A stretch of DNA of 64,000 bases, from the NCBI GenBank assembly GCA_963810095.1, contig CAWEMM010000006.1, positions 192,001 through 256,000 on the forward strand, in the 5' to 3' direction. This document shows positions 1 to 64,000 of the stretch, piece by piece (position 1 is the first letter of the stretch; the number at the start of each line of letters is the position of its first letter). Source of the DNA: an uncultured Chloroflexia bacterium (GTDB lineage: Bacteria > Chloroflexota > Anaerolineae > CG2-30-64-16). The notes below the pieces were generated by a model. That model saw only the letters and a program-made list of their open reading frames with translations, made no database searches and had not been told where the DNA came from. Made by a program: the position numbers and the translations under genes.

Positions 1-68
1 TGCATGGTCAGGATCGGGAATCCAGCCCACCGTGCGCCACCGGCAAGCGGCCTAGTGTATACAACCAC

Positions 69-108
69 CGCACAAACTTAGTGCGTTCTCTGCACCAACT
101 CAAGTGCA
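69..108. promoter_or_regulatory. Two tandem GCAC-N7/8-GTGC palindromes upstream of azoR (putative operator)
   Basis: CGCAC-aaactta-GTGCG at 69-85 and TGCAC-caactcaa-GTGCA at 91-108. Confidence 0.4.
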
Positions 109-182
109 GTGACGAGCCAAGGTCGGGGTGCTACAGACACGAACGCTTGCCAGATGAAGCGGTCCGCCACTAAGGGGGAAAG

Positions 183-893
183 ATGAAACTTCTTCACATC
201 ATCGCGTCTCCGCGCGAAGACAGATCTAATACTCTCCGGGTCGCGAATGCCTTCCTCGAAATCGTCAAGGCCAGATATCCGGACGTTTCGATCGAAGCGA
301 TCGATTTGTTCGTGCGCGACCTGCCGGCCGTTGCCGGAGACAACATCGAGAGCAAATACACGCTCATGGTGGGCGAGCGGATCGATAAGCGCCACCAGGA
401 ATCATGGCGGCAAATCGAACTCGAAATCGAGCGCTTCCTCGCCGCCGACATCTACCTGCTCTCCACGCCCATGTGGAACCTCAGCATCCCGTACGCGCTG
501 AAGTACTACATCGATGCACTGGTCCAGCCGGGCTACCTATTCAGGTACAACGAGAAGGGCCAGGCTATCGGGCTCGCGACGGGGAAGAAAATGGTTTGCG
601 TGACGAGTCGCGGCGGCGATTATTCCGACAGGAGCTACCTGAAATCCTACGATTTCCAGGAGCCGTACCTGCGCGCAATCTTCGGATTCGTCGGCATAAC
701 GGATATCCATTTCGTGAACGCCCAACCGATGGACATCACCGTCGAACTGCGCGAGGCCGCGCTTCAAGCCGCGCTCGCAGAGGTCCGAAGTTTAGCGGGC
801 GGCCACGATTGGGAGACGACGGGCCACTCCAACAGGGTTGAGAATCCCGAGCAACTAAAACCGGCGCCGCTCAATGCCCCGCCGGCCGCCTGA
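183..893 (+). CDS. azoR: FMN-dependent NADH-azoreductase
   Basis: N-terminal LHIIASPR; TPMWNLSIPYALKYYID; TSRGGDYS; YLRAIFGFVGI; purine-rich RBS before ATG. Confidence 0.9.
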   Translation: MKLLHIIASPREDRSNTLRVANAFLEIVKARYPDVSIEAIDLFVRDLPAVAGDNIESKYTLMVGERIDKRHQESWRQIELEIERFLAADIYLLSTPMWNLSIPYALKYYIDALVQPGYLFRYNEKGQAIGLATGKKMVCVTSRGGDYSDRSYLKSYDFQEPYLRAIFGFVGITDIHFVNAQPMDITVELREAALQAALAEVRSLAGGHDWETTGHSNRVENPEQLKPAPLNAPPAA

Positions 894-1329
894 CGATCGT
901 CCTCGCCGTCCGGGTCAGCCACAACGCAACCGCAAGGAGCACGAGGCCGGCCGCGTCAAACATGACAAAGCGGGTCAGGGACGCGCGCGCCAGGCCGACC
1001 GCCGCCGGTAGCGACAACAAAATGAGGCTCTCGCCGGTCAGGCCAATGGCCTGCATGGCGAGAGCCTCCCAAAGAGACACCCGGCGGCGTGCCGGATGCC
1101 ACAGTGCGACAGCATACGGCACGTTCCACATCAGGAACAAGAGGCCGATGCCCCTCACAGCCGCCTCGCCCGCCGCTCCGCGAAGCTCAAAGCCTACCAC
1201 ATACGTCGCCGGGTCCAACAGAAAGGCGACCCCGCACTGCACATTCCACGCCAGCACGACCGCAATGCAGATGCGCGCCAGCAGGATGCGACGCGCATCT
1301 GACGGCGCTCCGGACGCGGCCAGGCTCAC
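871..1329 (-). CDS. Hypothetical membrane protein (about 4 TM helices)
   Basis: Hydrophobic ORF with [11 protein letters not shown]; probable GTG start overlapping the fba stop (GTGA). Confidence 0.65.
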
Positions 1330-2402
1330 GCGATCGTCACTTCCGGGCACAAATACACGTCCTGGATCGCGTTCAGGATCTCCACGCCTTGCGCCATCGG
1401 CTTCTGGAACGCCTTGCGACCGCTAATCAGCCCGGTGCCGCCCGCACGCTTGTTGATCACCGCAGTCTTCACCGCCTCGGCCACGTCGTTCTTGCCCGAC
1501 GGCCCGCCGGAATTAATCAAGCCGATACGGCCCATGTAATTGTTGAGCACCTGGTAGCGCGTGAGGTCGATCGGATGGTCCGAAGCCAGATCGGTGTACA
1601 TCCGCTCGTCGAGTTTCCCGTAGCTCGAATCGGCCAGGCGCAGCGCCTTGTACCCGCCGTTGTTCTCGGGCAACTTCTGCTTGATGATGTCCGCGCCAAT
1701 CGTTGCGCCCAGGTGGTTCGCCTGCCCCGTCAGGTCTGCCGAGGTGTGATAGTCGACGCCGCCGGTCTTGAAGGCATTGTTGCGGGTATAGCACCACAGG
1801 ATGGTCGCGAGGCCGAGGTTGTGCGCTTCTTCGAACGCCTCGCTCACCTCCGTGATCTGCCGGGTCGAGTTCTCGGAGCCGAAGTAGATGGTGGCACCGA
1901 CCGCCACCGCGCCCATGTCCCAGGCTTGCCGGATGTGCGCGAAGAAGATCTGGTCGAACTTGTTCGGATAGGTCAGCAGCTCGTTGTGGTTGAACTTAAC
2001 GATGAAGGGTATCTTGTGCGCGTACTTGCGCGCGACAGAACCGAGCGCACCAAACGTCGAAGCAACGGCGTTGCAGCCGCCCTCGATCGCCAGGCGTACG
2101 ATGCTCTCGGGGTCGAAGTAAATCGGGTTGGGCGCAAACGAGGCACCGGCCGAGTGCTCGATGCCCTGGTCGACGGGCAGGATCGAGAGGTAGCCCGTGT
2201 TGCCCAATCGCCCGTGTGAGAACATGCTCTGCATGGAGCGAAGCACCTGCGGGGTACGGTCGGTGTTCGAGAAGACCCGGTCGATGAAATCGGGACCGGG
2301 CAGCTGAAGCCGCTCCTTCGCCACCTTGGGAGTGTTAAAGCCCAGGTAGTGCTGCGCCTCGTTGCCTAAGCACGCCTCGATTGCTCTGATGTCAAATGCC
2401 AT
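1326..2402 (-). CDS. fbaB: Class I fructose-bisphosphate aldolase (DhnA family)
   Basis: [37 protein letters not shown]; GGAGG RBS before ATG 2402. Confidence 0.95.
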
Positions 2403-2538
2403 GATGGACCTCCTGCATTCAAATGCCTGTCTCGCGACGACCAACGAGCCGATTATGACACAGTCCAGGGTCAACAACAAGTGATATTCAGTACCCCTGC
2501 CCGCGCATCGGGGCACGGGGCGGGGAAACGATACCCTA

Positions 2539-2567
2539 TTGACAATAACAAATAACCTCGCTATTAT
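2539..2567 (+). promoter_or_regulatory. Sigma70-type promoter of the Xer-like gene
   Basis: TTGACA (2539-2544), 17 bp, TATTAT (2562-2567). Confidence 0.8.
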
Positions 2568-2621
2568 GTTCAGCAGCAGGACTATACGAAGAAGTTTAAC
2601 GCTCTAGTCGCGGAGGCGATC

Positions 2622-3677
2622 ATGTCCGTTGAACAGCCCTTCTTGTTCGAGGTTGACGCGGAGAAACCGTCAGATTTGCTGCACGGGCTGGCGCCCGATT
2701 CTACCGAGGCGCTGCCGGAAGAGCCGGCCGGCGCAGACCAGGAGCTCATGGTGGATGCGATGCCCGAAGACAGCGTGGTGGTTGCGGCGACCGTGCCCGC
2801 CGGCGTCGATGCCGGTGCGCCGCTGAGCGACACGGCCCGGGCGTTCGGCCAGCACATGCTGCGCCAGGGCTTCTCCGACAATACGATCAAGGCATTCCAG
2901 GCGGACCTGCGCCTGTTTGCCCGCCATGTGGGTGAGAACAAGGCGGTCGGCCAGATCGGGCAGAGCGACCTCGAGGACTTCATGGCCTGGCTGCGGGCTG
3001 AGCGGGGCGTCCCTTGCAGCCCCAAGTCCTACGCACGGCGGCTGACCACGCTGAAGGTGTTCTTTGGTTGGCTGCGAGCGGCCGAGGTGCTCGACAAGGA
3101 TCCTGCCGCCCCCCTCGTCCACGTCCACCCCACGACGCCCATGCCGGAAATCCTCTACGACGGGCAGGTGAACGACCTGCTCGCGATTACCCGAGACTTA
3201 CTCTGGGCGCCGAAACCGGACGCGCGGCCGTATTTGCTGTTAACGCTGCTGCTGCAAACCGGAATCAAGAAGGGCGAGTGCATGGAGATCAAGCTCGAGC
3301 ACATCGACGTCTCCAACCCCCAGGCGCCCGTGCTCTACATCCGCTATCTCGATCCCCGGAAAACGCTGAAGGAGCGCCGGTTGGCGCTTGGCCCGAATTT
3401 CGCACCCGCCTACCGCCAGTACCTGCGGGAGTACCAGCCCAAGGAACACCTCTTCGAGTGCACCGCACGAAATCTGGAGTACGTGCTGGAGGAGGCCGCC
3501 GGCCTCGCGCACATTCCGGGTGGATGCTCTTTCGAGCAGCTGCGCTGGACCTGCGCGGTGCGCGACTATCGGAATGGGATGGCGGCAGACCAGCTGCGCC
3601 AAAAGCTGGGACTGTCGATGATTACGTGGCGCGAGACGCTGCCCAAGATTCAGAAGCTGGCACGGCCGGCGCTGTAG
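2622..3677 (+). CDS. Tyrosine-recombinase (XerC/D-fold) protein with degenerate active site
   Basis: SAM-like core-binding domain (FSDNTIKAFQADL; SYARRLTTLKVFFGWL) and catalytic-domain boxes LLQTGIKKGE, FEQLRWTCA, LRQKLGL; no C-terminal Tyr; GGAGG RBS. Confidence 0.85.
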   Translation: MSVEQPFLFEVDAEKPSDLLHGLAPDSTEALPEEPAGADQELMVDAMPEDSVVVAATVPAGVDAGAPLSDTARAFGQHMLRQGFSDNTIKAFQADLRLFARHVGENKAVGQIGQSDLEDFMAWLRAERGVPCSPKSYARRLTTLKVFFGWLRAAEVLDKDPAAPLVHVHPTTPMPEILYDGQVNDLLAITRDLLWAPKPDARPYLLLTLLLQTGIKKGECMEIKLEHIDVSNPQAPVLYIRYLDPRKTLKERRLALGPNFAPAYRQYLREYQPKEHLFECTARNLEYVLEEAAGLAHIPGGCSFEQLRWTCAVRDYRNGMAADQLRQKLGLSMITWRETLPKIQKLARPAL

Positions 3678-3706
3678 CTCGGGCAGATGCGCCCGCCGAG
3701 GAAGAC

Positions 3707-5129
3707 TTAGGGGGTGGGAGTGGGGGCCGGGGTGCGCGGCGCGCCGGAATTGGTCAGCGGGAGCAGCAGGGTGAGCAGGGCCGCATACTGCTCGTGCGCG
3801 TCGAGATAGGTCCCGCTCCACCCGCCCACGGCATACAGCTTGTTGTTCAACGGCGTCACCGCCAGATTGCGCCAGGCGCCGCCTACCGGCGTCCCCAATC
3901 GCGACCAGGCGTCCAGGCGCACATCATATTGCTCGTTGAACGCATCCCCATCGTCGCCGCCGCCCAGCGCAAACACCTGATTGCCCGCTGCAGCCACGCC
4001 GAGGCCCGACCGCGGCTGCTTGAGAGACGCCTTACGCTGCCAGGGCGAAGCTTTGGCCGAGTCGGCCCGGGGGTCGAACGCCAGGAGATCGGCGAGATCA
4101 CTGCGGCCGTCCGTGCCGCCGACGACGTAGACCGTGTCCTTCACAGCCGCCGCGCCCGCAAAGCCGCGCGGGCCGGGCATGGCCGGCCCTTCGGTCCAGC
4201 TGCCCGCGGCCGGGTCGAAGATTAAGGTTTCTCTCCTGTAGGTCCCACCGTCCCAGCCCCCGAACAGGTACAGCTTGCCGTTCCACACGGCCAGCGCGTA
4301 CGCGGCCAGCGGGCGGGGCAGGTCGGGTCCCTTCGACCAGGTATCGGAGGCCGGATCGTAGATCTCCAACGCGCCGCTGACACCCCCATTGGGCGTCGAG
4401 CCGCCCGGCACGTAGATCTGGCCGCCCAGCCAGCCGGCCCCGACATTGGCGACGGGTGAAGGCTTGGGCGCACCCGACAGCCACCCATTTGTCTTGGGAT
4501 CATAATATGTGACTTCGCCGGTGACGCCGTCCGCCGTTTCGCCACCAATCGCATAGACACGCGCTGCCGTCGGTGGTCAGGGCAAGCCGGCTGCGTGGGA
4601 CTGGGAGGGGCGAGCCGGCCGTCCAGCGCTGGACGGCGACGCGAGGCGGGGCGGCCACCTGGGTGCGGCCGGTGTCGGTGAAAGCGGTGAAAGCTGCGGC
4701 TGCGCTGCGGGCGTTCAGCCAGGAGGGCGCAAGCGCGCCGAGCACGGCCAGGGCCAGCGCGGCGACCAGGAGACCCTGCTGCCAGGCGGCGGCGGGTTTG
4801 TGCATGGGCGCATGCGGCATTAGCTCGGGCAGGGAGATGGGCGGGAGCACCAGCGCGGCCGATGCGGGTTCGACGGCGGGCTCGGGAGCCAGCGCCTCCT
4901 GCACCTCGCCCGGGACGTGGACCCACCCGCGGCGGACCGCCTCCATCGTAGCCTCGGTGCGCGACTGGACGCCCAGCTTCTCAAAGATGTTGCGCAGGTG
5001 GACCTTGACCGTGTTCGGGCTAATGCTGAGATCGCGCGCGATCTGCTGGTTCGTCGCGCCCGTGGCGACCAGCTTGAGGACTTCGAGCTCGCGCTCAGAG
5101 AGAACGTCGTAGTTTTCCGATACAGTCAT
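3707..5129 (-). CDS. LuxR-type HTH + TM helix + Kelch-repeat protein (one frameshift near 4560)
   Basis: LSERELEVL..GATNQQIA..LSISPNTVKVHLRNIFEKLGV; hydrophobic LLVAALALAVLGALA; the Kelch repeat continues in the shifted frame as RVYAIGG..YDPKTNGW..IYVPGG into ORF 3707-4411. Confidence 0.8.
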
Positions 5130-5148
5130 GCCGTAACGGGAGTAGATC

Positions 5149-5222
5149 GAACCACAAGACACCAAGACACGAAGAGCACAGAGACCTTTAGGAATCTCTG
5201 TGCCTTGGTGCCTTTGTGGTTT
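5149..5222. repeat. Dispersed CACAAAGR-type inverted-repeat element
   Basis: AACCACAAGACACCAAGACACGAAG ... CTCTGTGCCTTGGTGCCTTTGTGGTT. Confidence 0.8.
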
Positions 5223-5229
5223 GCGCTGT

Positions 5230-7783
5230 CTATGCCCAGGTCATCAGTTGGGTTGCGAACGGGTTGGGTAGGTTCGGATGCTGCGGGCGGGCGCGCACGC
5301 CATAGGCAAAGCGGCCGCTCTCGGGCACGTCGAACGCCTTCTCGTAGCACAGCCCCCCGTCGGCGGCGCCCGCGCGGTCCATGAGCAAGGCAACGGACTC
5401 CATTGGCCCATCGTTCCCCTCGCGCACGCAGACCAGCTCCACGGCGATGTCGTCGGGCCCAAGCGCGCCCGGCTGCAGCGTCGCGCGCACCACGAGCGGC
5501 TTGCCGATCGTCATCTCACCCCGCTCGGGACCGGTCGCGGTAATTGCGACCTGCGGCCAGGCTCCCTCGACGCGGCGCGTCCCATTCGGCAAGGTCTGCC
5601 GCCGCCTTGCTGTTGTCGGCATAGACGCGGCTGCCCAGCTCGCCCGCAGGGATGTAGAACTTACGCAGGTAATCCTTAAGCATCCGGTCGAAGCTGAAGT
5701 CGGGCGCGACGGTCATGATGGACGCCCGCATAATCTTCAGCCAGCCCTCGGGAATCCCTTGCTCGTTCCGCCGGTAGTAGGTCGGGACAATCAGGTTTTC
5801 CAGGATGGCATACAAGGATAGCGCATCGGCCTCGTCCTGCGCGGCCTCGTTGGGATACTCACGCTCCGCGCCGATCGCCCAGCCGTTGGTCCCGTCGTAG
5901 GATTCGCGCCACCAGCCGTCGAGCACGCTGAAGTTTGGCGCGCCGTTCAGCCCTGCCTTCTCGCCGCTGGTGCCGCTCGCTTCGAGTGGGCGCCGGGGGT
6001 TATTCATCCAGACGTCGACGCCCGAAACGAGATGGCGCGCGATGTTAGTGTCGTAGTCTTCGACAAACACGATCCTCCCCTGGAAGCCCGGCTGCTGGCT
6101 GTACTGGTACACCTGCTGGATGAACGCCTTGCCGGGCTCGTCCGCGGGGTGCGCCTTGCCGGCGAAGATCAGCTGGACCGGCCGGTCTGGGTCGTTCAGG
6201 ATTTTCTTGAGCCGCTCGGGATTGCGGAACATGAGCGTCGCGCGCTTGTAGGTCGCAAAGCGCCGGGCAAAGCCGATGGTCAGCGCAAAGGGGTCGAGCC
6301 CGGTTGCGGCCGCGTTGACGTCGGCGGGCGGCGCGCCGGTGCGCAGCAGCTGCACGGCCAGCCGCTCGCGCACGAGTGCCAGCATTTCTTCCTTAGCAGC
6401 CTGGTGCTGGCCCCACAGTTCCTCGTCCAGGATGTCGGCTACGCCCGCCCACGTCGAGCGCTCGTCGATGTCGTCGCGCCAGTTCGGGTTCAAATACTGG
6501 TCGAGCAGCGCAATCAGGCCGGGATGCGCCCAGGTGTCGGTGTGGACGCCGTTCGTGACGTGGTCGATCGGCACTTCCGGCTCGGGCAGGCTGGGCCAGA
6601 GCGAATTCCACATGTGCCGCGACACCTGGCCGTGCAGCTCACTGACGCCGTTGGCCAGGCCCGCGGTCTTGAGCGCCAGCACCGTCATGCTGAACTGGGG
6701 ACCCCAGGTATAGTCATAGCGGCCCAGAGCCAGGAAACGGTCGCGGTCCATGCCCATGCGATCCCAAAAATGGCCGAAGAAGCGATCCATGAGGTCGAAG
6801 CCGAACGCGTCGTTGCCGGCGGGCACGGGCGTGTGGGTCGTGAAGAGCGCGTTGGAGCGGCACGCCCAGAGCGCCGCGTCCGGTTCGAGGCCGCCCTCCT
6901 GCACCAGCTCGCGGATGCGCTCGAGCTGCAGGAATGCCGCGTGACCCTCGTTCATGTGCCAGACCGAGGGATTGATGCCCAACGCGCGGAGCGCCCGGAC
7001 GCCGCCGATGCCCAGGACAAACTCCTGCGAAATGCGGATCTGCACGTCGCCGCCGTAGAGGCGCGCGGACAGCTCGCGGTCGGCGGGCGCGTTCTGCTCG
7101 ACGTCCGTGTCCATGAGATAAATGGGGATGCGGCCGACCTGGATGCACCAAACCTTGGCGTAGACCCGGCGACCGGGAAGGTCGACGAAGATCAGCACTT
7201 GTTCGCCTTTGGGGTTGGTGGCGGGCCGCGCCGGCACCTCGGCGAAGTCCAGCTTCTCGTAGATGGCATGCTGCCGCCCGTCGGCATCGATGCGCTGCTG
7301 GAAGTAGCCTTGCGGATACAGGAAGCCCACGGCCACGAACGGCAGACCGAGGTCGCTAGCGGTCTTGCAATGGTCGCCCGCCAGGATGCCCATGCCGCCG
7401 GAATAGATGGGCAAGCTCTCGTGCAGCCCGAACTCGGCGCAGAAATAAGCGATAGTCCGGTTTTCTTGCTGCCCGTAGTGCCGGGCGTACCAGGTGGCGC
7501 CGGGCTCCGGATGCATATACTCGTCGAAGGCCCGCATGACGGCCTCGTAGCGCGCAAGGTAGCTGGGATCAGACGCCGCGGCATCGAGGCGGCCCTGGCT
7601 CACCAGACGCAGGAACTTGACGGGGTTATGATTGACCCGCTTCCAGACCTCCGGATCGATATCCTGGTACAGCGCCTCGGCGCCCGGGTTCCAACTCCAC
7701 CAGAGGTTATAGGCCAGCTCGGAAAGCCGCGCAATCTTGGGATCAGGGGCCGAGTAAACTGCAACGTGCCCTAAAGTCTTCAC
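5230..7783 (-). CDS. glgP: Alpha-glucan (glycogen/maltodextrin) phosphorylase (frameshift near 5575)
   Basis: NLWWSW, YSGGMGILAGD, HMNEGHA, ARRFATYKR, EASGTSGEKA; C-terminus continues in ORF 5230-5622. Confidence 0.93.
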
Positions 7784-7953
7784 AGAGTTCTCCTTCAGTG
7801 AATCAGCACCCCGCCCTGGGGCGAGGCGAACACAATACGTCCGATCATTTTAGCAGAAAGCGGCCTTCTCGCAAGAAAGTTGTGCGGCGGCAGGAATCCC
7901 GGATCGAGCGTGACGTGTTACAATGGGCAGACTTAACCATCTGGAGGGTGTCC

Positions 7954-8790
7954 ATGGCTGATGCCGATGCTCCGTCAGGCCGCCGCTATCATTATCCCGC
8001 ACAGCCGCCGCGCCCCAAGCGCTACCTGCTCATGTACAAACCATACGACGTCCTTGCGGAGTTCGGCGACGTACCGGGCAAGGAAACGCTCGGCAAGTAC
8101 GTCCCGATCCTCGGGCTCGAACCGGCCGGGCGGCTGGACCAGGACAGCGAAGGGCTGCTGCTGCTCACCGACGACGGCGAGTTGGCGCACCAACTGACGC
8201 ATCCCCAGTTTCACGTGCCGAAGACCTACCTGGTGCAGGTGGAAGGCGCACCGGGCAAGGAAAGCCTGGAGAAGCTGCGCCGGGGCGTGCTGGTCAAAGG
8301 TGAGACGACAGCCCCTGCAGAGGTCGAACTACTCGAGCGCACCCCAGACCTGCCGCCGCGCCAGCCGCCGGTGCGGGAGGACGTGGAGACGAGCTGGCTG
8401 CGCGTCGTGCTGCGCGAAGGCAAAAAACGGCAGGTGCGCCACATGACCGCGGCAGTCGGACATCCGACGCTGCGTTTGGTGCGGGTGGCCATCGGGCCGC
8501 TGACCATGCGCGGGCTGGCGCCGGGTGAATGGCGCGAGGCCGAGGGTGAGGAGCTGGCCAAGCTGCAGCGGGTGATGCGGTCGGTGGCAGAAGACTCACA
8601 GCAGCGCCCGTCGCGGGCGAAGAGGGTCAGTATCGGGACGCGCGGGGCAGGGTCACGCGGCAAGCGGTCAGCGCGAGCGGAGGACATGGAAGAGTACACG
8701 CATAGCGCAGTTGGGCGAGGCGATGGCTCGCGGCGAGCTGACCTCGCGCGGCATCGTCGAGGCGTATCTGAGGCGGATTGCCGAGATTGA
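7954..8790 (+). CDS. rRNA pseudouridine synthase (RsuA/RluB/E/F family)
   Basis: YKPYDV, AGRLDQDSEGLLLLT, EGKKRQVRHM, TLRLVRVAIG; GGAGG RBS; 3' end uncertain. Confidence 0.88.
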   Translation: MADADAPSGRRYHYPAQPPRPKRYLLMYKPYDVLAEFGDVPGKETLGKYVPILGLEPAGRLDQDSEGLLLLTDDGELAHQLTHPQFHVPKTYLVQVEGAPGKESLEKLRRGVLVKGETTAPAEVELLERTPDLPPRQPPVREDVETSWLRVVLREGKKRQVRHMTAAVGHPTLRLVRVAIGPLTMRGLAPGEWREAEGEELAKLQRVMRSVAEDSQQRPSRAKRVSIGTRGAGSRGKRSARAEDMEEYTHSAVGRGDGSRRADLARHRRGVSEADCRD

Positions 8791-10226
8791 CCAGGACGGT
8801 CCGCGCCTGAACTCGGTGATCGAGGTGAACCCGGACGCGCTGGACATCGCAGACGAGTTGGATCGGGAAAGACGCGACCGGGGCCCTCGCGGTCCGCTCC
8901 ACGGCATCCCGATTCTCGATTAAGGACAACATCGACACCGCGGATCGCATGCAGACCACCGCGGGCTCGCTGGCGCTCGCCGGCCACCGTGCAAAGGAAG
9001 ACTCGGCCGTCGCGGCGAGGCTTCGAGCGGCCGGCGCCGTGATCCTCGGCAAGACGAACCTGAGCGAGTGGGCCAACTTCCGCTCGAACCACTCCTCCAG
9101 CGGATGGAGCAGCCGCGGCGGCCAGACTCGCAACCCCTATGCCCTGGACCGCAACCCGTGCGGCTCGTCCTCGGGCTCCGGCGTCGCGGTGGCGGCTAAC
9201 CTGTGCGCTGCCGCAGTTGGAACGGAAACGGACGGCTCGATCATTTGCCCCTCGCAGACATGCGGCATCGTCGGGATCAAGCCGACGCTGGGGTTGGTCA
9301 GCCGGGCGGGCATTATCCCGATTGCACACAGCCAGGACACGGCCGGTCCGATGGCGCGCACGGTTGCAGACGCTTCCCTGCTGCTGGCCGCCATTGCGGG
9401 CGGCGACCCGGCCGACCCGGCTACGACGGCCGCGCCCGGGCAATTTCCCACGGACTATGCGGCGGCGCTGCGCCCGGATGGGCTCCGCGGCGCCCGCATC
9501 GGCGTCGCCCGCGCCTTCTTCGGCTTCAGCCCCGCCGTAGACGCGATCATGGAGGCGTGCATCGCCGCGCTGCGGGATGCGGGCGCCGAGATCGTCGATC
9601 CGGTCGAGGTCGCCCACGTCAAGGAGCTGGGCGAGACGGAGATGGAAGTCCTCCTGTACGAGTTCCATGCCGACCTGGACGCGTATCTCGCGAGTCACGA
9701 CGGCGAAGTGCGCTCGCTCGCCGAGGTCATCGCCTTCAATGCCGCCCACGCCGACGAAGTCATGCCCTACTTCGGCCAGGAGTTGATGGAGAAGGCACAG
9801 GCGAAGGGCCCGTTGGCGGAGGAGAAGTACCTGCAGGCGCTGGCGGCCAACCATCACCTGTCGCGTGAGGAAGGGATCGACGCGACGCTGGCGCAGCCAC
9901 AATCTCGACGCGATCGTCGAGCCGTCAGGCGGGCCGGCCTGGCTGACCGACCACATCAACGGCGACCATTACACCGGGGGAAGCTCGTCGCCGGCCGCTG
10001 TCGCCGGCTACCCGAGCATCACCGTGCCTGCCGGCTATGTGCGCGGGCTGCCCGTCGGCCTCTCGTTCGTCGGCCCGGCCTGGAGCGAGGCGAAGCTGAT
10101 CCAGGCTGGCGTATGCCTTCGAGCAAGCCACGCAGGTGCGGCGTCGCGCCCGAGTTTCTGCTGCGTATGGCTACGGTGCAGCATAATTTGCCGCTGAGCC
10201 GCGGACATAGCTGCACGGTCGCATGA
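8686..10226 (+). CDS. Amidase-signature family amidase (several frameshifts)
   Basis: [52 protein letters not shown] spread over ORFs 8711-8923, 8949-10226 and 9865-10197; GGAGG-ATG at 8686. Confidence 0.88.
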
Positions 10227-11187
10227 TGACGCAGACCGGACACGCTTTGCCTGATCCTGCCGCTCCACGCACCGAACACGCCTACTGGCCCTATCTTTAT
10301 GTCAATCTGGCAACGCTGATGTGGGCGGGGAACATGACGCTGGGCCGCGCGCTGCGCGGGCAGATCGGGCCGTTTGCGCTGACCGCGGCGCGTGTGCTCA
10401 TCGCCTCGGATCCTGCTCTTGCTCCTTTTCCGGCGGCTGCCGGCCGCGGAGCGGCGGGTGGGACAGGACGGCCCCCTGCTGATCGGCATGGCCCTCACCG
10501 GCATCGTCGGCTTCCCCATCCTGCTCTACTACGCGCTGCGCTTCACCACCGCCACCAATGCTGCGCTGATCAACGGCACGGGCCCGCTGGTCACCGCGGC
10601 GCTGGCCGCCGTCTTGCTGCACGAACGCCTGCGCCCCGCACAGCTTGCCGGTGCGGCCCTGTCGCTCTCCGGCGTCGCACTGGTGATTGGCGTGGGGGTA
10701 GGAGGGTTCGCGGGCGGGCTGAATCGCGGCGATGCGATCATGCTGCTCGACGCCGCGATCTGGGCGCTGTATTCGATCATGGGCCGAGTGGTGATGCGGG
10801 GGCGCAGCAACCTGTCGGCGACCGCCTTTGCCACCTGGTTCGCGCTGCCGCCGCTGCTGGTGGCCGCTGCCTTCGAATGGCGCACCGCGCCACCCGACCT
10901 GACACCGGCCGGTGTGCTCGGCGTGCTGTATATCGGCGTGTTTGCCGCGTTCGTAGCCGTCATCCTGTGGAACGAAGGCGTGCGGCGCACGGGTCCGACG
11001 GGCGCGATGGCGTTCTACAATATGCTGCCCGTGTTCGGCGCGCTGCTCGGCGCGCTTGTTCCTGGGCGAGCGCCTGGCGCCCCTGCAAGTGGCCGGCGCC
11101 GGCCTCGTCGTGCTTGGAGGATTGATCAGCGCCCTATGGAAGACTTCTCTCTCACCGAGACGCGTGCCAGGCGTTTCGCCGCGCTAG
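10223..11187 (+). CDS. EamA/DMT family transporter (frameshifts near 10410 and 11057)
   Basis: [27 protein letters not shown]; about 10 hydrophobic segments. Confidence 0.82.
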
Positions 11188-12185
11188 CCCTCAACTTGCA
11201 TCGGCCGCGAGTATCCCTACCACCCGGCGCACACCATCAATGGCCCAGCCGACGTCCGCCGGCCCCGTGAAATGCACCCCGCCTTCTACGGCTGCTTCGA
11301 CTGGCACTCGGCGGTGCATGGCCATTGGCTGCTGGTGCGGGTGCTGCGGCAGCGCCCCGGCGTCGCCAACGCCCGAGATATCCGGGCAGCGCTGAACGAT
11401 CACCTCTCGGAAGAGAACCTGGCCGCCGAACTGGCCTACTTCGAGGAGCCGGGCCGGCAGGGGTTCGAGCGGACGTACGGGTGGGCCTGGCTGCTCAAGC
11501 TGGCGGAGGAGCTGGCGGGGTGGGAGGATGCGGACGGCCGCGGCCTGGTCCGCCGCACTGGAGCCGCTGGCCGAGCTCATCGAGCGGCGTTATCTCGACT
11601 TCCTGCCGCGCCAGGTATACCCCATCCGCACGGGCGTCCACCCGAACACCGCCTTCGGCCTGACGTTCGCGCTGGACTACGCCCGGGCGCTGGGACGTTA
11701 CGAACTGGCGTCATTGGTCGAGGCCCGCAGCCGCGACTACTACGGCGGCGACGCAAGTGCGCCGGCCGGGTGGGAGCCGGGCGGGAACGAGTTCTTCTCG
11801 CCGTCGCTGATGGAAGCCGACCTCATGCGCCGGGTGCTGGCGGCCGGGGAGTATCAGCCGCTGGCTCGACCGCTTCTTGCCCAACCTGCGTGCAGAACGG
11901 CCGCGGGCGCTCCTCGAACCCGCGGCGGTCACCGACCGCTCTGACGGACAGCTGGTGCACCTCGACGGGTTGAACCTGAGCCGAGCCTGGTGCATGTGGT
12001 CGATTGCGACCGTCCTTCCAGCGGGTGATGCGCGACGGACAATCCTTGCGGCGGCGGCCGAGAGGCATGCAACAGCCGGCCTGGCGGGGGTCGACAGCGG
12101 GGAGTACATGGGTGACCATTGGCTGGCGACGTTTGCGGTCGCCATGCTGGATGCAGCGGACCAATTCGTGCGAACAGGGGAGTGA
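11136..12185 (+). CDS. DUF2891-family protein (several frameshifts)
   Basis: HPAFYGCFDWHSAVHGHW, FERTYGWAWLL, PIRTGVHPNTAF, HLDGLNLSRAW, YMGDHWLATFA. Confidence 0.8.
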
Positions 12186-12190
12186 AGACC

Positions 12191-12943
12191 ATGACACCGA
12201 CCTTCAAACAGCGACTTCAGGCGGGGGAGACCGTGGTTGGCCCGATCCTCGCCCTGCCCTGCCCCGACGTGGCCGACCTGCTCTCGCGCGTCGGGTTCGA
12301 CTATCTGTGGATCGACCTGGAGCACTCGCCGATGGACGTCGGCGACGCCCAGATGCTGATCCAGGCCGCGGGCGACCGCTGCCCGTGCATCATTCGAGTG
12401 CCGGAAGTCAGCGAGGCGTGGATCAAGAAGGCGCTCGACACCGGGTGCGACGGGATCGTGATCCCGCAGATTCGGTCGGCGGCTGAGGCCCGAGCGGCGG
12501 TGGCCTGGTGCCAGTATCCTCCGGCGGGCAGGCGGGGCGCGGCTTTCACCCGGGCGCACGGGTTCGGGCTCAGCTTCGCAGAGTACGTGGACCGGGCGAA
12601 CACGGATGTGGCAATCATCCTGCAGGTCGAGCACATCGACGCGGTCGACGACATCGACGCGCTGCTGCTGACGCCGGGCGTTGCGGCACTGTTCGTCGGG
12701 CCATTTGATCTTTCGGGCAGCATGGGGCTGTTGGGCCAGGTCGGGCACACGGACGTGCAGGCGGCAATCGACCGGGTCGTGCGCGCGGGGCGGGCCGCGG
12801 GAATGCCCTTGGGGTTGTTTGTTGCCGACCCGGCGGCCGCGCCCGCGGCTGTCGGACGGGGATTCAACATGATCGCGGTGGGCACGGACATGTCCTACCT
12901 GCTGAACGCGGGCCGGGCAGCCCTGGAAGCCGCCCGCGGGTAG
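12191..12943 (+). CDS. HpcH/HpaI-family class II pyruvate aldolase
   Basis: FDYLWIDLEHSP, LDTGCDGIVIP, YPPAGRRG, LFVGPFDLS. Confidence 0.88.
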   Translation: MTPTFKQRLQAGETVVGPILALPCPDVADLLSRVGFDYLWIDLEHSPMDVGDAQMLIQAAGDRCPCIIRVPEVSEAWIKKALDTGCDGIVIPQIRSAAEARAAVAWCQYPPAGRRGAAFTRAHGFGLSFAEYVDRANTDVAIILQVEHIDAVDDIDALLLTPGVAALFVGPFDLSGSMGLLGQVGHTDVQAAIDRVVRAGRAAGMPLGLFVADPAAAPAAVGRGFNMIAVGTDMSYLLNAGRAALEAARG

Positions 12944-13018
12944 GAAGGGGAAAGGCGACAGCAGCGAAACGCGGAAATCCAAAACGCGCAACACACGAAA
13001 GTCGTTAAGGAAAGCGCC

Positions 13019-14014
13019 ATGTCAAGACCCAACGTCTTCATCACCCGCATCATCCCCGACAAGGGGCTCGACCTGATCCGGGAGTTCTGCGAGGTCGATC
13101 TGTGGACAGACGAACTGCCGCCCACGCGCGCGACCTTGCTCGAACGCGTCGCCGGCATCAACGGCCTGCTGAGCCTGCTGACCGACCGCATCGACGGCGA
13201 AATCATGGACGCGGCCGGCCCGCAGCTGAAGGTGATCTCGAACCATGCGGTCGGGTTTGATAACGTCGACGTGCCGGCAGCGACGGCCCGGGGCATCCCC
13301 GTTGGCAACACGCCCGGCATCCTGACCGACGCGACGGCGGACTTCGCCTTTGCCCTGCTCATGACAGCCGCACGTCGAGTCGTCGAGAGCGAGCGCTACG
13401 TGCGCGACGGCAAATGGAAGACCTGGGGGCCGTCGCTGCTGCTGGGGCAGGACATTCACGGCGCGACCCTGGGCCTGATCGGTTTCGGCAGGATCGGGCA
13501 GGCGATGGCGAAACGGGCGCAGGGATTCGACATGCGGGTGCTCTACTACGATCCGTCAAGCCCCGTCACCCATCCCGCGCTGCACGCGACGCCGGCCGGC
13601 CTGGAGACCTTGCTGGCCGAGAGTGACTTCGTCTCCATCCACACGCCGCTGACGCCCGAGACGCGCGGGCTAATGAACCGGGAGCGATTCGGCCTGATGA
13701 AGCCTACGGCGGTGCTTATCAACACGGCCCGCGGGCCGGTCGTCGACCCCGCCGCCCTGTACGATGCGCTCTCGGCCGGCCGCATCTTCGCGGCCGCGCT
13801 GGACGTGACGGACCCCGAACCGATCCCGTTCGACAGCCCGCTGCTGGCGCTCGACAACCTGGTGGTCGTCCCCCACATCGCCAGCGCCAGCGTGGCGACC
13901 CGGCAGAAGATGTCGCTGATGGCCGCGCAAAATCTGATCGCAGGGTTGCAGGGCGAGCGGCTGCCGAACTGCGTAAACCCGGAAGTGTATTCAGCACTGG
14001 CTTCGGCCACCTAA
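13019..14014 (+). CDS. gyaR: D-glycerate dehydrogenase / glyoxylate reductase
   Basis: AVGFDNVD, GLIGFGRIG, INTARG, ALDVTDPEP, PHIASAS. Confidence 0.88.
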   Translation: MSRPNVFITRIIPDKGLDLIREFCEVDLWTDELPPTRATLLERVAGINGLLSLLTDRIDGEIMDAAGPQLKVISNHAVGFDNVDVPAATARGIPVGNTPGILTDATADFAFALLMTAARRVVESERYVRDGKWKTWGPSLLLGQDIHGATLGLIGFGRIGQAMAKRAQGFDMRVLYYDPSSPVTHPALHATPAGLETLLAESDFVSIHTPLTPETRGLMNRERFGLMKPTAVLINTARGPVVDPAALYDALSAGRIFAAALDVTDPEPIPFDSPLLALDNLVVVPHIASASVATRQKMSLMAAQNLIAGLQGERLPNCVNPEVYSALASAT

Positions 14015-14098
14015 CCACAAAGGCTCCAAGGCACGAAGGTGCACCAAGGCTTGCAGGAGACTCGCGCAGGCTCCGTGTCTTTGTGACTTTGTGGTTAG
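14011..14098. repeat. CACAAAGR-type inverted-repeat element; contains the gyaR TAA
   Basis: CTAACCACAAAGG ... CTTTGTGGTTAG. Confidence 0.8.
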
Positions 14099-14129
14099 CA
14101 CCGCCCGGCCTTCGCGCGGTTTTCCGCAT

Positions 14130-14159
14130 TTGACAACCTTCTGTACTCTATGTTAGAGT
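14130..14159 (+). promoter_or_regulatory. Promoter of the ilv-leu operon
   Basis: TTGACA (14130-14135), 18 bp, TG-n-TAGAGT extended -10. Confidence 0.6.
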
Positions 14160-14169
14160 GCCGCCCGTC

Positions 14170-14253
14170 ATGAAGAACACCGGCCTGGTCCTCGTCCTTA
14201 TTAGCAAGCTCCTCGTTCTTGAGGAGCTAGTTCCACTTGGGAGGACCTGCTAA
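14170..14253 (+). CDS. ilv/leu operon leader peptide MKNTGLVLVLISKLLVLEELVPLGRTC (27 aa)
   Basis: Translated by hand: 8 Leu, 4 Val, 1 Ile; lies just upstream of a terminator and ilvB. Confidence 0.85.
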   Translation: MKNTGLVLVLISKLLVLEELVPLGRTC

Positions 14254-14288
14254 GGCCGAACTGAGCCAAAGTAGACCCTGAAAGCCGC

Positions 14289-14323
14289 AGAGGGCCTCCC
14301 AGACCGGGAGGCCCTCTTTAATT
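14289..14323 (+). terminator. Attenuator terminator
   Basis: Perfect 12-bp stem AGAGGGCCTCCC-agacc-GGGAGGCCCTCT followed by TTAATT. Confidence 0.85.
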
Positions 14324-14380
14324 CCTGCCACCGCCGGCACCCTCAAGGCACTGACGCCCCCGCCGCAACGATGCTGTTGA

Positions 14381-14468
14381 CTAACCACAAAAAAACTAAG
14401 ACACAAAGGGGCACGAAGCCTACGGGTCGACTTTGTGGACCTTCGAGTCTTTGAGCCTTCGTGGTTAG
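14381..14468. repeat. CACAAAGR-type inverted-repeat element in the ilvB leader
   Basis: CTAACCACAA ... ACACAAAGGGGCACGAAG ... CTTCGTGGTTAG. Confidence 0.75.
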
Positions 14469-14507
14469 CGTCTGTACCCCCTACGGCACTATTTTGGAGG
14501 TTTTACC

Positions 14508-16217
14508 ATGCAACGCACCGGCGCTCAGATCATCTGGGAAAGTTTCATGCGGGAAGGCGTCGACGTCGTCTTCGGCTATCCGGGCGGCGCGATCATGCCG
14601 GCCTACGATGCCCTGCTCGACTACCCTGTGCACCACGTCCTCGTCCGGCATGAGGAGAACGCAGCGTTTGCGGCCGACGGCTATCCGCGAGCGTCGGGCC
14701 GGGTCGGCGTGTGCATGGCCACATCCGGGCCGGGCGCGACGAACCTGATCACCGGGCTGGCCGGCGCCATGATGGACTCGATCCCCGTCGTCGCCGTCAC
14801 CGGGCAGGTCGCTTCCCCCTTCGTCGGCACGGACGCGTTCCAGGAGACCGATGTCACCGGCGTCACGCTCCCCATCACCAAGCACAACTACCTGATCAAG
14901 GACGTGGCCGACCTGCCCCTGGCCATGAAGGAAGCCTTCCACATTGCCCGCTCGGGCCGGCCCGGCCCCGTGCTGGTGGACGTGTGCAAAGACGTGCAGT
15001 TCAAATCGACCGAGTTCGACTACGATGCCATCCACCTGCGTCTGCCGGGCTACCGGCCCCACTTGCGCGGCCGCGCAGAGCAGGTGCGCAGGGCCGCTGC
15101 TTTCATCAACGCCTCGCAACGTCCCGTCATCCTCGCCGGCCACGGCATCATCCTCTCGGGCGCACACGACGAGCTCCGCACCCTGGCGGAAAAGGGCCAA
15201 ATTCCAGTCTCCACCACGCTGTTGGGTATCGGCGCCATGCCGGAATCGCACCCGCTAAACCTGCGCATGATGGGCATGCATGGCGAGGCGTTCGTCAACC
15301 AGGCAATCCACAATGCCGACTTAATCATTGCGCTCGGCATGCGCTTCGACGACCGTGTGACCGGCAACCTGGCAACCTACGCGCAGAACGCGAACGTCAT
15401 TCACGTCGACATCGATCCGGCGGAGATCGGCAAGAATGTCACGACCGACGTGGGCATCGCCGGCGACGTGCGCCAGGTGCTCCAGCAGTTGCTGCCCCTG
15501 GTCGAGACTAGCGACCGGAGCGGCTGGTTCAACCAGATCGAAGAGTGGCGCGTCGACTCTGCAGCGCGCGACATCCTGTCGAACGGGCACGATAAGGCCC
15601 CACACGTGCCCTACGTCGTGGACGCAATCCACAAGGCGACCCGCGGCGTGCACGCGACCATCGTAACCGACGTGGGGCAGCACCAGATGTGGACCGCGCA
15701 GTATTACCGGCACGACAACCCTAACCGGTTCCTGACATCCGGCGGCCTGGGCGCGATGGGCTACGGCCTCCCCGCAGCCATCGGCGCCAAGTTTGCCAGG
15801 CCGGAAGACGAGGTGTGGGCAGTCGTCGGGGATGGCGGCTTCCAGATGAGCATCCCGGAACTGGCGACTCTGGCGCAGGAAGGGCTGGGCGTGAAGATCG
15901 CGATCATGCGCAACGGCTATCTCGGCATGGTGCGCCAGTGGCAGGAACTGATCCACGGCAAGCGCTATTCGGAGGTCCAGATCAAAGCGCCCGACTTCCT
16001 GAAGCTGGCGGACGCCTACGGTATTGTCGGGATGCGGGCCACCAAGCGCTCAGAGGTCCACGACGTCATCGCCGAAGCCCGCTCCTTCGACGGGCCGGTG
16101 CTGATGGATTTCGTCGTAGAGCAGGAAGAAAACGTGTACCCGATGGTCGCACCGGGCAAATCGTTGAACGATATGCTGCGCCGGCCGATGAACGAGCGCA
16201 TTGCGGCGGGATACTAA
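14508..16217 (+). CDS. ilvB: Acetolactate synthase large subunit
   Basis: FGYPGGAI, RHE, TSGPGATN, DVGQHQMW, SGGLGAMG, GDGGFQM; GGAGG RBS. Confidence 0.96.
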   Translation: MQRTGAQIIWESFMREGVDVVFGYPGGAIMPAYDALLDYPVHHVLVRHEENAAFAADGYPRASGRVGVCMATSGPGATNLITGLAGAMMDSIPVVAVTGQVASPFVGTDAFQETDVTGVTLPITKHNYLIKDVADLPLAMKEAFHIARSGRPGPVLVDVCKDVQFKSTEFDYDAIHLRLPGYRPHLRGRAEQVRRAAAFINASQRPVILAGHGIILSGAHDELRTLAEKGQIPVSTTLLGIGAMPESHPLNLRMMGMHGEAFVNQAIHNADLIIALGMRFDDRVTGNLATYAQNANVIHVDIDPAEIGKNVTTDVGIAGDVRQVLQQLLPLVETSDRSGWFNQIEEWRVDSAARDILSNGHDKAPHVPYVVDAIHKATRGVHATIVTDVGQHQMWTAQYYRHDNPNRFLTSGGLGAMGYGLPAAIGAKFARPEDEVWAVVGDGGFQMSIPELATLAQEGLGVKIAIMRNGYLGMVRQWQELIHGKRYSEVQIKAPDFLKLADAYGIVGMRATKRSEVHDVIAEARSFDGPVLMDFVVEQEENVYPMVAPGKSLNDMLRRPMNERIAAGY

Positions 16218-16277
16218 CCACAAAGACACAAAGACGCGAAGCCTCGACGTGATGGTGCCTTTCTGTCTTTGTGTTGA
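16214..16277. repeat. CACAAAGR-type element; contains the ilvB TAA
   Basis: CTAACCACAAAGACACAAAG ... GTCTTTGTGTTGA. Confidence 0.8.
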
Positions 16278-16298
16278 GGCGTTGCTACTGGAGGATTT

Positions 16299-16934
16299 AT
16301 GCCTTATATCGACCGAACCACGGGCCACCAGGCGCCGCACGTACTCGTGGCGCTGGTGGAGAACAAACCGGGCGTGCTGACCCGGGTGGCCAGCCTGTTC
16401 CGCCGCCGCGGCTTCAACATCGAGAGCCTGACCGTCGGCCACACAGACTCACCTGAGATCTCGCGCATGACGATTGTCGTCGACGCCAACAAGACGGACG
16501 CGACGATGGTCGAGCACAACCTGTTCAAGCTGGTCAACGTGATTGACGTGCAGGACGTGACCCGCCAGCCCGCGGTGCTGCGCGACCTGGCGCTGATCAA
16601 GGTCCGGGTGAACCAGCAGTCGCGCTTCGAGATCGTCCAGTTGGCCGACATCTACCGGGCGAAGGTGGTCGACGTCTGCTCGGATTCGATGATCCTGGAA
16701 GTGACAGGCCCCGAGGCCAAGATCGACTCCATCGCAGATATGCTGCAGCCGTACGGGGTCATCGAAATGGTGCGCACGGGGCTGGTGGCCATGGTGCGCG
16801 GCTCCGGGCATTTCACAGGCTTTGCGCCCGAACATTCAACCGGCGAAGAGGGCGAGAGCGAAGCCGAGTTGGCATACGCCGAGGCAGGCCCCCTGGACGA
16901 CGATGCGCCGCTATCAAGACGGCTGGGCATGTAG
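16299..16934 (+). CDS. ilvN: Acetolactate synthase small subunit
   Basis: [27 protein letters not shown]; EMVRTG; acidic C-terminal extension. Confidence 0.95.
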
Positions 16935-16939
16935 GATTT

Positions 16940-17000
16940 GTAGCCGCGAGCTTCAGCTCGCCATCGCATGCAGCTATGCGCAAGCTGAAGCTCGCGCTAC
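16940..17000. repeat. GTAG-family REP-like palindrome pair
   Basis: GTAGCCGCGAGCTTCAGCTCGC ... GCAAGCTGAAGCTCGCGCTAC. Confidence 0.7.
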
Positions 17001-17023
17001 CAACTCTCATCAGGAGCTTATTC

Positions 17024-18046
17024 GTGGCAAACATTTATTATGACAAGGATGCGGACCTCGGGCGGCTGAGCGGGAAGACCGTTGCCATCATCGGCTTCGG
17101 CAGCCAGGGGCATGCCCACGCGCAGAACCTGCACGACTCGGGCGTGAATGTGGTCGTCGGGCTGTACTCGGGGAGCAAGTCGTGGGCCAAGGTGGAGGCG
17201 GCCGGGCTGACGCCGATGACGGTTGCGGAGGCTACCCGCGCAGCCGACGTCATCATGGTCCTCACACCCGACGTCGGCCAAGGCAAGCTCTACCGGGAAG
17301 AGATCGCGCCGAACCTCTCCGCAGGCAAAACGCTCATGTTCGCGCACGGGTTCGGCATCCGTTTCGGCCAGGTCGTGCCCCCGGCCGACGTCGACGTGAG
17401 CATGATTGCGCCCAAGGGCCCGGGGCACCGGGTTCGCGAAACGTACGTGGCGGGCCAGGGTGTGCCTGCGCTGTTGGCGGTCTACCAGGATGCGAGCGGG
17501 AACGCGAAGGCCAACGCGCTGGCCTATGCCAGTGGCATCGGCGCAGGGCGCTCGGGCGTCCTGGAAACCACTTTTGCCGAGGAAACCGAGACGGATCTCT
17601 TCGGCGAGCAGGCCGTGCTGTGCGGCGGTATCTCGAACCTGATGAAGGCGGGGTTCGAGACGCTCGTCGAGGCGGGCTATCAGCCCGAAATCGCCTATTT
17701 CGAGTGCATCCACGAGATGAAGCTCATCGTCGACCTGATCTACCAGGGCGGACTCTCGTACATGCGCTACTCCGTGAGCGATACGGCAGAGCACGGCGAC
17801 TACCGCTCGGGCCCACGCGTCGTGACCGACGAGACACGCGCCGAGATGCGCAAAATCCTGTCCGAAATCCAAACGGGGCAGTATGCGGAAGAGTGGATGG
17901 ACGAGAACGCCTCCGGCCGGCCGGTCTTCAACAAGATCCGAGCCGACGAGATGGACAGCCAGGTCGAGCAGGTCGGTCGCAACTTGCGCCGGATGATGCC
18001 CTGGTTGAACCCGAAGGAAGTCAAGCCCGGTGAGGGCGGCGCGTAA
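17024..18046 (+). CDS. ilvC: Ketol-acid reductoisomerase
   Basis: [34 protein letters not shown]; GTG start after AGGAG. Confidence 0.96.
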
Positions 18047-18050
18047 TAGG

Positions 18051-18131
18051 ACGCAGATTGAACTGGTCAAACTGATTCACCTGGTTTCTCGCAATAATCA
18101 TTAGGATCAGTTCAATCAGTTAAATCTGCGT
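18051..18131. repeat. ACGCAGAT/AACTGAT-type long inverted repeat
   Basis: ACGCAGATTGAACTGGTCAAACTGAT ... ATCAGTTCAATCAGTTAAATCTGCGT. Confidence 0.7.
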
Positions 18132-18150
18132 ACGGTTAGAAGGTGGCCTT

Positions 18151-19743
18151 ATGGATACTGTCCGGATTTTTGACACGACGCTGCGCGATGGAGAGCAGTC
18201 GCCTGGGGCGACGCTGAACATGGACGAGAAGCTCGAGATCGCGCGGCAGCTGGCGCGGATGGGCGTCGACATCATCGAAGCAGGCTTCCCCATCGCGTCG
18301 CCGGGCGATTTCGAAGCGGTGCGGCAGATTGCGGAGGAGATCGGTACGGCTGAGAATGCCCCCACGATCGCCGGGCTCGCCCGCGCCGCCCGTGTGGACA
18401 TCGACCGGGCGTGGGATGCCGTGCGGCCCGCCCGCAAGCCGCGCATCCACACCTTTCTGGCGACCTCCGACATTCACCTTGACCACAAGCTCCGCATCAC
18501 CCGTGAGGAGTGCGTTAAGCGGGTGGGCGAGATGGTGGCGTACGCGTGCAGCCTCTGCCCCGACGTCGAATTCTCTCCGGAGGACGCCGGGCGCTCCGAT
18601 CCCGAATTCCTGTACCAGGTGCTGGCGGTCGCAATCGAGGCCGGCGCCAAGACGCTCAATATCCCGGATACGGTGGGCTACACCACGCCGGCCGAGTTCG
18701 GCGGCCTAATCCGCGGCATACGGGAGAACGTGCGCGCCCCTTCGGGGCAAAGCGCCAAGGACGTGATTATCTCCGCGCACTGCCATAACGACCTGGGCCT
18801 GGCGACCGCGAACACGCTGGCCGCGATCCAGAACGGCGCGCGACAGATCGAGGTGACGATCAACGGCATCGGCGAGCGGGCAGGCAACACTTCGCTGGAA
18901 GAGGTCGTGATGGCGCTGCACACCCGGCCGAACGTCTACTGCGTCGGCACGAGCATCGACACCACGCAGATTGCCCGCATCAGCCGCCTGGTTAGCGCAT
19001 ACACCGGCATCCCCGTTCAGCCCAACAAGGCCATCGTCGGCGCAAACGCGTTCGCGCACGAGGCGGGCATTCACCAGGACGGGATGATGAAGAACCCGCT
19101 GACCTACGAGATCATGCGGCCGGAGACCATCGGTATCAGCGAAAGCCGTCTCGTGTTGGGCAAGCACAGCGGACGCCACGCCTTCCAGTCGAAGGTGATC
19201 GAACTGGGCTACGACCTGAACGCCGACCAGCTCAACCGAGTCTTCGAGCGCTTCAAGGATCTGTGCGACAAAAAGAAGGTCGTCTCCGATCCCGACATCG
19301 AGGCGGTGGTCAACGACGAAGTGTACCAGCCACAGGAGCTGTGGCGGCTGCAGCACGTGCAGATCTCGTGCGGCAGCGGCTTGCGGCCAACCGCGACGGT
19401 CAGCCTTAAGGGACCGGACGGGATGACGCGCGAGGATGCGGCCCTGGGGTCGGGCCCGGTCGATGCGGTGTACAAGGCCATCAACCGCATCACCCAGGTG
19501 CCGAACGTGCTGACCGAGTTCAGCATCAAGGCGGTCACCGAAGGGATCGACGCGGTCGGCGAGGTGACCATCCGCATCGAGCCAACCGGACCCGCGGGCG
19601 GGAATGGCAATGGGCACGACACGCCCAGCGGGCCACGCACCCGCACCTATAGCGGCCACGGCGCGGACACAGATATCCTGGTCGCCAGCGCGAAAGCGTA
19701 CGTCAGCGCGTTGAACAAGATGCTCACTGTCATGAAAGGATAA
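18151..19743 (+). CDS. leuA: 2-isopropylmalate synthase
   Basis: [39 protein letters not shown]; C-terminal regulatory domain. Confidence 0.96.
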
Positions 19744-19749
19744 GGGTCG

Positions 19750-19806
19750 TAGGGGCAAGGCATGGTGCGGAGCGCCTTCGGCGCTCCGCACCATGCCTTG
19801 CCCCTA
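19750..19806. repeat. Perfect 27-bp inverted repeat (GTAGGGGC REP-like)
   Basis: TAGGGGCAAGGCATGGTGCGGAGCGCC-ttc-GGCGCTCCGCACCATGCCTTGCCCCTA. Confidence 0.85.
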
Positions 19807-19823
19807 GCCGAGAAGGGATTCGT

Positions 19824-21225
<1,402 letters not shown>

Positions 21226-21819
21226 ATGGAACCGATCACCAAGTTTACGAGCAAGGTCATCCCGCTACACGCGGAAAACGTCGACACGGATCAGATCATC
21301 CCGGCACGCTTTCTGAAGACCACGAGCAAGGCAGGGTTGGGCGACAGCCTGTTCTGCGACTGGCGCTACGACGCCGACGGGCAATCCGAAGCCGGACTTC
21401 GTGCTGAACCGGTCGGAGATGAAGGGGCGAGCAGTACTGCTCGCCGGAGACAACTTCGGCTGCGGCAGTTCGCGCGAGCACGCGCCGTGGGCGCTCACCG
21501 GGTACGGGCTCCAGGCAATCATCAGCACGTCTTTCGCCGACATCTTCCGGAACAACGCGTCAAGAACGGGTTGCTGCCGGTGGTCGTGGACGCAGAGACG
21601 CATCGCCGCCTGTTCGAGCAACTTGCGGCGGACCCGCACGCAAGCCTCACCGTCGATCTGCACGCGCAGACGCTGACCCTGCCGGACGGAACCGTCGTTC
21701 ACTTTCCGATCGACGCCTTCAGCCGCACTTGCCTGCTGCAGGGCGTGGATGAGTTGGGCTATCTGCTCGGGCATGAGGCGAAGATCGCCGCGTATGAGGC
21801 CGTGCTGGAGCACGTATAG
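21226..21819 (+). CDS. leuD: 3-isopropylmalate dehydratase small subunit (two compensating indels near 21383 and 21558)
   Basis: [13 protein letters not shown]; [15 protein letters not shown] in the alternate frame 21401-21676; KNGLLP. Confidence 0.92.
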
Positions 21820-21921
21820 GGCGCAAGCCACAAGCGCGGGAGGTTTGAAGGGGAACGACGAAAGCAAAGAATCCGAACCCTCCCAAGCCGCCCGGAGAAA
21901 AATACACGCGAAGAGGACAAG

Positions 21922-22107
21922 ATGACCGCCACTTCAACTACCAGCACTAGCAAGGTCGACCAGAACGACCTTAACCCGTTGATGGACGTGTACAACCCCC
22001 TGCCGCCGCAGGCGGAGCAGCCGGCGCGCTTCTACTGGCAGGAACCCTGGCACGGCACAACCGGCGATGCCGGTGCGGCCGACGTCCAGGCCGCGTTCGA
22101 GAACTGA
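21922..22107 (+). CDS. 61-aa small ORF with Thr/Ser-rich N-terminus directly before cimA
   Basis: GAGG RBS; MTATSTTSTSK; stop 2 nt before the cimA ATG. Confidence 0.5.
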   Translation: MTATSTTSTSKVDQNDLNPLMDVYNPLPPQAEQPARFYWQEPWHGTTGDAGAADVQAAFEN

Positions 22108-22109
22108 TT

Positions 22110-23753
22110 ATGATGACCGGCGCTGTCACCATCTATGACACCACACTGCGCGACGGGGCTCAGGGTGAGGGCGTCTCATTTTCGGTCGAAGACAAGCTGG
22201 CCATCGCGGAGCGCCTCGACGACGTGGGCATCCACTTCATTGAAGGTGGTTGGCCGGGGTCGAACGCCAAGGATGTGGAGTTCTTTCGCCGGGCGCGGTC
22301 ACTGTCGATGAAGCACGCCCAGTTGGCGGCTTTCGGCTCGACCCGCCGGGCCGGAACGACTTGCGATGCAGACAGCCAGGTTGCACTGCTGCTCGACGCT
22401 CAGACGCCGGTAGTCACGATCGTCGGGAAGAGCTGGGACCTGCACGTGCATCACGTGCTCGAGACTACCTTGGACGAAAACCTGTGCATGATCCGCGAGA
22501 CGGTGGCCTACCTGAAGGCGCACGGGCGGCAGGTTTTCTACGATGCGGAGCACTTCTTCGACGGGTACAAGGCAAACCCCCGCTACGCGCTCGCATGCGT
22601 GGCCGCCGCGCAGGAAGCGGGCGCGGACGTGATCGTGCTGTGCGAGACGAACGGCGGAGCCATGCCCTGGGAGGTCGAAGAGATCGTGGCCGCGACCGCC
22701 GTGTATCTGGGCGGCCTGCCGGGCGCGGCCGAGCTGGGCATTCACACGCATGACGACGCGGGCGTGGCAGTGGCCAATGCGCTGGCTGCAGTCCGGGCCG
22801 GCGCGACGCAGGTGCAAGGCACGCTGAACGGAATCGGCGAGCGGGTCGGCAACTGCAACCTGTGCACTGTCGTGCCCAACCTACAGCTCAAACTCGGCCT
22901 GCACTGCCTGGAGGCAGAACAGCTCGCGCGGCTGACGGAAATGTCGCGCTTCGCGTCTGAAACCGCCAACCTGGCACCGAACCCGCGGCAGCCTTACGTG
23001 GGCTCGAGCGCGTTCGCGCACAAGGGTGGCATCCACGTGGCCGCGGTGATGAAGGTCGAGCACAGCTACCAGCACATCGATCCGGTGCTGGTGGGCAACG
23101 AGCGCAGGGTGCTCGTCAGCGAGCTGTCGGGCCGCGGCAACCTGGTCTACAAAGCCCAGGAATTTGGCGTCGACGCGAGCAAGGAAGAGGTCCAGCAGGT
23201 GCTGGCCCAGATCAAGGAACTGGAGAACCGGGGTTTCTACTTCGAGGGTGCGGAGGCGTCAGTGGCCCTCATGCTGCATCGCCTCAAGGCCGGTTACTGC
23301 CGGCCCTTCGAGCTGGTGGACTTCATGGTGGTGGTGGAGCACCGGCAGGGCCGGGGCCTCCTGGCCGAGGCAAGCGTCAAGGTCAAGGTGGGTGACGAGA
23401 TCATGCACACGGCCGCAGAGGGTAACGGCCCCGTGAATGCGTTGGATAGGGCGCTGCGCAAAGCACTTATTCCCCATTATCCGCGCCTGGCCGACGTTTA
23501 CCTCGCCGACTACAAGGTGCGTATCCTCGACGGCGACGCAGCAACCGCTGCGACGACCCGTGTTATTATTGAGACCCGCAACGGTCATGGGGCGTGGAGC
23601 ACCGTGGGCAGCTCGCCCAACATCATCGACTCCTCCTGGCAGGCCCTGGCCGACAGCATGGAATACGCGCTTATTGGCGAGTCAGAGGACCGCAACACAA
23701 AGAGGCACCAAGACATCCGGAGAAGTTCTTTGTGTCTTTGGTCCTTTGTGTAA
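22110..23753 (+). CDS. cimA: Citramalate synthase
   Basis: [50 protein letters not shown]. Confidence 0.9.
23693..23753. repeat. CACAAAGR-type element forming the cimA 3' end
   Basis: CAACACAAAGAGGCACCAAGAC ... CTTTGTGTCTTTGGTCCTTTGTGTAA; translated as NTKRHQD..LCLWSFV-stop. Confidence 0.7.
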
Positions 23754-23766
23754 AGAAAGGACTTAC

Positions 23767-24858
23767 ATGCACGCGAAGATAACGGTGTTGGGCGGCGACG
23801 GCATTGGGCCGGATGTTGCCGCGGAGGGCGTGAAGGTGCTGAACTCGGTGGCCGAGAAGCACCGCCACTCGTTCGCCTTCGACCACTGCCTGATGGGCGG
23901 CATTTCCATCGACCAGTTCGGCACCGCACTGACCGACGCAACGCTCGAGCAGTGCCAGGCGAGCGACGCGGTGCTGCTGGGCGCCGTGGGTGGCCCCAAG
24001 TGGAGCGACCCGCGCGCCGCCGTCCGGCCCGAGCAGGGGCTGCTGCGCCTCCGGGCGGGCCTGGGCGTGTTCGCTAACCTCCGGCCGGTGAAGCTCTATC
24101 CCGCGTTGGCCGACGCCTCGACGCTCAAGCGCGAGGTGGTCGAGGGCATCGACATGGTCATCGTCCGCGAGCTGACGGGCGGCGCGTATTTCGGCCAGCC
24201 CCAGGGCCAGTGGGGCGAGGCGCCCGAGCGCTGGGCGGTGGATTCGATGCGTTACACCGAGGGCGAGATCGCCAGGCTCATGCGTGTGGCGTTTGACCTG
24301 GCGCGCATGCGGCGCAAAAAGGTGTCGTCGGCCGACAAGGCCAATGTCCTCGCCTCGTCGCGGCTTTGGCGCACGGTTGCGCACGAGGTCCATGCGGAGT
24401 ATCCTGACGTCGAACTCGAGGACGTGCTGGCGGATGCCTGCTCCATGTACCTCGTGCGCAACCCCCGGCAGTACGACGTCATCGCCACCGAGAACACCTT
24501 TGGCGACATCCTTTCCGACGAGGCGGCCATGTTAGCGGGCAGCATGGGCATGCTGCCGTCGGCCTCGCTGGGCGCGCCCAACCCGCAGGCCGGAGGCCGG
24601 CGCGCAGGGCTCTACGAGCCGATCCACGGCAGCGCGCCGGACATCGCGGGCCAGGGCATCGCCAACCCGCTGGCGACCATCCTGAGCTGCGCAATGCTGC
24701 TCCGCTGGTCGCTCAACCTCGCGAGCGAAGCAGATGCGGTGGAACGCGCGGTGGAAGAAGTCCTGGACGAGGGTTACCGCTGCCGCGATATCATGACGCC
24801 CGGCGGCAAATGCCTGTCCACGAGCGAAATGGGCTCGGCAGTGGCAGAAAAGATTTAA
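23767..24858 (+). CDS. leuB: 3-isopropylmalate dehydrogenase
   Basis: [43 protein letters not shown]. Confidence 0.96.
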
Positions 24859-24918
24859 CACAAAGACACAAGGGCACAAAGATATCTATGCTTTGTGCCT
24901 TGGTGTCTTTGTGTTGAA
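24855..24918. repeat. CACAAAGR-type element; contains the leuB TAA
   Basis: TTAACACAAAGACACAAGGGCACAAAG-atatctatg-CTTTGTGCCTTGGTGTCTTTGTGTTGAA. Confidence 0.85.
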
Positions 24919-24933
24919 AAAAGGAGTCATCAT

Positions 24934-26604
24934 ATGCGTTCTGATATGGTTAAGAAGGGGTTTGAGCGGGCGCCGCACCGGTCGCTCTTGCGGGCCACGG
25001 GCGTTCTGCGCAGCGAGGCGGATTTCGACAAGCCGTTCATCGCCATTGCCAACTCCTACACTGACATCATCCCCGGCCATGTGCACCTGAAGGAGTTCGG
25101 TGAGGTGGTGCGCCAGGCGGTGTGGGATGCCGGCGGCGTGCCGTTCATGTTCCATACCATCGGCGTCGACGACGGGATCGCGATGGGGCACGTGGGGATG
25201 AAGTACTCGCTGGCAAGCCGCGAGCTGATTGCGGATGCGGTCGAGACAATGATCTCCGCGCACTGGTTTGACGGCATGATCTGCATCCCCAACTGCGACA
25301 AGATCGTGCCTGGGATGCTCATGGCCGCCATGCGCGTCAACGTGCCGACTCTCTTTATCAGCGGGGGGCCGATGAAGGCCGGCGTGACGTCGTCGGGCCA
25401 GGTGGTCGACCTGTCGAGCGTCTTCGAGGCTGTGGGCGGACACCGGGCGGGCAAGGTCAGCATCGAGGAACTGACCGAGCTCGAGTCGGTGGCCTGCCCC
25501 ACCTGCGGGTCGTGCTCGGGCATGTTCACGGCCAACTCCATGAACTGCCTGTGCGAAGCGCTGGGCATGGCGCTGCCGGGCAACGGCACGATCCTCGCCG
25601 TGGACGAACGCCGGGCCGCGCTTGCGGCGCAAGCCGGGCGGCAGATCATGACCCTGATCGAAAAGAACATCTGCCCGCGCGACATCGTGACGGCCGAGGC
25701 GATCGACAATGCCTTTGCCCTGGACATGGCCATGGGCGGCTCGACGAACACGGTGCTGCACACGCTGGCGCTGGCGCGCGAGGCGGGCGTGGAATACCCG
25801 ATCAGCCGCCTGAACGAGGTGGCAGAAAGGGTGCCCAATATCTGCAAGGTGGCGCCTTCGTCGAACTATCATATCGAAGACGTCGACCGTGCTGGCGGCA
25901 TCTCGGCCATCCTCAACGAATTGCTCAAGCAGCCCGGCACCCTGCACGGCGAGGCACTCACCGTCACGGGCAAGACCCTGGCGGAGAACGTCGCGGGCGT
26001 TGAAAGCAGCGACAGGGCCTGCATTCGCCCGCTGGAAGACCCTTACAGCGCCCGGGGCGGGCTGACCGTGCTTTTCGGCAACCTGTGCCCTGACGGGGCC
26101 GTCGTCAAGACTGCGGCCGTCTTGCCCGAAATGATGCGGCATCGCGGACCTGCTGTCGTGTTCGATTCGCACGACGAGGCAAACGCGGGCATCCTGAGCG
26201 GCAAGGTGAAGGCGGGCGACGTCGTGGTGATCCGCTACGAAGGGCCGAAGGGTGGGCCCGGGATGCAGGAAATGCTGGCGCCGACCTCGAACATCATGGG
26301 GATGGGGCTGGGCACGTCGGTCGCGCTGATTACGGACGGCCGCTTCAGCGGCGCCACCCGCGGGGCGAGCATCGGGCATATTTCGCCAGAGGCCGCTGCG
26401 GGCGGACCGATCGGCCTGGTTCAGGACGGCGATATCATCGACATCGACATTCCGGGGCGCTCGTTATGCGTCGAAGTGACGGACGAAGAACTTGCCCGCC
26501 GCAAGGCGCAGTGGCAGCCGGTCAAGCGCGAGCTAACGGGCTGGCTCAAGCGCTACCAGGCCATGGTGACCTCGGGGAGCGAAGGCGCGGTGCTGCGGAT
26601 CTAG
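24934..26604 (+). CDS. ilvD: Dihydroxy-acid dehydratase
   Basis: [52 protein letters not shown]; AAGGAG RBS. Confidence 0.96.
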
Positions 26605-26627
26605 CCCTTGTTTGTCAGGGAACATAC

Positions 26628-26699
26628 GGAGGGCGCAGTGCTGGTCCTCGAGAGGACAGCGTGTGTCTTTCCGCCCCTCCGCAGATCTCTGCGCCCTCC
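26628..26699. repeat. Inverted repeat between convergent ilvD and aspC
   Basis: GGAGGGCGCAG (26628-26638) / CTGCGCCCTCC (26689-26699). Confidence 0.55.
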
Positions 26700-26720
26700 T
26701 GCGCTCTTTCGGCAATGAAT

Positions 26721-27911
26721 CTACAGCACCGACGCGATTGCCTCGCACACGACGGGCAGGCTCGCCCTGGTCAGGCCCGCAACATTGATCCGCCCCGAGT
26801 CGACGATGTAGATCGAGTACTCGCTGCGCAGCCGCGCCACCTGGTCCTTCGTCAGCCCCGTATAGGAAAACATTCCGTTCTGGTCCCGCAGGCAGGAAAA
26901 GTCACGCGGCACTCCGCGCGCATGCAGTCCTTCCACGAACTCGCTGCGCAAGGCATGAATGCGGTCGCGCACGCCCGCGAGCTCCAACTCCCAGTCGGCG
27001 CGCAGCTCAGGCGAATTGAGGATGGTTGTTACGATCTTGGCGCCGTGCGCGGGCGGGTTCGAGTAGTTGCCCCGAATCACGATCTTCAACTGGCTCAGCG
27101 CGGCATCGGCTACCGCGGGCGCTTTCGTCACCACCGTCAGCGCCCCCGTCCGCTCGTTGTATAGCCCGAAGTTCTTGGAGTAAGAGGTTGCGATCAGCAT
27201 CTCAGGCAGGCGCTCGGCCAGGAGGCGGACGCCGGTCGCATCTTCGTCCAATCCGCGGCCAAAGCCCTGGTAGGCGAAGTCGACAAGCGGGATCGCGCCC
27301 AGGCGCTCTAGCAATGCGGCCACTTCCGCCCACTGGTCGGGCGACAAGTCCGCGCCCGTGGGATTGTGGCAGCTGCCGTGCAACAAGACGACGTCGCCCT
27401 GGCTGACGCGCGCCAGCCCGCTGCGCATCGCCTCGAAGTCGACGCAGTTGTGTTCGGCGTCAAAGTAGGGATAGCTTTCGACCTTAAGGCCGGCGTTGCG
27501 GAACAGCGGCGGGTGATTGGGCCAGGTCGGAGCACTCAGCCACACCGTGGTCGTCGGGCTGGCCTTGTGCATGAAGTCGCCTGCGACCCGCAGCGCCGCC
27601 GTGCCGCCCGGCGCCTGCACCGTAGTGGCGCGACGGTCCTTCAGGATTGGGCTGCCCTCGCCGAAGACCAGTTTCTGGACCGCCGCAGTGAACTCGGGCA
27701 GACCTGCCATCCCAAGATAGCTCTTGCTGATCTCGGTTTCCAAAATGTCGGCCTCGGCGCGCTTCACCGCACGAAAGATCGGCGTGTTGCCCGTGTCGTC
27801 GCGGTAGACGCCGGCTGCCAGGTTGATCTTGGCCGGGTTGGTGTCGCGCCTAAAGGCTTCTTCGAGGCCCAGGATCGGGTCGGGCGGTGCGACTTCGAGG
27901 TGGTCGAACAT
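26721..27911 (-). CDS. aspC: Aspartate/aromatic aminotransferase (class Ia)
   Basis: PPDPILGL, PTWPNH, HNPTGAD, DFAYQGF, SYSKNFGLYNERTG, GMFS, SGRINVAG. Confidence 0.93.
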   Translation of the reverse strand: MFDHLEVAPPDPILGLEEAFRRDTNPAKINLAAGVYRDDTGNTPIFRAVKRAEADILETEISKSYLGMAGLPEFTAAVQKLVFGEGSPILKDRRATTVQAPGGTAALRVAGDFMHKASPTTTVWLSAPTWPNHPPLFRNAGLKVESYPYFDAEHNCVDFEAMRSGLARVSQGDVVLLHGSCHNPTGADLSPDQWAEVAALLERLGAIPLVDFAYQGFGRGLDEDATGVRLLAERLPEMLIATSYSKNFGLYNERTGALTVVTKAPAVADAALSQLKIVIRGNYSNPPAHGAKIVTTILNSPELRADWELELAGVRDRIHALRSEFVEGLHARGVPRDFSCLRDQNGMFSYTGLTKDQVARLRSEYSIYIVDSGRINVAGLTRASLPVVCEAIASVL

Positions 27912-28057
27912 GTGAAACGAGCTCCTGACTAGAGAATGCCAGCAACGGGTTCCGGTGCTGAGGTTTGATGGATACAGCCACGATGCTGGGTGGAGCACAC
28001 CGTTGGTGCGGTTCAGATTCGATGCAGCCGCAATTATAGCCTACCGTCCATAAAGAC

Positions 28058-28092
28058 AAAAGCCCCCTGTCACTGAGGTGGCAGAGGGCTTG
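28058..28092 (-). terminator. Rho-independent terminator after dsrE
   Basis: Imperfect stem AAGCCCCCTGTCAC / GTGGCAGAGGGCTT with an A-run on the + strand (U-tract on the - strand). Confidence 0.65.
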
Positions 28093-28114
28093 CGGAGGCC
28101 GGCGGCATCCAGTA

Positions 28115-28690
28115 TCAGATGAAGATGATCTGGGCGCCCTCAGTCATGTCCATGAAGTCGCTCGCGGTGACGACGTCGATGACACCGTCGACGAAGTCTT
28201 CTTTCTTGAGGCCCATCATGTCGACGCTCATCTTGCAGGCATAGAGCTTGGCCCCGCCATCCACGAGCATCTGGAGGTATTCGCGCACGGGGGGCGCGCC
28301 GACGTCGGCGATCTTCTTGCGCATCAGGTTCGATGCGAACGCGGTCATGCCGGGCAGCACGCCCATGATGTTCGGGATGCCCAGGTTGCCCGTGTTCACG
28401 CCCATCATGCTCATCTTCATGCTGGTGTTGGCGACCGGGGCCAGCTCGAGGCTGTCGATCCGAGCCTTGTTGATGATGTCCATGCCCCAGAACGTGAAGA
28501 AAATCGTCACGTCGATACCGTTGCCCAGTGCGGCCCAACCCATGACAAGCGCCGGGTAGGCCATGTCGAGCGTACCTTTGGAGCAGATGAACGCGACATG
28601 GCGCGTTGCCTCTTCCGCCTTCGGGGTTGCGGGGGCCACCTCGGCTGTAATCTCTTCGGCGACCTCTGGTGCGACGAGTGTGGCGTCCAT
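28115..28690 (-). CDS. DsrE/DsrF/DrsH-like (DsrE2) sulfurtransferase
   Basis: ICSKGTLDMAYP, IFFTFWG, LYACKMSVDMMG, GAQIIFI. Confidence 0.87.
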   Translation of the reverse strand: MDATLVAPEVAEEITAEVAPATPKAEEATRHVAFICSKGTLDMAYPALVMGWAALGNGIDVTIFFTFWGMDIINKARIDSLELAPVANTSMKMSMMGVNTGNLGIPNIMGVLPGMTAFASNLMRKKIADVGAPPVREYLQMLVDGGAKLYACKMSVDMMGLKKEDFVDGVIDVVTASDFMDMTEGAQIIFI

Positions 28691-29013
28691 TATACACATC
28701 CTTCCGGCTTGCCCAGCCCGGCAATGCGGGCGACCTTCTTGGCAGGGCCCTTCGGGAACAGGCCGAAGAGTTCCTTCGTCTGCACCCCCGTGCCCGTCGT
28801 AATCTGGCGGAGCGTGGGCGACTTCCCACCGAGCTTATTCGATGCATCGCGACAATAGTCGATGACCTTCCAATGCGCGGGGGTCAGTGGGGCGATGCCC
28901 TCCTCTTTTGCGAGCTCCACGGCGATATCCTTGTTCCATTCGGCGGGATTCGTCATGAAGCCTTCGTCGTTGACCTGCACGGTCGAGCCGGCGATTGTCC
29001 TGGTTGCCATCAT
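28690..29013 (-). CDS. tusE: TusE/DsrC-family sulfur relay protein
   Basis: VNDEGF..W, LTPAHWKVI, LFPKGPAKKVARIAGLGKPEGCV (single C-terminal Cys). Confidence 0.87.
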   Translation of the reverse strand: MMATRTIAGSTVQVNDEGFMTNPAEWNKDIAVELAKEEGIAPLTPAHWKVIDYCRDASNKLGGKSPTLRQITTGTGVQTKELFGLFPKGPAKKVARIAGLGKPEGCV

Positions 29014-29071
29014 GTTCTCCTTGTTGGTCTTTCCCGGACCGCACGTCCGGGAGCATTAGCCGTAAGATCAG

Positions 29072-29779
29072 TTACTTCTTGCCACTGCCCTGCGCGCCGA
29101 CAACCTTGAGAATGCGCATCGTCAGGGCCAAGCCGCGCCGCACGTCGGGGTCGCGCATCTGTCCGAGCAATGCGGGCAGCGACGTGTTCACCGGCTTCGC
29201 AATTTCGACCTCGCTCTGCGCGACGATCGTCCGTACGAGGCTCATAATCTCAGGCTGCGTCATATCCTTGACGGTATTCAGGATCAGCACGACGTTATCG
29301 CCGAGGCGGCGCACGTCGTCTTCGGTGAAGGACGTGACCACGTTGTCGGCGAGCTGCATGCCGCCGCGGGCAAACGCAAAATACCCCTTGTGCTCCGCAG
29401 CCTGCAAAACGTCCACCGCCCTTGCGAAAGCCTCGTCGCCCAGCGGGACCACTGTCTCGACCAAGCCGGCTACGCTCTCGAGCTGGTCCAGAAGTCGTTC
29501 AAACGTCGGGCCATTCCGCAGCAGGCGCTTGAGCAAGCGCAGCAGATCCGCCAGGTCAACATACTCCTGCACTTCCTCGAATTGTTCTACAGCCAGCGCA
29601 AACGCTTCGTCGCCAACCCGCATCAGGTCGCCGGTCAGCTCAGCGCGCTCCTGGCGCTGTCGTTCGGCAAGCTGCGCCTGGTCGGTCAGGAACTGCACCT
29701 GTGCGGTCAGCAAGTCGAGCTTCCCGTTGAGTTCGGCCAGGGTCGGCCCCGCCGCTTCCAGAATGATGGTCTGATCCAT
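29072..29779 (-). CDS. DUF1641-like helical protein
   Basis: C-terminal LLGQMRDPDVRRGL motif; position beside sqr. Confidence 0.72.
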   Translation of the reverse strand: MDQTIILEAAGPTLAELNGKLDLLTAQVQFLTDQAQLAERQRQERAELTGDLMRVGDEAFALAVEQFEEVQEYVDLADLLRLLKRLLRNGPTFERLLDQLESVAGLVETVVPLGDEAFARAVDVLQAAEHKGYFAFARGGMQLADNVVTSFTEDDVRRLGDNVVLILNTVKDMTQPEIMSLVRTIVAQSEVEIAKPVNTSLPALLGQMRDPDVRRGLALTMRILKVVGAQGSGKK

Positions 29780-29794
29780 CAGGTTCCTCCCAAC

Positions 29795-31033
29795 CTAGCG
29801 CCACTTTCCCGACATGCTCATCTTCGCCGGCAACGGCAGCTCCGCGCCCTTAAGCAAGATGTTCCAGTACATCCAGCGGAACATCATCTTGCCCCAGTGG
29901 TTCATTTCCGACTCTTCGAGCAGCTTGAATGGGCCCACGCCGGGCAGAGGGTAGCGGCCGGGCAGCGGCTCGACGTCATAATTGAAGTCGATCAGCAGGC
30001 CCTTGCCGAAACCGGACTCGATGAAGCAGTTGGCGTGGCCGTCGAACCGGTGGTGCATCTCCAGTCCATCGACGTGACGAAGGAAGTTCTCCGCAAATAC
30101 GTCGACCGCAAAATGAGCCACCGAGCCGGCCTTAGAGGTGGGAATGGCAGCCGCATCGCCCAGCACGAAGATGTTGTCGTGATCCGGCGACAGGAAGGTG
30201 TGCTTGTCCACGGGCACGTAGTTCAGCCCGTCGCCCCCGTCCAGGCCCGACCGGCCGATGACCTCGTCGCCCTTGTTGAGGGGCACCGTTACCAACAGGT
30301 CGTACTCGAGTTCGCGCTCGTCGTAGGAGACCAGCTTCTTCTCGTCCGGGTTCACTTCCATCACCATGAACTCAGGCTCGACCTTGATATTCTTCTCGTC
30401 GAGGATATGGCTGAGTTGCTTCGAAGCGATGGGCTTTGTGAAGGCGCCCGGGAGCGGCGTCGCATAGATCAGCTCCACCCGGTCGCGGATCCCCTGCTCG
30501 TGGAAGAACCAATCGGCCAGCATGATGAACTCCAGCGGCGCGACCGGGCACTTGATGGGATTCTCCACGACGTTGACGACCAGCCGGCCGCCTTCCCAAT
30601 TGCGCAGATGCTTCTGCAGCGCCAGCGCACCCTCGACTGTATAGAAATCGAAGATCGACTTGTACCACTCGTGTTCCTGGAGTCCGGGTGTCTCCTCAGG
30701 GTGCGTACCCGCGCCCGTGGCGATGACGAGAAAATCGTACTCGAGGTAGCGGCCGTCTCTGGCCAACTTGACGCGCTTCTGGTCCGGTTCGATCACCTCG
30801 ATGGGAGACACGATGAGCTCGACGCCGCCCGGGATAAAGTCGCGTTTAGGTTTGATGACATCATTCTTCGTGTACATGTTGAAGGGGATAAACAAGAAAC
30901 CGGGCTGATAATAGTGGGTCTCATGTTGATCCACAATGGTGATTTTCCACTCGTCGGCGTCAAGCAGGCGACGCAGCTTGTTCACCACCATCGTGCCGGC
31001 CGTGCCGGCGCCGAGCACCAAGAGCTTCTTCAT
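29795..31033 (-). CDS. sqr: Sulfide:quinone oxidoreductase-like flavoprotein
   Basis: LGAGTAG, HYYQPGFL, KCPVAPLE, LGDA..PTSKAGSVA, DGHANCFIE. Confidence 0.85.
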   Translation of the reverse strand: MKKLLVLGAGTAGTMVVNKLRRLLDADEWKITIVDQHETHYYQPGFLFIPFNMYTKNDVIKPKRDFIPGGVELIVSPIEVIEPDQKRVKLARDGRYLEYDFLVIATGAGTHPEETPGLQEHEWYKSIFDFYTVEGALALQKHLRNWEGGRLVVNVVENPIKCPVAPLEFIMLADWFFHEQGIRDRVELIYATPLPGAFTKPIASKQLSHILDEKNIKVEPEFMVMEVNPDEKKLVSYDERELEYDLLVTVPLNKGDEVIGRSGLDGGDGLNYVPVDKHTFLSPDHDNIFVLGDAAAIPTSKAGSVAHFAVDVFAENFLRHVDGLEMHHRFDGHANCFIESGFGKGLLIDFNYDVEPLPGRYPLPGVGPFKLLEESEMNHWGKMMFRWMYWNILLKGAELPLPAKMSMSGKWR

Positions 31034-31066
31034 TCGACGACCTCCGCTGACCTCGTGGGGGATAGA

Positions 31067-31828
31067 CTATTCAGTGTGCGCCGCAGCGCGGTCGAGCACC
31101 ATGTGTGAGAAGACGTCGGCCATGCGCTGTACGAACCGCAGTGCTCGTTCTTGCGCGGCGCGATCCATGTGGAAGACGGCATCAGAATTGGCGGCGACAG
31201 TCTCAGACTGGACCCCGAACACCCCGGCCAGTTCGGCGGCCTGCTGGGTGCTGGGCGGCCAGGCGTCGGGGGCAATCCCGCCCACCACCACCATGCCCTT
31301 CAACTCGGCGCCGGCACGAATCAAGCCCCGCGCGCACAGCAGTCCCATTTCGCTCAGCGTGAACCTGGGTTCCAGTGCGACATGGCCGGCCATCTGCTGC
31401 CACGTGTGGATGCAGTGCTGCAGCCCTTCCGGGTTGCCATCCATTAGGGCCGTAAAGAAGCCGCACGGGTTGCTGATCCGCGTAACCGGGTTGCCTTGCA
31501 TGTCGGTGATGACCATCGTGACGCCAAGCATGTCGGCGAAGGTGTCCTGCACGGCTTGCGCGCAATCGACCGGCAGCACCTGCGCCAAGTCGCCCTCTTG
31601 CACCTGACCGTCGCCCGGAGCCTGTGTGGCCCGTGCTTCGGCTTGGACGGCGGGCAGGGCGCCGTAGCGGCCGTGTTGCAGCCAGTGCTCGACATCGGTG
31701 CGTGCGAAGCGCCACTGTTTACCCACGCGCATGGCAGGCAGCTGGCCGCCTTCGACCATCCGGTAGATGGTCGTCCTGTCGACCAGCAGTAACGCTTGCA
31801 CCTGTTTCGTCGTTAGTAATTCAGTCAT
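31067..31828 (-). CDS. Excisionase-type HTH + PocR sensory domain regulator
   Basis: LLTTKQV..TIYRM..GQLPAMRVGKQWRF; then ADMLGVTMVITDMQGNPVTRISNPCGFF..C..MGL. Confidence 0.8.
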   Translation of the reverse strand: MTELLTTKQVQALLLVDRTTIYRMVEGGQLPAMRVGKQWRFARTDVEHWLQHGRYGALPAVQAEARATQAPGDGQVQEGDLAQVLPVDCAQAVQDTFADMLGVTMVITDMQGNPVTRISNPCGFFTALMDGNPEGLQHCIHTWQQMAGHVALEPRFTLSEMGLLCARGLIRAGAELKGMVVVGGIAPDAWPPSTQQAAELAGVFGVQSETVAANSDAVFHMDRAAQERALRFVQRMADVFSHMVLDRAAAHTE

Positions 31829-31846
31829 GGCCGCCCTAAGCACGTC

Positions 31847-31868
31847 GTGTTCGTGAAATCACGAACAC
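31847..31868. promoter_or_regulatory. Perfect palindrome upstream of the HTH-PocR gene (putative operator)
   Basis: GTGTTCGTGA-AA-TCACGAACAC. Confidence 0.55.
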
Positions 31869-32193
31869 TTTGCATCAAAAACAACCGTATGTAACTGATC
31901 TTAATCATATTGCGCGCATCAGTTGCATCTCATAGCGCATGAGTCGCCGCATCCGGTGCATCAAAAGTTACTTTGTGACAGATCGAAGCCATGGAACACC
32001 CCGAGTACCGCGGCCGTCAGAAGGGTAGCACGGCGGGCGTCATTTAAATGCGGCGGCCGGCCTGTGTTATACTTGGGAAGCGCGTTTTAACGTGCTGGTC
32101 GTGCGGGGTCTTTGCACTCCCCGGCCCTGATGCTTCCCGTGCTTACCTCGGAGATACGACCTGGCGGGAAGAGACTAGAGAGGGACTATTACG

Positions 32194-33379
32194 ATGCACA
32201 AGCGCACCCTCGCGGTGCTCTTGGGGTCGATACTGTTGCTGGCCCTGGGCGCGCTTGGCTGTTCGGCAACGCGGCTGGTTGCGCGCGCCCGGCGCCACCG
32301 GCACGCCAACGCGAACCCCACGACCCACATGGACGCCGGCGGGCGGGGTGTTCCAGGTCGCCACACCGACCATCGATGCGACTCGTTTTCCTGCCGCTGC
32401 ACTCACCAGCCAGGCGGTCAACGGTACGCCGCAAGTCTTCGTGCCCGGCGGCAGCGGGCCGATCTTTGTCCCGGTACCGCCGGGGGGCGGGGCCGCCGTG
32501 CAGACGGTCGTCGTCGTCATCGTGACAGCAACGCCCCCGCCCGCGCCGACAGAAACGCCGGGCCCGCCGACCCTGCCGCCGCCTCCGACCCTGACGCCGG
32601 GGCCGCCAACCGCGACGCCGACGAACACGGGTACGCCCTTGCCTCCCGTAACCGTCAAGGTGAAGGTTGACAAAGCGAATGTCCGACAGGGACCGAGCAA
32701 CCTCTACCCGTTAGTCACCCGGCTCGATGTGGGCACGAATGTGACCGTCGTCGGCCGAAACCGCGGTGGCGACTGGTGGAAGATCTGCTGCGTGAACGGG
32801 CAGGACGTCTGGATTGCCGACTCGGTCGTACAGGTGAGCGGCCCGATCTGGGCGGTCGCGGAAGTTGAGAATATTCCGCCGCCGCCGCCCACGGCCACCC
32901 GGCGCCCGCCGACGCCGACCCCGGTGCCCACGCCCACGTACGCGTGGCCGTTTGCGCTGCAGGGCAAAGTCGAAGAGTACCCCAACGCAGGGAACAACTA
33001 CTTCCGCGTCGATGCCATCATCTCGAACGGCGCTACGCCGTTGTACGGCTACAAGCTTCGGGTGCGAAAGCTGTCGACCGGGCAGGAATGGCTGAGCGAC
33101 GGTTCCCAAACGTCCTGGTTCTGGGATGTCTTGCAGTACCCGAACGACGGCAAGCCGGTTAATGTCTCGGCCGAGTGCGCAGGCGGTCGTAAAGGGCTGC
33201 TGTGCGTGAAAAGCAATGAGAAGTGGGACAGTTCACCCCTCGGCGTCCAGCTTGGCGACGACGTGTGGGAGGTCACAGTGACCGATGGCGGGGGCACGCC
33301 GATTTCACAGCCCGTCCGTGTGACGACGAGCGCCTCCAATCCGAAGTGGTATCACATGAATTTCGTGGGCCGTCCATGA
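32194..33379 (+). CDS. Pro/Thr-rich SH3b-domain lipoprotein (frameshift near 32285)
   Basis: Signal peptide ending ALGC; PTPT repeats; ANVRQGP..Y..VVGRN..WWKICC..W. Confidence 0.8.
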
Positions 33380-34533
33380 GCGACAAGACCAGTTCCGGCA
33401 TCCCCCACGGTGGGCGCCGGCGGCTTGGGCTCGCACCGGCGATATTCGCAGTATTCCTGCTGGCCGCCGCAAGCCTGGCATGCTCGGTGGGGGGATCGCT
33501 AGGCAATTCCCGCGCGACTGCAACGCCCACGAAGGCGAGACGTGCGACCTTTACGCCGCTGCCCGGTGCGCTGGATGCGGCGTCGACCCCGGGCATCGTG
33601 GTGCGCGGGACGCTGCCGCCGGGGGTCACGGGTGCAGCGTCGGGTGCGGCCGTCCTGGCGGGCACCAGCGGCCCGGGAACGCCGGCCGCGGTGGCAATCG
33701 CAGGCGATACCAATCTCCTGATCTTTGCAACAGACACGCCTACGCCTACGTCCAGCCCGACGCGGCGGCCGCCCACATCGACGCCAATCGAAGCGCCCGA
33801 ACGGCCGCAGGGCGAGCCGACGCCCTTTGTCGTCATCAAGGCGGCCACGCTCAACGGCCGGCGGGGACCGGGGACCGAGTACGAGAAGGTCGGCCAGGCC
33901 AAGCAGGGGCAGGAGCTTTTCGTCCTGGGACGGACGGCGGACGGTAAGTGGATCCAGGTCTGCTGCCTGGCGAACCAGCCGGTATGGGTTTCAGCCGAGC
34001 AGGTCGAGAGTAAGGGCCGGCTCGAAACCGCTGCCATCCTGACACCGCCCCCTGCACCGCTGCCCACGCCAACCCGGCGGCCGGCCGCAGCCGTCCCGCG
34101 GACGGGACAGAGCCCGCTGACGCCGCCGGCGCCGGCGGGCACACCGCTGCCGCCGTTCGACATTGCCCGGGGCCCCGAGTATCCCATCCGGCGGGATAAC
34201 GGTGTGATGACCATCTGGACGAAGGTCTTCGAGGGCCCGGCCGACAACCAAAAACCGCTGGGGGACTATATCCTGAAGGTGTTCCGCGACGGCGTGGATG
34301 TCAGCGACAACGTGCCGTCGTTTGGCGACCGGCCGTTTGACAACACCGGCAAGTTCCAGGGCAATTACGATTACAACCTGAAGTTCGAGCTGAACGACGC
34401 GAGCGAATCAGATTACGAGATCTACCTCGCGCGCCCGGGCGGCTTCCGAGTGTCGCCCATTACCAAGTTCACGACCAAGGGGACCTCGTACCGCACCCTG
34501 GTCATCTACATGGCTTACTGGCTCGCGCGGTAA
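33376..34533 (+). CDS. Pro/Thr-rich SH3b-domain lipoprotein
   Basis: Lipobox SLAC; LNGRRGPGTEYEKVG..LGRT..WIQVCC..W; ATGA overlap with the previous gene. Confidence 0.8.
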   Translation: MSDKTSSGIPHGGRRRLGLAPAIFAVFLLAAASLACSVGGSLGNSRATATPTKARRATFTPLPGALDAASTPGIVVRGTLPPGVTGAASGAAVLAGTSGPGTPAAVAIAGDTNLLIFATDTPTPTSSPTRRPPTSTPIEAPERPQGEPTPFVVIKAATLNGRRGPGTEYEKVGQAKQGQELFVLGRTADGKWIQVCCLANQPVWVSAEQVESKGRLETAAILTPPPAPLPTPTRRPAAAVPRTGQSPLTPPAPAGTPLPPFDIARGPEYPIRRDNGVMTIWTKVFEGPADNQKPLGDYILKVFRDGVDVSDNVPSFGDRPFDNTGKFQGNYDYNLKFELNDASESDYEIYLARPGGFRVSPITKFTTKGTSYRTLVIYMAYWLAR

Positions 34534-34540
34534 GAGACTG

Positions 34541-34608
34541 ACCACAAAGACACCAAGACACTAAGGTTCGCAAAAAGCAGGCGCTCTGTGCCTTCGGGTC
34601 TTCGTGGT
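34541..34608. repeat. CACAAAGR-type element
   Basis: ACCACAAAGACACCAAGACACTAAG ... CTCTGTGCCTTCGGGTCTTCGTGGT. Confidence 0.8.
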
Positions 34609-34651
34609 GCGATCGGAACAACGTTACCCACACTATCCAGGAGGAAGAACT

Positions 34652-35620
34652 ATGCGTGCGCGCATTTGGGCGCTCATCGCCGCGCTGCTGGTGCTAGTGG
34701 CGCTGGCTGGCGGGTTAGCAGGCTGCAGCAGCGGCCGTGTCGCCCGCGGCCCAGCCAACACTCCGGCGCCGACGAAGACACTCAGACCTACCTTCACCGC
34801 AACGGTCCTCAAACCCACCGTCACCCCCGGCCCCCAGGCGGGTCAAGCGAGCGGCGAACAGGCGCCCGCGGGTCAAGGACAGGCAAGCAATCCCACGCCT
34901 GTTCCGCCCACGGCGACGACCGTGCCGCCGACAGAAGCGCCGAGCCCCACCCCAGAGCCGGCGGCATTCACGGTCAACAGCGCATCCATTAACGTGCGCA
35001 GCGGGCCGGGAACGACGTTCCCCACCCTGGGCCGCCTGACTCAAGGCCAGTCATTCCCCATTACCGGCAAGAGCGAAGACGGCGACTGGTGGCAGTTCGA
35101 CTATAACGGCAAGTCGGGTTGGGTGGTGGCCACGAACGTCGCTGTTACTGGTGCAGACTCGGTGGAGGTGGCGCAGAACGTGCCACAGCCCCCGACTGCC
35201 GCGCCGCGACCCACCGCTCGACCGGCCGCACCGCGGCCCACATCGCCGCCCGCGCCGCCAGCGCAGCCCCCGGCGTCGGCCAAGAAGTTTGCGGTCAGCG
35301 GAACGGGCTTTCAGCCCAACAGTAACGACTACGTGACCGTCTACTGTCTCGCCTTCAACAGCAACGGGTCGTTGGCATCGGGGAAGATGCGCCTGTTGCG
35401 TGACGGCCAGGTTGTCGGCACCGCGGACTTTCGGGCCGAGGGCACGTATTACCTGACCTCCGGCTACAATGCCGGCTGCAAAGTCGAGACCTCGCCCGCA
35501 GTCAACGGTACGTATACGGCGGTGCTGGTGGAAGGCGACCAGGTCGTTTCCGACCCAATCACCTTCACGATCAACGGGCCGGAGAATCGAGTCCAATTCG
35601 CAGCGTGGAAAGCGAGGTAG
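34652..35620 (+). CDS. Pro/Thr-rich SH3b-domain lipoprotein
   Basis: AGGAGG RBS; lipobox LAGC; INVRSGPGTTF..ITGK..WWQF..GWV. Confidence 0.83.
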   Translation: MRARIWALIAALLVLVALAGGLAGCSSGRVARGPANTPAPTKTLRPTFTATVLKPTVTPGPQAGQASGEQAPAGQGQASNPTPVPPTATTVPPTEAPSPTPEPAAFTVNSASINVRSGPGTTFPTLGRLTQGQSFPITGKSEDGDWWQFDYNGKSGWVVATNVAVTGADSVEVAQNVPQPPTAAPRPTARPAAPRPTSPPAPPAQPPASAKKFAVSGTGFQPNSNDYVTVYCLAFNSNGSLASGKMRLLRDGQVVGTADFRAEGTYYLTSGYNAGCKVETSPAVNGTYTAVLVEGDQVVSDPITFTINGPENRVQFAAWKAR

Positions 35621-38600
35621 GCGGTAATGCGGGCCGCCGTGTACCGGCCCGCATTACCGGCACGTTCGGTTCCAACGTAGCCCGGCGGGAAGGCCTGATT
35701 GTCCCCGCCGGGCTTGTCCTGTCGTTCACGCTCCTCGGCCTGCTCCTCCGGCTCCTCCGGCTTGACTTCCAGCCACTCTGGTGGGATGAAGGCTACTCGG
35801 CCTGGTTCGCCACCCATCCTCTCGGCGACATGTTCCGCCTTACCGCCGAAGACATCCATCCCCCGCTCTACTATGCCCTGTTGCACGTGTGGACGCTCCT
35901 GGCAGGGGCCGGCCCGGTGAGCCTGCGCCTTGTCTCGGTCGCGGCAGGGGTTGCGGCGATCCCCCTCATGTATGTCGCGGCGTCGCGCATCCTGGCCACG
36001 CGACGAGCCGGGCTGCTCGCTGCGTTTCTGGTTGCGATCAATCCCCTGTGGGTCTACTACAGCCAGGAAGTCCGCATGTACGGCCTGGTGGCGCTGTTGA
36101 GCCTGGGGGTGCTGTGGGCTGCGTGGGAGGTGATGAGGAGTTCGGGTGACGGCGCCCTTCGACTGCGCTCCTTTCAGTCGCTCCGCTCAGGACGCCCAGC
36201 GGCAGCCGCCGCCTACGTCGTCCTCACCACCCTCGCGCTCTACACCCAGTACTATGCGATTTTCCTGCCCATCGCACTGACGCTCTACGCGCTGTGGCAC
36301 TGGCGCAGGGAACCCCGCCGCCTGCTCGGCTGGCTCGGGCTGCAGGCCGCGGTCGCACTGCTCTACCTGCCCTGGGTCATCTACGCCGGGCCCCGTTTGA
36401 CGCTCTACGTGAGCCAGAAGGTGGTGATGGACGCGGATCGCCCGCTTGGGCTGGCGGCCTACTTCGGCCGGCACCTGGCTGCGTTCGCCGCGGGACACCT
36501 GGAAGGCAGTTTGACACCCTGGTGGCCGCTCGCGCTGCTGCTGCTTGCGCCGGTTGCTGCAGGGCTGGCCGTTTGGGCCGCGCGGGCTGGAAGGGGAAAC
36601 GCGAAAAGGCCCGCCGCGCCCGGCGAAACGACGAAAGACGAAGCGCGAAACACACCGAGTCCGAATGCGGTCGGGCTGCTCGGCACAGTCTTCCTGACTG
36701 CGCTGTCGCTAGGGTGGCTGATCGGGCTGCGTTTCCCATTCTTCCCGGACCGCGGCGAGCGCTTATTGCTGCTGGCCTTGCCGGCGTTCATCATGCTCGC
36801 GGCGGCGGGGCTCGATGCACTACTGGGCGACAAGACCTTCGGGGTTTCGCGAACCCCGAAGGTCTCCCGCCGTGCGCGGTGGGCCGCCTACGCGGGCCTC
36901 GCCCTCTTCATCAGCGCCTCGGTCGCCAGCCTGATCGCGTTTTACACCGTCCCCCGTTACCCCGGCGACGACTACCGGCCGTTGATCGCGAGGGCGGTGG
37001 AGCAGGGGCTGCCCGGCGACACGTTCTTCGCTGTGTACCCGTGGCAGGCCGGCTACTGGCGCAGCTACGCGGGCACGACCGATGGGCCCGAGGTCGTGCT
37101 GACACCCGACGCGGCCTGGGGCTCGGCCGTGCAGGCTGCCCTCGACAGCGCGCTGCGAGCGCGGACGGGTCTGGTTCCCCGCACACCTGGCGCTCGGCGC
37201 CATCCTCGAAACGCAGATCGAGCAGCACCTGGCTTCACGTGCGATCCCCTTCGGCAACACCTGGTACGGGACGGGAACGCGGCTGCAGCGCGTGGGCGGC
37301 CGGAATCCCCGTCCGTGCTGCGGAACCCGCCTCTGACGGCGCGCCCATCGTCCGGTACGAACTGCCCGGCGGAGTACAGCTGGACCTCGCGGCCGTCGCC
37401 TCGCCCACCGGTCCGGTGCCCGCTGCAAATGGCGTCGCGCCCATGGAGTTGGCCTGGAAGGCAAACGGGCCGGTTCCCGAACTTGCGGTGAGCGTGCGCC
37501 TGGTAGACGACCTGGGGCAAATCTGGGCGCAGAACGATTATGAGCCGCTCGGCGCGGTGGCGGGCGCAGCAGGTGGTGCGCTCGGAGCCGGACGGACTCA
37601 AGCCGTCGACCGCTTCGGCTTGCTCATTCCCGCGGGGACCCCGCCGGGCTCGTATCGCGCCGAACTCGTCGTGCGTCCGAAAGATGACGACCGGCCGCTA
37701 ACGGGGTTCAAGCCCGGCGCCGGCCTCACGAGCGCCGCGCCCATTCTGGCCGTCGAGGTCGCGCCCGCCGACCGCACGCTGGCGCCCGACCGTCTGCCCA
37801 TCGAGAACAGGGATGCGGTCGATCTGGGAGATGGGCTGCGCTTCCTCGGCTATACCGTCGATCGCACGCCGTTAGCGCCCGGCGCGCTGCGCCGCGTCAA
37901 CCTGTTCTGGCAGGCAAGCGGCCAGCCGAGCACAGACTATACCGCGTTCGTCCAGTTGCTGGGCCGGGACGGCGTCCCGGTGGCCGCGTGGGAGGCCGCG
38001 CCGGGGGGCGCCTATCCAACGTCGCAGTGGGCTCCGGGCACGCTGATGCGGACGCAGGCCTACCTGCGTGCCGGTGCGCCGAAACCCCGGATGGGCGCTA
38101 TCCGTTGGTCGCTGGGCTCTACCGGGTGGCCGACCGCAGCCGGCTGCTGACTGCGGCCGGCAAGGATGCGCTCGATCTCGGCTCGTTGGCCGTCAAGGGC
38201 CGGCCGCACGAAATGGAGGCAAGCAAGGTTATTCCTGCCGGCGCGGAGCCGCAGAATGCGGTCTTCGGCGAGGTGGCGCGGCTCGTTGCGTCTGCCGGCC
38301 TGTCGCCGGTTCTCGATCCTGCCGAACCAACACGGCTCACCCTCTACTGGCAGGCGCGGGGCGCAACGCAGGCTCCTTATACGGTCTTCGTCCACCTGGT
38401 CGACGAGGAGACTAATGCGGTGATCGGCTACGGCGATGCCGAGCCGGGCAGCGGCGCTTATCCGACGACGGGGTGGGTGCAGGGCGAGCACCTGGCTGAT
38501 GCACACACGGTCACCTTTGCTGCCGAGCAGGCACGCGGCCGGCCCGTTCGCATCGAGATTGGCCTGTATGACCCGGCGACGGGGCAGCGCCAAATTCTGC

Positions 38601-38650
38601 CCGATGGCGCGGATTCGTTCGTGCTGTGGCGCGGGCGCTTCGGTGGCTGA
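35605..38650 (+). CDS. GT-C (ArnT/PMT-like) membrane glycosyltransferase with extracellular beta-domains (frameshifts near 37160, 37290 and 38075; start uncertain)
   Basis: LWWDEGYS, DIHPPLYY, YYSQEVRMY; repeated LFWQA..DYTAFVQL..YPTSQW..G and LYWQA..YTVFVHL..YPTTGW..G modules. Confidence 0.8.
36833..36865. repeat. In-frame intragenic palindrome (14-bp arms)
   Basis: AGACCTTCGGGGTT-tcgcg-AACCCCGAAGGTCT; translated KTFGVSRTPKVS. Confidence 0.75.
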
Positions 38651-38660
38651 GGCGCCGACG

Positions 38661-41066
38661 ATGGGAGTGTCAGAGGTGGCCGCGCCCACCGGAGAAACCC
38701 CGGCCGTTCGGGCCCGCCGGCTGGAGTGGGTGTGGCTGCTCGTCCTGTGCATCGCGCCGCTCCTTATCGTGGCGCTGACCCAGGACATTGGCGCGCATGC
38801 CTACGATGCAGCCGTCGAACATATCCAGCGCGGCGTGGCCTTTTCCGACGTGATCTCGGACGGAGTACTGTATCCCCGCTGGTCGCAGGCGCTGCACTGG
38901 GGTCTGGGTAGTCCCCTTTTCACCTTCCAGCCGCCGCTCCCCTACTACGGCCTGGACCTGCTGTTCCGGCTGGGTCTGCCCCATTCGCTCGGCTGGCGTT
39001 GGCTGATGGCAGCAGGTTATGCGCTGGCGTTCCTCGGGGCTTACCTGCTCGTCCGCGAACTGGGCGGGCGGCGCTGGCCCGCGCTCGTGGCCGCCGTCGC
39101 CTACGCCTACGCGCCTTATGTGATTCGTAACGGGCTCGAACGGGGCTCTAATGAAGCCTACAGCATGTTCCTGTACCCGCTGGTGCTATGGAGCCTGCTC
39201 GTGCTGGCGCGGCGGCAGACGGTTGGCCGGTTCCTACTCGCCGTGGTTATTTGGGCCGTCTGCATCGGTTCACACGTGCTCGGGCCCTTGATGCTGGCGC
39301 CGTTTGCCGGGTTGATGGCCCTGTACCTTTGGTGGCGCAAGGGCACGCCCGCGCCCCTGCTCGCGCTGCTTGCCGGCGGCCTCCTGACCGCGTTCATTTG
39401 GGCCCCCATGCTGCCCGAGGAGCGTTGGGTCCACGTCGAGCGGGATTTCAGCCAAAAGGAAGCGATCCCAGCTAACAACCCGATGGCGCTGGCGGACCTG
39501 CTGGGGCCGCCGGCAGTCTATGACGTCGCGTTCGACAACAACAAGACGGGCGACCGGGTGGGGCTGGCGCAGACGGCGCTCCTGCTTGCCGGCGCGCTCG
39601 CCGTGCCCTGGGCCTGGCGGAAGAACCGCCGGATCGCCGTTGCGTTGGCGGCCGCATCGCTCACCGGCCTATTCCTGTTCTTCCTGTTCACGCCCGCATC
39701 CGATGGGCTGTGGTGGCTGGGCGGCTCTGTGGCAAGCCGGCTGCTGTACCGGACGCGCCTCATGGGCTTGCAGGCGCTGGCCGCGGCGATCACGGCGGGC
39801 CTGTTGGTGGCCTTGCTCCCCCGGCGCGGCCAGCGCATCGCCGGGGCGCTCCTCGTCGCACTCCTCGTGGTCGTGGCGCTGCCATCGCTGTACGTGCAGT
39901 ACCAGCACCGCTACGCGGATTTCAGCCGGCCGCCCGACCTGGCCGGCGTGCGTGCGATGGAGATCGAGCACGGGGGCCGCGCGCTGACCGCGTTCGGGGA
40001 GTTCGAGCCGAAGTGGCGCACGCTGCCCTTCGACCGGGCGCTGCTAGACGAGCTCGGCCCGGAATTCGATGCGCAGGCGCGTCCCCTGGCCGGCCAGCCG
40101 AACGGGATCGAGGTGATCCGGGCGGACGTGCGCAACCAGTCGTGGGATCTCGCGCTTCGGGCGACTGCGCCCGCGACGGCGACGCTGCACCTGCTCTATT
40201 ATCCCCGGTGGCAGGCCGTGCTCGACGGTAAGCCGGTGGCGCTCGGGCCGCAGGCAGAGACGGGCTATGCCCAGGTCGCGGTGCCCGCCGGCGAACATCG
40301 CCTGGTGCTCTCCTACGGCTTGACGCGTTCCGAAACCGCGGGGCTGATCATCAGCGCGGCGACACTGCTCGTGCTGGTGGCCTGGGCCATCTGGGCCACG
40401 GTGCGGAGGAGACGGCAGGCAGGGGACCCGACGAGGACGGCCGGAAGTGCCGGGGATTCGGCCTTACAGCCTCGATCGCAGGGCGCATCGCTGCGCGCAG
40501 GCCCCCGAGCCGCGGCCTGGACGCTGACCGGCCTGACCCTCCTGCTCGTGCTGAAGGCCGGCGTCATCGACCCACAGACCACCCTTCTCAGGCGCAGCAG
40601 CACGTGCGAAGCCGTCGCGGGCGCGACGGAGGTCGCGGTCCGATTTGGCGAACAGGTGCGGCTGTGTGCCATGAGCACCGTGCCGTCCTCGGTCGAGCCG
40701 AACCAGCGGCTGACCACCACCCTCTATTGGACGATCGACGCACCGGTGCAAGAGCGCCTCGTGAGCTTTGTCCACTTGCTCGGCACCCAGTTCAACCCCG
40801 CGACCGGGACCCCACTTTGGGGGCAGGTCGACACGGAGGCGCCCGCCGGCCTGCCGGTCGAAAAATGGCTCCCCGGCAAGCTGTACCGGGATGAGTACTC
40901 GTTCGACGTCGCAGACGGCGCGCCACCGGGACCCTATCAGCTGGAAATCGGCTGGTACCCCGCCGGTTCCGGATCGCGAATCGCCCCGGTGATCGAGCGA
41001 CCGGCCCCCAACCTCGGCGTGTCCGACCTGGACGCGCTGTTGGTGCAGGGGCCCGCCGTGAAGTAG
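38661..41066 (+). CDS. GT-C-like membrane protein (PTPS-related/YfhO-like)
   Basis: D..EH..R, GVLYPRW..GLGSPLFTFQPPL, AYAYAPY, LLYYPRWQA..DG, VPAGEH; C-terminal LYW..FVHL..W.PG module. Confidence 0.75.
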   Translation: MGVSEVAAPTGETPAVRARRLEWVWLLVLCIAPLLIVALTQDIGAHAYDAAVEHIQRGVAFSDVISDGVLYPRWSQALHWGLGSPLFTFQPPLPYYGLDLLFRLGLPHSLGWRWLMAAGYALAFLGAYLLVRELGGRRWPALVAAVAYAYAPYVIRNGLERGSNEAYSMFLYPLVLWSLLVLARRQTVGRFLLAVVIWAVCIGSHVLGPLMLAPFAGLMALYLWWRKGTPAPLLALLAGGLLTAFIWAPMLPEERWVHVERDFSQKEAIPANNPMALADLLGPPAVYDVAFDNNKTGDRVGLAQTALLLAGALAVPWAWRKNRRIAVALAAASLTGLFLFFLFTPASDGLWWLGGSVASRLLYRTRLMGLQALAAAITAGLLVALLPRRGQRIAGALLVALLVVVALPSLYVQYQHRYADFSRPPDLAGVRAMEIEHGGRALTAFGEFEPKWRTLPFDRALLDELGPEFDAQARPLAGQPNGIEVIRADVRNQSWDLALRATAPATATLHLLYYPRWQAVLDGKPVALGPQAETGYAQVAVPAGEHRLVLSYGLTRSETAGLIISAATLLVLVAWAIWATVRRRRQAGDPTRTAGSAGDSALQPRSQGASLRAGPRAAAWTLTGLTLLLVLKAGVIDPQTTLLRRSSTCEAVAGATEVAVRFGEQVRLCAMSTVPSSVEPNQRLTTTLYWTIDAPVQERLVSFVHLLGTQFNPATGTPLWGQVDTEAPAGLPVEKWLPGKLYRDEYSFDVADGAPPGPYQLEIGWYPAGSGSRIAPVIERPAPNLGVSDLDALLVQGPAVK

Positions 41067-41113
41067 CCCGTCTTCAATTTATTAAGTTCATTCTTATTCA
41101 AAGCACAAATATC

Positions 41114-41142
41114 TTGAATTGACCTCCTGTTCGTGCTATGAT
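41114..41142 (+). promoter_or_regulatory. Promoter for the GH43 gene with AT-rich upstream tract
   Basis: TTGAAT, 17 bp, TATGAT with TG extension; AT-rich 41070-41113. Confidence 0.6.
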
Positions 41143-41259
41143 CCGCGCACGGCAAGGGCCTGTTGTTTGAGGACGTTGTTGACGAGTCCCGGGCGATGGC
41201 CAGCGTCCCAAGACCGGCCGTCATCGCGAGCCGCTGAATCGAAACAGGGAGGTCGTGTT

Positions 41260-43133
41260 ATGTGGAGAGAACCGCGCTCGAATCGAAGCACCCTCGCAAC
41301 CTTGTTGCTTGTCGCCTTACTGCTGGCGATAGGCGTCGTCCCGGCGGCCGCGCAGGACGGAGGGCCTGCGGTGCTGCAAGTCGATCCTCAAGCTCGTGTC
41401 GCTGCGGGTGTGTACCAGAATCCGCTACGGGCGGCGATCCCCGGAGACGGTGTCGTCGAAAGCTGTGCCGACCCGTCGATCATCCGAGGGCAGACACCCG
41501 ACGATCCCTACTGGTACGTTTTCTGCACCACGGATCCGCTGAACTCGGCTGACCGGGATGCCAACGGCAACTTCAACTTCCACCTGATGCCAATCCTGCG
41601 CTCGCTCGACCTGGTCAATTGGACGTATATGGGCGACGTATTCAGCGCACGACCGGCCTGGGCGGCCGGGGATGCCGGCCTGTGGGCGCCCGACATCCAT
41701 TACTTCAACGGACAGTATTACCTCTACTTCACCGCTTCCTGGACGTCTCTGCCGGGCGGCGGGAGCGCGATCGGCGTCGCCACTGCGCCTTCAGCCCTTG
41801 GGCCCGTGGGTCGACAGCGGCACGCCTGCGGTCGAGCCGCATGCGCCGCCCTGCTGCGCCAACGACAAGCGTTGGGTGTTCGACCCGGCGCTGATTACGG
41901 ACGATGCGGGCCAGACCTGGATCTTCTACGGCAGCTACTTCGGCGGCATCTCGGCGCGGAAGCTGTCCGCGGACGGCTTGCACTCGGACCCCGCTTCGCA
42001 GGTGCAGATCACGAGCTCAAACAAGTTCGAAGGCGCGTTCGTGGTCAAGCGAGGCGGCTTCTACTACCTGTTCGCCTCCGCGACGGCCTGCTGTAACGGC
42101 CCGCTGACCGGTTACAGCGTTTTTGCCGGTCGTTCGGAGGCCGTCACCGGCCCGTACGTCGACAAAGAAGGCGTGCCCCTGCTTGATACACCCGCGACGG
42201 CCGTGTGGGCGGCACGCCCGTCCTGACGATGAACGGCAACCGCTGGGTGGGGCCGGGACACAATGCCGTCTTCACCGACCTGTCGGGGCAAGACTGGACG
42301 GTTTACCATGCGGTGGACCAGAATGACCCGTTCTTCGAACCCGGCTTCACCAAGCGACCCGCTGCTGATGGACCCGCTGGACTGGGTTGGCGGCTGGCCG
42401 CAGGTGCGCGCGGGGCGTTGGGCGTCCGACATGCCGATGCCTGCACCGGCTGCGCAGCCTGGCAGCATCTCCTTCTACCGGCCATCTCCGCCGCCGCCGC
42501 TCGTCGCCGGCCCGCAGATACCGCGTGCTGTCAGACGAGTTCGACGCGACCGCGCTCGGCCCCAGTGGAGCTGGGTGCGGCAGCCCGATCCCGCAACGTA
42601 TCGACTGGAGAATGGGGTGTTTAGTTTCGACACCCAAGCCGCCGACCTCTACGTCGACAGCAATAACGCCTCGGTGTTGACCGAGCCCGCGCCCGGGCGA
42701 TTATGCCGTGGAAACGAAAGTGCGCGTCACCTGGCCGGCCGGCGGCTGCTGCTTCAACTACGTGCAGGGCGGGCTGGTCATCTACGGCGACGACAACAAC
42801 TTCGTCAAGCTGGTTTCGTTCGCCAACTGGGAGACGCGGCAGACGGAATTTGCGAAGGAAGTATTCCCGGTGCCAGACGGCTACCCGCGGTACGGCAACA
42901 CCATCGTGGGCCCGCCCGGCGACTGGACCTGGCTGCGCATCGTCGTGCGGCGCCAGCTCACCGGGGGGCAGTCGTACCAGGCTTACACCAGCCGGGACGG
43001 CGAGCACTGGGTGCGCGGGGGTGTGTGGACGCATAACCTGGGCCGCGATGCCAAGATCGGCCTGGTGTCGATGGGCGGCAGTGGGTTCAGGAGCGAGTTT
43101 GATTACGTGAAGGTCTATCGGGTGATGCGGTAA
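41260..43133 (+). CDS. Secreted GH43 glycoside hydrolase with C-terminal beta-sandwich (several frameshifts)
   Basis: Signal peptide; CADPSII, SLDLVNW, WAPD, FDP, YGSYFGGI, EGAFV, GPGHN. Confidence 0.85.
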
Positions 43134-43140
43134 TCGAATG

Positions 43141-43224
43141 GGACGCTGATTGAACTGATGAAGCTAATCCACCTGCGTCTATGCACCATCAGGCGAATCA
43201 GCTTCATCGGCCAAGTCTGCGTCC
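43141..43224. repeat. ACGC(T/A)GAT/AACTGAT-type inverted repeat between convergent genes
   Basis: GGACGCTGATTGAACTGATGAAGCT ... AGCTTCATCGGCCAAGTCTGCGTCC; related to 18051-18131. Confidence 0.7.
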
Positions 43225-44449
43225 TATCCGTCGGTCATGGCTGCGACGCGGCGGCGCAACTGTCCGCATCCGGCGTCGATGTCAATGCCGCGGCGCAGCC
43301 GAACGGTGGCCGGGATGCCGTTCCGCTCTAACACCCGCTGGAAGGACAAAGCGTTCGCGTCAGTGGAGGGCTGGTAGGGCGACTCGGCGACGGGGTTAAG
43401 CGGGATCAGGTTGACGTGGCACATCACGCCGCCGGTGGGGCTGCGTAGCGGCTTCAGCAGCGCGGCGAGCTCCACAGCCAGTTGGGGCGTGTCGTTAATG
43501 CCGTCCATCAAGGCGTACTCGAACGTGACCCGACGATTGGTCCGTTGGATGTACTCCCCGATCGCGGCCATCACATCGCCGATCGGATACCGTTCGTTGA
43601 TGGGCAGGAGCGTGGCCCGCAGCTCGTCGTTTGGCGCATGCAGGCTGACCGCGAGATTCACCTGCAGCGGCTCCGCGGCCATCTTGCGAATGCCTTGGGG
43701 CAGGCCGACGGTCGAAACGGTGACGTGCCGCGCGCCCAGCCCAAAGCCATCCCGGTCGGTGATGGTGCCGAGCGCTTGCCAGACCCGCTCGTAGTTTGCG
43801 AACGGTTCGCCCATGCCCATGACGACGATGTTCGTCAGCCGTGCGCCGGCCGCCGTTTGCGGGCGATCTTCTCCCGGGAACTCGGGAGACGAGGCGTTGA
43901 GCGAGCTTAGCGAGCCGAAGGCGGTTAACGGAATAAACGCCGCTTCGTGACGACCTCCGTCACGGCCGTGCCCGCGGAGGACGCAGCCATGGGAGGCGGC
44001 GCAACGGCAAGGTAGCGGGCGGCGGCGAGCACCTGCGCCACGATCTCACCTGCCGTCAGGTTGCGCGCCAGCCCGCCTTGGCCCGTGGCGCAGAAAACGC
44101 AGCCCATCGCACAACCCGCCTGCGTGCTGATGCAGACGGTCCTTCGCTCGTCGTAAAGCATCAAGACGGTCTCGATGGTCAGCCCGTCCTGGAGGCGGAA
44201 CACCCATTTGATCGTGTGTTGGTCGGCCGAGCGCTGCTCAAAAACACGCTCGAGCGGCTCGATGCGCGTCTCGGAGGCAAGCCGATTCCGCACCGCGGCC
44301 GGCAGATTCGTCATCTGGCTCGGGTGCGTGGCGAGCTTCTTGTATAACCACTCCCAGACTTGCTTCGCGCGGTAGGTCGGCTCGCTCCACTTCGCAAGCA
44401 GATCGGTCAGTTCATCCCTCGTCAGGTCATATAACATAACGCCATTCAT
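43224..44449 (-). CDS. rlmN: 23S rRNA m2A2503 methyltransferase (frameshift within an internal insertion, about 43850-44000)
   Basis: [31 protein letters not shown]; then [35 protein letters not shown]. Confidence 0.92.
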
Positions 44450-44455
44450 GGTGCG

Positions 44456-44484
44456 AGAATAACACAAATTGGAAGGCGGGTCAA
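44456..44484 (-). promoter_or_regulatory. Promoter giving a probably leaderless rlmN mRNA
   Basis: On the - strand TTGACC, 17 bp, TATTCT, 6 bp, ATG. Confidence 0.65.
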
Positions 44485-44567
44485 CGCAAGTTAGGTAGAA
44501 CGCTCCTTTCGCATCTTCGGGGTGAAGTGCTATAATTCGCACGTTAATTCGCGCACGGAGAATATCA

Positions 44568-45683
44568 TTGGCTAACTTGCGACCCTATCCATTCACCGCC
44601 ATCGTCGGACAGGAACGGATGAAGCGCGCGCTCATCCTCAACGCGATCTCTTCACAGATCGGCGGCGTGCTGATCCGTGGCGAGCGCGGCACGGCCAAGT
44701 CCACGGCCGCCCGTGCCCTTGCCGCGCTGCTGCCCGAAATCGAAGTGGTTGCCGACTGCCCGTTCGGGTGTGAGCCCGGCCCCATCGACGCGCTGTGCGA
44801 CCTGTGCCGCGACCGCCTCGCGCGCGGCGAAGTGCTGCCGACCACCATGCGGCGCACGCGGTTCGTCGATCTGCCGGTGAGCGCGACCGAGGACCGGGTG
44901 GTTGGTACGCTGGATATCGAGAAGGCGATCCAGCAGGGCGAGCGCCGTTTCGAGCCGGGTGTGCTGGCCGCGGCGAACCGCGGGCTGCTCTATGTCGACG
45001 AAGTCAATCTCCTGGACGATCACGTCGTCGACCTTCTACTCGACTCGGCGGCCATGGGCGTTAATGTGGTCGAGCGCGAGGGCATCAGCTTCAGCCACCC
45101 GGCGCGCTTCATGCTCGTTGGGACGATGAACCCGGAGGAAGGCGACCTCCGGCCCCAGCTGCTCGACCGCTTTGCGCTCTGCGTCGACATGCACGGCATT
45201 TCGGACCCCAGGCAGCGCGTCGCAATTGTCGAGCGGCGCATCGCGTACGAGAGCGATCCGGACGGCTTCTACCAGGAGTGGTTACCGCACGAGGAGCAGC
45301 TTTCCGACCAGATTGCGCAGGCGCGGAACGTCCTGCCCGGCGTGCGCCACACGCAGCGGGACCTTTATACCATCGCCCAGTTGACCACATCGTTCCGGGT
45401 GGACGGCCACCGTGCCGATATCGTCATCCTCAAGACCGCCCGCGCACATGCCGCGTGGCAGGGACGGCTCGGGATCGCCGAACAGGACATCCTGCTGGCG
45501 GCCGAGTTGGCGCTGCCGCACCGGCTCAAACGCCAGCCGTTCGAGGAAGCGTCGATGGACGCGGGGCAGCTTGAAGACCGGCTGAAGAAGGCGCGCTCCG
45601 AAGCGCCGCCGGACCAGCAGAACGCTTCGCGCTCAGAATCGGGCGAGACGGCGCCCTCTGTAAAAAAAGCACCGAGCCGCTAG
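44568..45683 (+). CDS. Mg/Co-chelatase subunit I-like AAA+ ATPase
   Basis: YPFTAIVGQ, GERGTAKST, ATEDRVVGTLD, GLLYVDEVNLL, MNPEEG.LRPQLLDRF; TTG start after GGAG; TG-n-TATAAT at 44528-44536. Confidence 0.9.
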   Translation: MANLRPYPFTAIVGQERMKRALILNAISSQIGGVLIRGERGTAKSTAARALAALLPEIEVVADCPFGCEPGPIDALCDLCRDRLARGEVLPTTMRRTRFVDLPVSATEDRVVGTLDIEKAIQQGERRFEPGVLAAANRGLLYVDEVNLLDDHVVDLLLDSAAMGVNVVEREGISFSHPARFMLVGTMNPEEGDLRPQLLDRFALCVDMHGISDPRQRVAIVERRIAYESDPDGFYQEWLPHEEQLSDQIAQARNVLPGVRHTQRDLYTIAQLTTSFRVDGHRADIVILKTARAHAAWQGRLGIAEQDILLAAELALPHRLKRQPFEEASMDAGQLEDRLKKARSEAPPDQQNASRSESGETAPSVKKAPSR

Positions 45684-45712
45684 AGGACCAGGCGACAGCA
45701 TCCGCTAGCGGC
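45662..45712 (+). promoter_or_regulatory. Putative -1 programmed frameshift signal
   Basis: A_AAA_AAA (45662-45668), 7-nt spacer, 8-bp stem GCCGCTAG (45676-45683) / CTAGCGGC (45705-45712). Confidence 0.7.
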
Positions 45713-46720
45713 GAACCGGCGGAGGACGCTCCCCAAGCTCAATCCTCCAATAAGGGCCCAACAGCCCAGCGCAACGTCAAAATCGGCGACAGCTTCCAGG
45801 CGAAGCGCCTCGACACGCCCCTGGACAAGCTGACGCGCTCGTCGGCCGGCAAACGCTCGTCCACCCTGACCGACCGCAAGCGCGGGCGCTACATCAAATC
45901 GCGGCCCATGCGCGGCCGGCCCGACGACCTCGCATTCGATGCGACGATCCGCACGGCCGCGCCGTTTCAACGTCACCGCGCGGACGAACGCTCACGGCGC
46001 AAGGTCGCGTTCGTGGTCAAGCGCGGGGATCTGCAGAAGAAGGTGCGCGTGCGTCGGGCCGCCAACCTCGTCCTCTTCGTGGTGGATGCCTCGTGGAGCA
46101 TGGCCGCGGCCGAGCGCATTGAGGCGACGAAGGGCGCGGTGCTCTCACTGCTGCACGACGCTTACCAGCGCCGAGACCAGGTCGGCCTGATCGTCTTCCA
46201 ACGGGAGGAAGCCCGGATTGTCCTGCCGCCGACCTCCAGCGTGGAGCTCGCCAACCAAGCGCTGCGCAACGTGCCGGTGGGTGGCAAGACCCCCCTCTCA
46301 GCGGGGCTGCTCGCGGCGTTCCGCGTTTGCACGGCAGCCGTACGGCGCAATCCCGAAATCAAGCCCCTTATCATCATCCTGACGGACGGCGCAGGGAACG
46401 TGTCGGTAACGGGGATGCCGCCGCAGGAAGAGGCGCGGCGGATGGCGATGATGATTCACGACGCCCACTATCGCACGGTGATCATTAACATGGAGCATCC
46501 GGCATTTGACCGCGGGCTGGCCCAAGACCTTGCCAACTTCATCGGCGGGCCCTGCTACACCCTGCCCGAACTCAAGGCCGAGGCGCTGCTCAAGACGGTG
46601 CGCCAGGAGCTTAGCCTGAAGCCCGGCGAGCGCGGCGGCCCCGCCGGCGGAGCGAGCGATCCGGGCAGCAGTCTGCCCGACATCCCCGGACCCCATTCCG
46701 GAGGCATTCGAAGGACCTGA
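45668..46720 (+). CDS. ChlD-like linker + vWA domain (-1 frame continuation of the AAA+ ORF)
   Basis: Frame is open from the A-run; GRYIKS, DLAFDATIRTAAP, FVVDASWSM (MIDAS), AYQRRD, GGKTPL, LTDG. Confidence 0.85.
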   Translation, partial: STEPLEDQATASASGEPAEDAPQAQSSNKGPTAQRNVKIGDSFQAKRLDTPLDKLTRSSAGKRSSTLTDRKRGRYIKSRPMRGRPDDLAFDATIRTAAPFQRHRADERSRRKVAFVVKRGDLQKKVRVRRAANLVLFVVDASWSMAAAERIEATKGAVLSLLHDAYQRRDQVGLIVFQREEARIVLPPTSSVELANQALRNVPVGGKTPLSAGLLAAFRVCTAAVRRNPEIKPLIIILTDGAGNVSVTGMPPQEEARRMAMMIHDAHYRTVIINMEHPAFDRGLAQDLANFIGGPCYTLPELKAEALLKTVRQELSLKPGERGGPAGGASDPGSSLPDIPGPHSGGIRRT

Positions 46721-47754
46721 TGGAACAAGGGACCGACACGCTGCCAGGCGATGATGCTGGGGCTGTGACCGCAGGTGCGGGAGCAGCCCCAGCGTCGCGT
46801 TTGGACCGGCTCCGCTCCCGCCGCCAGCTCCTCGCAGACGGGGCTTTGCTTCTGGTCACCATCATCTGGGGCGCGACCTTCGTCATGGTCAAGGACGCGG
46901 TCAGCGCGTTCCCGGTGTTCAGCTTCATGGCGCTCCGCTTCACGCTGGCCGCACTCGCCCTGGCGCCGCTTGCACTATGGCAGGAAAGGCAGAAGTCGAA
47001 GCAGCGTTCGCAGGGGGCGAATGACCGCTTGCAGGGGGCAAACGGTCTGTCACGCCTGGCCGCGGCCCGTCCCGTGTCACGAGGGAGGATGCGGCTCGTC
47101 GCGGCGTCTGCCCTGGTCGGGCTGGCGCTGTTCGCGGGGTACGCCTTCCAGACTGCCGGGCTGAAGCTGACGACGCCGGCTAAGGCCGGCTTCATCACGG
47201 GGCTGTCGGTCGTGATTGTCCCCGTCGTCTCTGCGCTGCTGCTCCGCCAGTCGCCCCCGCGCAACGCCTGGATCGGGGTGGGGCTGGCCACGCTCGGCCT
47301 GGCGCTGCTCTCGCTCACAGCCGCCCTCGGGGTCCAACTGGGCGACCTGTTGGTGCTGGGCTGCGCGTTCGCGTTTGCGGCCCACATCCTCCTGCTCGGG
47401 CACTTCGCACCGAGGCACAACGCGATCCTGCTCACCCTGGGCCAGGTCATCGTCGTCGCCGTCCTGAGCGGCATCGCCGCGCTCATCTTCGACCGGCCGG
47501 CGCCGCTGACCCGCCAGGTGCTGTTTGCCGCGGCATTCACCGGCGTCCTGGCGACCGCCCTCGCGTTCGGCATCCAGACTGTGGCCCAGCGGTTCACGAC
47601 GAGCACACACACGGCCCTCATCTTTGCGGCAGAGCCGGTGTTCGCCGGGCTGTTCAGCCTGCTGCTCATTGGCGAAACGCTGGGCCCGCGCCAACTGCTC
47701 GGCTGCGCGCTGATCCTCGGCGGGATGCTCGTGGCAGAACTAAAACGAGCATAG
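46720..47754 (+). CDS. EamA/DMT family transporter
   Basis: IWGATF, RF, FQTAGL..TT..AGFITGL, GDLL, EPVFA, GE. Confidence 0.88.
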   Translation: MEQGTDTLPGDDAGAVTAGAGAAPASRLDRLRSRRQLLADGALLLVTIIWGATFVMVKDAVSAFPVFSFMALRFTLAALALAPLALWQERQKSKQRSQGANDRLQGANGLSRLAAARPVSRGRMRLVAASALVGLALFAGYAFQTAGLKLTTPAKAGFITGLSVVIVPVVSALLLRQSPPRNAWIGVGLATLGLALLSLTAALGVQLGDLLVLGCAFAFAAHILLLGHFAPRHNAILLTLGQVIVVAVLSGIAALIFDRPAPLTRQVLFAAAFTGVLATALAFGIQTVAQRFTTSTHTALIFAAEPVFAGLFSLLLIGETLGPRQLLGCALILGGMLVAELKRA

Positions 47755-47845
47755 AACACAAAGACACAATGGCACGAGGGACGACAGCGACGAGTTCCCA
47801 GCTACGCGCAAGTCGGTACTTCGTGTCTTTGTGCCTTTGTGGTAA
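47752..47845. repeat. CACAAAGR-type element beginning at the DMT stop
   Basis: TAGAACACAAAGACACAATGGCACGAG ... CTTCGTGTCTTTGTGCCTTTGTGGTAA. Confidence 0.8.
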
Positions 47846-47855
47846 AAGAAACCTC

Positions 47856-48221
47856 ATGCCCGACGAAACCACAACCATCGCTGCGCTGCGCGAGGCGGTC
47901 GACGCGTTTGTCGCCGCACGTGACTGGCGCCAGTTCCACAATGCGAAGGACCTGGCCGTCTCGATCTCGCTCGAGGCCGGTGAGCTGCTCGAAGAATTCC
48001 AGTGGCTGACGCGGGAGCAGGTGGCGGCCGCTGAGCACGAGCCCGCGGCGCGCGAGCGCATCCGGTTCGAGCTGGCCGATATCCTGGTCTATTGCCTGTG
48101 TCTCAGCAACGCGCTCGAGCTGGACGTCAGCGACGCGGTGATCGAGAAGCTGGCGCTGGCGGGGCAGAAGTACCGGCCAGAGGATTACCGCGGCAAGGCG
48201 CCCAGGTATGGCGAACGATAG
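47856..48221 (+). CDS. MazG-like nucleotide pyrophosphohydrolase (dCTPase-like)
   Basis: RDWRQFH..KDLA..EAGELLEEFQW..ELADILVY. Confidence 0.88.
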   Translation: MPDETTTIAALREAVDAFVAARDWRQFHNAKDLAVSISLEAGELLEEFQWLTREQVAAAEHEPAARERIRFELADILVYCLCLSNALELDVSDAVIEKLALAGQKYRPEDYRGKAPRYGER

Positions 48222-48245
48222 AGGATGCTCCGAGGGAGTGGCGGC

Positions 48246-48695
48246 CTAAGCGAGCTCTGCTGTGTCGAGCCACAACGTGACCGGGCCGTCATTCACGAGC
48301 GCCACCTGCATCGCGGCCCGGAACCGCCCCGTCTCCACGTGGAGCCCCGCGCCGCGCAGCTGCGCCACAAAGTGGTCGACTAGCGGCTCGGCCTGTTCGG
48401 GCCGGGCCGCCCGCAGGAAGTCGGGCCGGCGACCCCTGCGCGCGTCGCCGTAGAGGGTAAACTGGGAGACGACCAGCACCGCCCCGCCCGCGTCCGACAG
48501 CCCCAGGTTCATTTTCCCCGCTGCGTCGTCGAATATGCGCAGGCCCGCAACTTTCGCCGCCAGCCAGGCAGCCTCTTGCGGCCCGTCTGTATCCGTCACG
48601 CCGAGCAGGACGAGGAACCCGCGGCCGATCGCGCCGAGGACTTCGCCGTCGACTCTGACCGATGCCTCAGTAACCCGCTGGATCAATGCCCGCAT
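48246..48695 (-). CDS. dtd: D-aminoacyl-tRNA deacylase
   Basis: [23 protein letters not shown]. Confidence 0.95.
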
Positions 48696-48769
48696 GTGTG
48701 TCCCCGCATTGTGGGGGCGAGGCATCGCGGCAGCCAGGACCGTCATCCTGGCCGCCACAATGCCTTCCC

Positions 48770-49724
48770 CTACAACCCGACGGCCCGGGCGGTTTCCTTG
48801 AGCACGCCTGCCGAGCGGCGGAGCGCAGCCAACTCGTCGTCATTCAGCGTGCGGGATCAGCACGCCTTCGACGCCCCCATGGTCCACGATCGACGGCAGG
48901 CTCAGGCAGATGTCCGTAATGCCGAACTGGCCGGTCATGAGTGTGGAAACGGTCAGCACCGTGTTCTGATCGCGCAGGACCGCTTCGACCACGTGGCGGA
49001 CGCCCAGGCCGATCGCGTAATAGGTGGCACCCTTGCGCTCGATGATTTCGTAAGCTGCCCGCTTCACCTGCTCCGAGATCGCCGCCTGCATGTCCTCGTT
49101 GCACGACGCGCCGCGCTGCTGGCAGAAATCGGCAACCGGCATGCCCGCCACGGTCGCCCGGCTCCAGACGACGACCTCAGAGTCGCCGTGTTCGCCAATG
49201 ACGTAACCGTGCACGCTGCGCGGGTCGACGTTCAGCCGCTGTCCCACCAGCGCCCGCAGCCGGGCGGTGTCGAGCACGGTGCCCGAGCCGATGACCCGCC
49301 CACGGGGAAAGCCCGACGCCTCCAGTGCCGCGAGCGTCAGGATATCGACGGGGTTGGCCACCACTAACAGGATGGCGTTAGGTGCAGCCTTGGCAATCTC
49401 CGGAATCATGCCCCGGATAATGCCGGTGTTCTTTCTGACCAGATCGAGCCGCGTTTCCCCCGGCTTCTGCGCGGCGCCAGCCGTGATGACCACGATCTGG
49501 CTGTCGGCGCAGTCGGCGTAGGTGCCCGCCCGTATGGTTACCGGGCGGACAAACGGCGCGCCGTGCATCAGGTCCATCGCCTCGCCCTCAGCCCGGCGCT
49601 CGTTCACGTCGACCAGCACGATCTCGCTGGCCAACCCGCTCATCATCAGGGCGTATGCGGCGCTTGCGCCCACAGCGCCGGCGCCGCCCACAATCGCGAT
49701 CTTCGTCGGGGTTCTACCGTCCAC
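48770..49724 (-). CDS. ldh: L-lactate dehydrogenase (frameshift near 48852)
   Basis: [47 protein letters not shown]; C-terminal helix [14 protein letters not shown] in the next frame. Confidence 0.93.
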
Positions 49725-49775
49725 GTTCGCTCCTTATGTTACCGCTGCGGGCGCACCACGCACCGCAAACTAGCG

Positions 49776-50498
49776 TCAGATCGATGACTCGGGCCCTTCC
49801 ACCCACATCGCGCCGCCCGGCCCCACTTCCTTCTTCCAGATGGGCGAGACCTGCTTGATCCGGTCGATGATGTAGTGACATGCGTCGAAAGTGTTCGCCC
49901 GGTGCGCCGCAGCCACCGCGATGGCAATCGAAACGTCGCCGATCTCGAGCCGCCCCACCCGGTGCAGCACGGCAATCGCGCTGATGTCGGGCCAGCGGTC
50001 CCGCGCCTCGGACGCAATGCCGGCGAACGAAGCTTCGGCCATCTCCGGGTACGCTTCGTATTCCAGATAGTCCGTCTGCTGCTCGCCGTGCGACGCGTCA
50101 CGGGTCACGGCGCGCACCGTTCCGGCAAAGACGGTCACGCCGCCGCGTTCGGGCGCCAGGACGCGGGCAGCGACGTCGTCGAGCGAGATTGGCCCTTCGA
50201 CGATCTCGAAGAGCTTGGCGGCCGGGGCATGGCCGCTGCCGCCGCTGACCGGCGGAATCAGGGCGACCTCGTCGCCGTCGTGCAGGGCTTGATCGGGGCG
50301 CGCAAAGGAGCGGTTGACCGTGATCGTAAAGCGCTGTTGATCCAGGTTGAGCGCCGGGTACTCGGCTGCCAACAGGCGCTGAAGGGCGGCGATGTCGGCA
50401 TCGCCCGGAAGGCTCACAGCGATCTCGCTCTTACCCAGCCGCTCCCGCATCCCCGCGAACAGGCGCACGCGCACGTTCACTCCGTCGCTGACGCTCAT
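49776..50498 (-). CDS. moaX: Molybdopterin synthase MoaD-MoaE fusion
   Basis: [16 protein letters not shown] fused to F.GTVR..LEYEAY..HRVG.L..PIWKKE. Confidence 0.9.
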
Positions 50499-50983
50499 CC
50501 TCCACCTTCCTCTGCCTGCCAGTGTCCCGTCTTGCCCCCGCGCTTCTCCAGCAGTCGGACTCCGTCGATCACCATGCCACGCTCGACCGCCTTGGCCATG
50601 TCATAGATGGTCAGGGCGGCCACGCTGACCGCGGTCAGGGCTTCCATTTCGACGCCGGTCTGGCCTTTGCATTTCACCGCAGCGGTGATCTCCACGGTCG
50701 AAGCTTCCTCGTCAAACGCGAACTCCACCGCGACCTTGGTCAGGAGCAACTGGTGACACATCGGAATCAGCTCGCTCGTGCGCTTGGCGGCCATGATGCC
50801 GGCGACCCGGGCGGTTCCCAGCACATCGCCCTTCGGCAGGTTGCCCTCGCGCAGCAGTCGCAGCGTTTGTGGCTGCATGCGGACGCGGCCGGCCGCCACC
50901 GCCTCCCGCTCGGTCTCGGCCTTGGCGCCGACGTCTACCATGCGAGCGTGGCCGTGTTCGTCGAGATGGGTCAGTTCCGTCAT
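50495..50983 (-). CDS. moaC: Cyclic pyranopterin monophosphate synthase
   Basis: [39 protein letters not shown]. Confidence 0.96.
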
Positions 50984-51065
50984 AGTTGCATTGTACCTGA
51001 CTTGCCCCTTTCAACGAAACCGGCCTTGACGGCCGGGTGGGTGTATACTGTGTGCGGAGGTTCAC

Positions 51066-51872
51066 ATGCCCGAATATCCAGAGATCGCCGCACGCACCGC
51101 AGAGATGAACCAGTTCCTCGCGGGGAAAACTGTCTCCGGCATCGAAGTCCTGCAGCCCAAGTGCCTGAACGTGGCCGAAGACGAATTCAAAGCCCGCCTC
51201 ACAGGCGCGACCCTGCATGAAACGACGCAGCGCGGGAAGTGGCTGTGCACGGACACGACAGGGGGCTGGCTGCTGCTCAACCTGGGCATGGGCGGCGAAA
51301 TCCTGCTCGTCGACCGCGAGCACCTGCCCGAGAAACGCCGCGTCATCTTCGACTTCACGGACGGAACGAGCCTGGCGGTTAATTTCTGGTGGTTCGGTTT
51401 CGCACATTACCTTCCCCTCGGACCGCTAGAGGCGCACGAGCAGATCGCGAGGCTGGGCCCCAACGTGCTGGACGTCGACCTCGACCGGTTTCGGGAGCTG
51501 GTGGCGGGCCAGAAGGGCGGTGTGAAAGCCTTCCTGCTCGACCAGTCCCGGATTGCCGGCATCGGCAACGCCTACATCCACGACATTCTCTGGCTGGCGC
51601 GCATCCACCCACTGCGCAAGCTCAACACGCTCGCCCCAGAAGAGGTTACATCGCTTTGGCAGGGCATCCAGGACGGGCTGCGGCCGAGCGTGGCGAAGGG
51701 CGGCGCATTCTACGAGGTCGGCCTGACCGGGGCGAAGGGCGGGTTCCTGATGGAGGACATTGTCGTCGGCTATCGCGAGGGCACGCCCTGCCCGCGCTGT
51801 GGGACGCCGATTGTGAAGATCAAGACCGGGGGCACGAGCAGCTTCATCTGCCCGACCTGCCAGGCTGTGTAA
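51066..51872 (+). CDS. Fpg/Nei-family DNA glycosylase
   Basis: MPEYPE, RGK, LGMGG, LLDQ..IAGIGN.Y (H2TH), CPRC..CPTCQ zinc finger. Confidence 0.88.
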   Translation: MPEYPEIAARTAEMNQFLAGKTVSGIEVLQPKCLNVAEDEFKARLTGATLHETTQRGKWLCTDTTGGWLLLNLGMGGEILLVDREHLPEKRRVIFDFTDGTSLAVNFWWFGFAHYLPLGPLEAHEQIARLGPNVLDVDLDRFRELVAGQKGGVKAFLLDQSRIAGIGNAYIHDILWLARIHPLRKLNTLAPEEVTSLWQGIQDGLRPSVAKGGAFYEVGLTGAKGGFLMEDIVVGYREGTPCPRCGTPIVKIKTGGTSSFICPTCQAV

Positions 51873-51884
51873 TCAAAGAGTGAG

Positions 51885-51948
51885 CTAACCACAAAGACAC
51901 GAAGGCACCGGGCCGTCGTCGCGCTTCGTGTCTTCGTGCCTTTGCGGT
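51885..51948. repeat. CACAAAGR-type element
   Basis: CTAACCACAAAGACACGAAGGCAC ... CTTCGTGTCTTCGTGCCTTTGCGGT. Confidence 0.8.
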
Positions 51949-51969
51949 GCGCGATCAGCGGGAGGCATT

Positions 51970-53097
51970 ATGGCGGCTACGAGCGATACCAAGCGATGGC
52001 AGCAGAACCTGCGGGCCGAGCGGGACGCGATTGTCCTCTACGAGGGGTTGGCGCAGGCCGAGCCGAATGCGGATCTCGCGGGGGTGTACACCCGGCTGGC
52101 CGAGACGGAGCGCCGCCACGCGAGCGTCTGGCAGCAGAAGCTGGCTGACGCTGGCATCCCTGACACGCCGCACCGGGCAGCTTGGCGCACCCAGGTTTTC
52201 CGGTGGCTGGCGCGCCGTTTCGGGCCGGCGTTCGTGCTGCCCTCGCTGGCCCAGGTCGAGCAGCAGGCAAGCCGCGGCTACGACGACCAGCCGGACGCGC
52301 ATGCGCTCGGTATGCCGGTGGACGAACGCTCGCACGCCCGGGTTTTCGGTTACCTGGCCCAGACGACCGGTGGCCTGGAGGGCAGCGCGGTAGCGCGTTT
52401 CGAAGGCCGGCACCGGGCGGCCGGCGGCAATGCGCTCCGCGCTGCCGTGCTCGGCGCAAATGACGGCCTGGTATCCGTCTTCAGCCTGGTGATGGGCGTG
52501 GCCGGCGCAGGCGCCGCGTCCCACACGATCCTGCTCACCGGCTTGGCGGGCCTGCTGGCTGGCGCGCTGTCGATGGCGCTGGGCGAGTGGCTATCGGTGC
52601 AGAGCTCACGCGAGCTGTATCAACACCAGATCGGCATCGAGAAACATGAGCTGGCAACGATCCCGGAAGAAGAGGTCGAGGAGCTCAATCTGATCTACCA
52701 GGCGAAAGGGATTCCGGAAGCAACGGCACAGGAGATGGCCCGGCGCTTGTTGTCAGACCCGAACACCGCACTCGATACGCTTGCCCGCGAGGAACTATCG
52801 GTCGATCCGAAGTCGTTGGGAGGGTCTGCGTGGGAAGCCGGGATCACGTCTTTCTTCCTGTTCGCCATCGGCGCGCTCATCCCGGTGCTGCCGTACGTCT
52901 TCTTCACGGGCATGACAGGCATCATCGTCAGCGCCGTCGCGAGCGCGATCGGGCTCTTCGCCATTGGCGCGGCGATCACGTTGATGACGGGGCGCGGCGT
53001 GCTGTTCTCGGGATTCCGGCAGGTGGCGTTCGGCATGGCCGCAGCCGCCATCACCTACGGCGTGGGCACCCTGATTGGGGTCAACCTGGGAGGGTAA
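51970..53097 (+). CDS. VIT1/CCC1 transporter with N-terminal ferritin/rubrerythrin-like domain
   Basis: E..Y..LA..E.RH..W and DERSH; [28 protein letters not shown]. Confidence 0.88.
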
Positions 53098-53116
53098 GGG
53101 ACCAGGCAGGCGATAC

Positions 53117-53209
53117 TCAACACAAAGGCACAAAGACACAGGGACTAAAAAACCAGGTCACCTTGACGGCGGCCTGGTTTTTCTTTGTGGCTTCGTGTCC
53201 TTGTGTTGA
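53117..53209. repeat. CACAAAGR-type element enclosing a bidirectional terminator-like hairpin
   Basis: TCAACACAAAGGCACAAAGACAC..AAAAAACCAGG-loop-CCTGGTTTTT..CTTCGTGTCCTTGTGTTGA between convergent genes. Confidence 0.8.
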
Positions 53210-53221
53210 AGGCGTCGGGCC

Positions 53222-54532
53222 CTAGGCGGACTTCTGAGTGAACGCGTCGCCCCAGGTGATGGCGGTGCCGTCCCGCGTCAGCAGCAGCGGGGCTGCGCCG
53301 CGGGTGATGCACTCGGCGTTCACCATGCATCGCTCGACCTCGGGGTGCGAGGGGATTTCGTACATGACGTCGAGCAGGCTGCGCTCGATGATCGTACGCA
53401 GGCCCCGCGCGCCGGTCTTCAGCTTCATCGCCTCACGCGCCGCGGCCCGCAGAGCTTCAGGCGTGAACGCCAGCTCGACGTGGTCCAGGTCGAACAGCCG
53501 GGCGTACTGCTTTACCACCGCGTTCTTGGGCTCGGTCAGCACAGAGACCAGCGCCTCTTCGTCCAGCGGGTCGACGTTCACCGTCACGGGCAGCCGGCCC
53601 ACGAATTCGGGAATCATCCCGAACTTGAGCAGGTCGTCGGCTGTAACGTGTTGCAAATAGTGCGTCGTCTGCGCCTCTTTGGTGCGAGGGGCTTCGCCGG
53701 TGGTTTGGAAACCCACCCGGCCTTTGGCGCCCATGCGCTGGCCCACGATGTCTTCCAACCCCGAGAAGGCGCCGCCGCAGATGAAGAGGATATTCTTCGT
53801 GTCGAGGCGAACGAACTCCTGGTTCGGGTGCTTGCGGCCGCCCTGCGGCGGCACGTTCGCAATCGTGCCCTCGATGATCTTCAGGAGGCCCTGTTGCACG
53901 CCCTCGCCCGACACGTCGCGCGTGATCGAAGGGTTGTCTCCGCTCTTGCGGGCGATCTTGTCGATCTCATCCACGTAGACGATGCCGACCGCGGCCCGCT
54001 CCACGTCCCACTCCGCCGCGTGCAGCAACTGCACCAGGATGTTCTCCACATCCTCGCCCACGTAGCCGGCCTCAGTCAGGCCCGTCGCGTCCGCGATCGT
54101 AAACGGGACGTCGAGGATCTTGGCGAGCGTCCGCGCCAGCAGCGTCTTGCCGCAGCCCGTGGGGCCGATGAGCAGGATGTTGCTCTTTTCGAGCTCTACG
54201 CCGCTCGACGGGTCGCCGGGGGTCGTTCCGCTCACGATGCGCTTGTAGTGGTTGTAAACCGCTACGGAGAGCGTCTTCTTCGCACGCGTCTGACCCACGA
54301 CGTACTCGTCGAGCTGGCCCCTGATATCTTTCGGAGGCACAAGGCGCCAGCGGGGCGTGGCAACCGGAGCATCAGCCTTTACGCCGTCCTCGTCCAGCAC
54401 TTCCTGGCACAGCGCAACGCACTCATCGCAGATGAAGACCCCGTCGGGGCCGGCAATGAGGCGGCGCACCTGGCTTTGGTCGCGATGACAGAACGAGCAG
54501 CGCTCGACGTCAACCCTGGCCTTACTTCCCAC
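53222..54532 (-). CDS. clpX: ATP-dependent Clp protease ATPase ClpX
   Basis: [51 protein letters not shown]. Confidence 0.97.
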
Positions 54533-55158
54533 TATTTTTCAGCCCCTTTTTTCTCCAGCGGATGCAGCACTTCGTCCAACAGGCCATAAGCCTTCGCCTG
54601 GTCCGCTGTCATGTAGCGGTCGCGGTCGGTATCTTCCGCGATGCGCTCCACCGGCTGGCCGGTGTGCCGTGAGAGGATGCCGTTCAGCTCCTCTTTCAGG
54701 CGCAGGATCTCGCGCGCCTGGATCTCGATCTCGGTCGCCTGGCCCTGCGCGCCGCCCAGCGGCTGGTGCATGTGGATGGTCGCATGGGGCAGCGCGTAAC
54801 GCTTGCCCTTCGCGCCCGCCGTCAGCAGGACGGTGCCAAAGCTTGCCGTCACGCCGACCGCGATAGTGCTCACCGGCGCCCGGATCAACTGCATTGTATC
54901 ATAAATGGCCATGCCCGCGTAAACGACGCCGCCAGGGGAATTGATGTAGAGCTGGATGTCCTTCTCCGGGTCCTCCCGGTCGAGGAACAGCAGCTGGGCC
55001 ACGATCACGTTGGCCACCTGGTCGTTGATGCCCGTGCCCAGGAAGATGATGCGTTCCTTGAGCAGCAGGGAATAGATGTCGTACGCGCGCTCGCCGCGGC
55101 CACTGGTCTCGATCACCATCGGAATCAGTGACTGGGGAGTGAGAGGATTGAAGGTCAT
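54532..55158 (-). CDS. clpP: Clp protease proteolytic subunit
   Basis: [31 protein letters not shown]. Confidence 0.97.
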
Positions 55159-55252
55159 AGTACACTCCGTCCTGTTACAGGGCCCCGAGCGGGGCCACCC
55201 AATTCAACGACGGTATTAGACCACAAGAACACCCAAAGGACAGTAGCGCACA

Positions 55253-55296
55253 ACCCCCTCCCCTCTCCGAACCGGGTTCAGGAGAGGGGAGGGGGT
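55253..55296. repeat. CCCTCTCC/GGAGAGGG-type inverted repeat
   Basis: ACCCCCTCCCCTCTCC ... GGAGAGGGGAGGGGGT. Confidence 0.7.
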
Positions 55297-55308
55297 GGGG
55301 TGGCGTCC

Positions 55309-56754
55309 TTATTCGGCGTCTTCAGCCGGCGCCGGGGGCGCGGGCGTTTCGGGCTCAACGGCGGCCACGGCCGCAGCCGCCGACGCTTCCACTTCAGATG
55401 TCTCCGCGCTCACGGGGCTTTCTGGAGCCGGCGCTTCGCCTGCGGGGACCTGCGCGGCGGCCACCTGGCCGGTCACCAGCGCGCGCAGGTGTTCCAGCGT
55501 GCGGGTGGTGCGGAGGTCCTGGCGGATCATCGAGCGGCCCTGCGGCGAACCGAAGGCTTCGAGGATGGCGTCGCGCGTTTCTTCCTTCTCGACGCCCTGG
55601 ACCATGCGCTGGAGCTCGGCCTCCACATCCTCGTCGCTCACCTCGAGGCCTTCGCGTCGGGCCAGCTCGGCCAAGACCAATTGGCCTTGCACGCGTCGTT
55701 CGGCGGCGGGCTCGAGTTCCTGGTGGTACTGCTCCATGGTCTTGCCCTGCAGTCGCAGCGAGTCTTCCAGCGTGTAGCCGATCTGCTTCATCCGCTGTTC
55801 CATGTCGTGCATCATGTCGTGCACGGTGTCGTCGACGACGATGGGCGGATAAGAGAGCGTTGCCCGCCCGATCAGGGCCTCGATGGCCTGGTCGTTCAGG
55901 GTATTCTCGGCCTCGGTCTCGCGCTGCTTCTTGAGCTCGGCCAGCTTCTTCGTGCGGTAGTCGGCCACGTCGGTGTATTCGCCGAGAGTCTTGACGAAGT
56001 CGTCATTCAGCTCGGGTGTCACCTTGGCGCGCACTTCCTTGACGTTCACCTTGAAGTGCGCGGTCTGGCCCTTGTACTTCGAGAGGGAGTCCTCGGGATA
56101 GGTGATGTCGAACTCTTTCTCGTCGCCCGCCGACAGGCCTACGAAGGCTTCGTCGAAGCCGGGCAGCCAGCCGCTCTCGCCGCGCAGGGTCAGCTCCCAG
56201 TCCTTGTTGTCCATGATCGAGTTCTCGCCGACTGCGCCGGCGATGTCGACCTTCACCATGTCGCCCAGCTCGGCCGGACGCTCGACGACGTCGTGCTTGG
56301 CCTGCGCCGCGCGGGCGAGCTCGAGGGTCTCATCGACATCGGCCTCGGTCACCTCGGTAGAAGGCGCTTCGATGCGCAGGTCGCTGTAGTCGCCGAGCGA
56401 GACGGTCGGGCGCAGGGGCACGACCAGCTTGAACTTGATTTCAGGGTCGACCTGCACGTCTTCCAGTGCGGCCTGACCGTACGGCTCGAACTCGTTGCGC
56501 TCGAGCACTTCCGTATAAACTTCTTGCCCCAGGTCGTCCACGATCTCGCCCAGCAGCGCCGGCTTGCCATACATGCGAACGACGTGGGCGTAGGGCGCCT
56601 TGCCCGGCCGGAAACCCGGGATCTTCGCCTTGCGTGAAACGAGCTTCACCGCGCGGTCGAGCGCCTGCTGCGTGCGTTCCGGCCCAAGTTCGATGGTCAG
56701 GTCGAGCTGATGATCCTCGCGCGGGTTGGTGGTGACTTTCAATTCTTCGGCCAA
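55309..56754 (-). CDS. tig: Trigger factor
   Basis: IPGFRPGKAP; FKBP-like WLPGFDE..G...F.ITYPED; upstream of clpPX; TTG start after GGAGG. Confidence 0.93.
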   Translation of the reverse strand: MAEELKVTTNPREDHQLDLTIELGPERTQQALDRAVKLVSRKAKIPGFRPGKAPYAHVVRMYGKPALLGEIVDDLGQEVYTEVLERNEFEPYGQAALEDVQVDPEIKFKLVVPLRPTVSLGDYSDLRIEAPSTEVTEADVDETLELARAAQAKHDVVERPAELGDMVKVDIAGAVGENSIMDNKDWELTLRGESGWLPGFDEAFVGLSAGDEKEFDITYPEDSLSKYKGQTAHFKVNVKEVRAKVTPELNDDFVKTLGEYTDVADYRTKKLAELKKQRETEAENTLNDQAIEALIGRATLSYPPIVVDDTVHDMMHDMEQRMKQIGYTLEDSLRLQGKTMEQYHQELEPAAERRVQGQLVLAELARREGLEVSDEDVEAELQRMVQGVEKEETRDAILEAFGSPQGRSMIRQDLRTTRTLEHLRALVTGQVAAAQVPAGEAPAPESPVSAETSEVEASAAAAVAAVEPETPAPPAPAEDAE

Positions 56755-56775
56755 GGGAAACCTCCGCTAACATCT

Positions 56776-56854
56776 AACGAGTAACCAGCAAAGGGCGAAA
56801 CGCTCATTGCTGGCGCCCTGCCAACAACATTTCGCCCTTTGCTCGTTACTCGTT
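56776..56854. repeat. 25-bp near-perfect inverted repeat in the tig leader
   Basis: AACGAGTAACCAGCAAAGGGCGAAA / TTTCGCCCTTTGCTCGTTACTCGTT. Confidence 0.7.
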
Positions 56855-56871
56855 TCGACCATTATACCCGT

Positions 56872-56950
56872 AAAACACAAAGGCACAAAGACACGAAGGT
56901 TTGGTTCCTGGAGCCGATTTTCAGGCCTTTGCGTCCTTGTGTCTTTGCGT
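56872..56950. repeat. CACAAAGR-type element
   Basis: AAAACACAAAGGCACAAAGACACGAAG ... CTTTGCGTCCTTGTGTCTTTGCGT. Confidence 0.8.
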
Positions 56951-56960
56951 CGCGACCGTC

Positions 56961-58818
56961 TTAAATCCGCCCGAACTGCTTCGCCAGCTCCAATGCGCTC
57001 ATATAGACCATGGTTGGCCGGCCGTGCGGGCACGTGCGGGGCGAGCGGCAGCCTTCCAGCCGGCGGACGAGCTCCTGCATCTCGGCCATGGTCATCGGCG
57101 TGTTGCCTTTGATCGCCGCCCGCTTGCAGATCAACGTGATCAGCCGAGCCTCGTGCGCCGACTCGACCACGTCGTCGCGCTGGCCCAGGCCGTCCAGGAT
57201 TTCGACGACGGCCCGCGCGGGTTGGCCGCCGCGGGCCAGGATGCCGGGAACGGCGCGGAGCAGGTAGGAACTGCCGCCGAATGGCTCGAGCGCGAGCCCG
57301 AGGTCGGCCAGCGTGGCCAACTCCTCGGCGGCAACCGCGGCCTGCTCGGGCGACAAGTCGATCACGACGGGCTCGAGGAGCGGCTGAATGGCAAGCGTCT
57401 TGCTCAGGTGGTCGGCAAGCATCTGCTCGTACAGCACCCGCTCGTGCGCCGCATGCTGGTCGATCAGGTACATGCCGTCCGGCCCCTCGGCGACGACGTA
57501 GGTGGCCGCAAGCTGGCCCACGACGCGCAGAATCGGCATCAGCCGGCCGGGCTCCGCGGGCGGCGACACGGGCGAAGCAGGATGGCCCCCCCGTTCTGAG
57601 TCCGGCCCCCATGGTCCGGTCTCGGGCTCGTGGCGCAGGGGCATGGGCGCCTGTCCGCCCTTGCCGGCATGCAGCAACGCCTCGCGCCGCTCGACCCACC
57701 CCCTCGTCTGCGCCAGGTCACCCGGCGAGACACCTCCGGAGCCGCCGTCTTCGTGCGGCCACGCGCCGGGGATGACAGTGGCCCCGCCGGGGTTTGCCTC
57801 GGGAATGGGCGCGTGCTCGACGAGCGCACGGCGCACGGCCCGCTGGACCGCGCCGAAGATCGCGTTCGGGATCGCGGAAGCGGACTTCTGCCTTCGTCGG
57901 ATGGACGTTGACATCCACATCCGCGGGGTCGACCTCGAGGAAGATCACCGCCACCGGATAGCGGCCGACGGGAAGCAAGGTGTGATACGCCTGGATCACC
58001 GAGTAGGCGATAGAAGTGTCCTGGAACCAACGGTGATTGACGAACAGCGTGATGTAGCCGCGGTTGCCGCGATGCAGCGACGGCACGCCCGCAAAGCCGG
58101 TGACTCGGGCAGCCGCCGGCCGGTCGGAAGCGCCCGGCGCGTCGCCGCCCACGGGGAACATCTGCTTCGCCGTCTCCAGCCCATATACCTTGGCCAGCAC
58201 GTCGCTCAGCTTGCCCGAACCAGTGGATTGAAAGACGAGCTTGCCGTCGGACACGAGGGAGAATCGACGGTCGGGATAGGCGAGAGCGTAGCGGGTGACG
58301 ACCTGCTGGATGTGCGCGGCCTCGGTCGCGGGCTGCTTGAGGAACTTGAGGCGCGCGGGCACGTTGGCGAAGAGGTGTTCGACGGCGATCGTGGTCCCGA
58401 CCGGCGCACCTCGCAGGCCGTGCTCGACCTCGCGTCCCTCTGTGAGCCGGAGAAACGTCCCGGCGTCCGCGCCGGCCGCGTGGGTCAGCAACGAGACGTG
58501 GGCGACCGACGCGATGCTGGCAAGCGCCTCGCCCCGAAAGCCAAGCGTGGTGATATGCCCGAGATCGTCGGTCGACGTGAGCTTGCTGGTCGCGTGGCGC
58601 AGGAAGGCAACGCTCACCTCGTCTGCCGGAATGCCCGAGCCGTCGTCCTGCACCCGGATCAGGCGCCGGCCGCCCTCACGGATTTCGACCCGAATGTCGC
58701 GGCCGCCGGCATCGAGGCTGTTCTCGATGAGTTCCTTAACCGCAGACGCGGGCCGCTCGACCACTTCGCCGGCGGCGATCTGGTTGGCGACTTCGGGCGC
58801 AAGAACACGAATCGGCAT
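56961..58818 (-). CDS. mutL: DNA mismatch repair protein MutL (frameshift near 57865)
   Basis: NQIAAGEVVERPASAVKELIENSLDAG, RHATSK, GFRGEAL, DVNVHPTK; DQHAAHERVLYE and CPHGRP in the second frame. Confidence 0.95.
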
Positions 58819-58957
58819 GCAGCGGATTGTACCACAGGGTGGCAAACGGGTTGCCCGGCCAACGCGCCTCTCCTCGCCAGGGCGAGAAGGCGCATCCCAC
58901 GGAAAGCGCTTTTTGGGGAGCGGGCACAAGGGGGCGCTGAGCGGCGTTAAGTGATCC

Positions 58958-60157
58958 ATGCAAACAAAGTGGGAGGGGCCCGGCGCCCGGGCTGACCTCG
59001 CGGAGCGGATCAACCTGCTGCGGGGCATCGCCATTATCGCCGTGATCGCGATCCACACGTCCGCGCATTTCACGTATGTCGAGCAACTCTCGCCAGTAGT
59101 CTATGCCGTCTCCGTCGTCGATGTGTTTGCGCACTTTGCGGTGCCGCTGTTCGTGTTCCTGTCGGGCATCACACTCACCATGCGCTACGGGCCGGCGGCA
59201 CCTATTAGCCCTCGGAGCTTCTATGCCCGGCGGCTGGCGAAGATCGTTCCGCCCTACATAGTTTTCTCATTCCTGTATCTCGTCCTGTTCGCGGCCGAAT
59301 ATCACCAGGTCCCTGCCGCGCCGTGGGTCATCCTGGCCCTTGCGACCGGCGGCGCGTACTACCATCTGTGGTTCGTGGCGCTGCTCGTACAACTCTACCT
59401 GCTCTTTCCGCTGCTCAGGCGTCTGCTCGGGGGGGCTCGGAGCCGGGCCGCGATCGGCCGGCTGCTGTTTGGTGCGCTGCTGCTGCAACTGGCCTGGAAT
59501 ATAGGGGCGCCCCTCCTGGCCTCTGCGCTGCCGTCGCGGCCGCTCGTGGAGACACTCCTGTCGAACCGGGTGTTCCTGTCGCACGTTTTCTATTTCATGT
59601 TGGGCATGGTCGCCGGGGCCAACATCACGAACTTTGACCGTCGGGTGCGGGCGCTTCCGACCGTGGCCCTGGCGCTCACTATCGCAGCACTCGTCGCAGG
59701 AACGTCAGTCGTGTGGATCCTTGCCATGCAGCGCTACGGCCGCCTCGACGCGGCGCCGGCCGGCGCGTTCGTCGCGAGCCTGGCGGTTGAGCCCCTGCTC
59801 TTCGTGGCTTCGATCGTCCTGGCATGGCAGGCGTGCGCCCGCCTGTCGCAGATGGCGAGATCACCGCGGGCGGACGCAGTCAGGGCCGGCCTGGCGCGGC
59901 TGGGCATCCTGTCGCTTCCCATCTATCTGGTCCATGTCCTGTTGCAATGGCTGCTGCGGCGCAGCCTGCTCGCGTTCGACCTCACCCCCGCCGTGTGGGG
60001 CTTCTATCCCCTGATGTTCGTCCTGACGCTGTTGCTGAGCTATACCGCTGCCCGGCTCTTCGCACGCCTGCCCTATGGCGAAACCCTCACCGGTGCGCCA
60101 AGCGAATTGGAGGGCTGGCAAGCGCTGCCGGCCACACCCGCCCCCGACGAAGCCTGA
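58958..60157 (+). CDS. Acyltransferase-3 family membrane acyltransferase
   Basis: LRGIAIIAVIAIH, AVPLFVFLSG, FYARR..KI, YHLWF..QLYLLFP, SLPIYLVH. Confidence 0.87.
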   Translation: MQTKWEGPGARADLAERINLLRGIAIIAVIAIHTSAHFTYVEQLSPVVYAVSVVDVFAHFAVPLFVFLSGITLTMRYGPAAPISPRSFYARRLAKIVPPYIVFSFLYLVLFAAEYHQVPAAPWVILALATGGAYYHLWFVALLVQLYLLFPLLRRLLGGARSRAAIGRLLFGALLLQLAWNIGAPLLASALPSRPLVETLLSNRVFLSHVFYFMLGMVAGANITNFDRRVRALPTVALALTIAALVAGTSVVWILAMQRYGRLDAAPAGAFVASLAVEPLLFVASIVLAWQACARLSQMARSPRADAVRAGLARLGILSLPIYLVHVLLQWLLRRSLLAFDLTPAVWGFYPLMFVLTLLLSYTAARLFARLPYGETLTGAPSELEGWQALPATPAPDEA

Positions 60158-60248
60158 CCGGTCCCCACGGCGAGACCCTGACAGCCACGTTCCGCCGCAC
60201 GCAACCCCGGCCACGAATGACGAGTTTTGCACAAGTCGAGTGCAATGC

Positions 60249-60311
60249 TTGACAAGTCATGACGCACCGCGTTATACTGTCTCTCAGTCAGTAACTGACC
60301 GCCGGTCAGTT
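60249..60311 (+). promoter_or_regulatory. Promoter with downstream TetR-type operator
   Basis: TTGACA, 18 bp, TATACT; palindrome AACTGACC-gcc-GGTCAGTT at 60293-60311. Confidence 0.7.
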
Positions 60312-60461
60312 CGCCCCGGATTGCTACCTCTGTTATAATCTTCACATACGGCTGCCCCATTTACTGCTAATCTAGTGTGCACCGGCCCCAACGATGGGGT
60401 ACGGCCGTCGAACCTGTCGACCTGTTGGTGTGAACGTATCGGGTTGAGTAGAGGGGTGATG

Positions 60462-61167
60462 ATGGCAACGCAGGATCGCCGAGAGCAGGACCGGGCCCGT
60501 CGCAAGAACGACATCCTCATGTCCGCGCGCGGTCTTCGCCCAAGACGGCTTCCGGGGGGCCACGGTCGACCAAATCGCCCAACGCGCCGAGGTTGCCAAA
60601 GGCACCATCTACCTCTACTTCGAAACCAAAGAAGCCATCATGGCCGAACTCATCCTGATGGCGCTGGCCGACCTCCAGGGCCAGCTCCGCGTCGCAGTCG
60701 AATCCCAATCCATCCTGCAACCCGACGGCCGGCTGCGTGCCATGGCCGAAGCCTACCTCGCCTTCTCCCAGCGCTCACCTGACTACTTCCGGCTCCTAAC
60801 CGCTTTCGATGGCGGCGATCTGGGCGAGAACCTGTCGCCCCAGCGCAACCAACTGATCCTTGCCGCGTCCAACCGCACGCTCGACCTGGTAGCCCAGGCC
60901 GTGGCGGACGGTGTCGCGCTTGGCATGTTCGCCGTCCGCGACGCGCGGCAGGCGGCCGCGGTGCTCTGGGCCGGGCTGAACGGCTCGCTGGCGCTCCTTG
61001 CGCATCCGATCCGCCGGACCATGATTCAAACGGATCTGCCCGGCCTGTATCATGCAACTTTGGAGCTCTTGCTGAAAGGGCTGACCTGCGCCGACGAGGC
61101 CAGTGAGGTCGAAGAACGCGACCCTACCACCAAGACACCAAGACACGAAGGGGCACAAAGAGCCTGA
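60462..61167 (+). CDS. TetR/AcrR-family regulator (frameshift near 60530)
   Basis: MATQDRREQDRARRKNDIL..; shifted frame VFAQDGFRGATVDQIAQRAEVAKGTIYLYFETKEAI. Confidence 0.87.
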
Positions 61168-61206
61168 GAACTATGTGTCTCTTCGTGTCTTGGTGTCCGG
61201 GTGGTA
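61125..61206. repeat. CACAAAGR-type element overlapping the TetR 3' end
   Basis: TACCACCAAGACACCAAGACACGAAG ... CTTCGTGTCTTGGTGTCCGGGTGGTA. Confidence 0.8.
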
Positions 61207-61235
61207 AAGATGAGCTTTACTAAGGAGAGGATGGT

Positions 61236-62441
61236 ATGAAGGAAGTCGTCATCAGCAACCCAATACGGACGGCCATCGGCAGCTTCGGCGGCGCACTAAA
61301 AACGGTACCTGCGTACGACCTGGCAAAGATCGTCATGCAGCGCGTGCTGGCCGACTCGGGTGTGGACGCCGCTCGCTTGACTGAAGTCATTTTTGGCAAC
61401 ATCGGCATGCCCTCTGAGGCGGCCAACATCGCCCGCGTCTCGGCCCTCTATGCGGGCATCCCGAAAGAGGTGCCCGCCTACACCGTGCAGCGCAACTGCG
61501 CCTCGGGCATGGAGTCCATGCACAGCGCCTTCAACGCGATCCAGGCGGAAGACGGCGACCTCTACCTGGTGGGCGGCACGGAGAACATGAGCGCCATCCC
61601 CTACGTGGTCAAAGGCGCACGCTGGGGCCTCAAGCTCCGCCATTCGGAATTCACCGACGCCCTGTGGGAAGGGCTCACCGACCCGACCTGCAACCTGATC
61701 ATGGGCGGGACGGCCGAGAACATCGCCGAGCAGTGCAACCTCACCCGTGAGGAACAGGACCAGTACGCGGTGATGAGCCACAAAAAGGCCTTCATGGCCA
61801 CTCGCACGGGCAAGTTCAAGGACGAAATCGTGCCCGTCGAAGTGGTGAAGAAGGCGGCCGGCCAGGAAGTCGCGAAGGAGTCGATCACACAGGACGAGAG
61901 CATCAACCCCGGCCTGACGGTTCAGAAGGCCGCCCTCTACCCGACCGTCTTCAAGAAGGGCGGCTCGGTCACGCCGGCGAACGCCTGCCCGATGAATGAC
62001 GGCGCGGCAGCGATGCTGCTGAGCACGGCGGAGGCCGCGGAGCAACTGGGCCTCAAGCCGATGGGGCGCATACTGGGCTTTGCGGTAACGGGCGTCGATC
62101 CCGCGTACATGGGCCTGGGGCCGGCGACCGCGCTGCCCAAGGCGCTGAAGCGGGCCGGCCTGAAATATGACCAGCTCGACCTGGTCGAGATCAACGAGGC
62201 GTTCGCCGCACAGGTGCTGGGCGTGGCAAAGTCGATGCAGGCCGACGGGCATGGCTGGGACTTCGACAAGACCAACGTCAACGGCGGCGCGATCGCGCTG
62301 GGCCATCCCGTCGGCGCGTCGGGCTCACGCATTGTGGTCACCCTGCTGCACGAGATGAAGCGGCGGAACGCGCGCTACGGCGCGGCCACGCTCTGCGTCG
62401 GCGGCGGTCAAGGCTCGGCGGTGGTGGTGGAGAGGCTATAG
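61236..62441 (+). CDS. Acetyl-CoA C-acyltransferase (thiolase)
   Basis: RTAIG, NCASG, GGTENMS, NEAFA, GHPVGASG, LCVGGG. Confidence 0.95.
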   Translation: MKEVVISNPIRTAIGSFGGALKTVPAYDLAKIVMQRVLADSGVDAARLTEVIFGNIGMPSEAANIARVSALYAGIPKEVPAYTVQRNCASGMESMHSAFNAIQAEDGDLYLVGGTENMSAIPYVVKGARWGLKLRHSEFTDALWEGLTDPTCNLIMGGTAENIAEQCNLTREEQDQYAVMSHKKAFMATRTGKFKDEIVPVEVVKKAAGQEVAKESITQDESINPGLTVQKAALYPTVFKKGGSVTPANACPMNDGAAAMLLSTAEAAEQLGLKPMGRILGFAVTGVDPAYMGLGPATALPKALKRAGLKYDQLDLVEINEAFAAQVLGVAKSMQADGHGWDFDKTNVNGGAIALGHPVGASGSRIVVTLLHEMKRRNARYGAATLCVGGGQGSAVVVERL

Positions 62442-62442
62442 T

Positions 62443-62504
62443 CTTAACACAAAGGCACAACGGCACCAGCGTCCTTCTTTGTGCCTTCGTGTCTTTGTGT
62501 TGAG
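62443..62504. repeat. CACAAAGR-type element
   Basis: CTTAACACAAAGGCAC ... CTTTGTGCCTTCGTGTCTTTGTGTTGAG. Confidence 0.8.
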
Positions 62505-62534
62505 CGTCCGATTGGCTAAGAAGGAGGATTCAGC

Positions 62535-63743
62535 ATGTACATATTCAAGGCGGCGGTCGTCGGCGCGGGGACGATGGGCGGCGAGATTGCACAGGTGATT
62601 TCGTTCAGCGGCCTGCCGGTCGTCCTGAAAGACGTCGACCAGAAAATGCTCGACAAGGGCATGGAGACGGTCCGGCACATCTACCAGAGCCGGGTGGACA
62701 AGGGCAAGATGAGCGCGGGCGAGATGGAGAGCAAGATCAGCCTCATCGAGCCCAGCCTCACCTACGACAGCTTCTCGGACGTCGACATCGTGATCGAAGC
62801 GGTGCCCGAGAAGATGGCGATCAAGAAGAAGGTGTTTGCCGAGCTGGACAGCGTCTGCCCGGAGACCACCATTCTCGCCAGCAACACCTCGGCCCTCTCG
62901 GTGAGCGAGATGGGCGCGGCCACCCAGCGGCCGGGCAAGGTAATTGGCCTGCACTTCTTCAACCCCGCGCACGTGATGAAGCTGATCGAGGTGATCCCCG
63001 GGCTGGAGACGGCGCAGGATACGACGGACGACGTGGTGATGTTTGCCGAGTCGCTGCGCAAGCTGCCCGTTGTCGTGCGCGAATGCCCCGGCTTTCTGGT
63101 CAACCGCTTGCTGGGCCCCTATCTGAATGAGGCCACCTACTGCCTCCAGGAGGGCGCGGCCTCGGCCACGGAAATCGACGAAGCGCTGCGCGACTTCGGC
63201 ATGCCCATGGGCGCGTTCATCCTCTCCGACACGGTCGGGCTGGACATCGCCACCCACGCGGGCGAGCAGATGCATCGCGAATACGGCGTGCGCATGGAAC
63301 TGCCGCAGCTGATGTACCGGATGTTGGAAGCCGGGCGGCTCGGCGAAAAGGCGGGCAAGGGCATCTATGGCTACGGCGGCGAGGACGATGCCAATATTAG
63401 CGAGATCGCCGGGGACCTGAAGCGCGAGGGGAGCGTCTTCACGCCCGAACGGGTGATTTACCCGATGGTCAACGAGGCCGTCATCGCGCTGACCGAGCAC
63501 GTTGCAAACCCCGCGGACATCGACATGGCTTGCATCGCCGGCCTCGGCATGACATACAAGGGCGACCGGAAGGGCCCGCTGGCGATTGCAGACGAGATCG
63601 GGCTGGACTGCATCCTGGAAGAGCTGGAAAACTTGCAGAAGCAGTACGGGGAACGCTTCCGCCCGGCCTGGCTGCTGCGCCAGAAGGTCAACGCGGGACA
63701 CTTGGGCGTCAAGTCGGGCCGTGGCTTCCACGAGTACGCATGA
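62535..63743 (+). CDS. 3-hydroxyacyl-CoA dehydrogenase with duplicated C-terminal domain
   Basis: GAGTMG, EAVPE, ASNTS, HFFNP, PGFLVNR; two G.K.G.G motifs. Confidence 0.92.
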   Translation: MYIFKAAVVGAGTMGGEIAQVISFSGLPVVLKDVDQKMLDKGMETVRHIYQSRVDKGKMSAGEMESKISLIEPSLTYDSFSDVDIVIEAVPEKMAIKKKVFAELDSVCPETTILASNTSALSVSEMGAATQRPGKVIGLHFFNPAHVMKLIEVIPGLETAQDTTDDVVMFAESLRKLPVVVRECPGFLVNRLLGPYLNEATYCLQEGAASATEIDEALRDFGMPMGAFILSDTVGLDIATHAGEQMHREYGVRMELPQLMYRMLEAGRLGEKAGKGIYGYGGEDDANISEIAGDLKREGSVFTPERVIYPMVNEAVIALTEHVANPADIDMACIAGLGMTYKGDRKGPLAIADEIGLDCILEELENLQKQYGERFRPAWLLRQKVNAGHLGVKSGRGFHEYA

Positions 63744-63756
63744 TGATTTAGGCGAG

Positions 63757-63796
63757 GCGTTTGGGCGCCGGCCGGGCAAAGCCGGCGCCCAAACGC
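63757..63796. repeat. 16-bp perfect intergenic hairpin
   Basis: GCGTTTGGGCGCCGGC / GCCGGCGCCCAAACGC. Confidence 0.65.
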
Positions 63797-63821
63797 GCAT
63801 CTGTGATGAGGGAGCAAAAGC

Positions 63822-64000
63822 ATGGCTGAGTATTCCAATCTGAAGATCGCGGTCGAGGACCGCGTTGGCGTGTTGACGATCGACCACCCGCCGGCGAATG
63901 CCTTCGACGGCAAGACGCTGGTGGAGATGGATGCGGCGGTCGACGAGCTGCTGGCGAACGACCAGGTAAAGGTCATCGTGATCACCGGCGCCGGCCAATT
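63822..64000 (+). CDS. Enoyl-CoA hydratase/isomerase (5' part, truncated by the window)
   Basis: MAEYSNLKIAVEDRVGVLTIDHPPANAFD..VKVIVITGAG; GAGGGAG RBS. Confidence 0.88.
   Translation, partial: MAEYSNLKIAVEDRVGVLTIDHPPANAFDGKTLVEMDAAVDELLANDQVKVIVITGAGQ

What the first reader, a model, noticed from the sequence alone, without database searches (positions are those of the whole stretch)
2622..3677. Intact but apparently catalytically dead Xer-fold recombinase
Seen: a full-length ORF with no indel, a good RBS and a consensus promoter, containing core-binding and catalytic-fold segments. Compared with the canonical XerD boxes, TGLRxSE is TGIKKGE (Arg to Lys), HxLRH is EQLRW (first His lost), LGH is LGL, and the following helix SMITWRETLPKI has no Tyr where the nucleophile should sit. 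There is also an acidic N-terminal extension of about 60 aa. No att sites, tRNA or mobile cargo flank it; it lies among housekeeping genes. Inference: a domesticated pseudo-recombinase acting as a DNA-binding regulator, nucleoid/segregation factor or non-catalytic partner of an active Xer. This is my best candidate for an undescribed system.
Basis: partly seen in the sequence, partly recalled or inferred. Interest (0 to 1): 0.8.

Follow-up and report, generated by a model that had tools for sequence, protein, structure and literature searches.

The report
Dead Xer-like protein with clamp-binding motif
This intact gene encodes a recombinase-shaped protein that has lost the residues needed to cut DNA, is kept under strong selection across a whole bacterial class, and carries at its tip a short motif that looks like a hook for the replication sliding clamp.

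Summary
Window 2622-3677 (+) is an intact 351-aa ORF with the two-domain tyrosine-recombinase fold. It keeps only the hairpin Lys and Arg II of the catalytic set. Arg I is Lys, both His are lost, and an 8-residue deletion removes the Tyr-bearing segment.

This is not decay. The same pattern holds in 80 family rows down to about 26% identity. dN/dS of the folded part is 0.03-0.13. The gene was found, mostly once per genome, in 108 of 121 sampled genomes of its class, records titled Anaerolineae. The same genome also has canonical XerC- and XerD-like genes.

It is a conserved Q-[L/P]-x-L-F pentapeptide on a disordered linker. It matches the bacterial beta-clamp-binding motif and sits where Hda carries its own.

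Best reading: a non-catalytic, Xer-derived DNA-binding protein tethered to DnaN. Clamp binding and the DNA target are inferred, not shown. No description of it was found in print.

The parts
2539..2567 (+). Promoter-like site TTGACA-17-TATTAT in the AT-rich spacer between the divergent aldolase gene and this ORF
   Evidence: 11 of 12 consensus positions; 1 site found against a mean of 0.1 in 50 shuffles. A consensus match only; no transcript data.
2612..2616 (+). Shine-Dalgarno-like GGAGG, 5 nt before the ATG
   Evidence: read directly
2622..3677 (+). Whole ORF, 351 aa plus stop: pseudo-recombinase of the tyrosine-recombinase (Xer-like) fold
2634..2648 (+). Residues 5-9, QPFLF: N-terminal pentapeptide that matches the beta-clamp-binding consensus Q-L-x-L-F
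   Evidence: In alignment A2 (30 rows, 27-75% identity) Q5 is invariant and L8 and F9 are at least 90% conserved. The strict motif is in the first 60 aa of 112 of 120 close homologues and 32 of 70 distant representatives, against 1 of 771 control windows. It is present in 18 of 20 Ktedonobacterales-titled loci. Clamp binding itself is inferred.
2649..2816 (+). Residues 10-65: acidic, predicted disordered linker of variable length
   Evidence: pLDDT under 50 for residues 14-48 and 50-52. Residues 1-65 hold 15 D/E against 1 K/R. dN/dS is 0.03-0.64, mostly higher than in the fold. Length varies among homologues.
2817..3101 (+). Residues 66-160: core-binding (SAM-like) four-helix domain
   Evidence: PF02899 over residues 81-153, E 1.2e-10. 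Helices 68-81, 86-103, 114-127 and 134-153 at pLDDT above 90.
3147..3674 (+). Residues 176-351: catalytic-fold domain without a working active site
   Evidence: PF00589 over residues 178-330 matches profile positions 3-155 of 172, so it ends before the Tyr region. Foldseek gives XerA, Cre, IntI and Tn1549 Int at probability 1.00.
3267..3269 (+). K216 at the Arg I position (TGIKKGE)
   Evidence: Lys in most family rows; Arg in 8 of 80
3369..3371 (+). K250, the beta-hairpin Lys of the pentad, retained (LKER)
   Evidence: K or R in 93% of A2 rows
3534..3548 (+). E305-Q-L-R308-W309 in place of H-x-x-R-H: His II lost, Arg II kept
   Evidence: His at the His II column in 0 of 80 family rows; Arg II in 79 of 80. 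R308 is invariant in A2.
3606..3614 (+). L329-G330-L331 in place of L-G-H: His III lost
   Evidence: His in 0 of 80 rows, mostly Leu or Ile
3624..3629 (+). T335/W336: junction of the 8-residue deletion that removes the Tyr-bearing segment present in the genome's own XerC and XerD
   Evidence: A1 gap columns. From residue 300 on, no column has Tyr in more than 33% of rows.

Best explanation
The gene encodes a vertically inherited, non-catalytic descendant of a Xer-type tyrosine recombinase.

Shown here: it keeps the C-shaped two-domain DNA-embracing fold, but cannot form a phosphotyrosyl link, because the Tyr segment is deleted and three of the five pentad residues are replaced.

Inferred: conserved basic residues remain, including the three cationic positions that in active enzymes touch the scissile phosphate (K216, K250, R308). 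I therefore read the fold as a DNA-binding module that clamps DNA without cutting it.

Inferred from motif, position and conservation: the extreme N-terminus, M-S-x-E-Q-[L/P]-x-L-F, is a beta-clamp-binding motif on a flexible linker. It would tether the DNA-binding module to DNA-loaded DnaN, that is, to replication forks or freshly replicated DNA. The logic resembles two known cases: Hda, which has an N-terminal clamp motif plus an effector domain, and ImuB, a dead enzyme fold that uses the clamp as a platform.

Open: what the protein does once there. It could read or occlude a chromosomal site, assist or restrain XerC/XerD, or unload SMC as XerD does in Bacillus.
For: Fold. Pfam finds both domains. 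The AF2 model has pLDDT 88. Foldseek returns XerA, Cre, IntI, Tn1549 Int, XerH and lambda Int at probability 1.00.

Loss of catalysis across the family.
- Alignment with the genome's own XerC- and XerD-like proteins shows the substitutions and the deletion.
- Among 80 family rows, 0 have His at His II or His III, 8 have Arg at Arg I, 79 keep Arg II, and 1 has a Tyr in the nucleophile column.
- There is no conserved Tyr after Arg II.

Selection and inheritance.
- dN/dS of the fold is 0.03-0.13 in 12 pairs.
- The gene was found in 108 of 121 genomes of the class, and in 85 of 90 high-quality ones, mostly once per genome.
- It was found in 45 of 201 genomes sampled across the phylum.
- No mobile-element signs surround it, and PADLOC finds nothing.

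Conserved basic positions. Sixteen positions are K/R in at least 80% of A2 rows, among them 216, 250 and 308.

The N-terminal motif.
- Q5 is invariant and L8 and F9 are at least 90% conserved in an alignment whose mean column identity is 36%.
- The strict motif is in 112 of 120 close homologues and 32 of 70 distant ones, against 1 of 771 control windows.
- It is in 18 of 20 loci of a second class whose folded domain is only about 37% identical.
- The commonest forms are QLDLF, QLALF and QLSLF. QLSLF is the clamp motif as quoted for Hda, whose own motif sits at residues 6-11 (passages read).
- The motif lies in a region predicted disordered.
- In this same genome, Q[LP]xLF occurs in DnaE, at the MutS C-terminus (QPVLF and QLPLF), in an IMS/ImuB-like protein and in DinB.
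- On a tree rooted on the active recombinases, rows with the motif lie basal and spread, and rows without it are nested. This fits an ancestral motif with several losses.
Against: - No direct evidence of clamp binding or of DNA binding exists.
- One well-sampled subgroup lacks the motif. This is the FDMCRWT type, in 12 of 12 loci whose N-terminus I could read. Other nested groups lack it too. Clamp tethering therefore cannot be essential to the family's core function.
- The query carries Pro at motif position 2 (QPFLF) and not the consensus Leu.
- The 10 genome-wide motif carriers that I annotated were picked by eye out of 57 occurrences. Five of them are not replication or repair proteins.
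- No operon partner is conserved that would point to replication. The neighbours differ by lineage: TilS, LytR-CpsA-Psr, a GH113-like protein, LuxR-Kelch.
- I could not inspect the model's coordinates, so the empty active site is inferred from alignment and not seen in 3D.
Confidence: 0.55

Rival explanations
1. A non-catalytic Xer-derived DNA-binding protein or Xer partner, in which the N-terminal Q-x-x-L-F peptide does something other than bind the clamp. It could dock on another partner, act as a degron, or fold back on the protein itself.
For: All the evidence for fold, dead active site and purifying selection applies. Several subgroups function without the motif. The C-terminal tail ...LARPAL resembles the ...AHPRA tail of the genome's own XerC and XerD. 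From recall, that tail mediates protomer-protomer contacts in Xer synapses, so a hetero-complex with active Xer is conceivable.
Against: The motif's sequence, its position 5-9 residues from the N-terminus on a disordered linker, and its commonest variants all coincide with the clamp-binding consensus. Clamp clients of the same genome carry the same motif. No other partner is known for this pentapeptide.
Confidence: 0.3
2. It is still an enzyme. It would be a recombinase, nickase or topoisomerase-like protein that uses an unconventional nucleophile or a partner's Tyr in trans.
For: K216, K250 and R308 keep three cationic groups at the former active site. S332 and W336 next to it are conserved.
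Against: Both His are gone in 80 of 80 rows, and the whole Tyr segment is deleted. No Tyr is conserved after Arg II, and Y267 is conserved in the canonical XerC and XerD as well. The Pfam catalytic-domain match stops at profile position 155 of 172.
Confidence: 0.07
3. A decaying or recently disabled copy of XerC/XerD or of a prophage integrase.
For: Scores against the Xer models are weak: 77.6 bits against a cut-off of 329.6. Nearby genes in this assembly look frameshifted.
Against: The same substitutions hold across a family that reaches down to about 26% identity. dN/dS is 0.03-0.13. The gene is near-universal in the class and usually present once per genome. The ORF is intact and colinear with its homologues. 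No att-like repeats, tRNA or phage genes are nearby.
Confidence: 0.01

Closest known systems
XerC/XerD (and archaeal XerA) chromosome-dimer-resolving tyrosine recombinases
   Same: The architecture is the same: a SAM-like core-binding domain plus a catalytic-fold domain. The best family scores are to the XerD, XerC and XerA models. The best PDB sequence hit is XerD 1a0p and the top fold hit is XerA 5hxy. The KER hairpin, Arg II, the LG turn and an A-x-P tail are retained.
   Different: Arg I is Lys, His II is Glu, His III is Leu, and the Tyr segment is deleted. Scores lie far below the equivalog cut-offs. The protein has an N-terminal disordered extension with a Q-x-x-L-F motif that the genome's own XerC and XerD lack. 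It coexists with canonical XerC- and XerD-like genes.
Hda (clamp-dependent regulator of DnaA in Proteobacteria)
   Same: A clamp-binding pentapeptide or hexapeptide sits within the first dozen residues, ahead of an effector domain. Hda carries QLSLPL at residues 6-11, and the motif is quoted as QLSLF (passages read).
   Different: The effector domain is unrelated: an AAA+ domain in Hda, a recombinase fold here. No link to DnaA is shown. This is an analogy of architecture only.
[quoted passage not shown]
   Same: A dead enzyme fold is kept under selection and works with the clamp as an adaptor. 'Catalytically dead essential component' comes from the abstract of PMC6511836 as shown in the listing. 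Its clamp motif is recalled, not read here.
   Different: The fold and the pathway are different. This is an analogy of logic only.
XerD as sequence-specific SMC unloader in Bacillus subtilis
   Same: It is a Xer-fold protein used as a site-bound, non-recombining factor at the terminus. PMC12322038 calls XerD a sequence-specific unloader (passages read). That this role does not need catalysis is recalled; the primary paper was not held.
   Different: That XerD is still a competent recombinase. Here the catalytic set is gone and a clamp motif has been added.
Crypton-derived domesticated tyrosine-recombinase genes of animals
   Same: They are tyrosine-recombinase folds domesticated for host functions (recalled; no call).
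   Different: They are eukaryotic and transposon-derived, with no clamp motif. They are not related in any closer way than the fold.

Membership tests
Tyrosine recombinase superfamily (fold) | Core-binding helical domain plus catalytic-fold domain | tested here: met
   PF02899 and PF00589 both score above their Pfam cut-offs. The AF2 model has pLDDT 88. Foldseek gives probability 1.00 to XerA, Cre, IntI and Tn1549 Int.
Active tyrosine recombinases (Xer, integrases) | Catalytic pentad R-K-H-R-H/W, as defined in PMC8138268 (passage read) | tested here: not met
   The query reads K216, K250, E305, R308, L331, so 2 of 5 are kept. The pattern is family-wide.
Active tyrosine recombinases (Xer, integrases) | Tyrosine nucleophile on the helix after the LGH turn | tested here: not met
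   An 8-residue deletion lies at that place. A Tyr occupies that column in 1 of 80 rows. No conserved Tyr follows residue 300.
XerD / XerC equivalogs (NCBIfam TIGR02225 / TIGR02224) | Score above the curated cut-off | tested here: not met
   77.6 bits against 329.6, and 73.1 bits against 335.15. The matches cover only residues 80-274.
XerC/XerD system | Acts at a dif site with FtsK | not tested
   No dif search or FtsK analysis was done. It would not assign the site to this protein.
Beta-clamp clients | Q-L-x-L-F-type pentapeptide in an exposed, flexible segment, usually at a terminus | tested here: met
   QPFLF lies at residues 5-9. Q5 is invariant, and L8 and F9 are at least 90% conserved. 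The strict motif is in 112 of 120 close and 32 of 70 distant homologues, against 1 of 771 controls. The region is predicted disordered.
Beta-clamp clients | Physical binding to the hydrophobic cleft of DnaN | not testable with these tools
   It needs peptide-DnaN binding assays or a co-structure.
Integrases of mobile elements and defence systems | att repeats, tRNA target, phage, plasmid or defence neighbours | tested here: not met
   No tRNA lies in 1-20000. Repeats are chance-level only. Neighbours are housekeeping genes. PADLOC gives 0 hits. The gene is usually present once per genome and is class-wide.

The most novel reading that the evidence does not exclude
A new class of beta-clamp client. 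It would be a replisome-tethered pseudo-recombinase, ancestral to a large part of Chloroflexota, that uses the Xer DNA-embracing fold as a replication-coupled reader of specific chromosomal sites. It might mark or protect dif-like or terminus sites, hand them to XerC/XerD, or unload SMC as each fork passes. It would be a dedicated non-catalytic counterpart of the moonlighting role of XerD in Bacillus.
Probability: 0.3. Interest if true: 0.85.

Novelty: new variant of a known kind. Interest (0 to 1): 0.7.

Why it matters
Tyrosine recombinases are studied as enzymes. Bacterial examples that were permanently converted into non-catalytic proteins and then kept as near-core genes of a whole class are not in the classification I could read (PMC8138268, passages). 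They also did not appear in the five full-text searches on the topic.

If the N-terminal motif binds DnaN, the protein would add a new kind of client to the bacterial sliding clamp. It would also link site-specific DNA recognition to fork passage in a phylum whose chromosome biology is almost unstudied.

The finding has a practical side too. These genes are routinely annotated 'tyrosine recombinase XerD' or 'integrase'. That inflates counts of mobile elements and of Xer genes in Chloroflexota MAGs.

Tried and rejected
1. Complex prediction with the own DnaN (alignment A3) and residues 1-70 (alignment A2) gave no answer: scores 0.01 and 0.00, controls not run. I use it neither for nor against binding. 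A five-residue interface is a small one.

2. The look-up of sequencing runs listed no RNA holder. This says nothing about expression.

3. I looked for a conserved operon partner. Neighbours differ between lineages: LuxR-Kelch, GlgP and RluB within the query's order; TilS and LytR-CpsA-Psr in the FDMCRWT subgroup; a GH113-like gene in Ktedonobacterales-titled loci. No functional hint came from this.

4. Decay or pseudogene: rejected.

5. Mobile-element integrase or defence gene: rejected. PHROGs gives only generic integrase families at 58 and 38 bits.

6. Y267 or Y316 as an alternative nucleophile. Y267 is also conserved in the canonical XerC and XerD. Y316 is present in only 27-33% of rows.

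7. The weak PDB sequence hit to chain 14 of 9i5v (E 0.12, labelled RaiA). The paper's text holds none of the words recombinase, integrase, XerC or XerD. I did not pursue it.

8. I looked for relatives outside Chloroflexota. P0222 led to an Anaerolineae MAG. P0182 led only to a 22%-identical Bacteroidota integrase-like stretch. Nothing outside the phylum was established, but the searches were narrow.

9. Context check for other clamp-linked initiation regulators. Pfam Bac_DnaA hits DnaA and one weak second locus; YabA was not found in this 88.5%-complete genome. This does not bear on the conclusion.

10. I first assumed that the QxLRD subgroup came from class Chloroflexia. The record titles say Ktedonobacterales, and I corrected this.

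Supplements of PMC8138268, which hold its subgroup tables, could not be seen and may list this family under some subgroup.
Full report
THE OBSERVATION

Window 2622-3677 (+) is a 351-aa ORF with an ATG start. GGAGG lies 5 nt upstream. A promoter-like site with 11 of 12 consensus positions lies at 2539-2567.

Pfam finds a SAM-like core-binding domain (PF02899, residues 81-153) and the phage-integrase catalytic domain (PF00589, residues 178-330). The second match ends at profile position 155 of 172, short of the Tyr region. NCBIfam's XerD, XerC and XerA models are the best hits, but only at 77.6, 73.1 and 69 bits against cut-offs of 329.6, 335.15 and 220. The only significant PDB sequence hit is XerD 1a0p, over residues 80-237.

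An AlphaFold2 model built on a 30-row alignment has mean pLDDT 88 and pTM 0.75. Residues 14-48 and 50-52 fall below 50. Foldseek returns XerA, Cre, IntI, the Tn1549 integrase, XerH and lambda Int at probability 1.00. The fold claim is confirmed.

THE ACTIVE SITE

The window's genome (G000; the window is C6:192001-256000) has 14 PF00589 matches. Our ORF is one of the weakest of them. Among the others are a canonical XerD-like ORF of 307 aa and a XerC-like ORF of 322 aa, each with ...R..SE, GKG.KER, H.LRHSFATH, LLGH and the Tyr segment.

Aligned to these two, our protein and 11 homologues show the following:
- Arg I is Lys (TGIKKGE).
- The hairpin Lys is kept (LKER).
- His II is Glu and Arg II is kept (EQLRW).
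- His III is Leu (LGL).
- An 8-residue gap lies exactly where the Xer proteins carry T-T-Q-x-Y-T-H-V.

Against the pentad R-K-H-R-H plus Tyr, as defined in PMC8138268 (passage read), 2 of 5 residues survive and the nucleophile is gone.

IS THIS A DECAYING COPY? NO

A word-indexed search found 4114 proteins at E up to 0.001 among the 8000 candidates scored. The best 120 are 68-81% identical and mostly 322 aa long. Where they carry a name, it is 'site-specific recombinase XerD' or similar. An exhaustive phmmer search over 50%-identity representatives found 93 clusters at E up to 1e-30.

I aligned the query, 74 representatives of 280-420 aa and 5 close homologues to the two active Xer proteins. 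In these 80 family rows:
- 0 have His at His II and 0 have His at His III.
- 8 have Arg at Arg I.
- 79 keep Arg II.
- 1 (P0136) has a Tyr in the nucleophile column, without the His residues.

Six rows look frameshifted in their own records: P0121, P0137, P0169, P0190, P0197 and P0267. They were kept in that count. They were dropped from the 74-row Tyr survey. In that survey no column from residue 300 on has Tyr in more than 27% of rows; in A2 the maximum is 33%. The one well-conserved Tyr, Y267, is conserved in the active XerC and XerD too.

Nei-Gojobori dN/dS for the folded part (from residue 66) is 0.03-0.13 in 12 pairs, with dS 0.14-1.5. For the N-terminal part it is 0.03-0.64.

DISTRIBUTION

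At E up to 1e-20 the protein was found in 45 of 201 genomes sampled across its phylum, once in each. In its class it was found in 108 of 121 genomes, and in 85 of 90 of those at least 90% complete. Three genomes had two matches.

Named records that hold close relatives are MAGs titled Anaerolineae, Anaerolineales, Chloroflexota or 'uncultured Chloroflexia', plus Candidatus Amarolinea aalborgensis at 58% identity. A subgroup about 37% identical lies in records titled Ktedonobacterales. The ESM Atlas clusters nearest the query are also mainly Chloroflexota and carry only generic recombinase names.

A quick maximum-likelihood tree puts the four active recombinases of this genome on one side of a branch (SH-aLRT 99). 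The family lies on the other side. One divergent member, L090f, sits nearest the active ones.

CONTEXT

No tRNA lies in 1-20000. No flanking repeats rise above chance. PADLOC gives no hit.

The neighbours are a flavodoxin-like reductase, a DeoC/LacD-family aldolase, a LuxR-Kelch protein, a glucan phosphorylase and a pseudouridine synthase.

I compared 60 fetched loci. Homologues of the convergent LuxR-Kelch gene appear in 33-34 of them, GlgP in 27 and RluB in 17. Other lineages have TilS or LytR-CpsA-Psr, or a GH113-like gene, beside the family member instead. No partner gene travels with the family.

THE NEW ELEMENT: THE N-TERMINUS

Most homologues have a shorter, non-acidic linker. What is conserved is the very tip, M-S-x-E-Q-[L/P]-x-L-F.

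- In the 30-row alignment A2 (27-75% identity to the query, mean column identity 36%) only five columns are invariant. Q5 is one of them. L8 and F9 are at least 90% conserved.
- The pattern Q-[LIMVFP]-x-[LMIF]-F occurs in the first 60 residues of 112 of 120 close homologues and 32 of 70 distant full-length representatives. A looser pattern gives 117 of 120 and 42 of 70. It occurs in 1 of 771 control windows of 60 residues taken from the rest of the same proteins.
- The commonest forms are QLDLF, QPFLF, QLALF, QLSLF, QLVLF, QLNLF and QLGLF.
- In 20 Ktedonobacterales-titled loci, with one locus cut by a contig end left out, 18 carry EQP[S/G/N]LF and the other two carry VQSGLF.

This is the bacterial beta-clamp-binding motif. 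Hda is described as binding the clamp cleft through a conserved N-terminal motif quoted as QLSLF, and its own sequence is 6-QLSLPL-11 (PMC5397184, passages read). The consensus QL[SD]LF itself I give from recall.

The motif lies in the part of the model with pLDDT 42-58, as expected for a short linear motif.

A check inside the same genome shows the consensus at work there. Among 57 Q[LP]xLF occurrences in six-frame ORFs of at least 200 aa, spurious ORFs included, I picked 10 by eye for their terminal or linker position and ran Pfam on them:
- Replication or repair proteins: the DnaE fragment (GQLTLFGE after the HhH domain), MutS (C-terminal QPVLFQLPLF), an IMS/ImuB-like protein (QQLSLFD), a UvrD-like C-terminal fragment (ending QLALF) and RuvB (ending QPGLFGEG).
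- Others: a radical-SAM protein, a methyltransferase, an NAD-binding protein, a GtrA-family protein and one without a family.

DinB carries QLRLFE near its C-terminus, in a frame shifted from the rest of the gene.

LIMITS OF THE CLAMP READING

One well-sampled subgroup has a short N-terminus without the motif. It has the FDMCRWT signature and comes from genomes of 2.2-4.4 Mb in families f2 and f4. The motif is missing in 12 of 12 loci whose N-terminus was displayed; L008's N-terminus was not displayed. Several other nested groups also lack it.

On the tree, the motif label needs at least 4-5 changes. With the root on the active recombinases, motif-bearing rows are basal and spread. This fits an ancestral motif lost several times. 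Wrongly called start codons can create false 'none' labels (compare).

The clamp tether is therefore widespread and old, but dispensable in some lineages.

MECHANISM

Shown:
- The protein has the recombinase fold.
- It lacks the nucleophile and three pentad residues.
- It is under strong purifying selection.
- It is a near-core gene of its class, usually present once per genome.

Inferred:
- It binds DNA as Xer and Cre do. Sixteen positions are basic in at least 80% of A2 rows, including K216, K250 and R308 at the former scissile-phosphate site. The folded part has 39 K/R against 32 D/E.
- It does not cleave DNA.
- Its N-terminal pentapeptide docks in the DnaN cleft. A flexible linker of about 50 residues then lets the DNA-binding module sample DNA next to loaded clamps.

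The downstream role is open. Precedents for the logic are:
- Hda;
- XerD acting as a sequence-specific SMC unloader at the terminus of Bacillus (PMC12322038, passages read). That this role does not need recombination is recalled; the primary paper was not held.

The C-terminal ...LARPAL tail resembles the ...AHPRA tail of the genome's own XerC and XerD. This leaves room for Xer-type protomer contacts.

NOVELTY

Five full-text searches found nothing on such a family:
- tyrosine recombinase + clamp-binding motif;
- tyrosine recombinase + sliding clamp + catalytically inactive;
- tyrosine recombinase + lack the catalytic tyrosine;
- tyrosine recombinase + Chloroflexi + domesticated;
- the search that found the tyrosine-recombinase classification paper.

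The classification paper's main text holds neither 'Chloroflex' nor 'inactive'. Its supplements could not be read. Most subscription journals are outside the library, so this is absence in what was searched and not proof.

I rate it a new variant of a known kind: a tyrosine-recombinase fold turned into a non-catalytic protein that probably binds the clamp.

VERDICT

- Observation: confirmed.
- Interpretation: partly supported, and sharpened.
- Confidence: about 0.9 that the protein is a conserved non-catalytic Xer derivative; about 0.6 that the N-terminal motif binds DnaN; 0.55 for the combined statement.
- Interest: 0.7.

Noticed in passing
window 3707-5165 (-): The LuxR-Kelch gene is split here into a GerE/LuxR ORF (4500-5165) and a Kelch ORF (3707-4411). 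In relatives it is one ORF of about 440-490 aa. This is a frameshift or an assembly indel. One low-depth contig of run X4 has an extra A behind 5155.
   Followed up: partly
window 5230-7783 (-): The glucan phosphorylase gene is split into overlapping ORFs 5516-7783 and 5230-5622. Relatives have one ORF of about 850 aa. One short-read contig of run X2 (depth 2.3) lacks one base at 5581, inside the overlap. The break may be an assembly error.
   Followed up: partly
L098 about 2480-2560 (G000:C7, dinB): The DinB C-terminus, including a QLRLFE clamp-type motif and the usual ...LDRIKAKYGE end, is in a different frame from the rest of the gene. This is a third apparent frameshift in this assembly.
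   Followed up: partly
L102 (G000:C6:1789588-1790766), L100 (G000:C2:60765-61514), L103 (G000:C12:555392-556285): RuvB ends in ...GEQPGLFGEG. A UvrD-like C-terminal fragment and a radical-SAM protein both end in ...QLALF. These are possible clamp-binding tails on proteins not usually listed as clamp clients.
   Followed up: no
L101 (G000:C6:1011571-1012842): A weak IMS-family (ImuB-like) ORF with QQLSLFD near its C-terminus lies about 7 kb from dnaN (C6:1003522-1004706).
   Followed up: no
PDB 9i5v chain 14: A 401-residue chain of the Porphyromonas gingivalis 70S ribosome entry is labelled 'RaiA'. It aligns weakly (E 0.12) to the Xer-like core-binding region of the query. The paper's text holds none of the words recombinase, integrase, XerC or XerD. 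It may be a label quirk or an unnoticed recombinase-like domain.
   Followed up: partly
G000:C6:1751747-1752223 and C6:1003522-1004706: dnaA and dnaN lie about 750 kb apart on the same contig and are not adjacent.
   Followed up: no
window 1149-1182 and 4135-4168: A 34-nt direct repeat at 79% identity brackets the region. Both copies lie inside GC-rich coding sequence, so it is probably chance.
   Followed up: no
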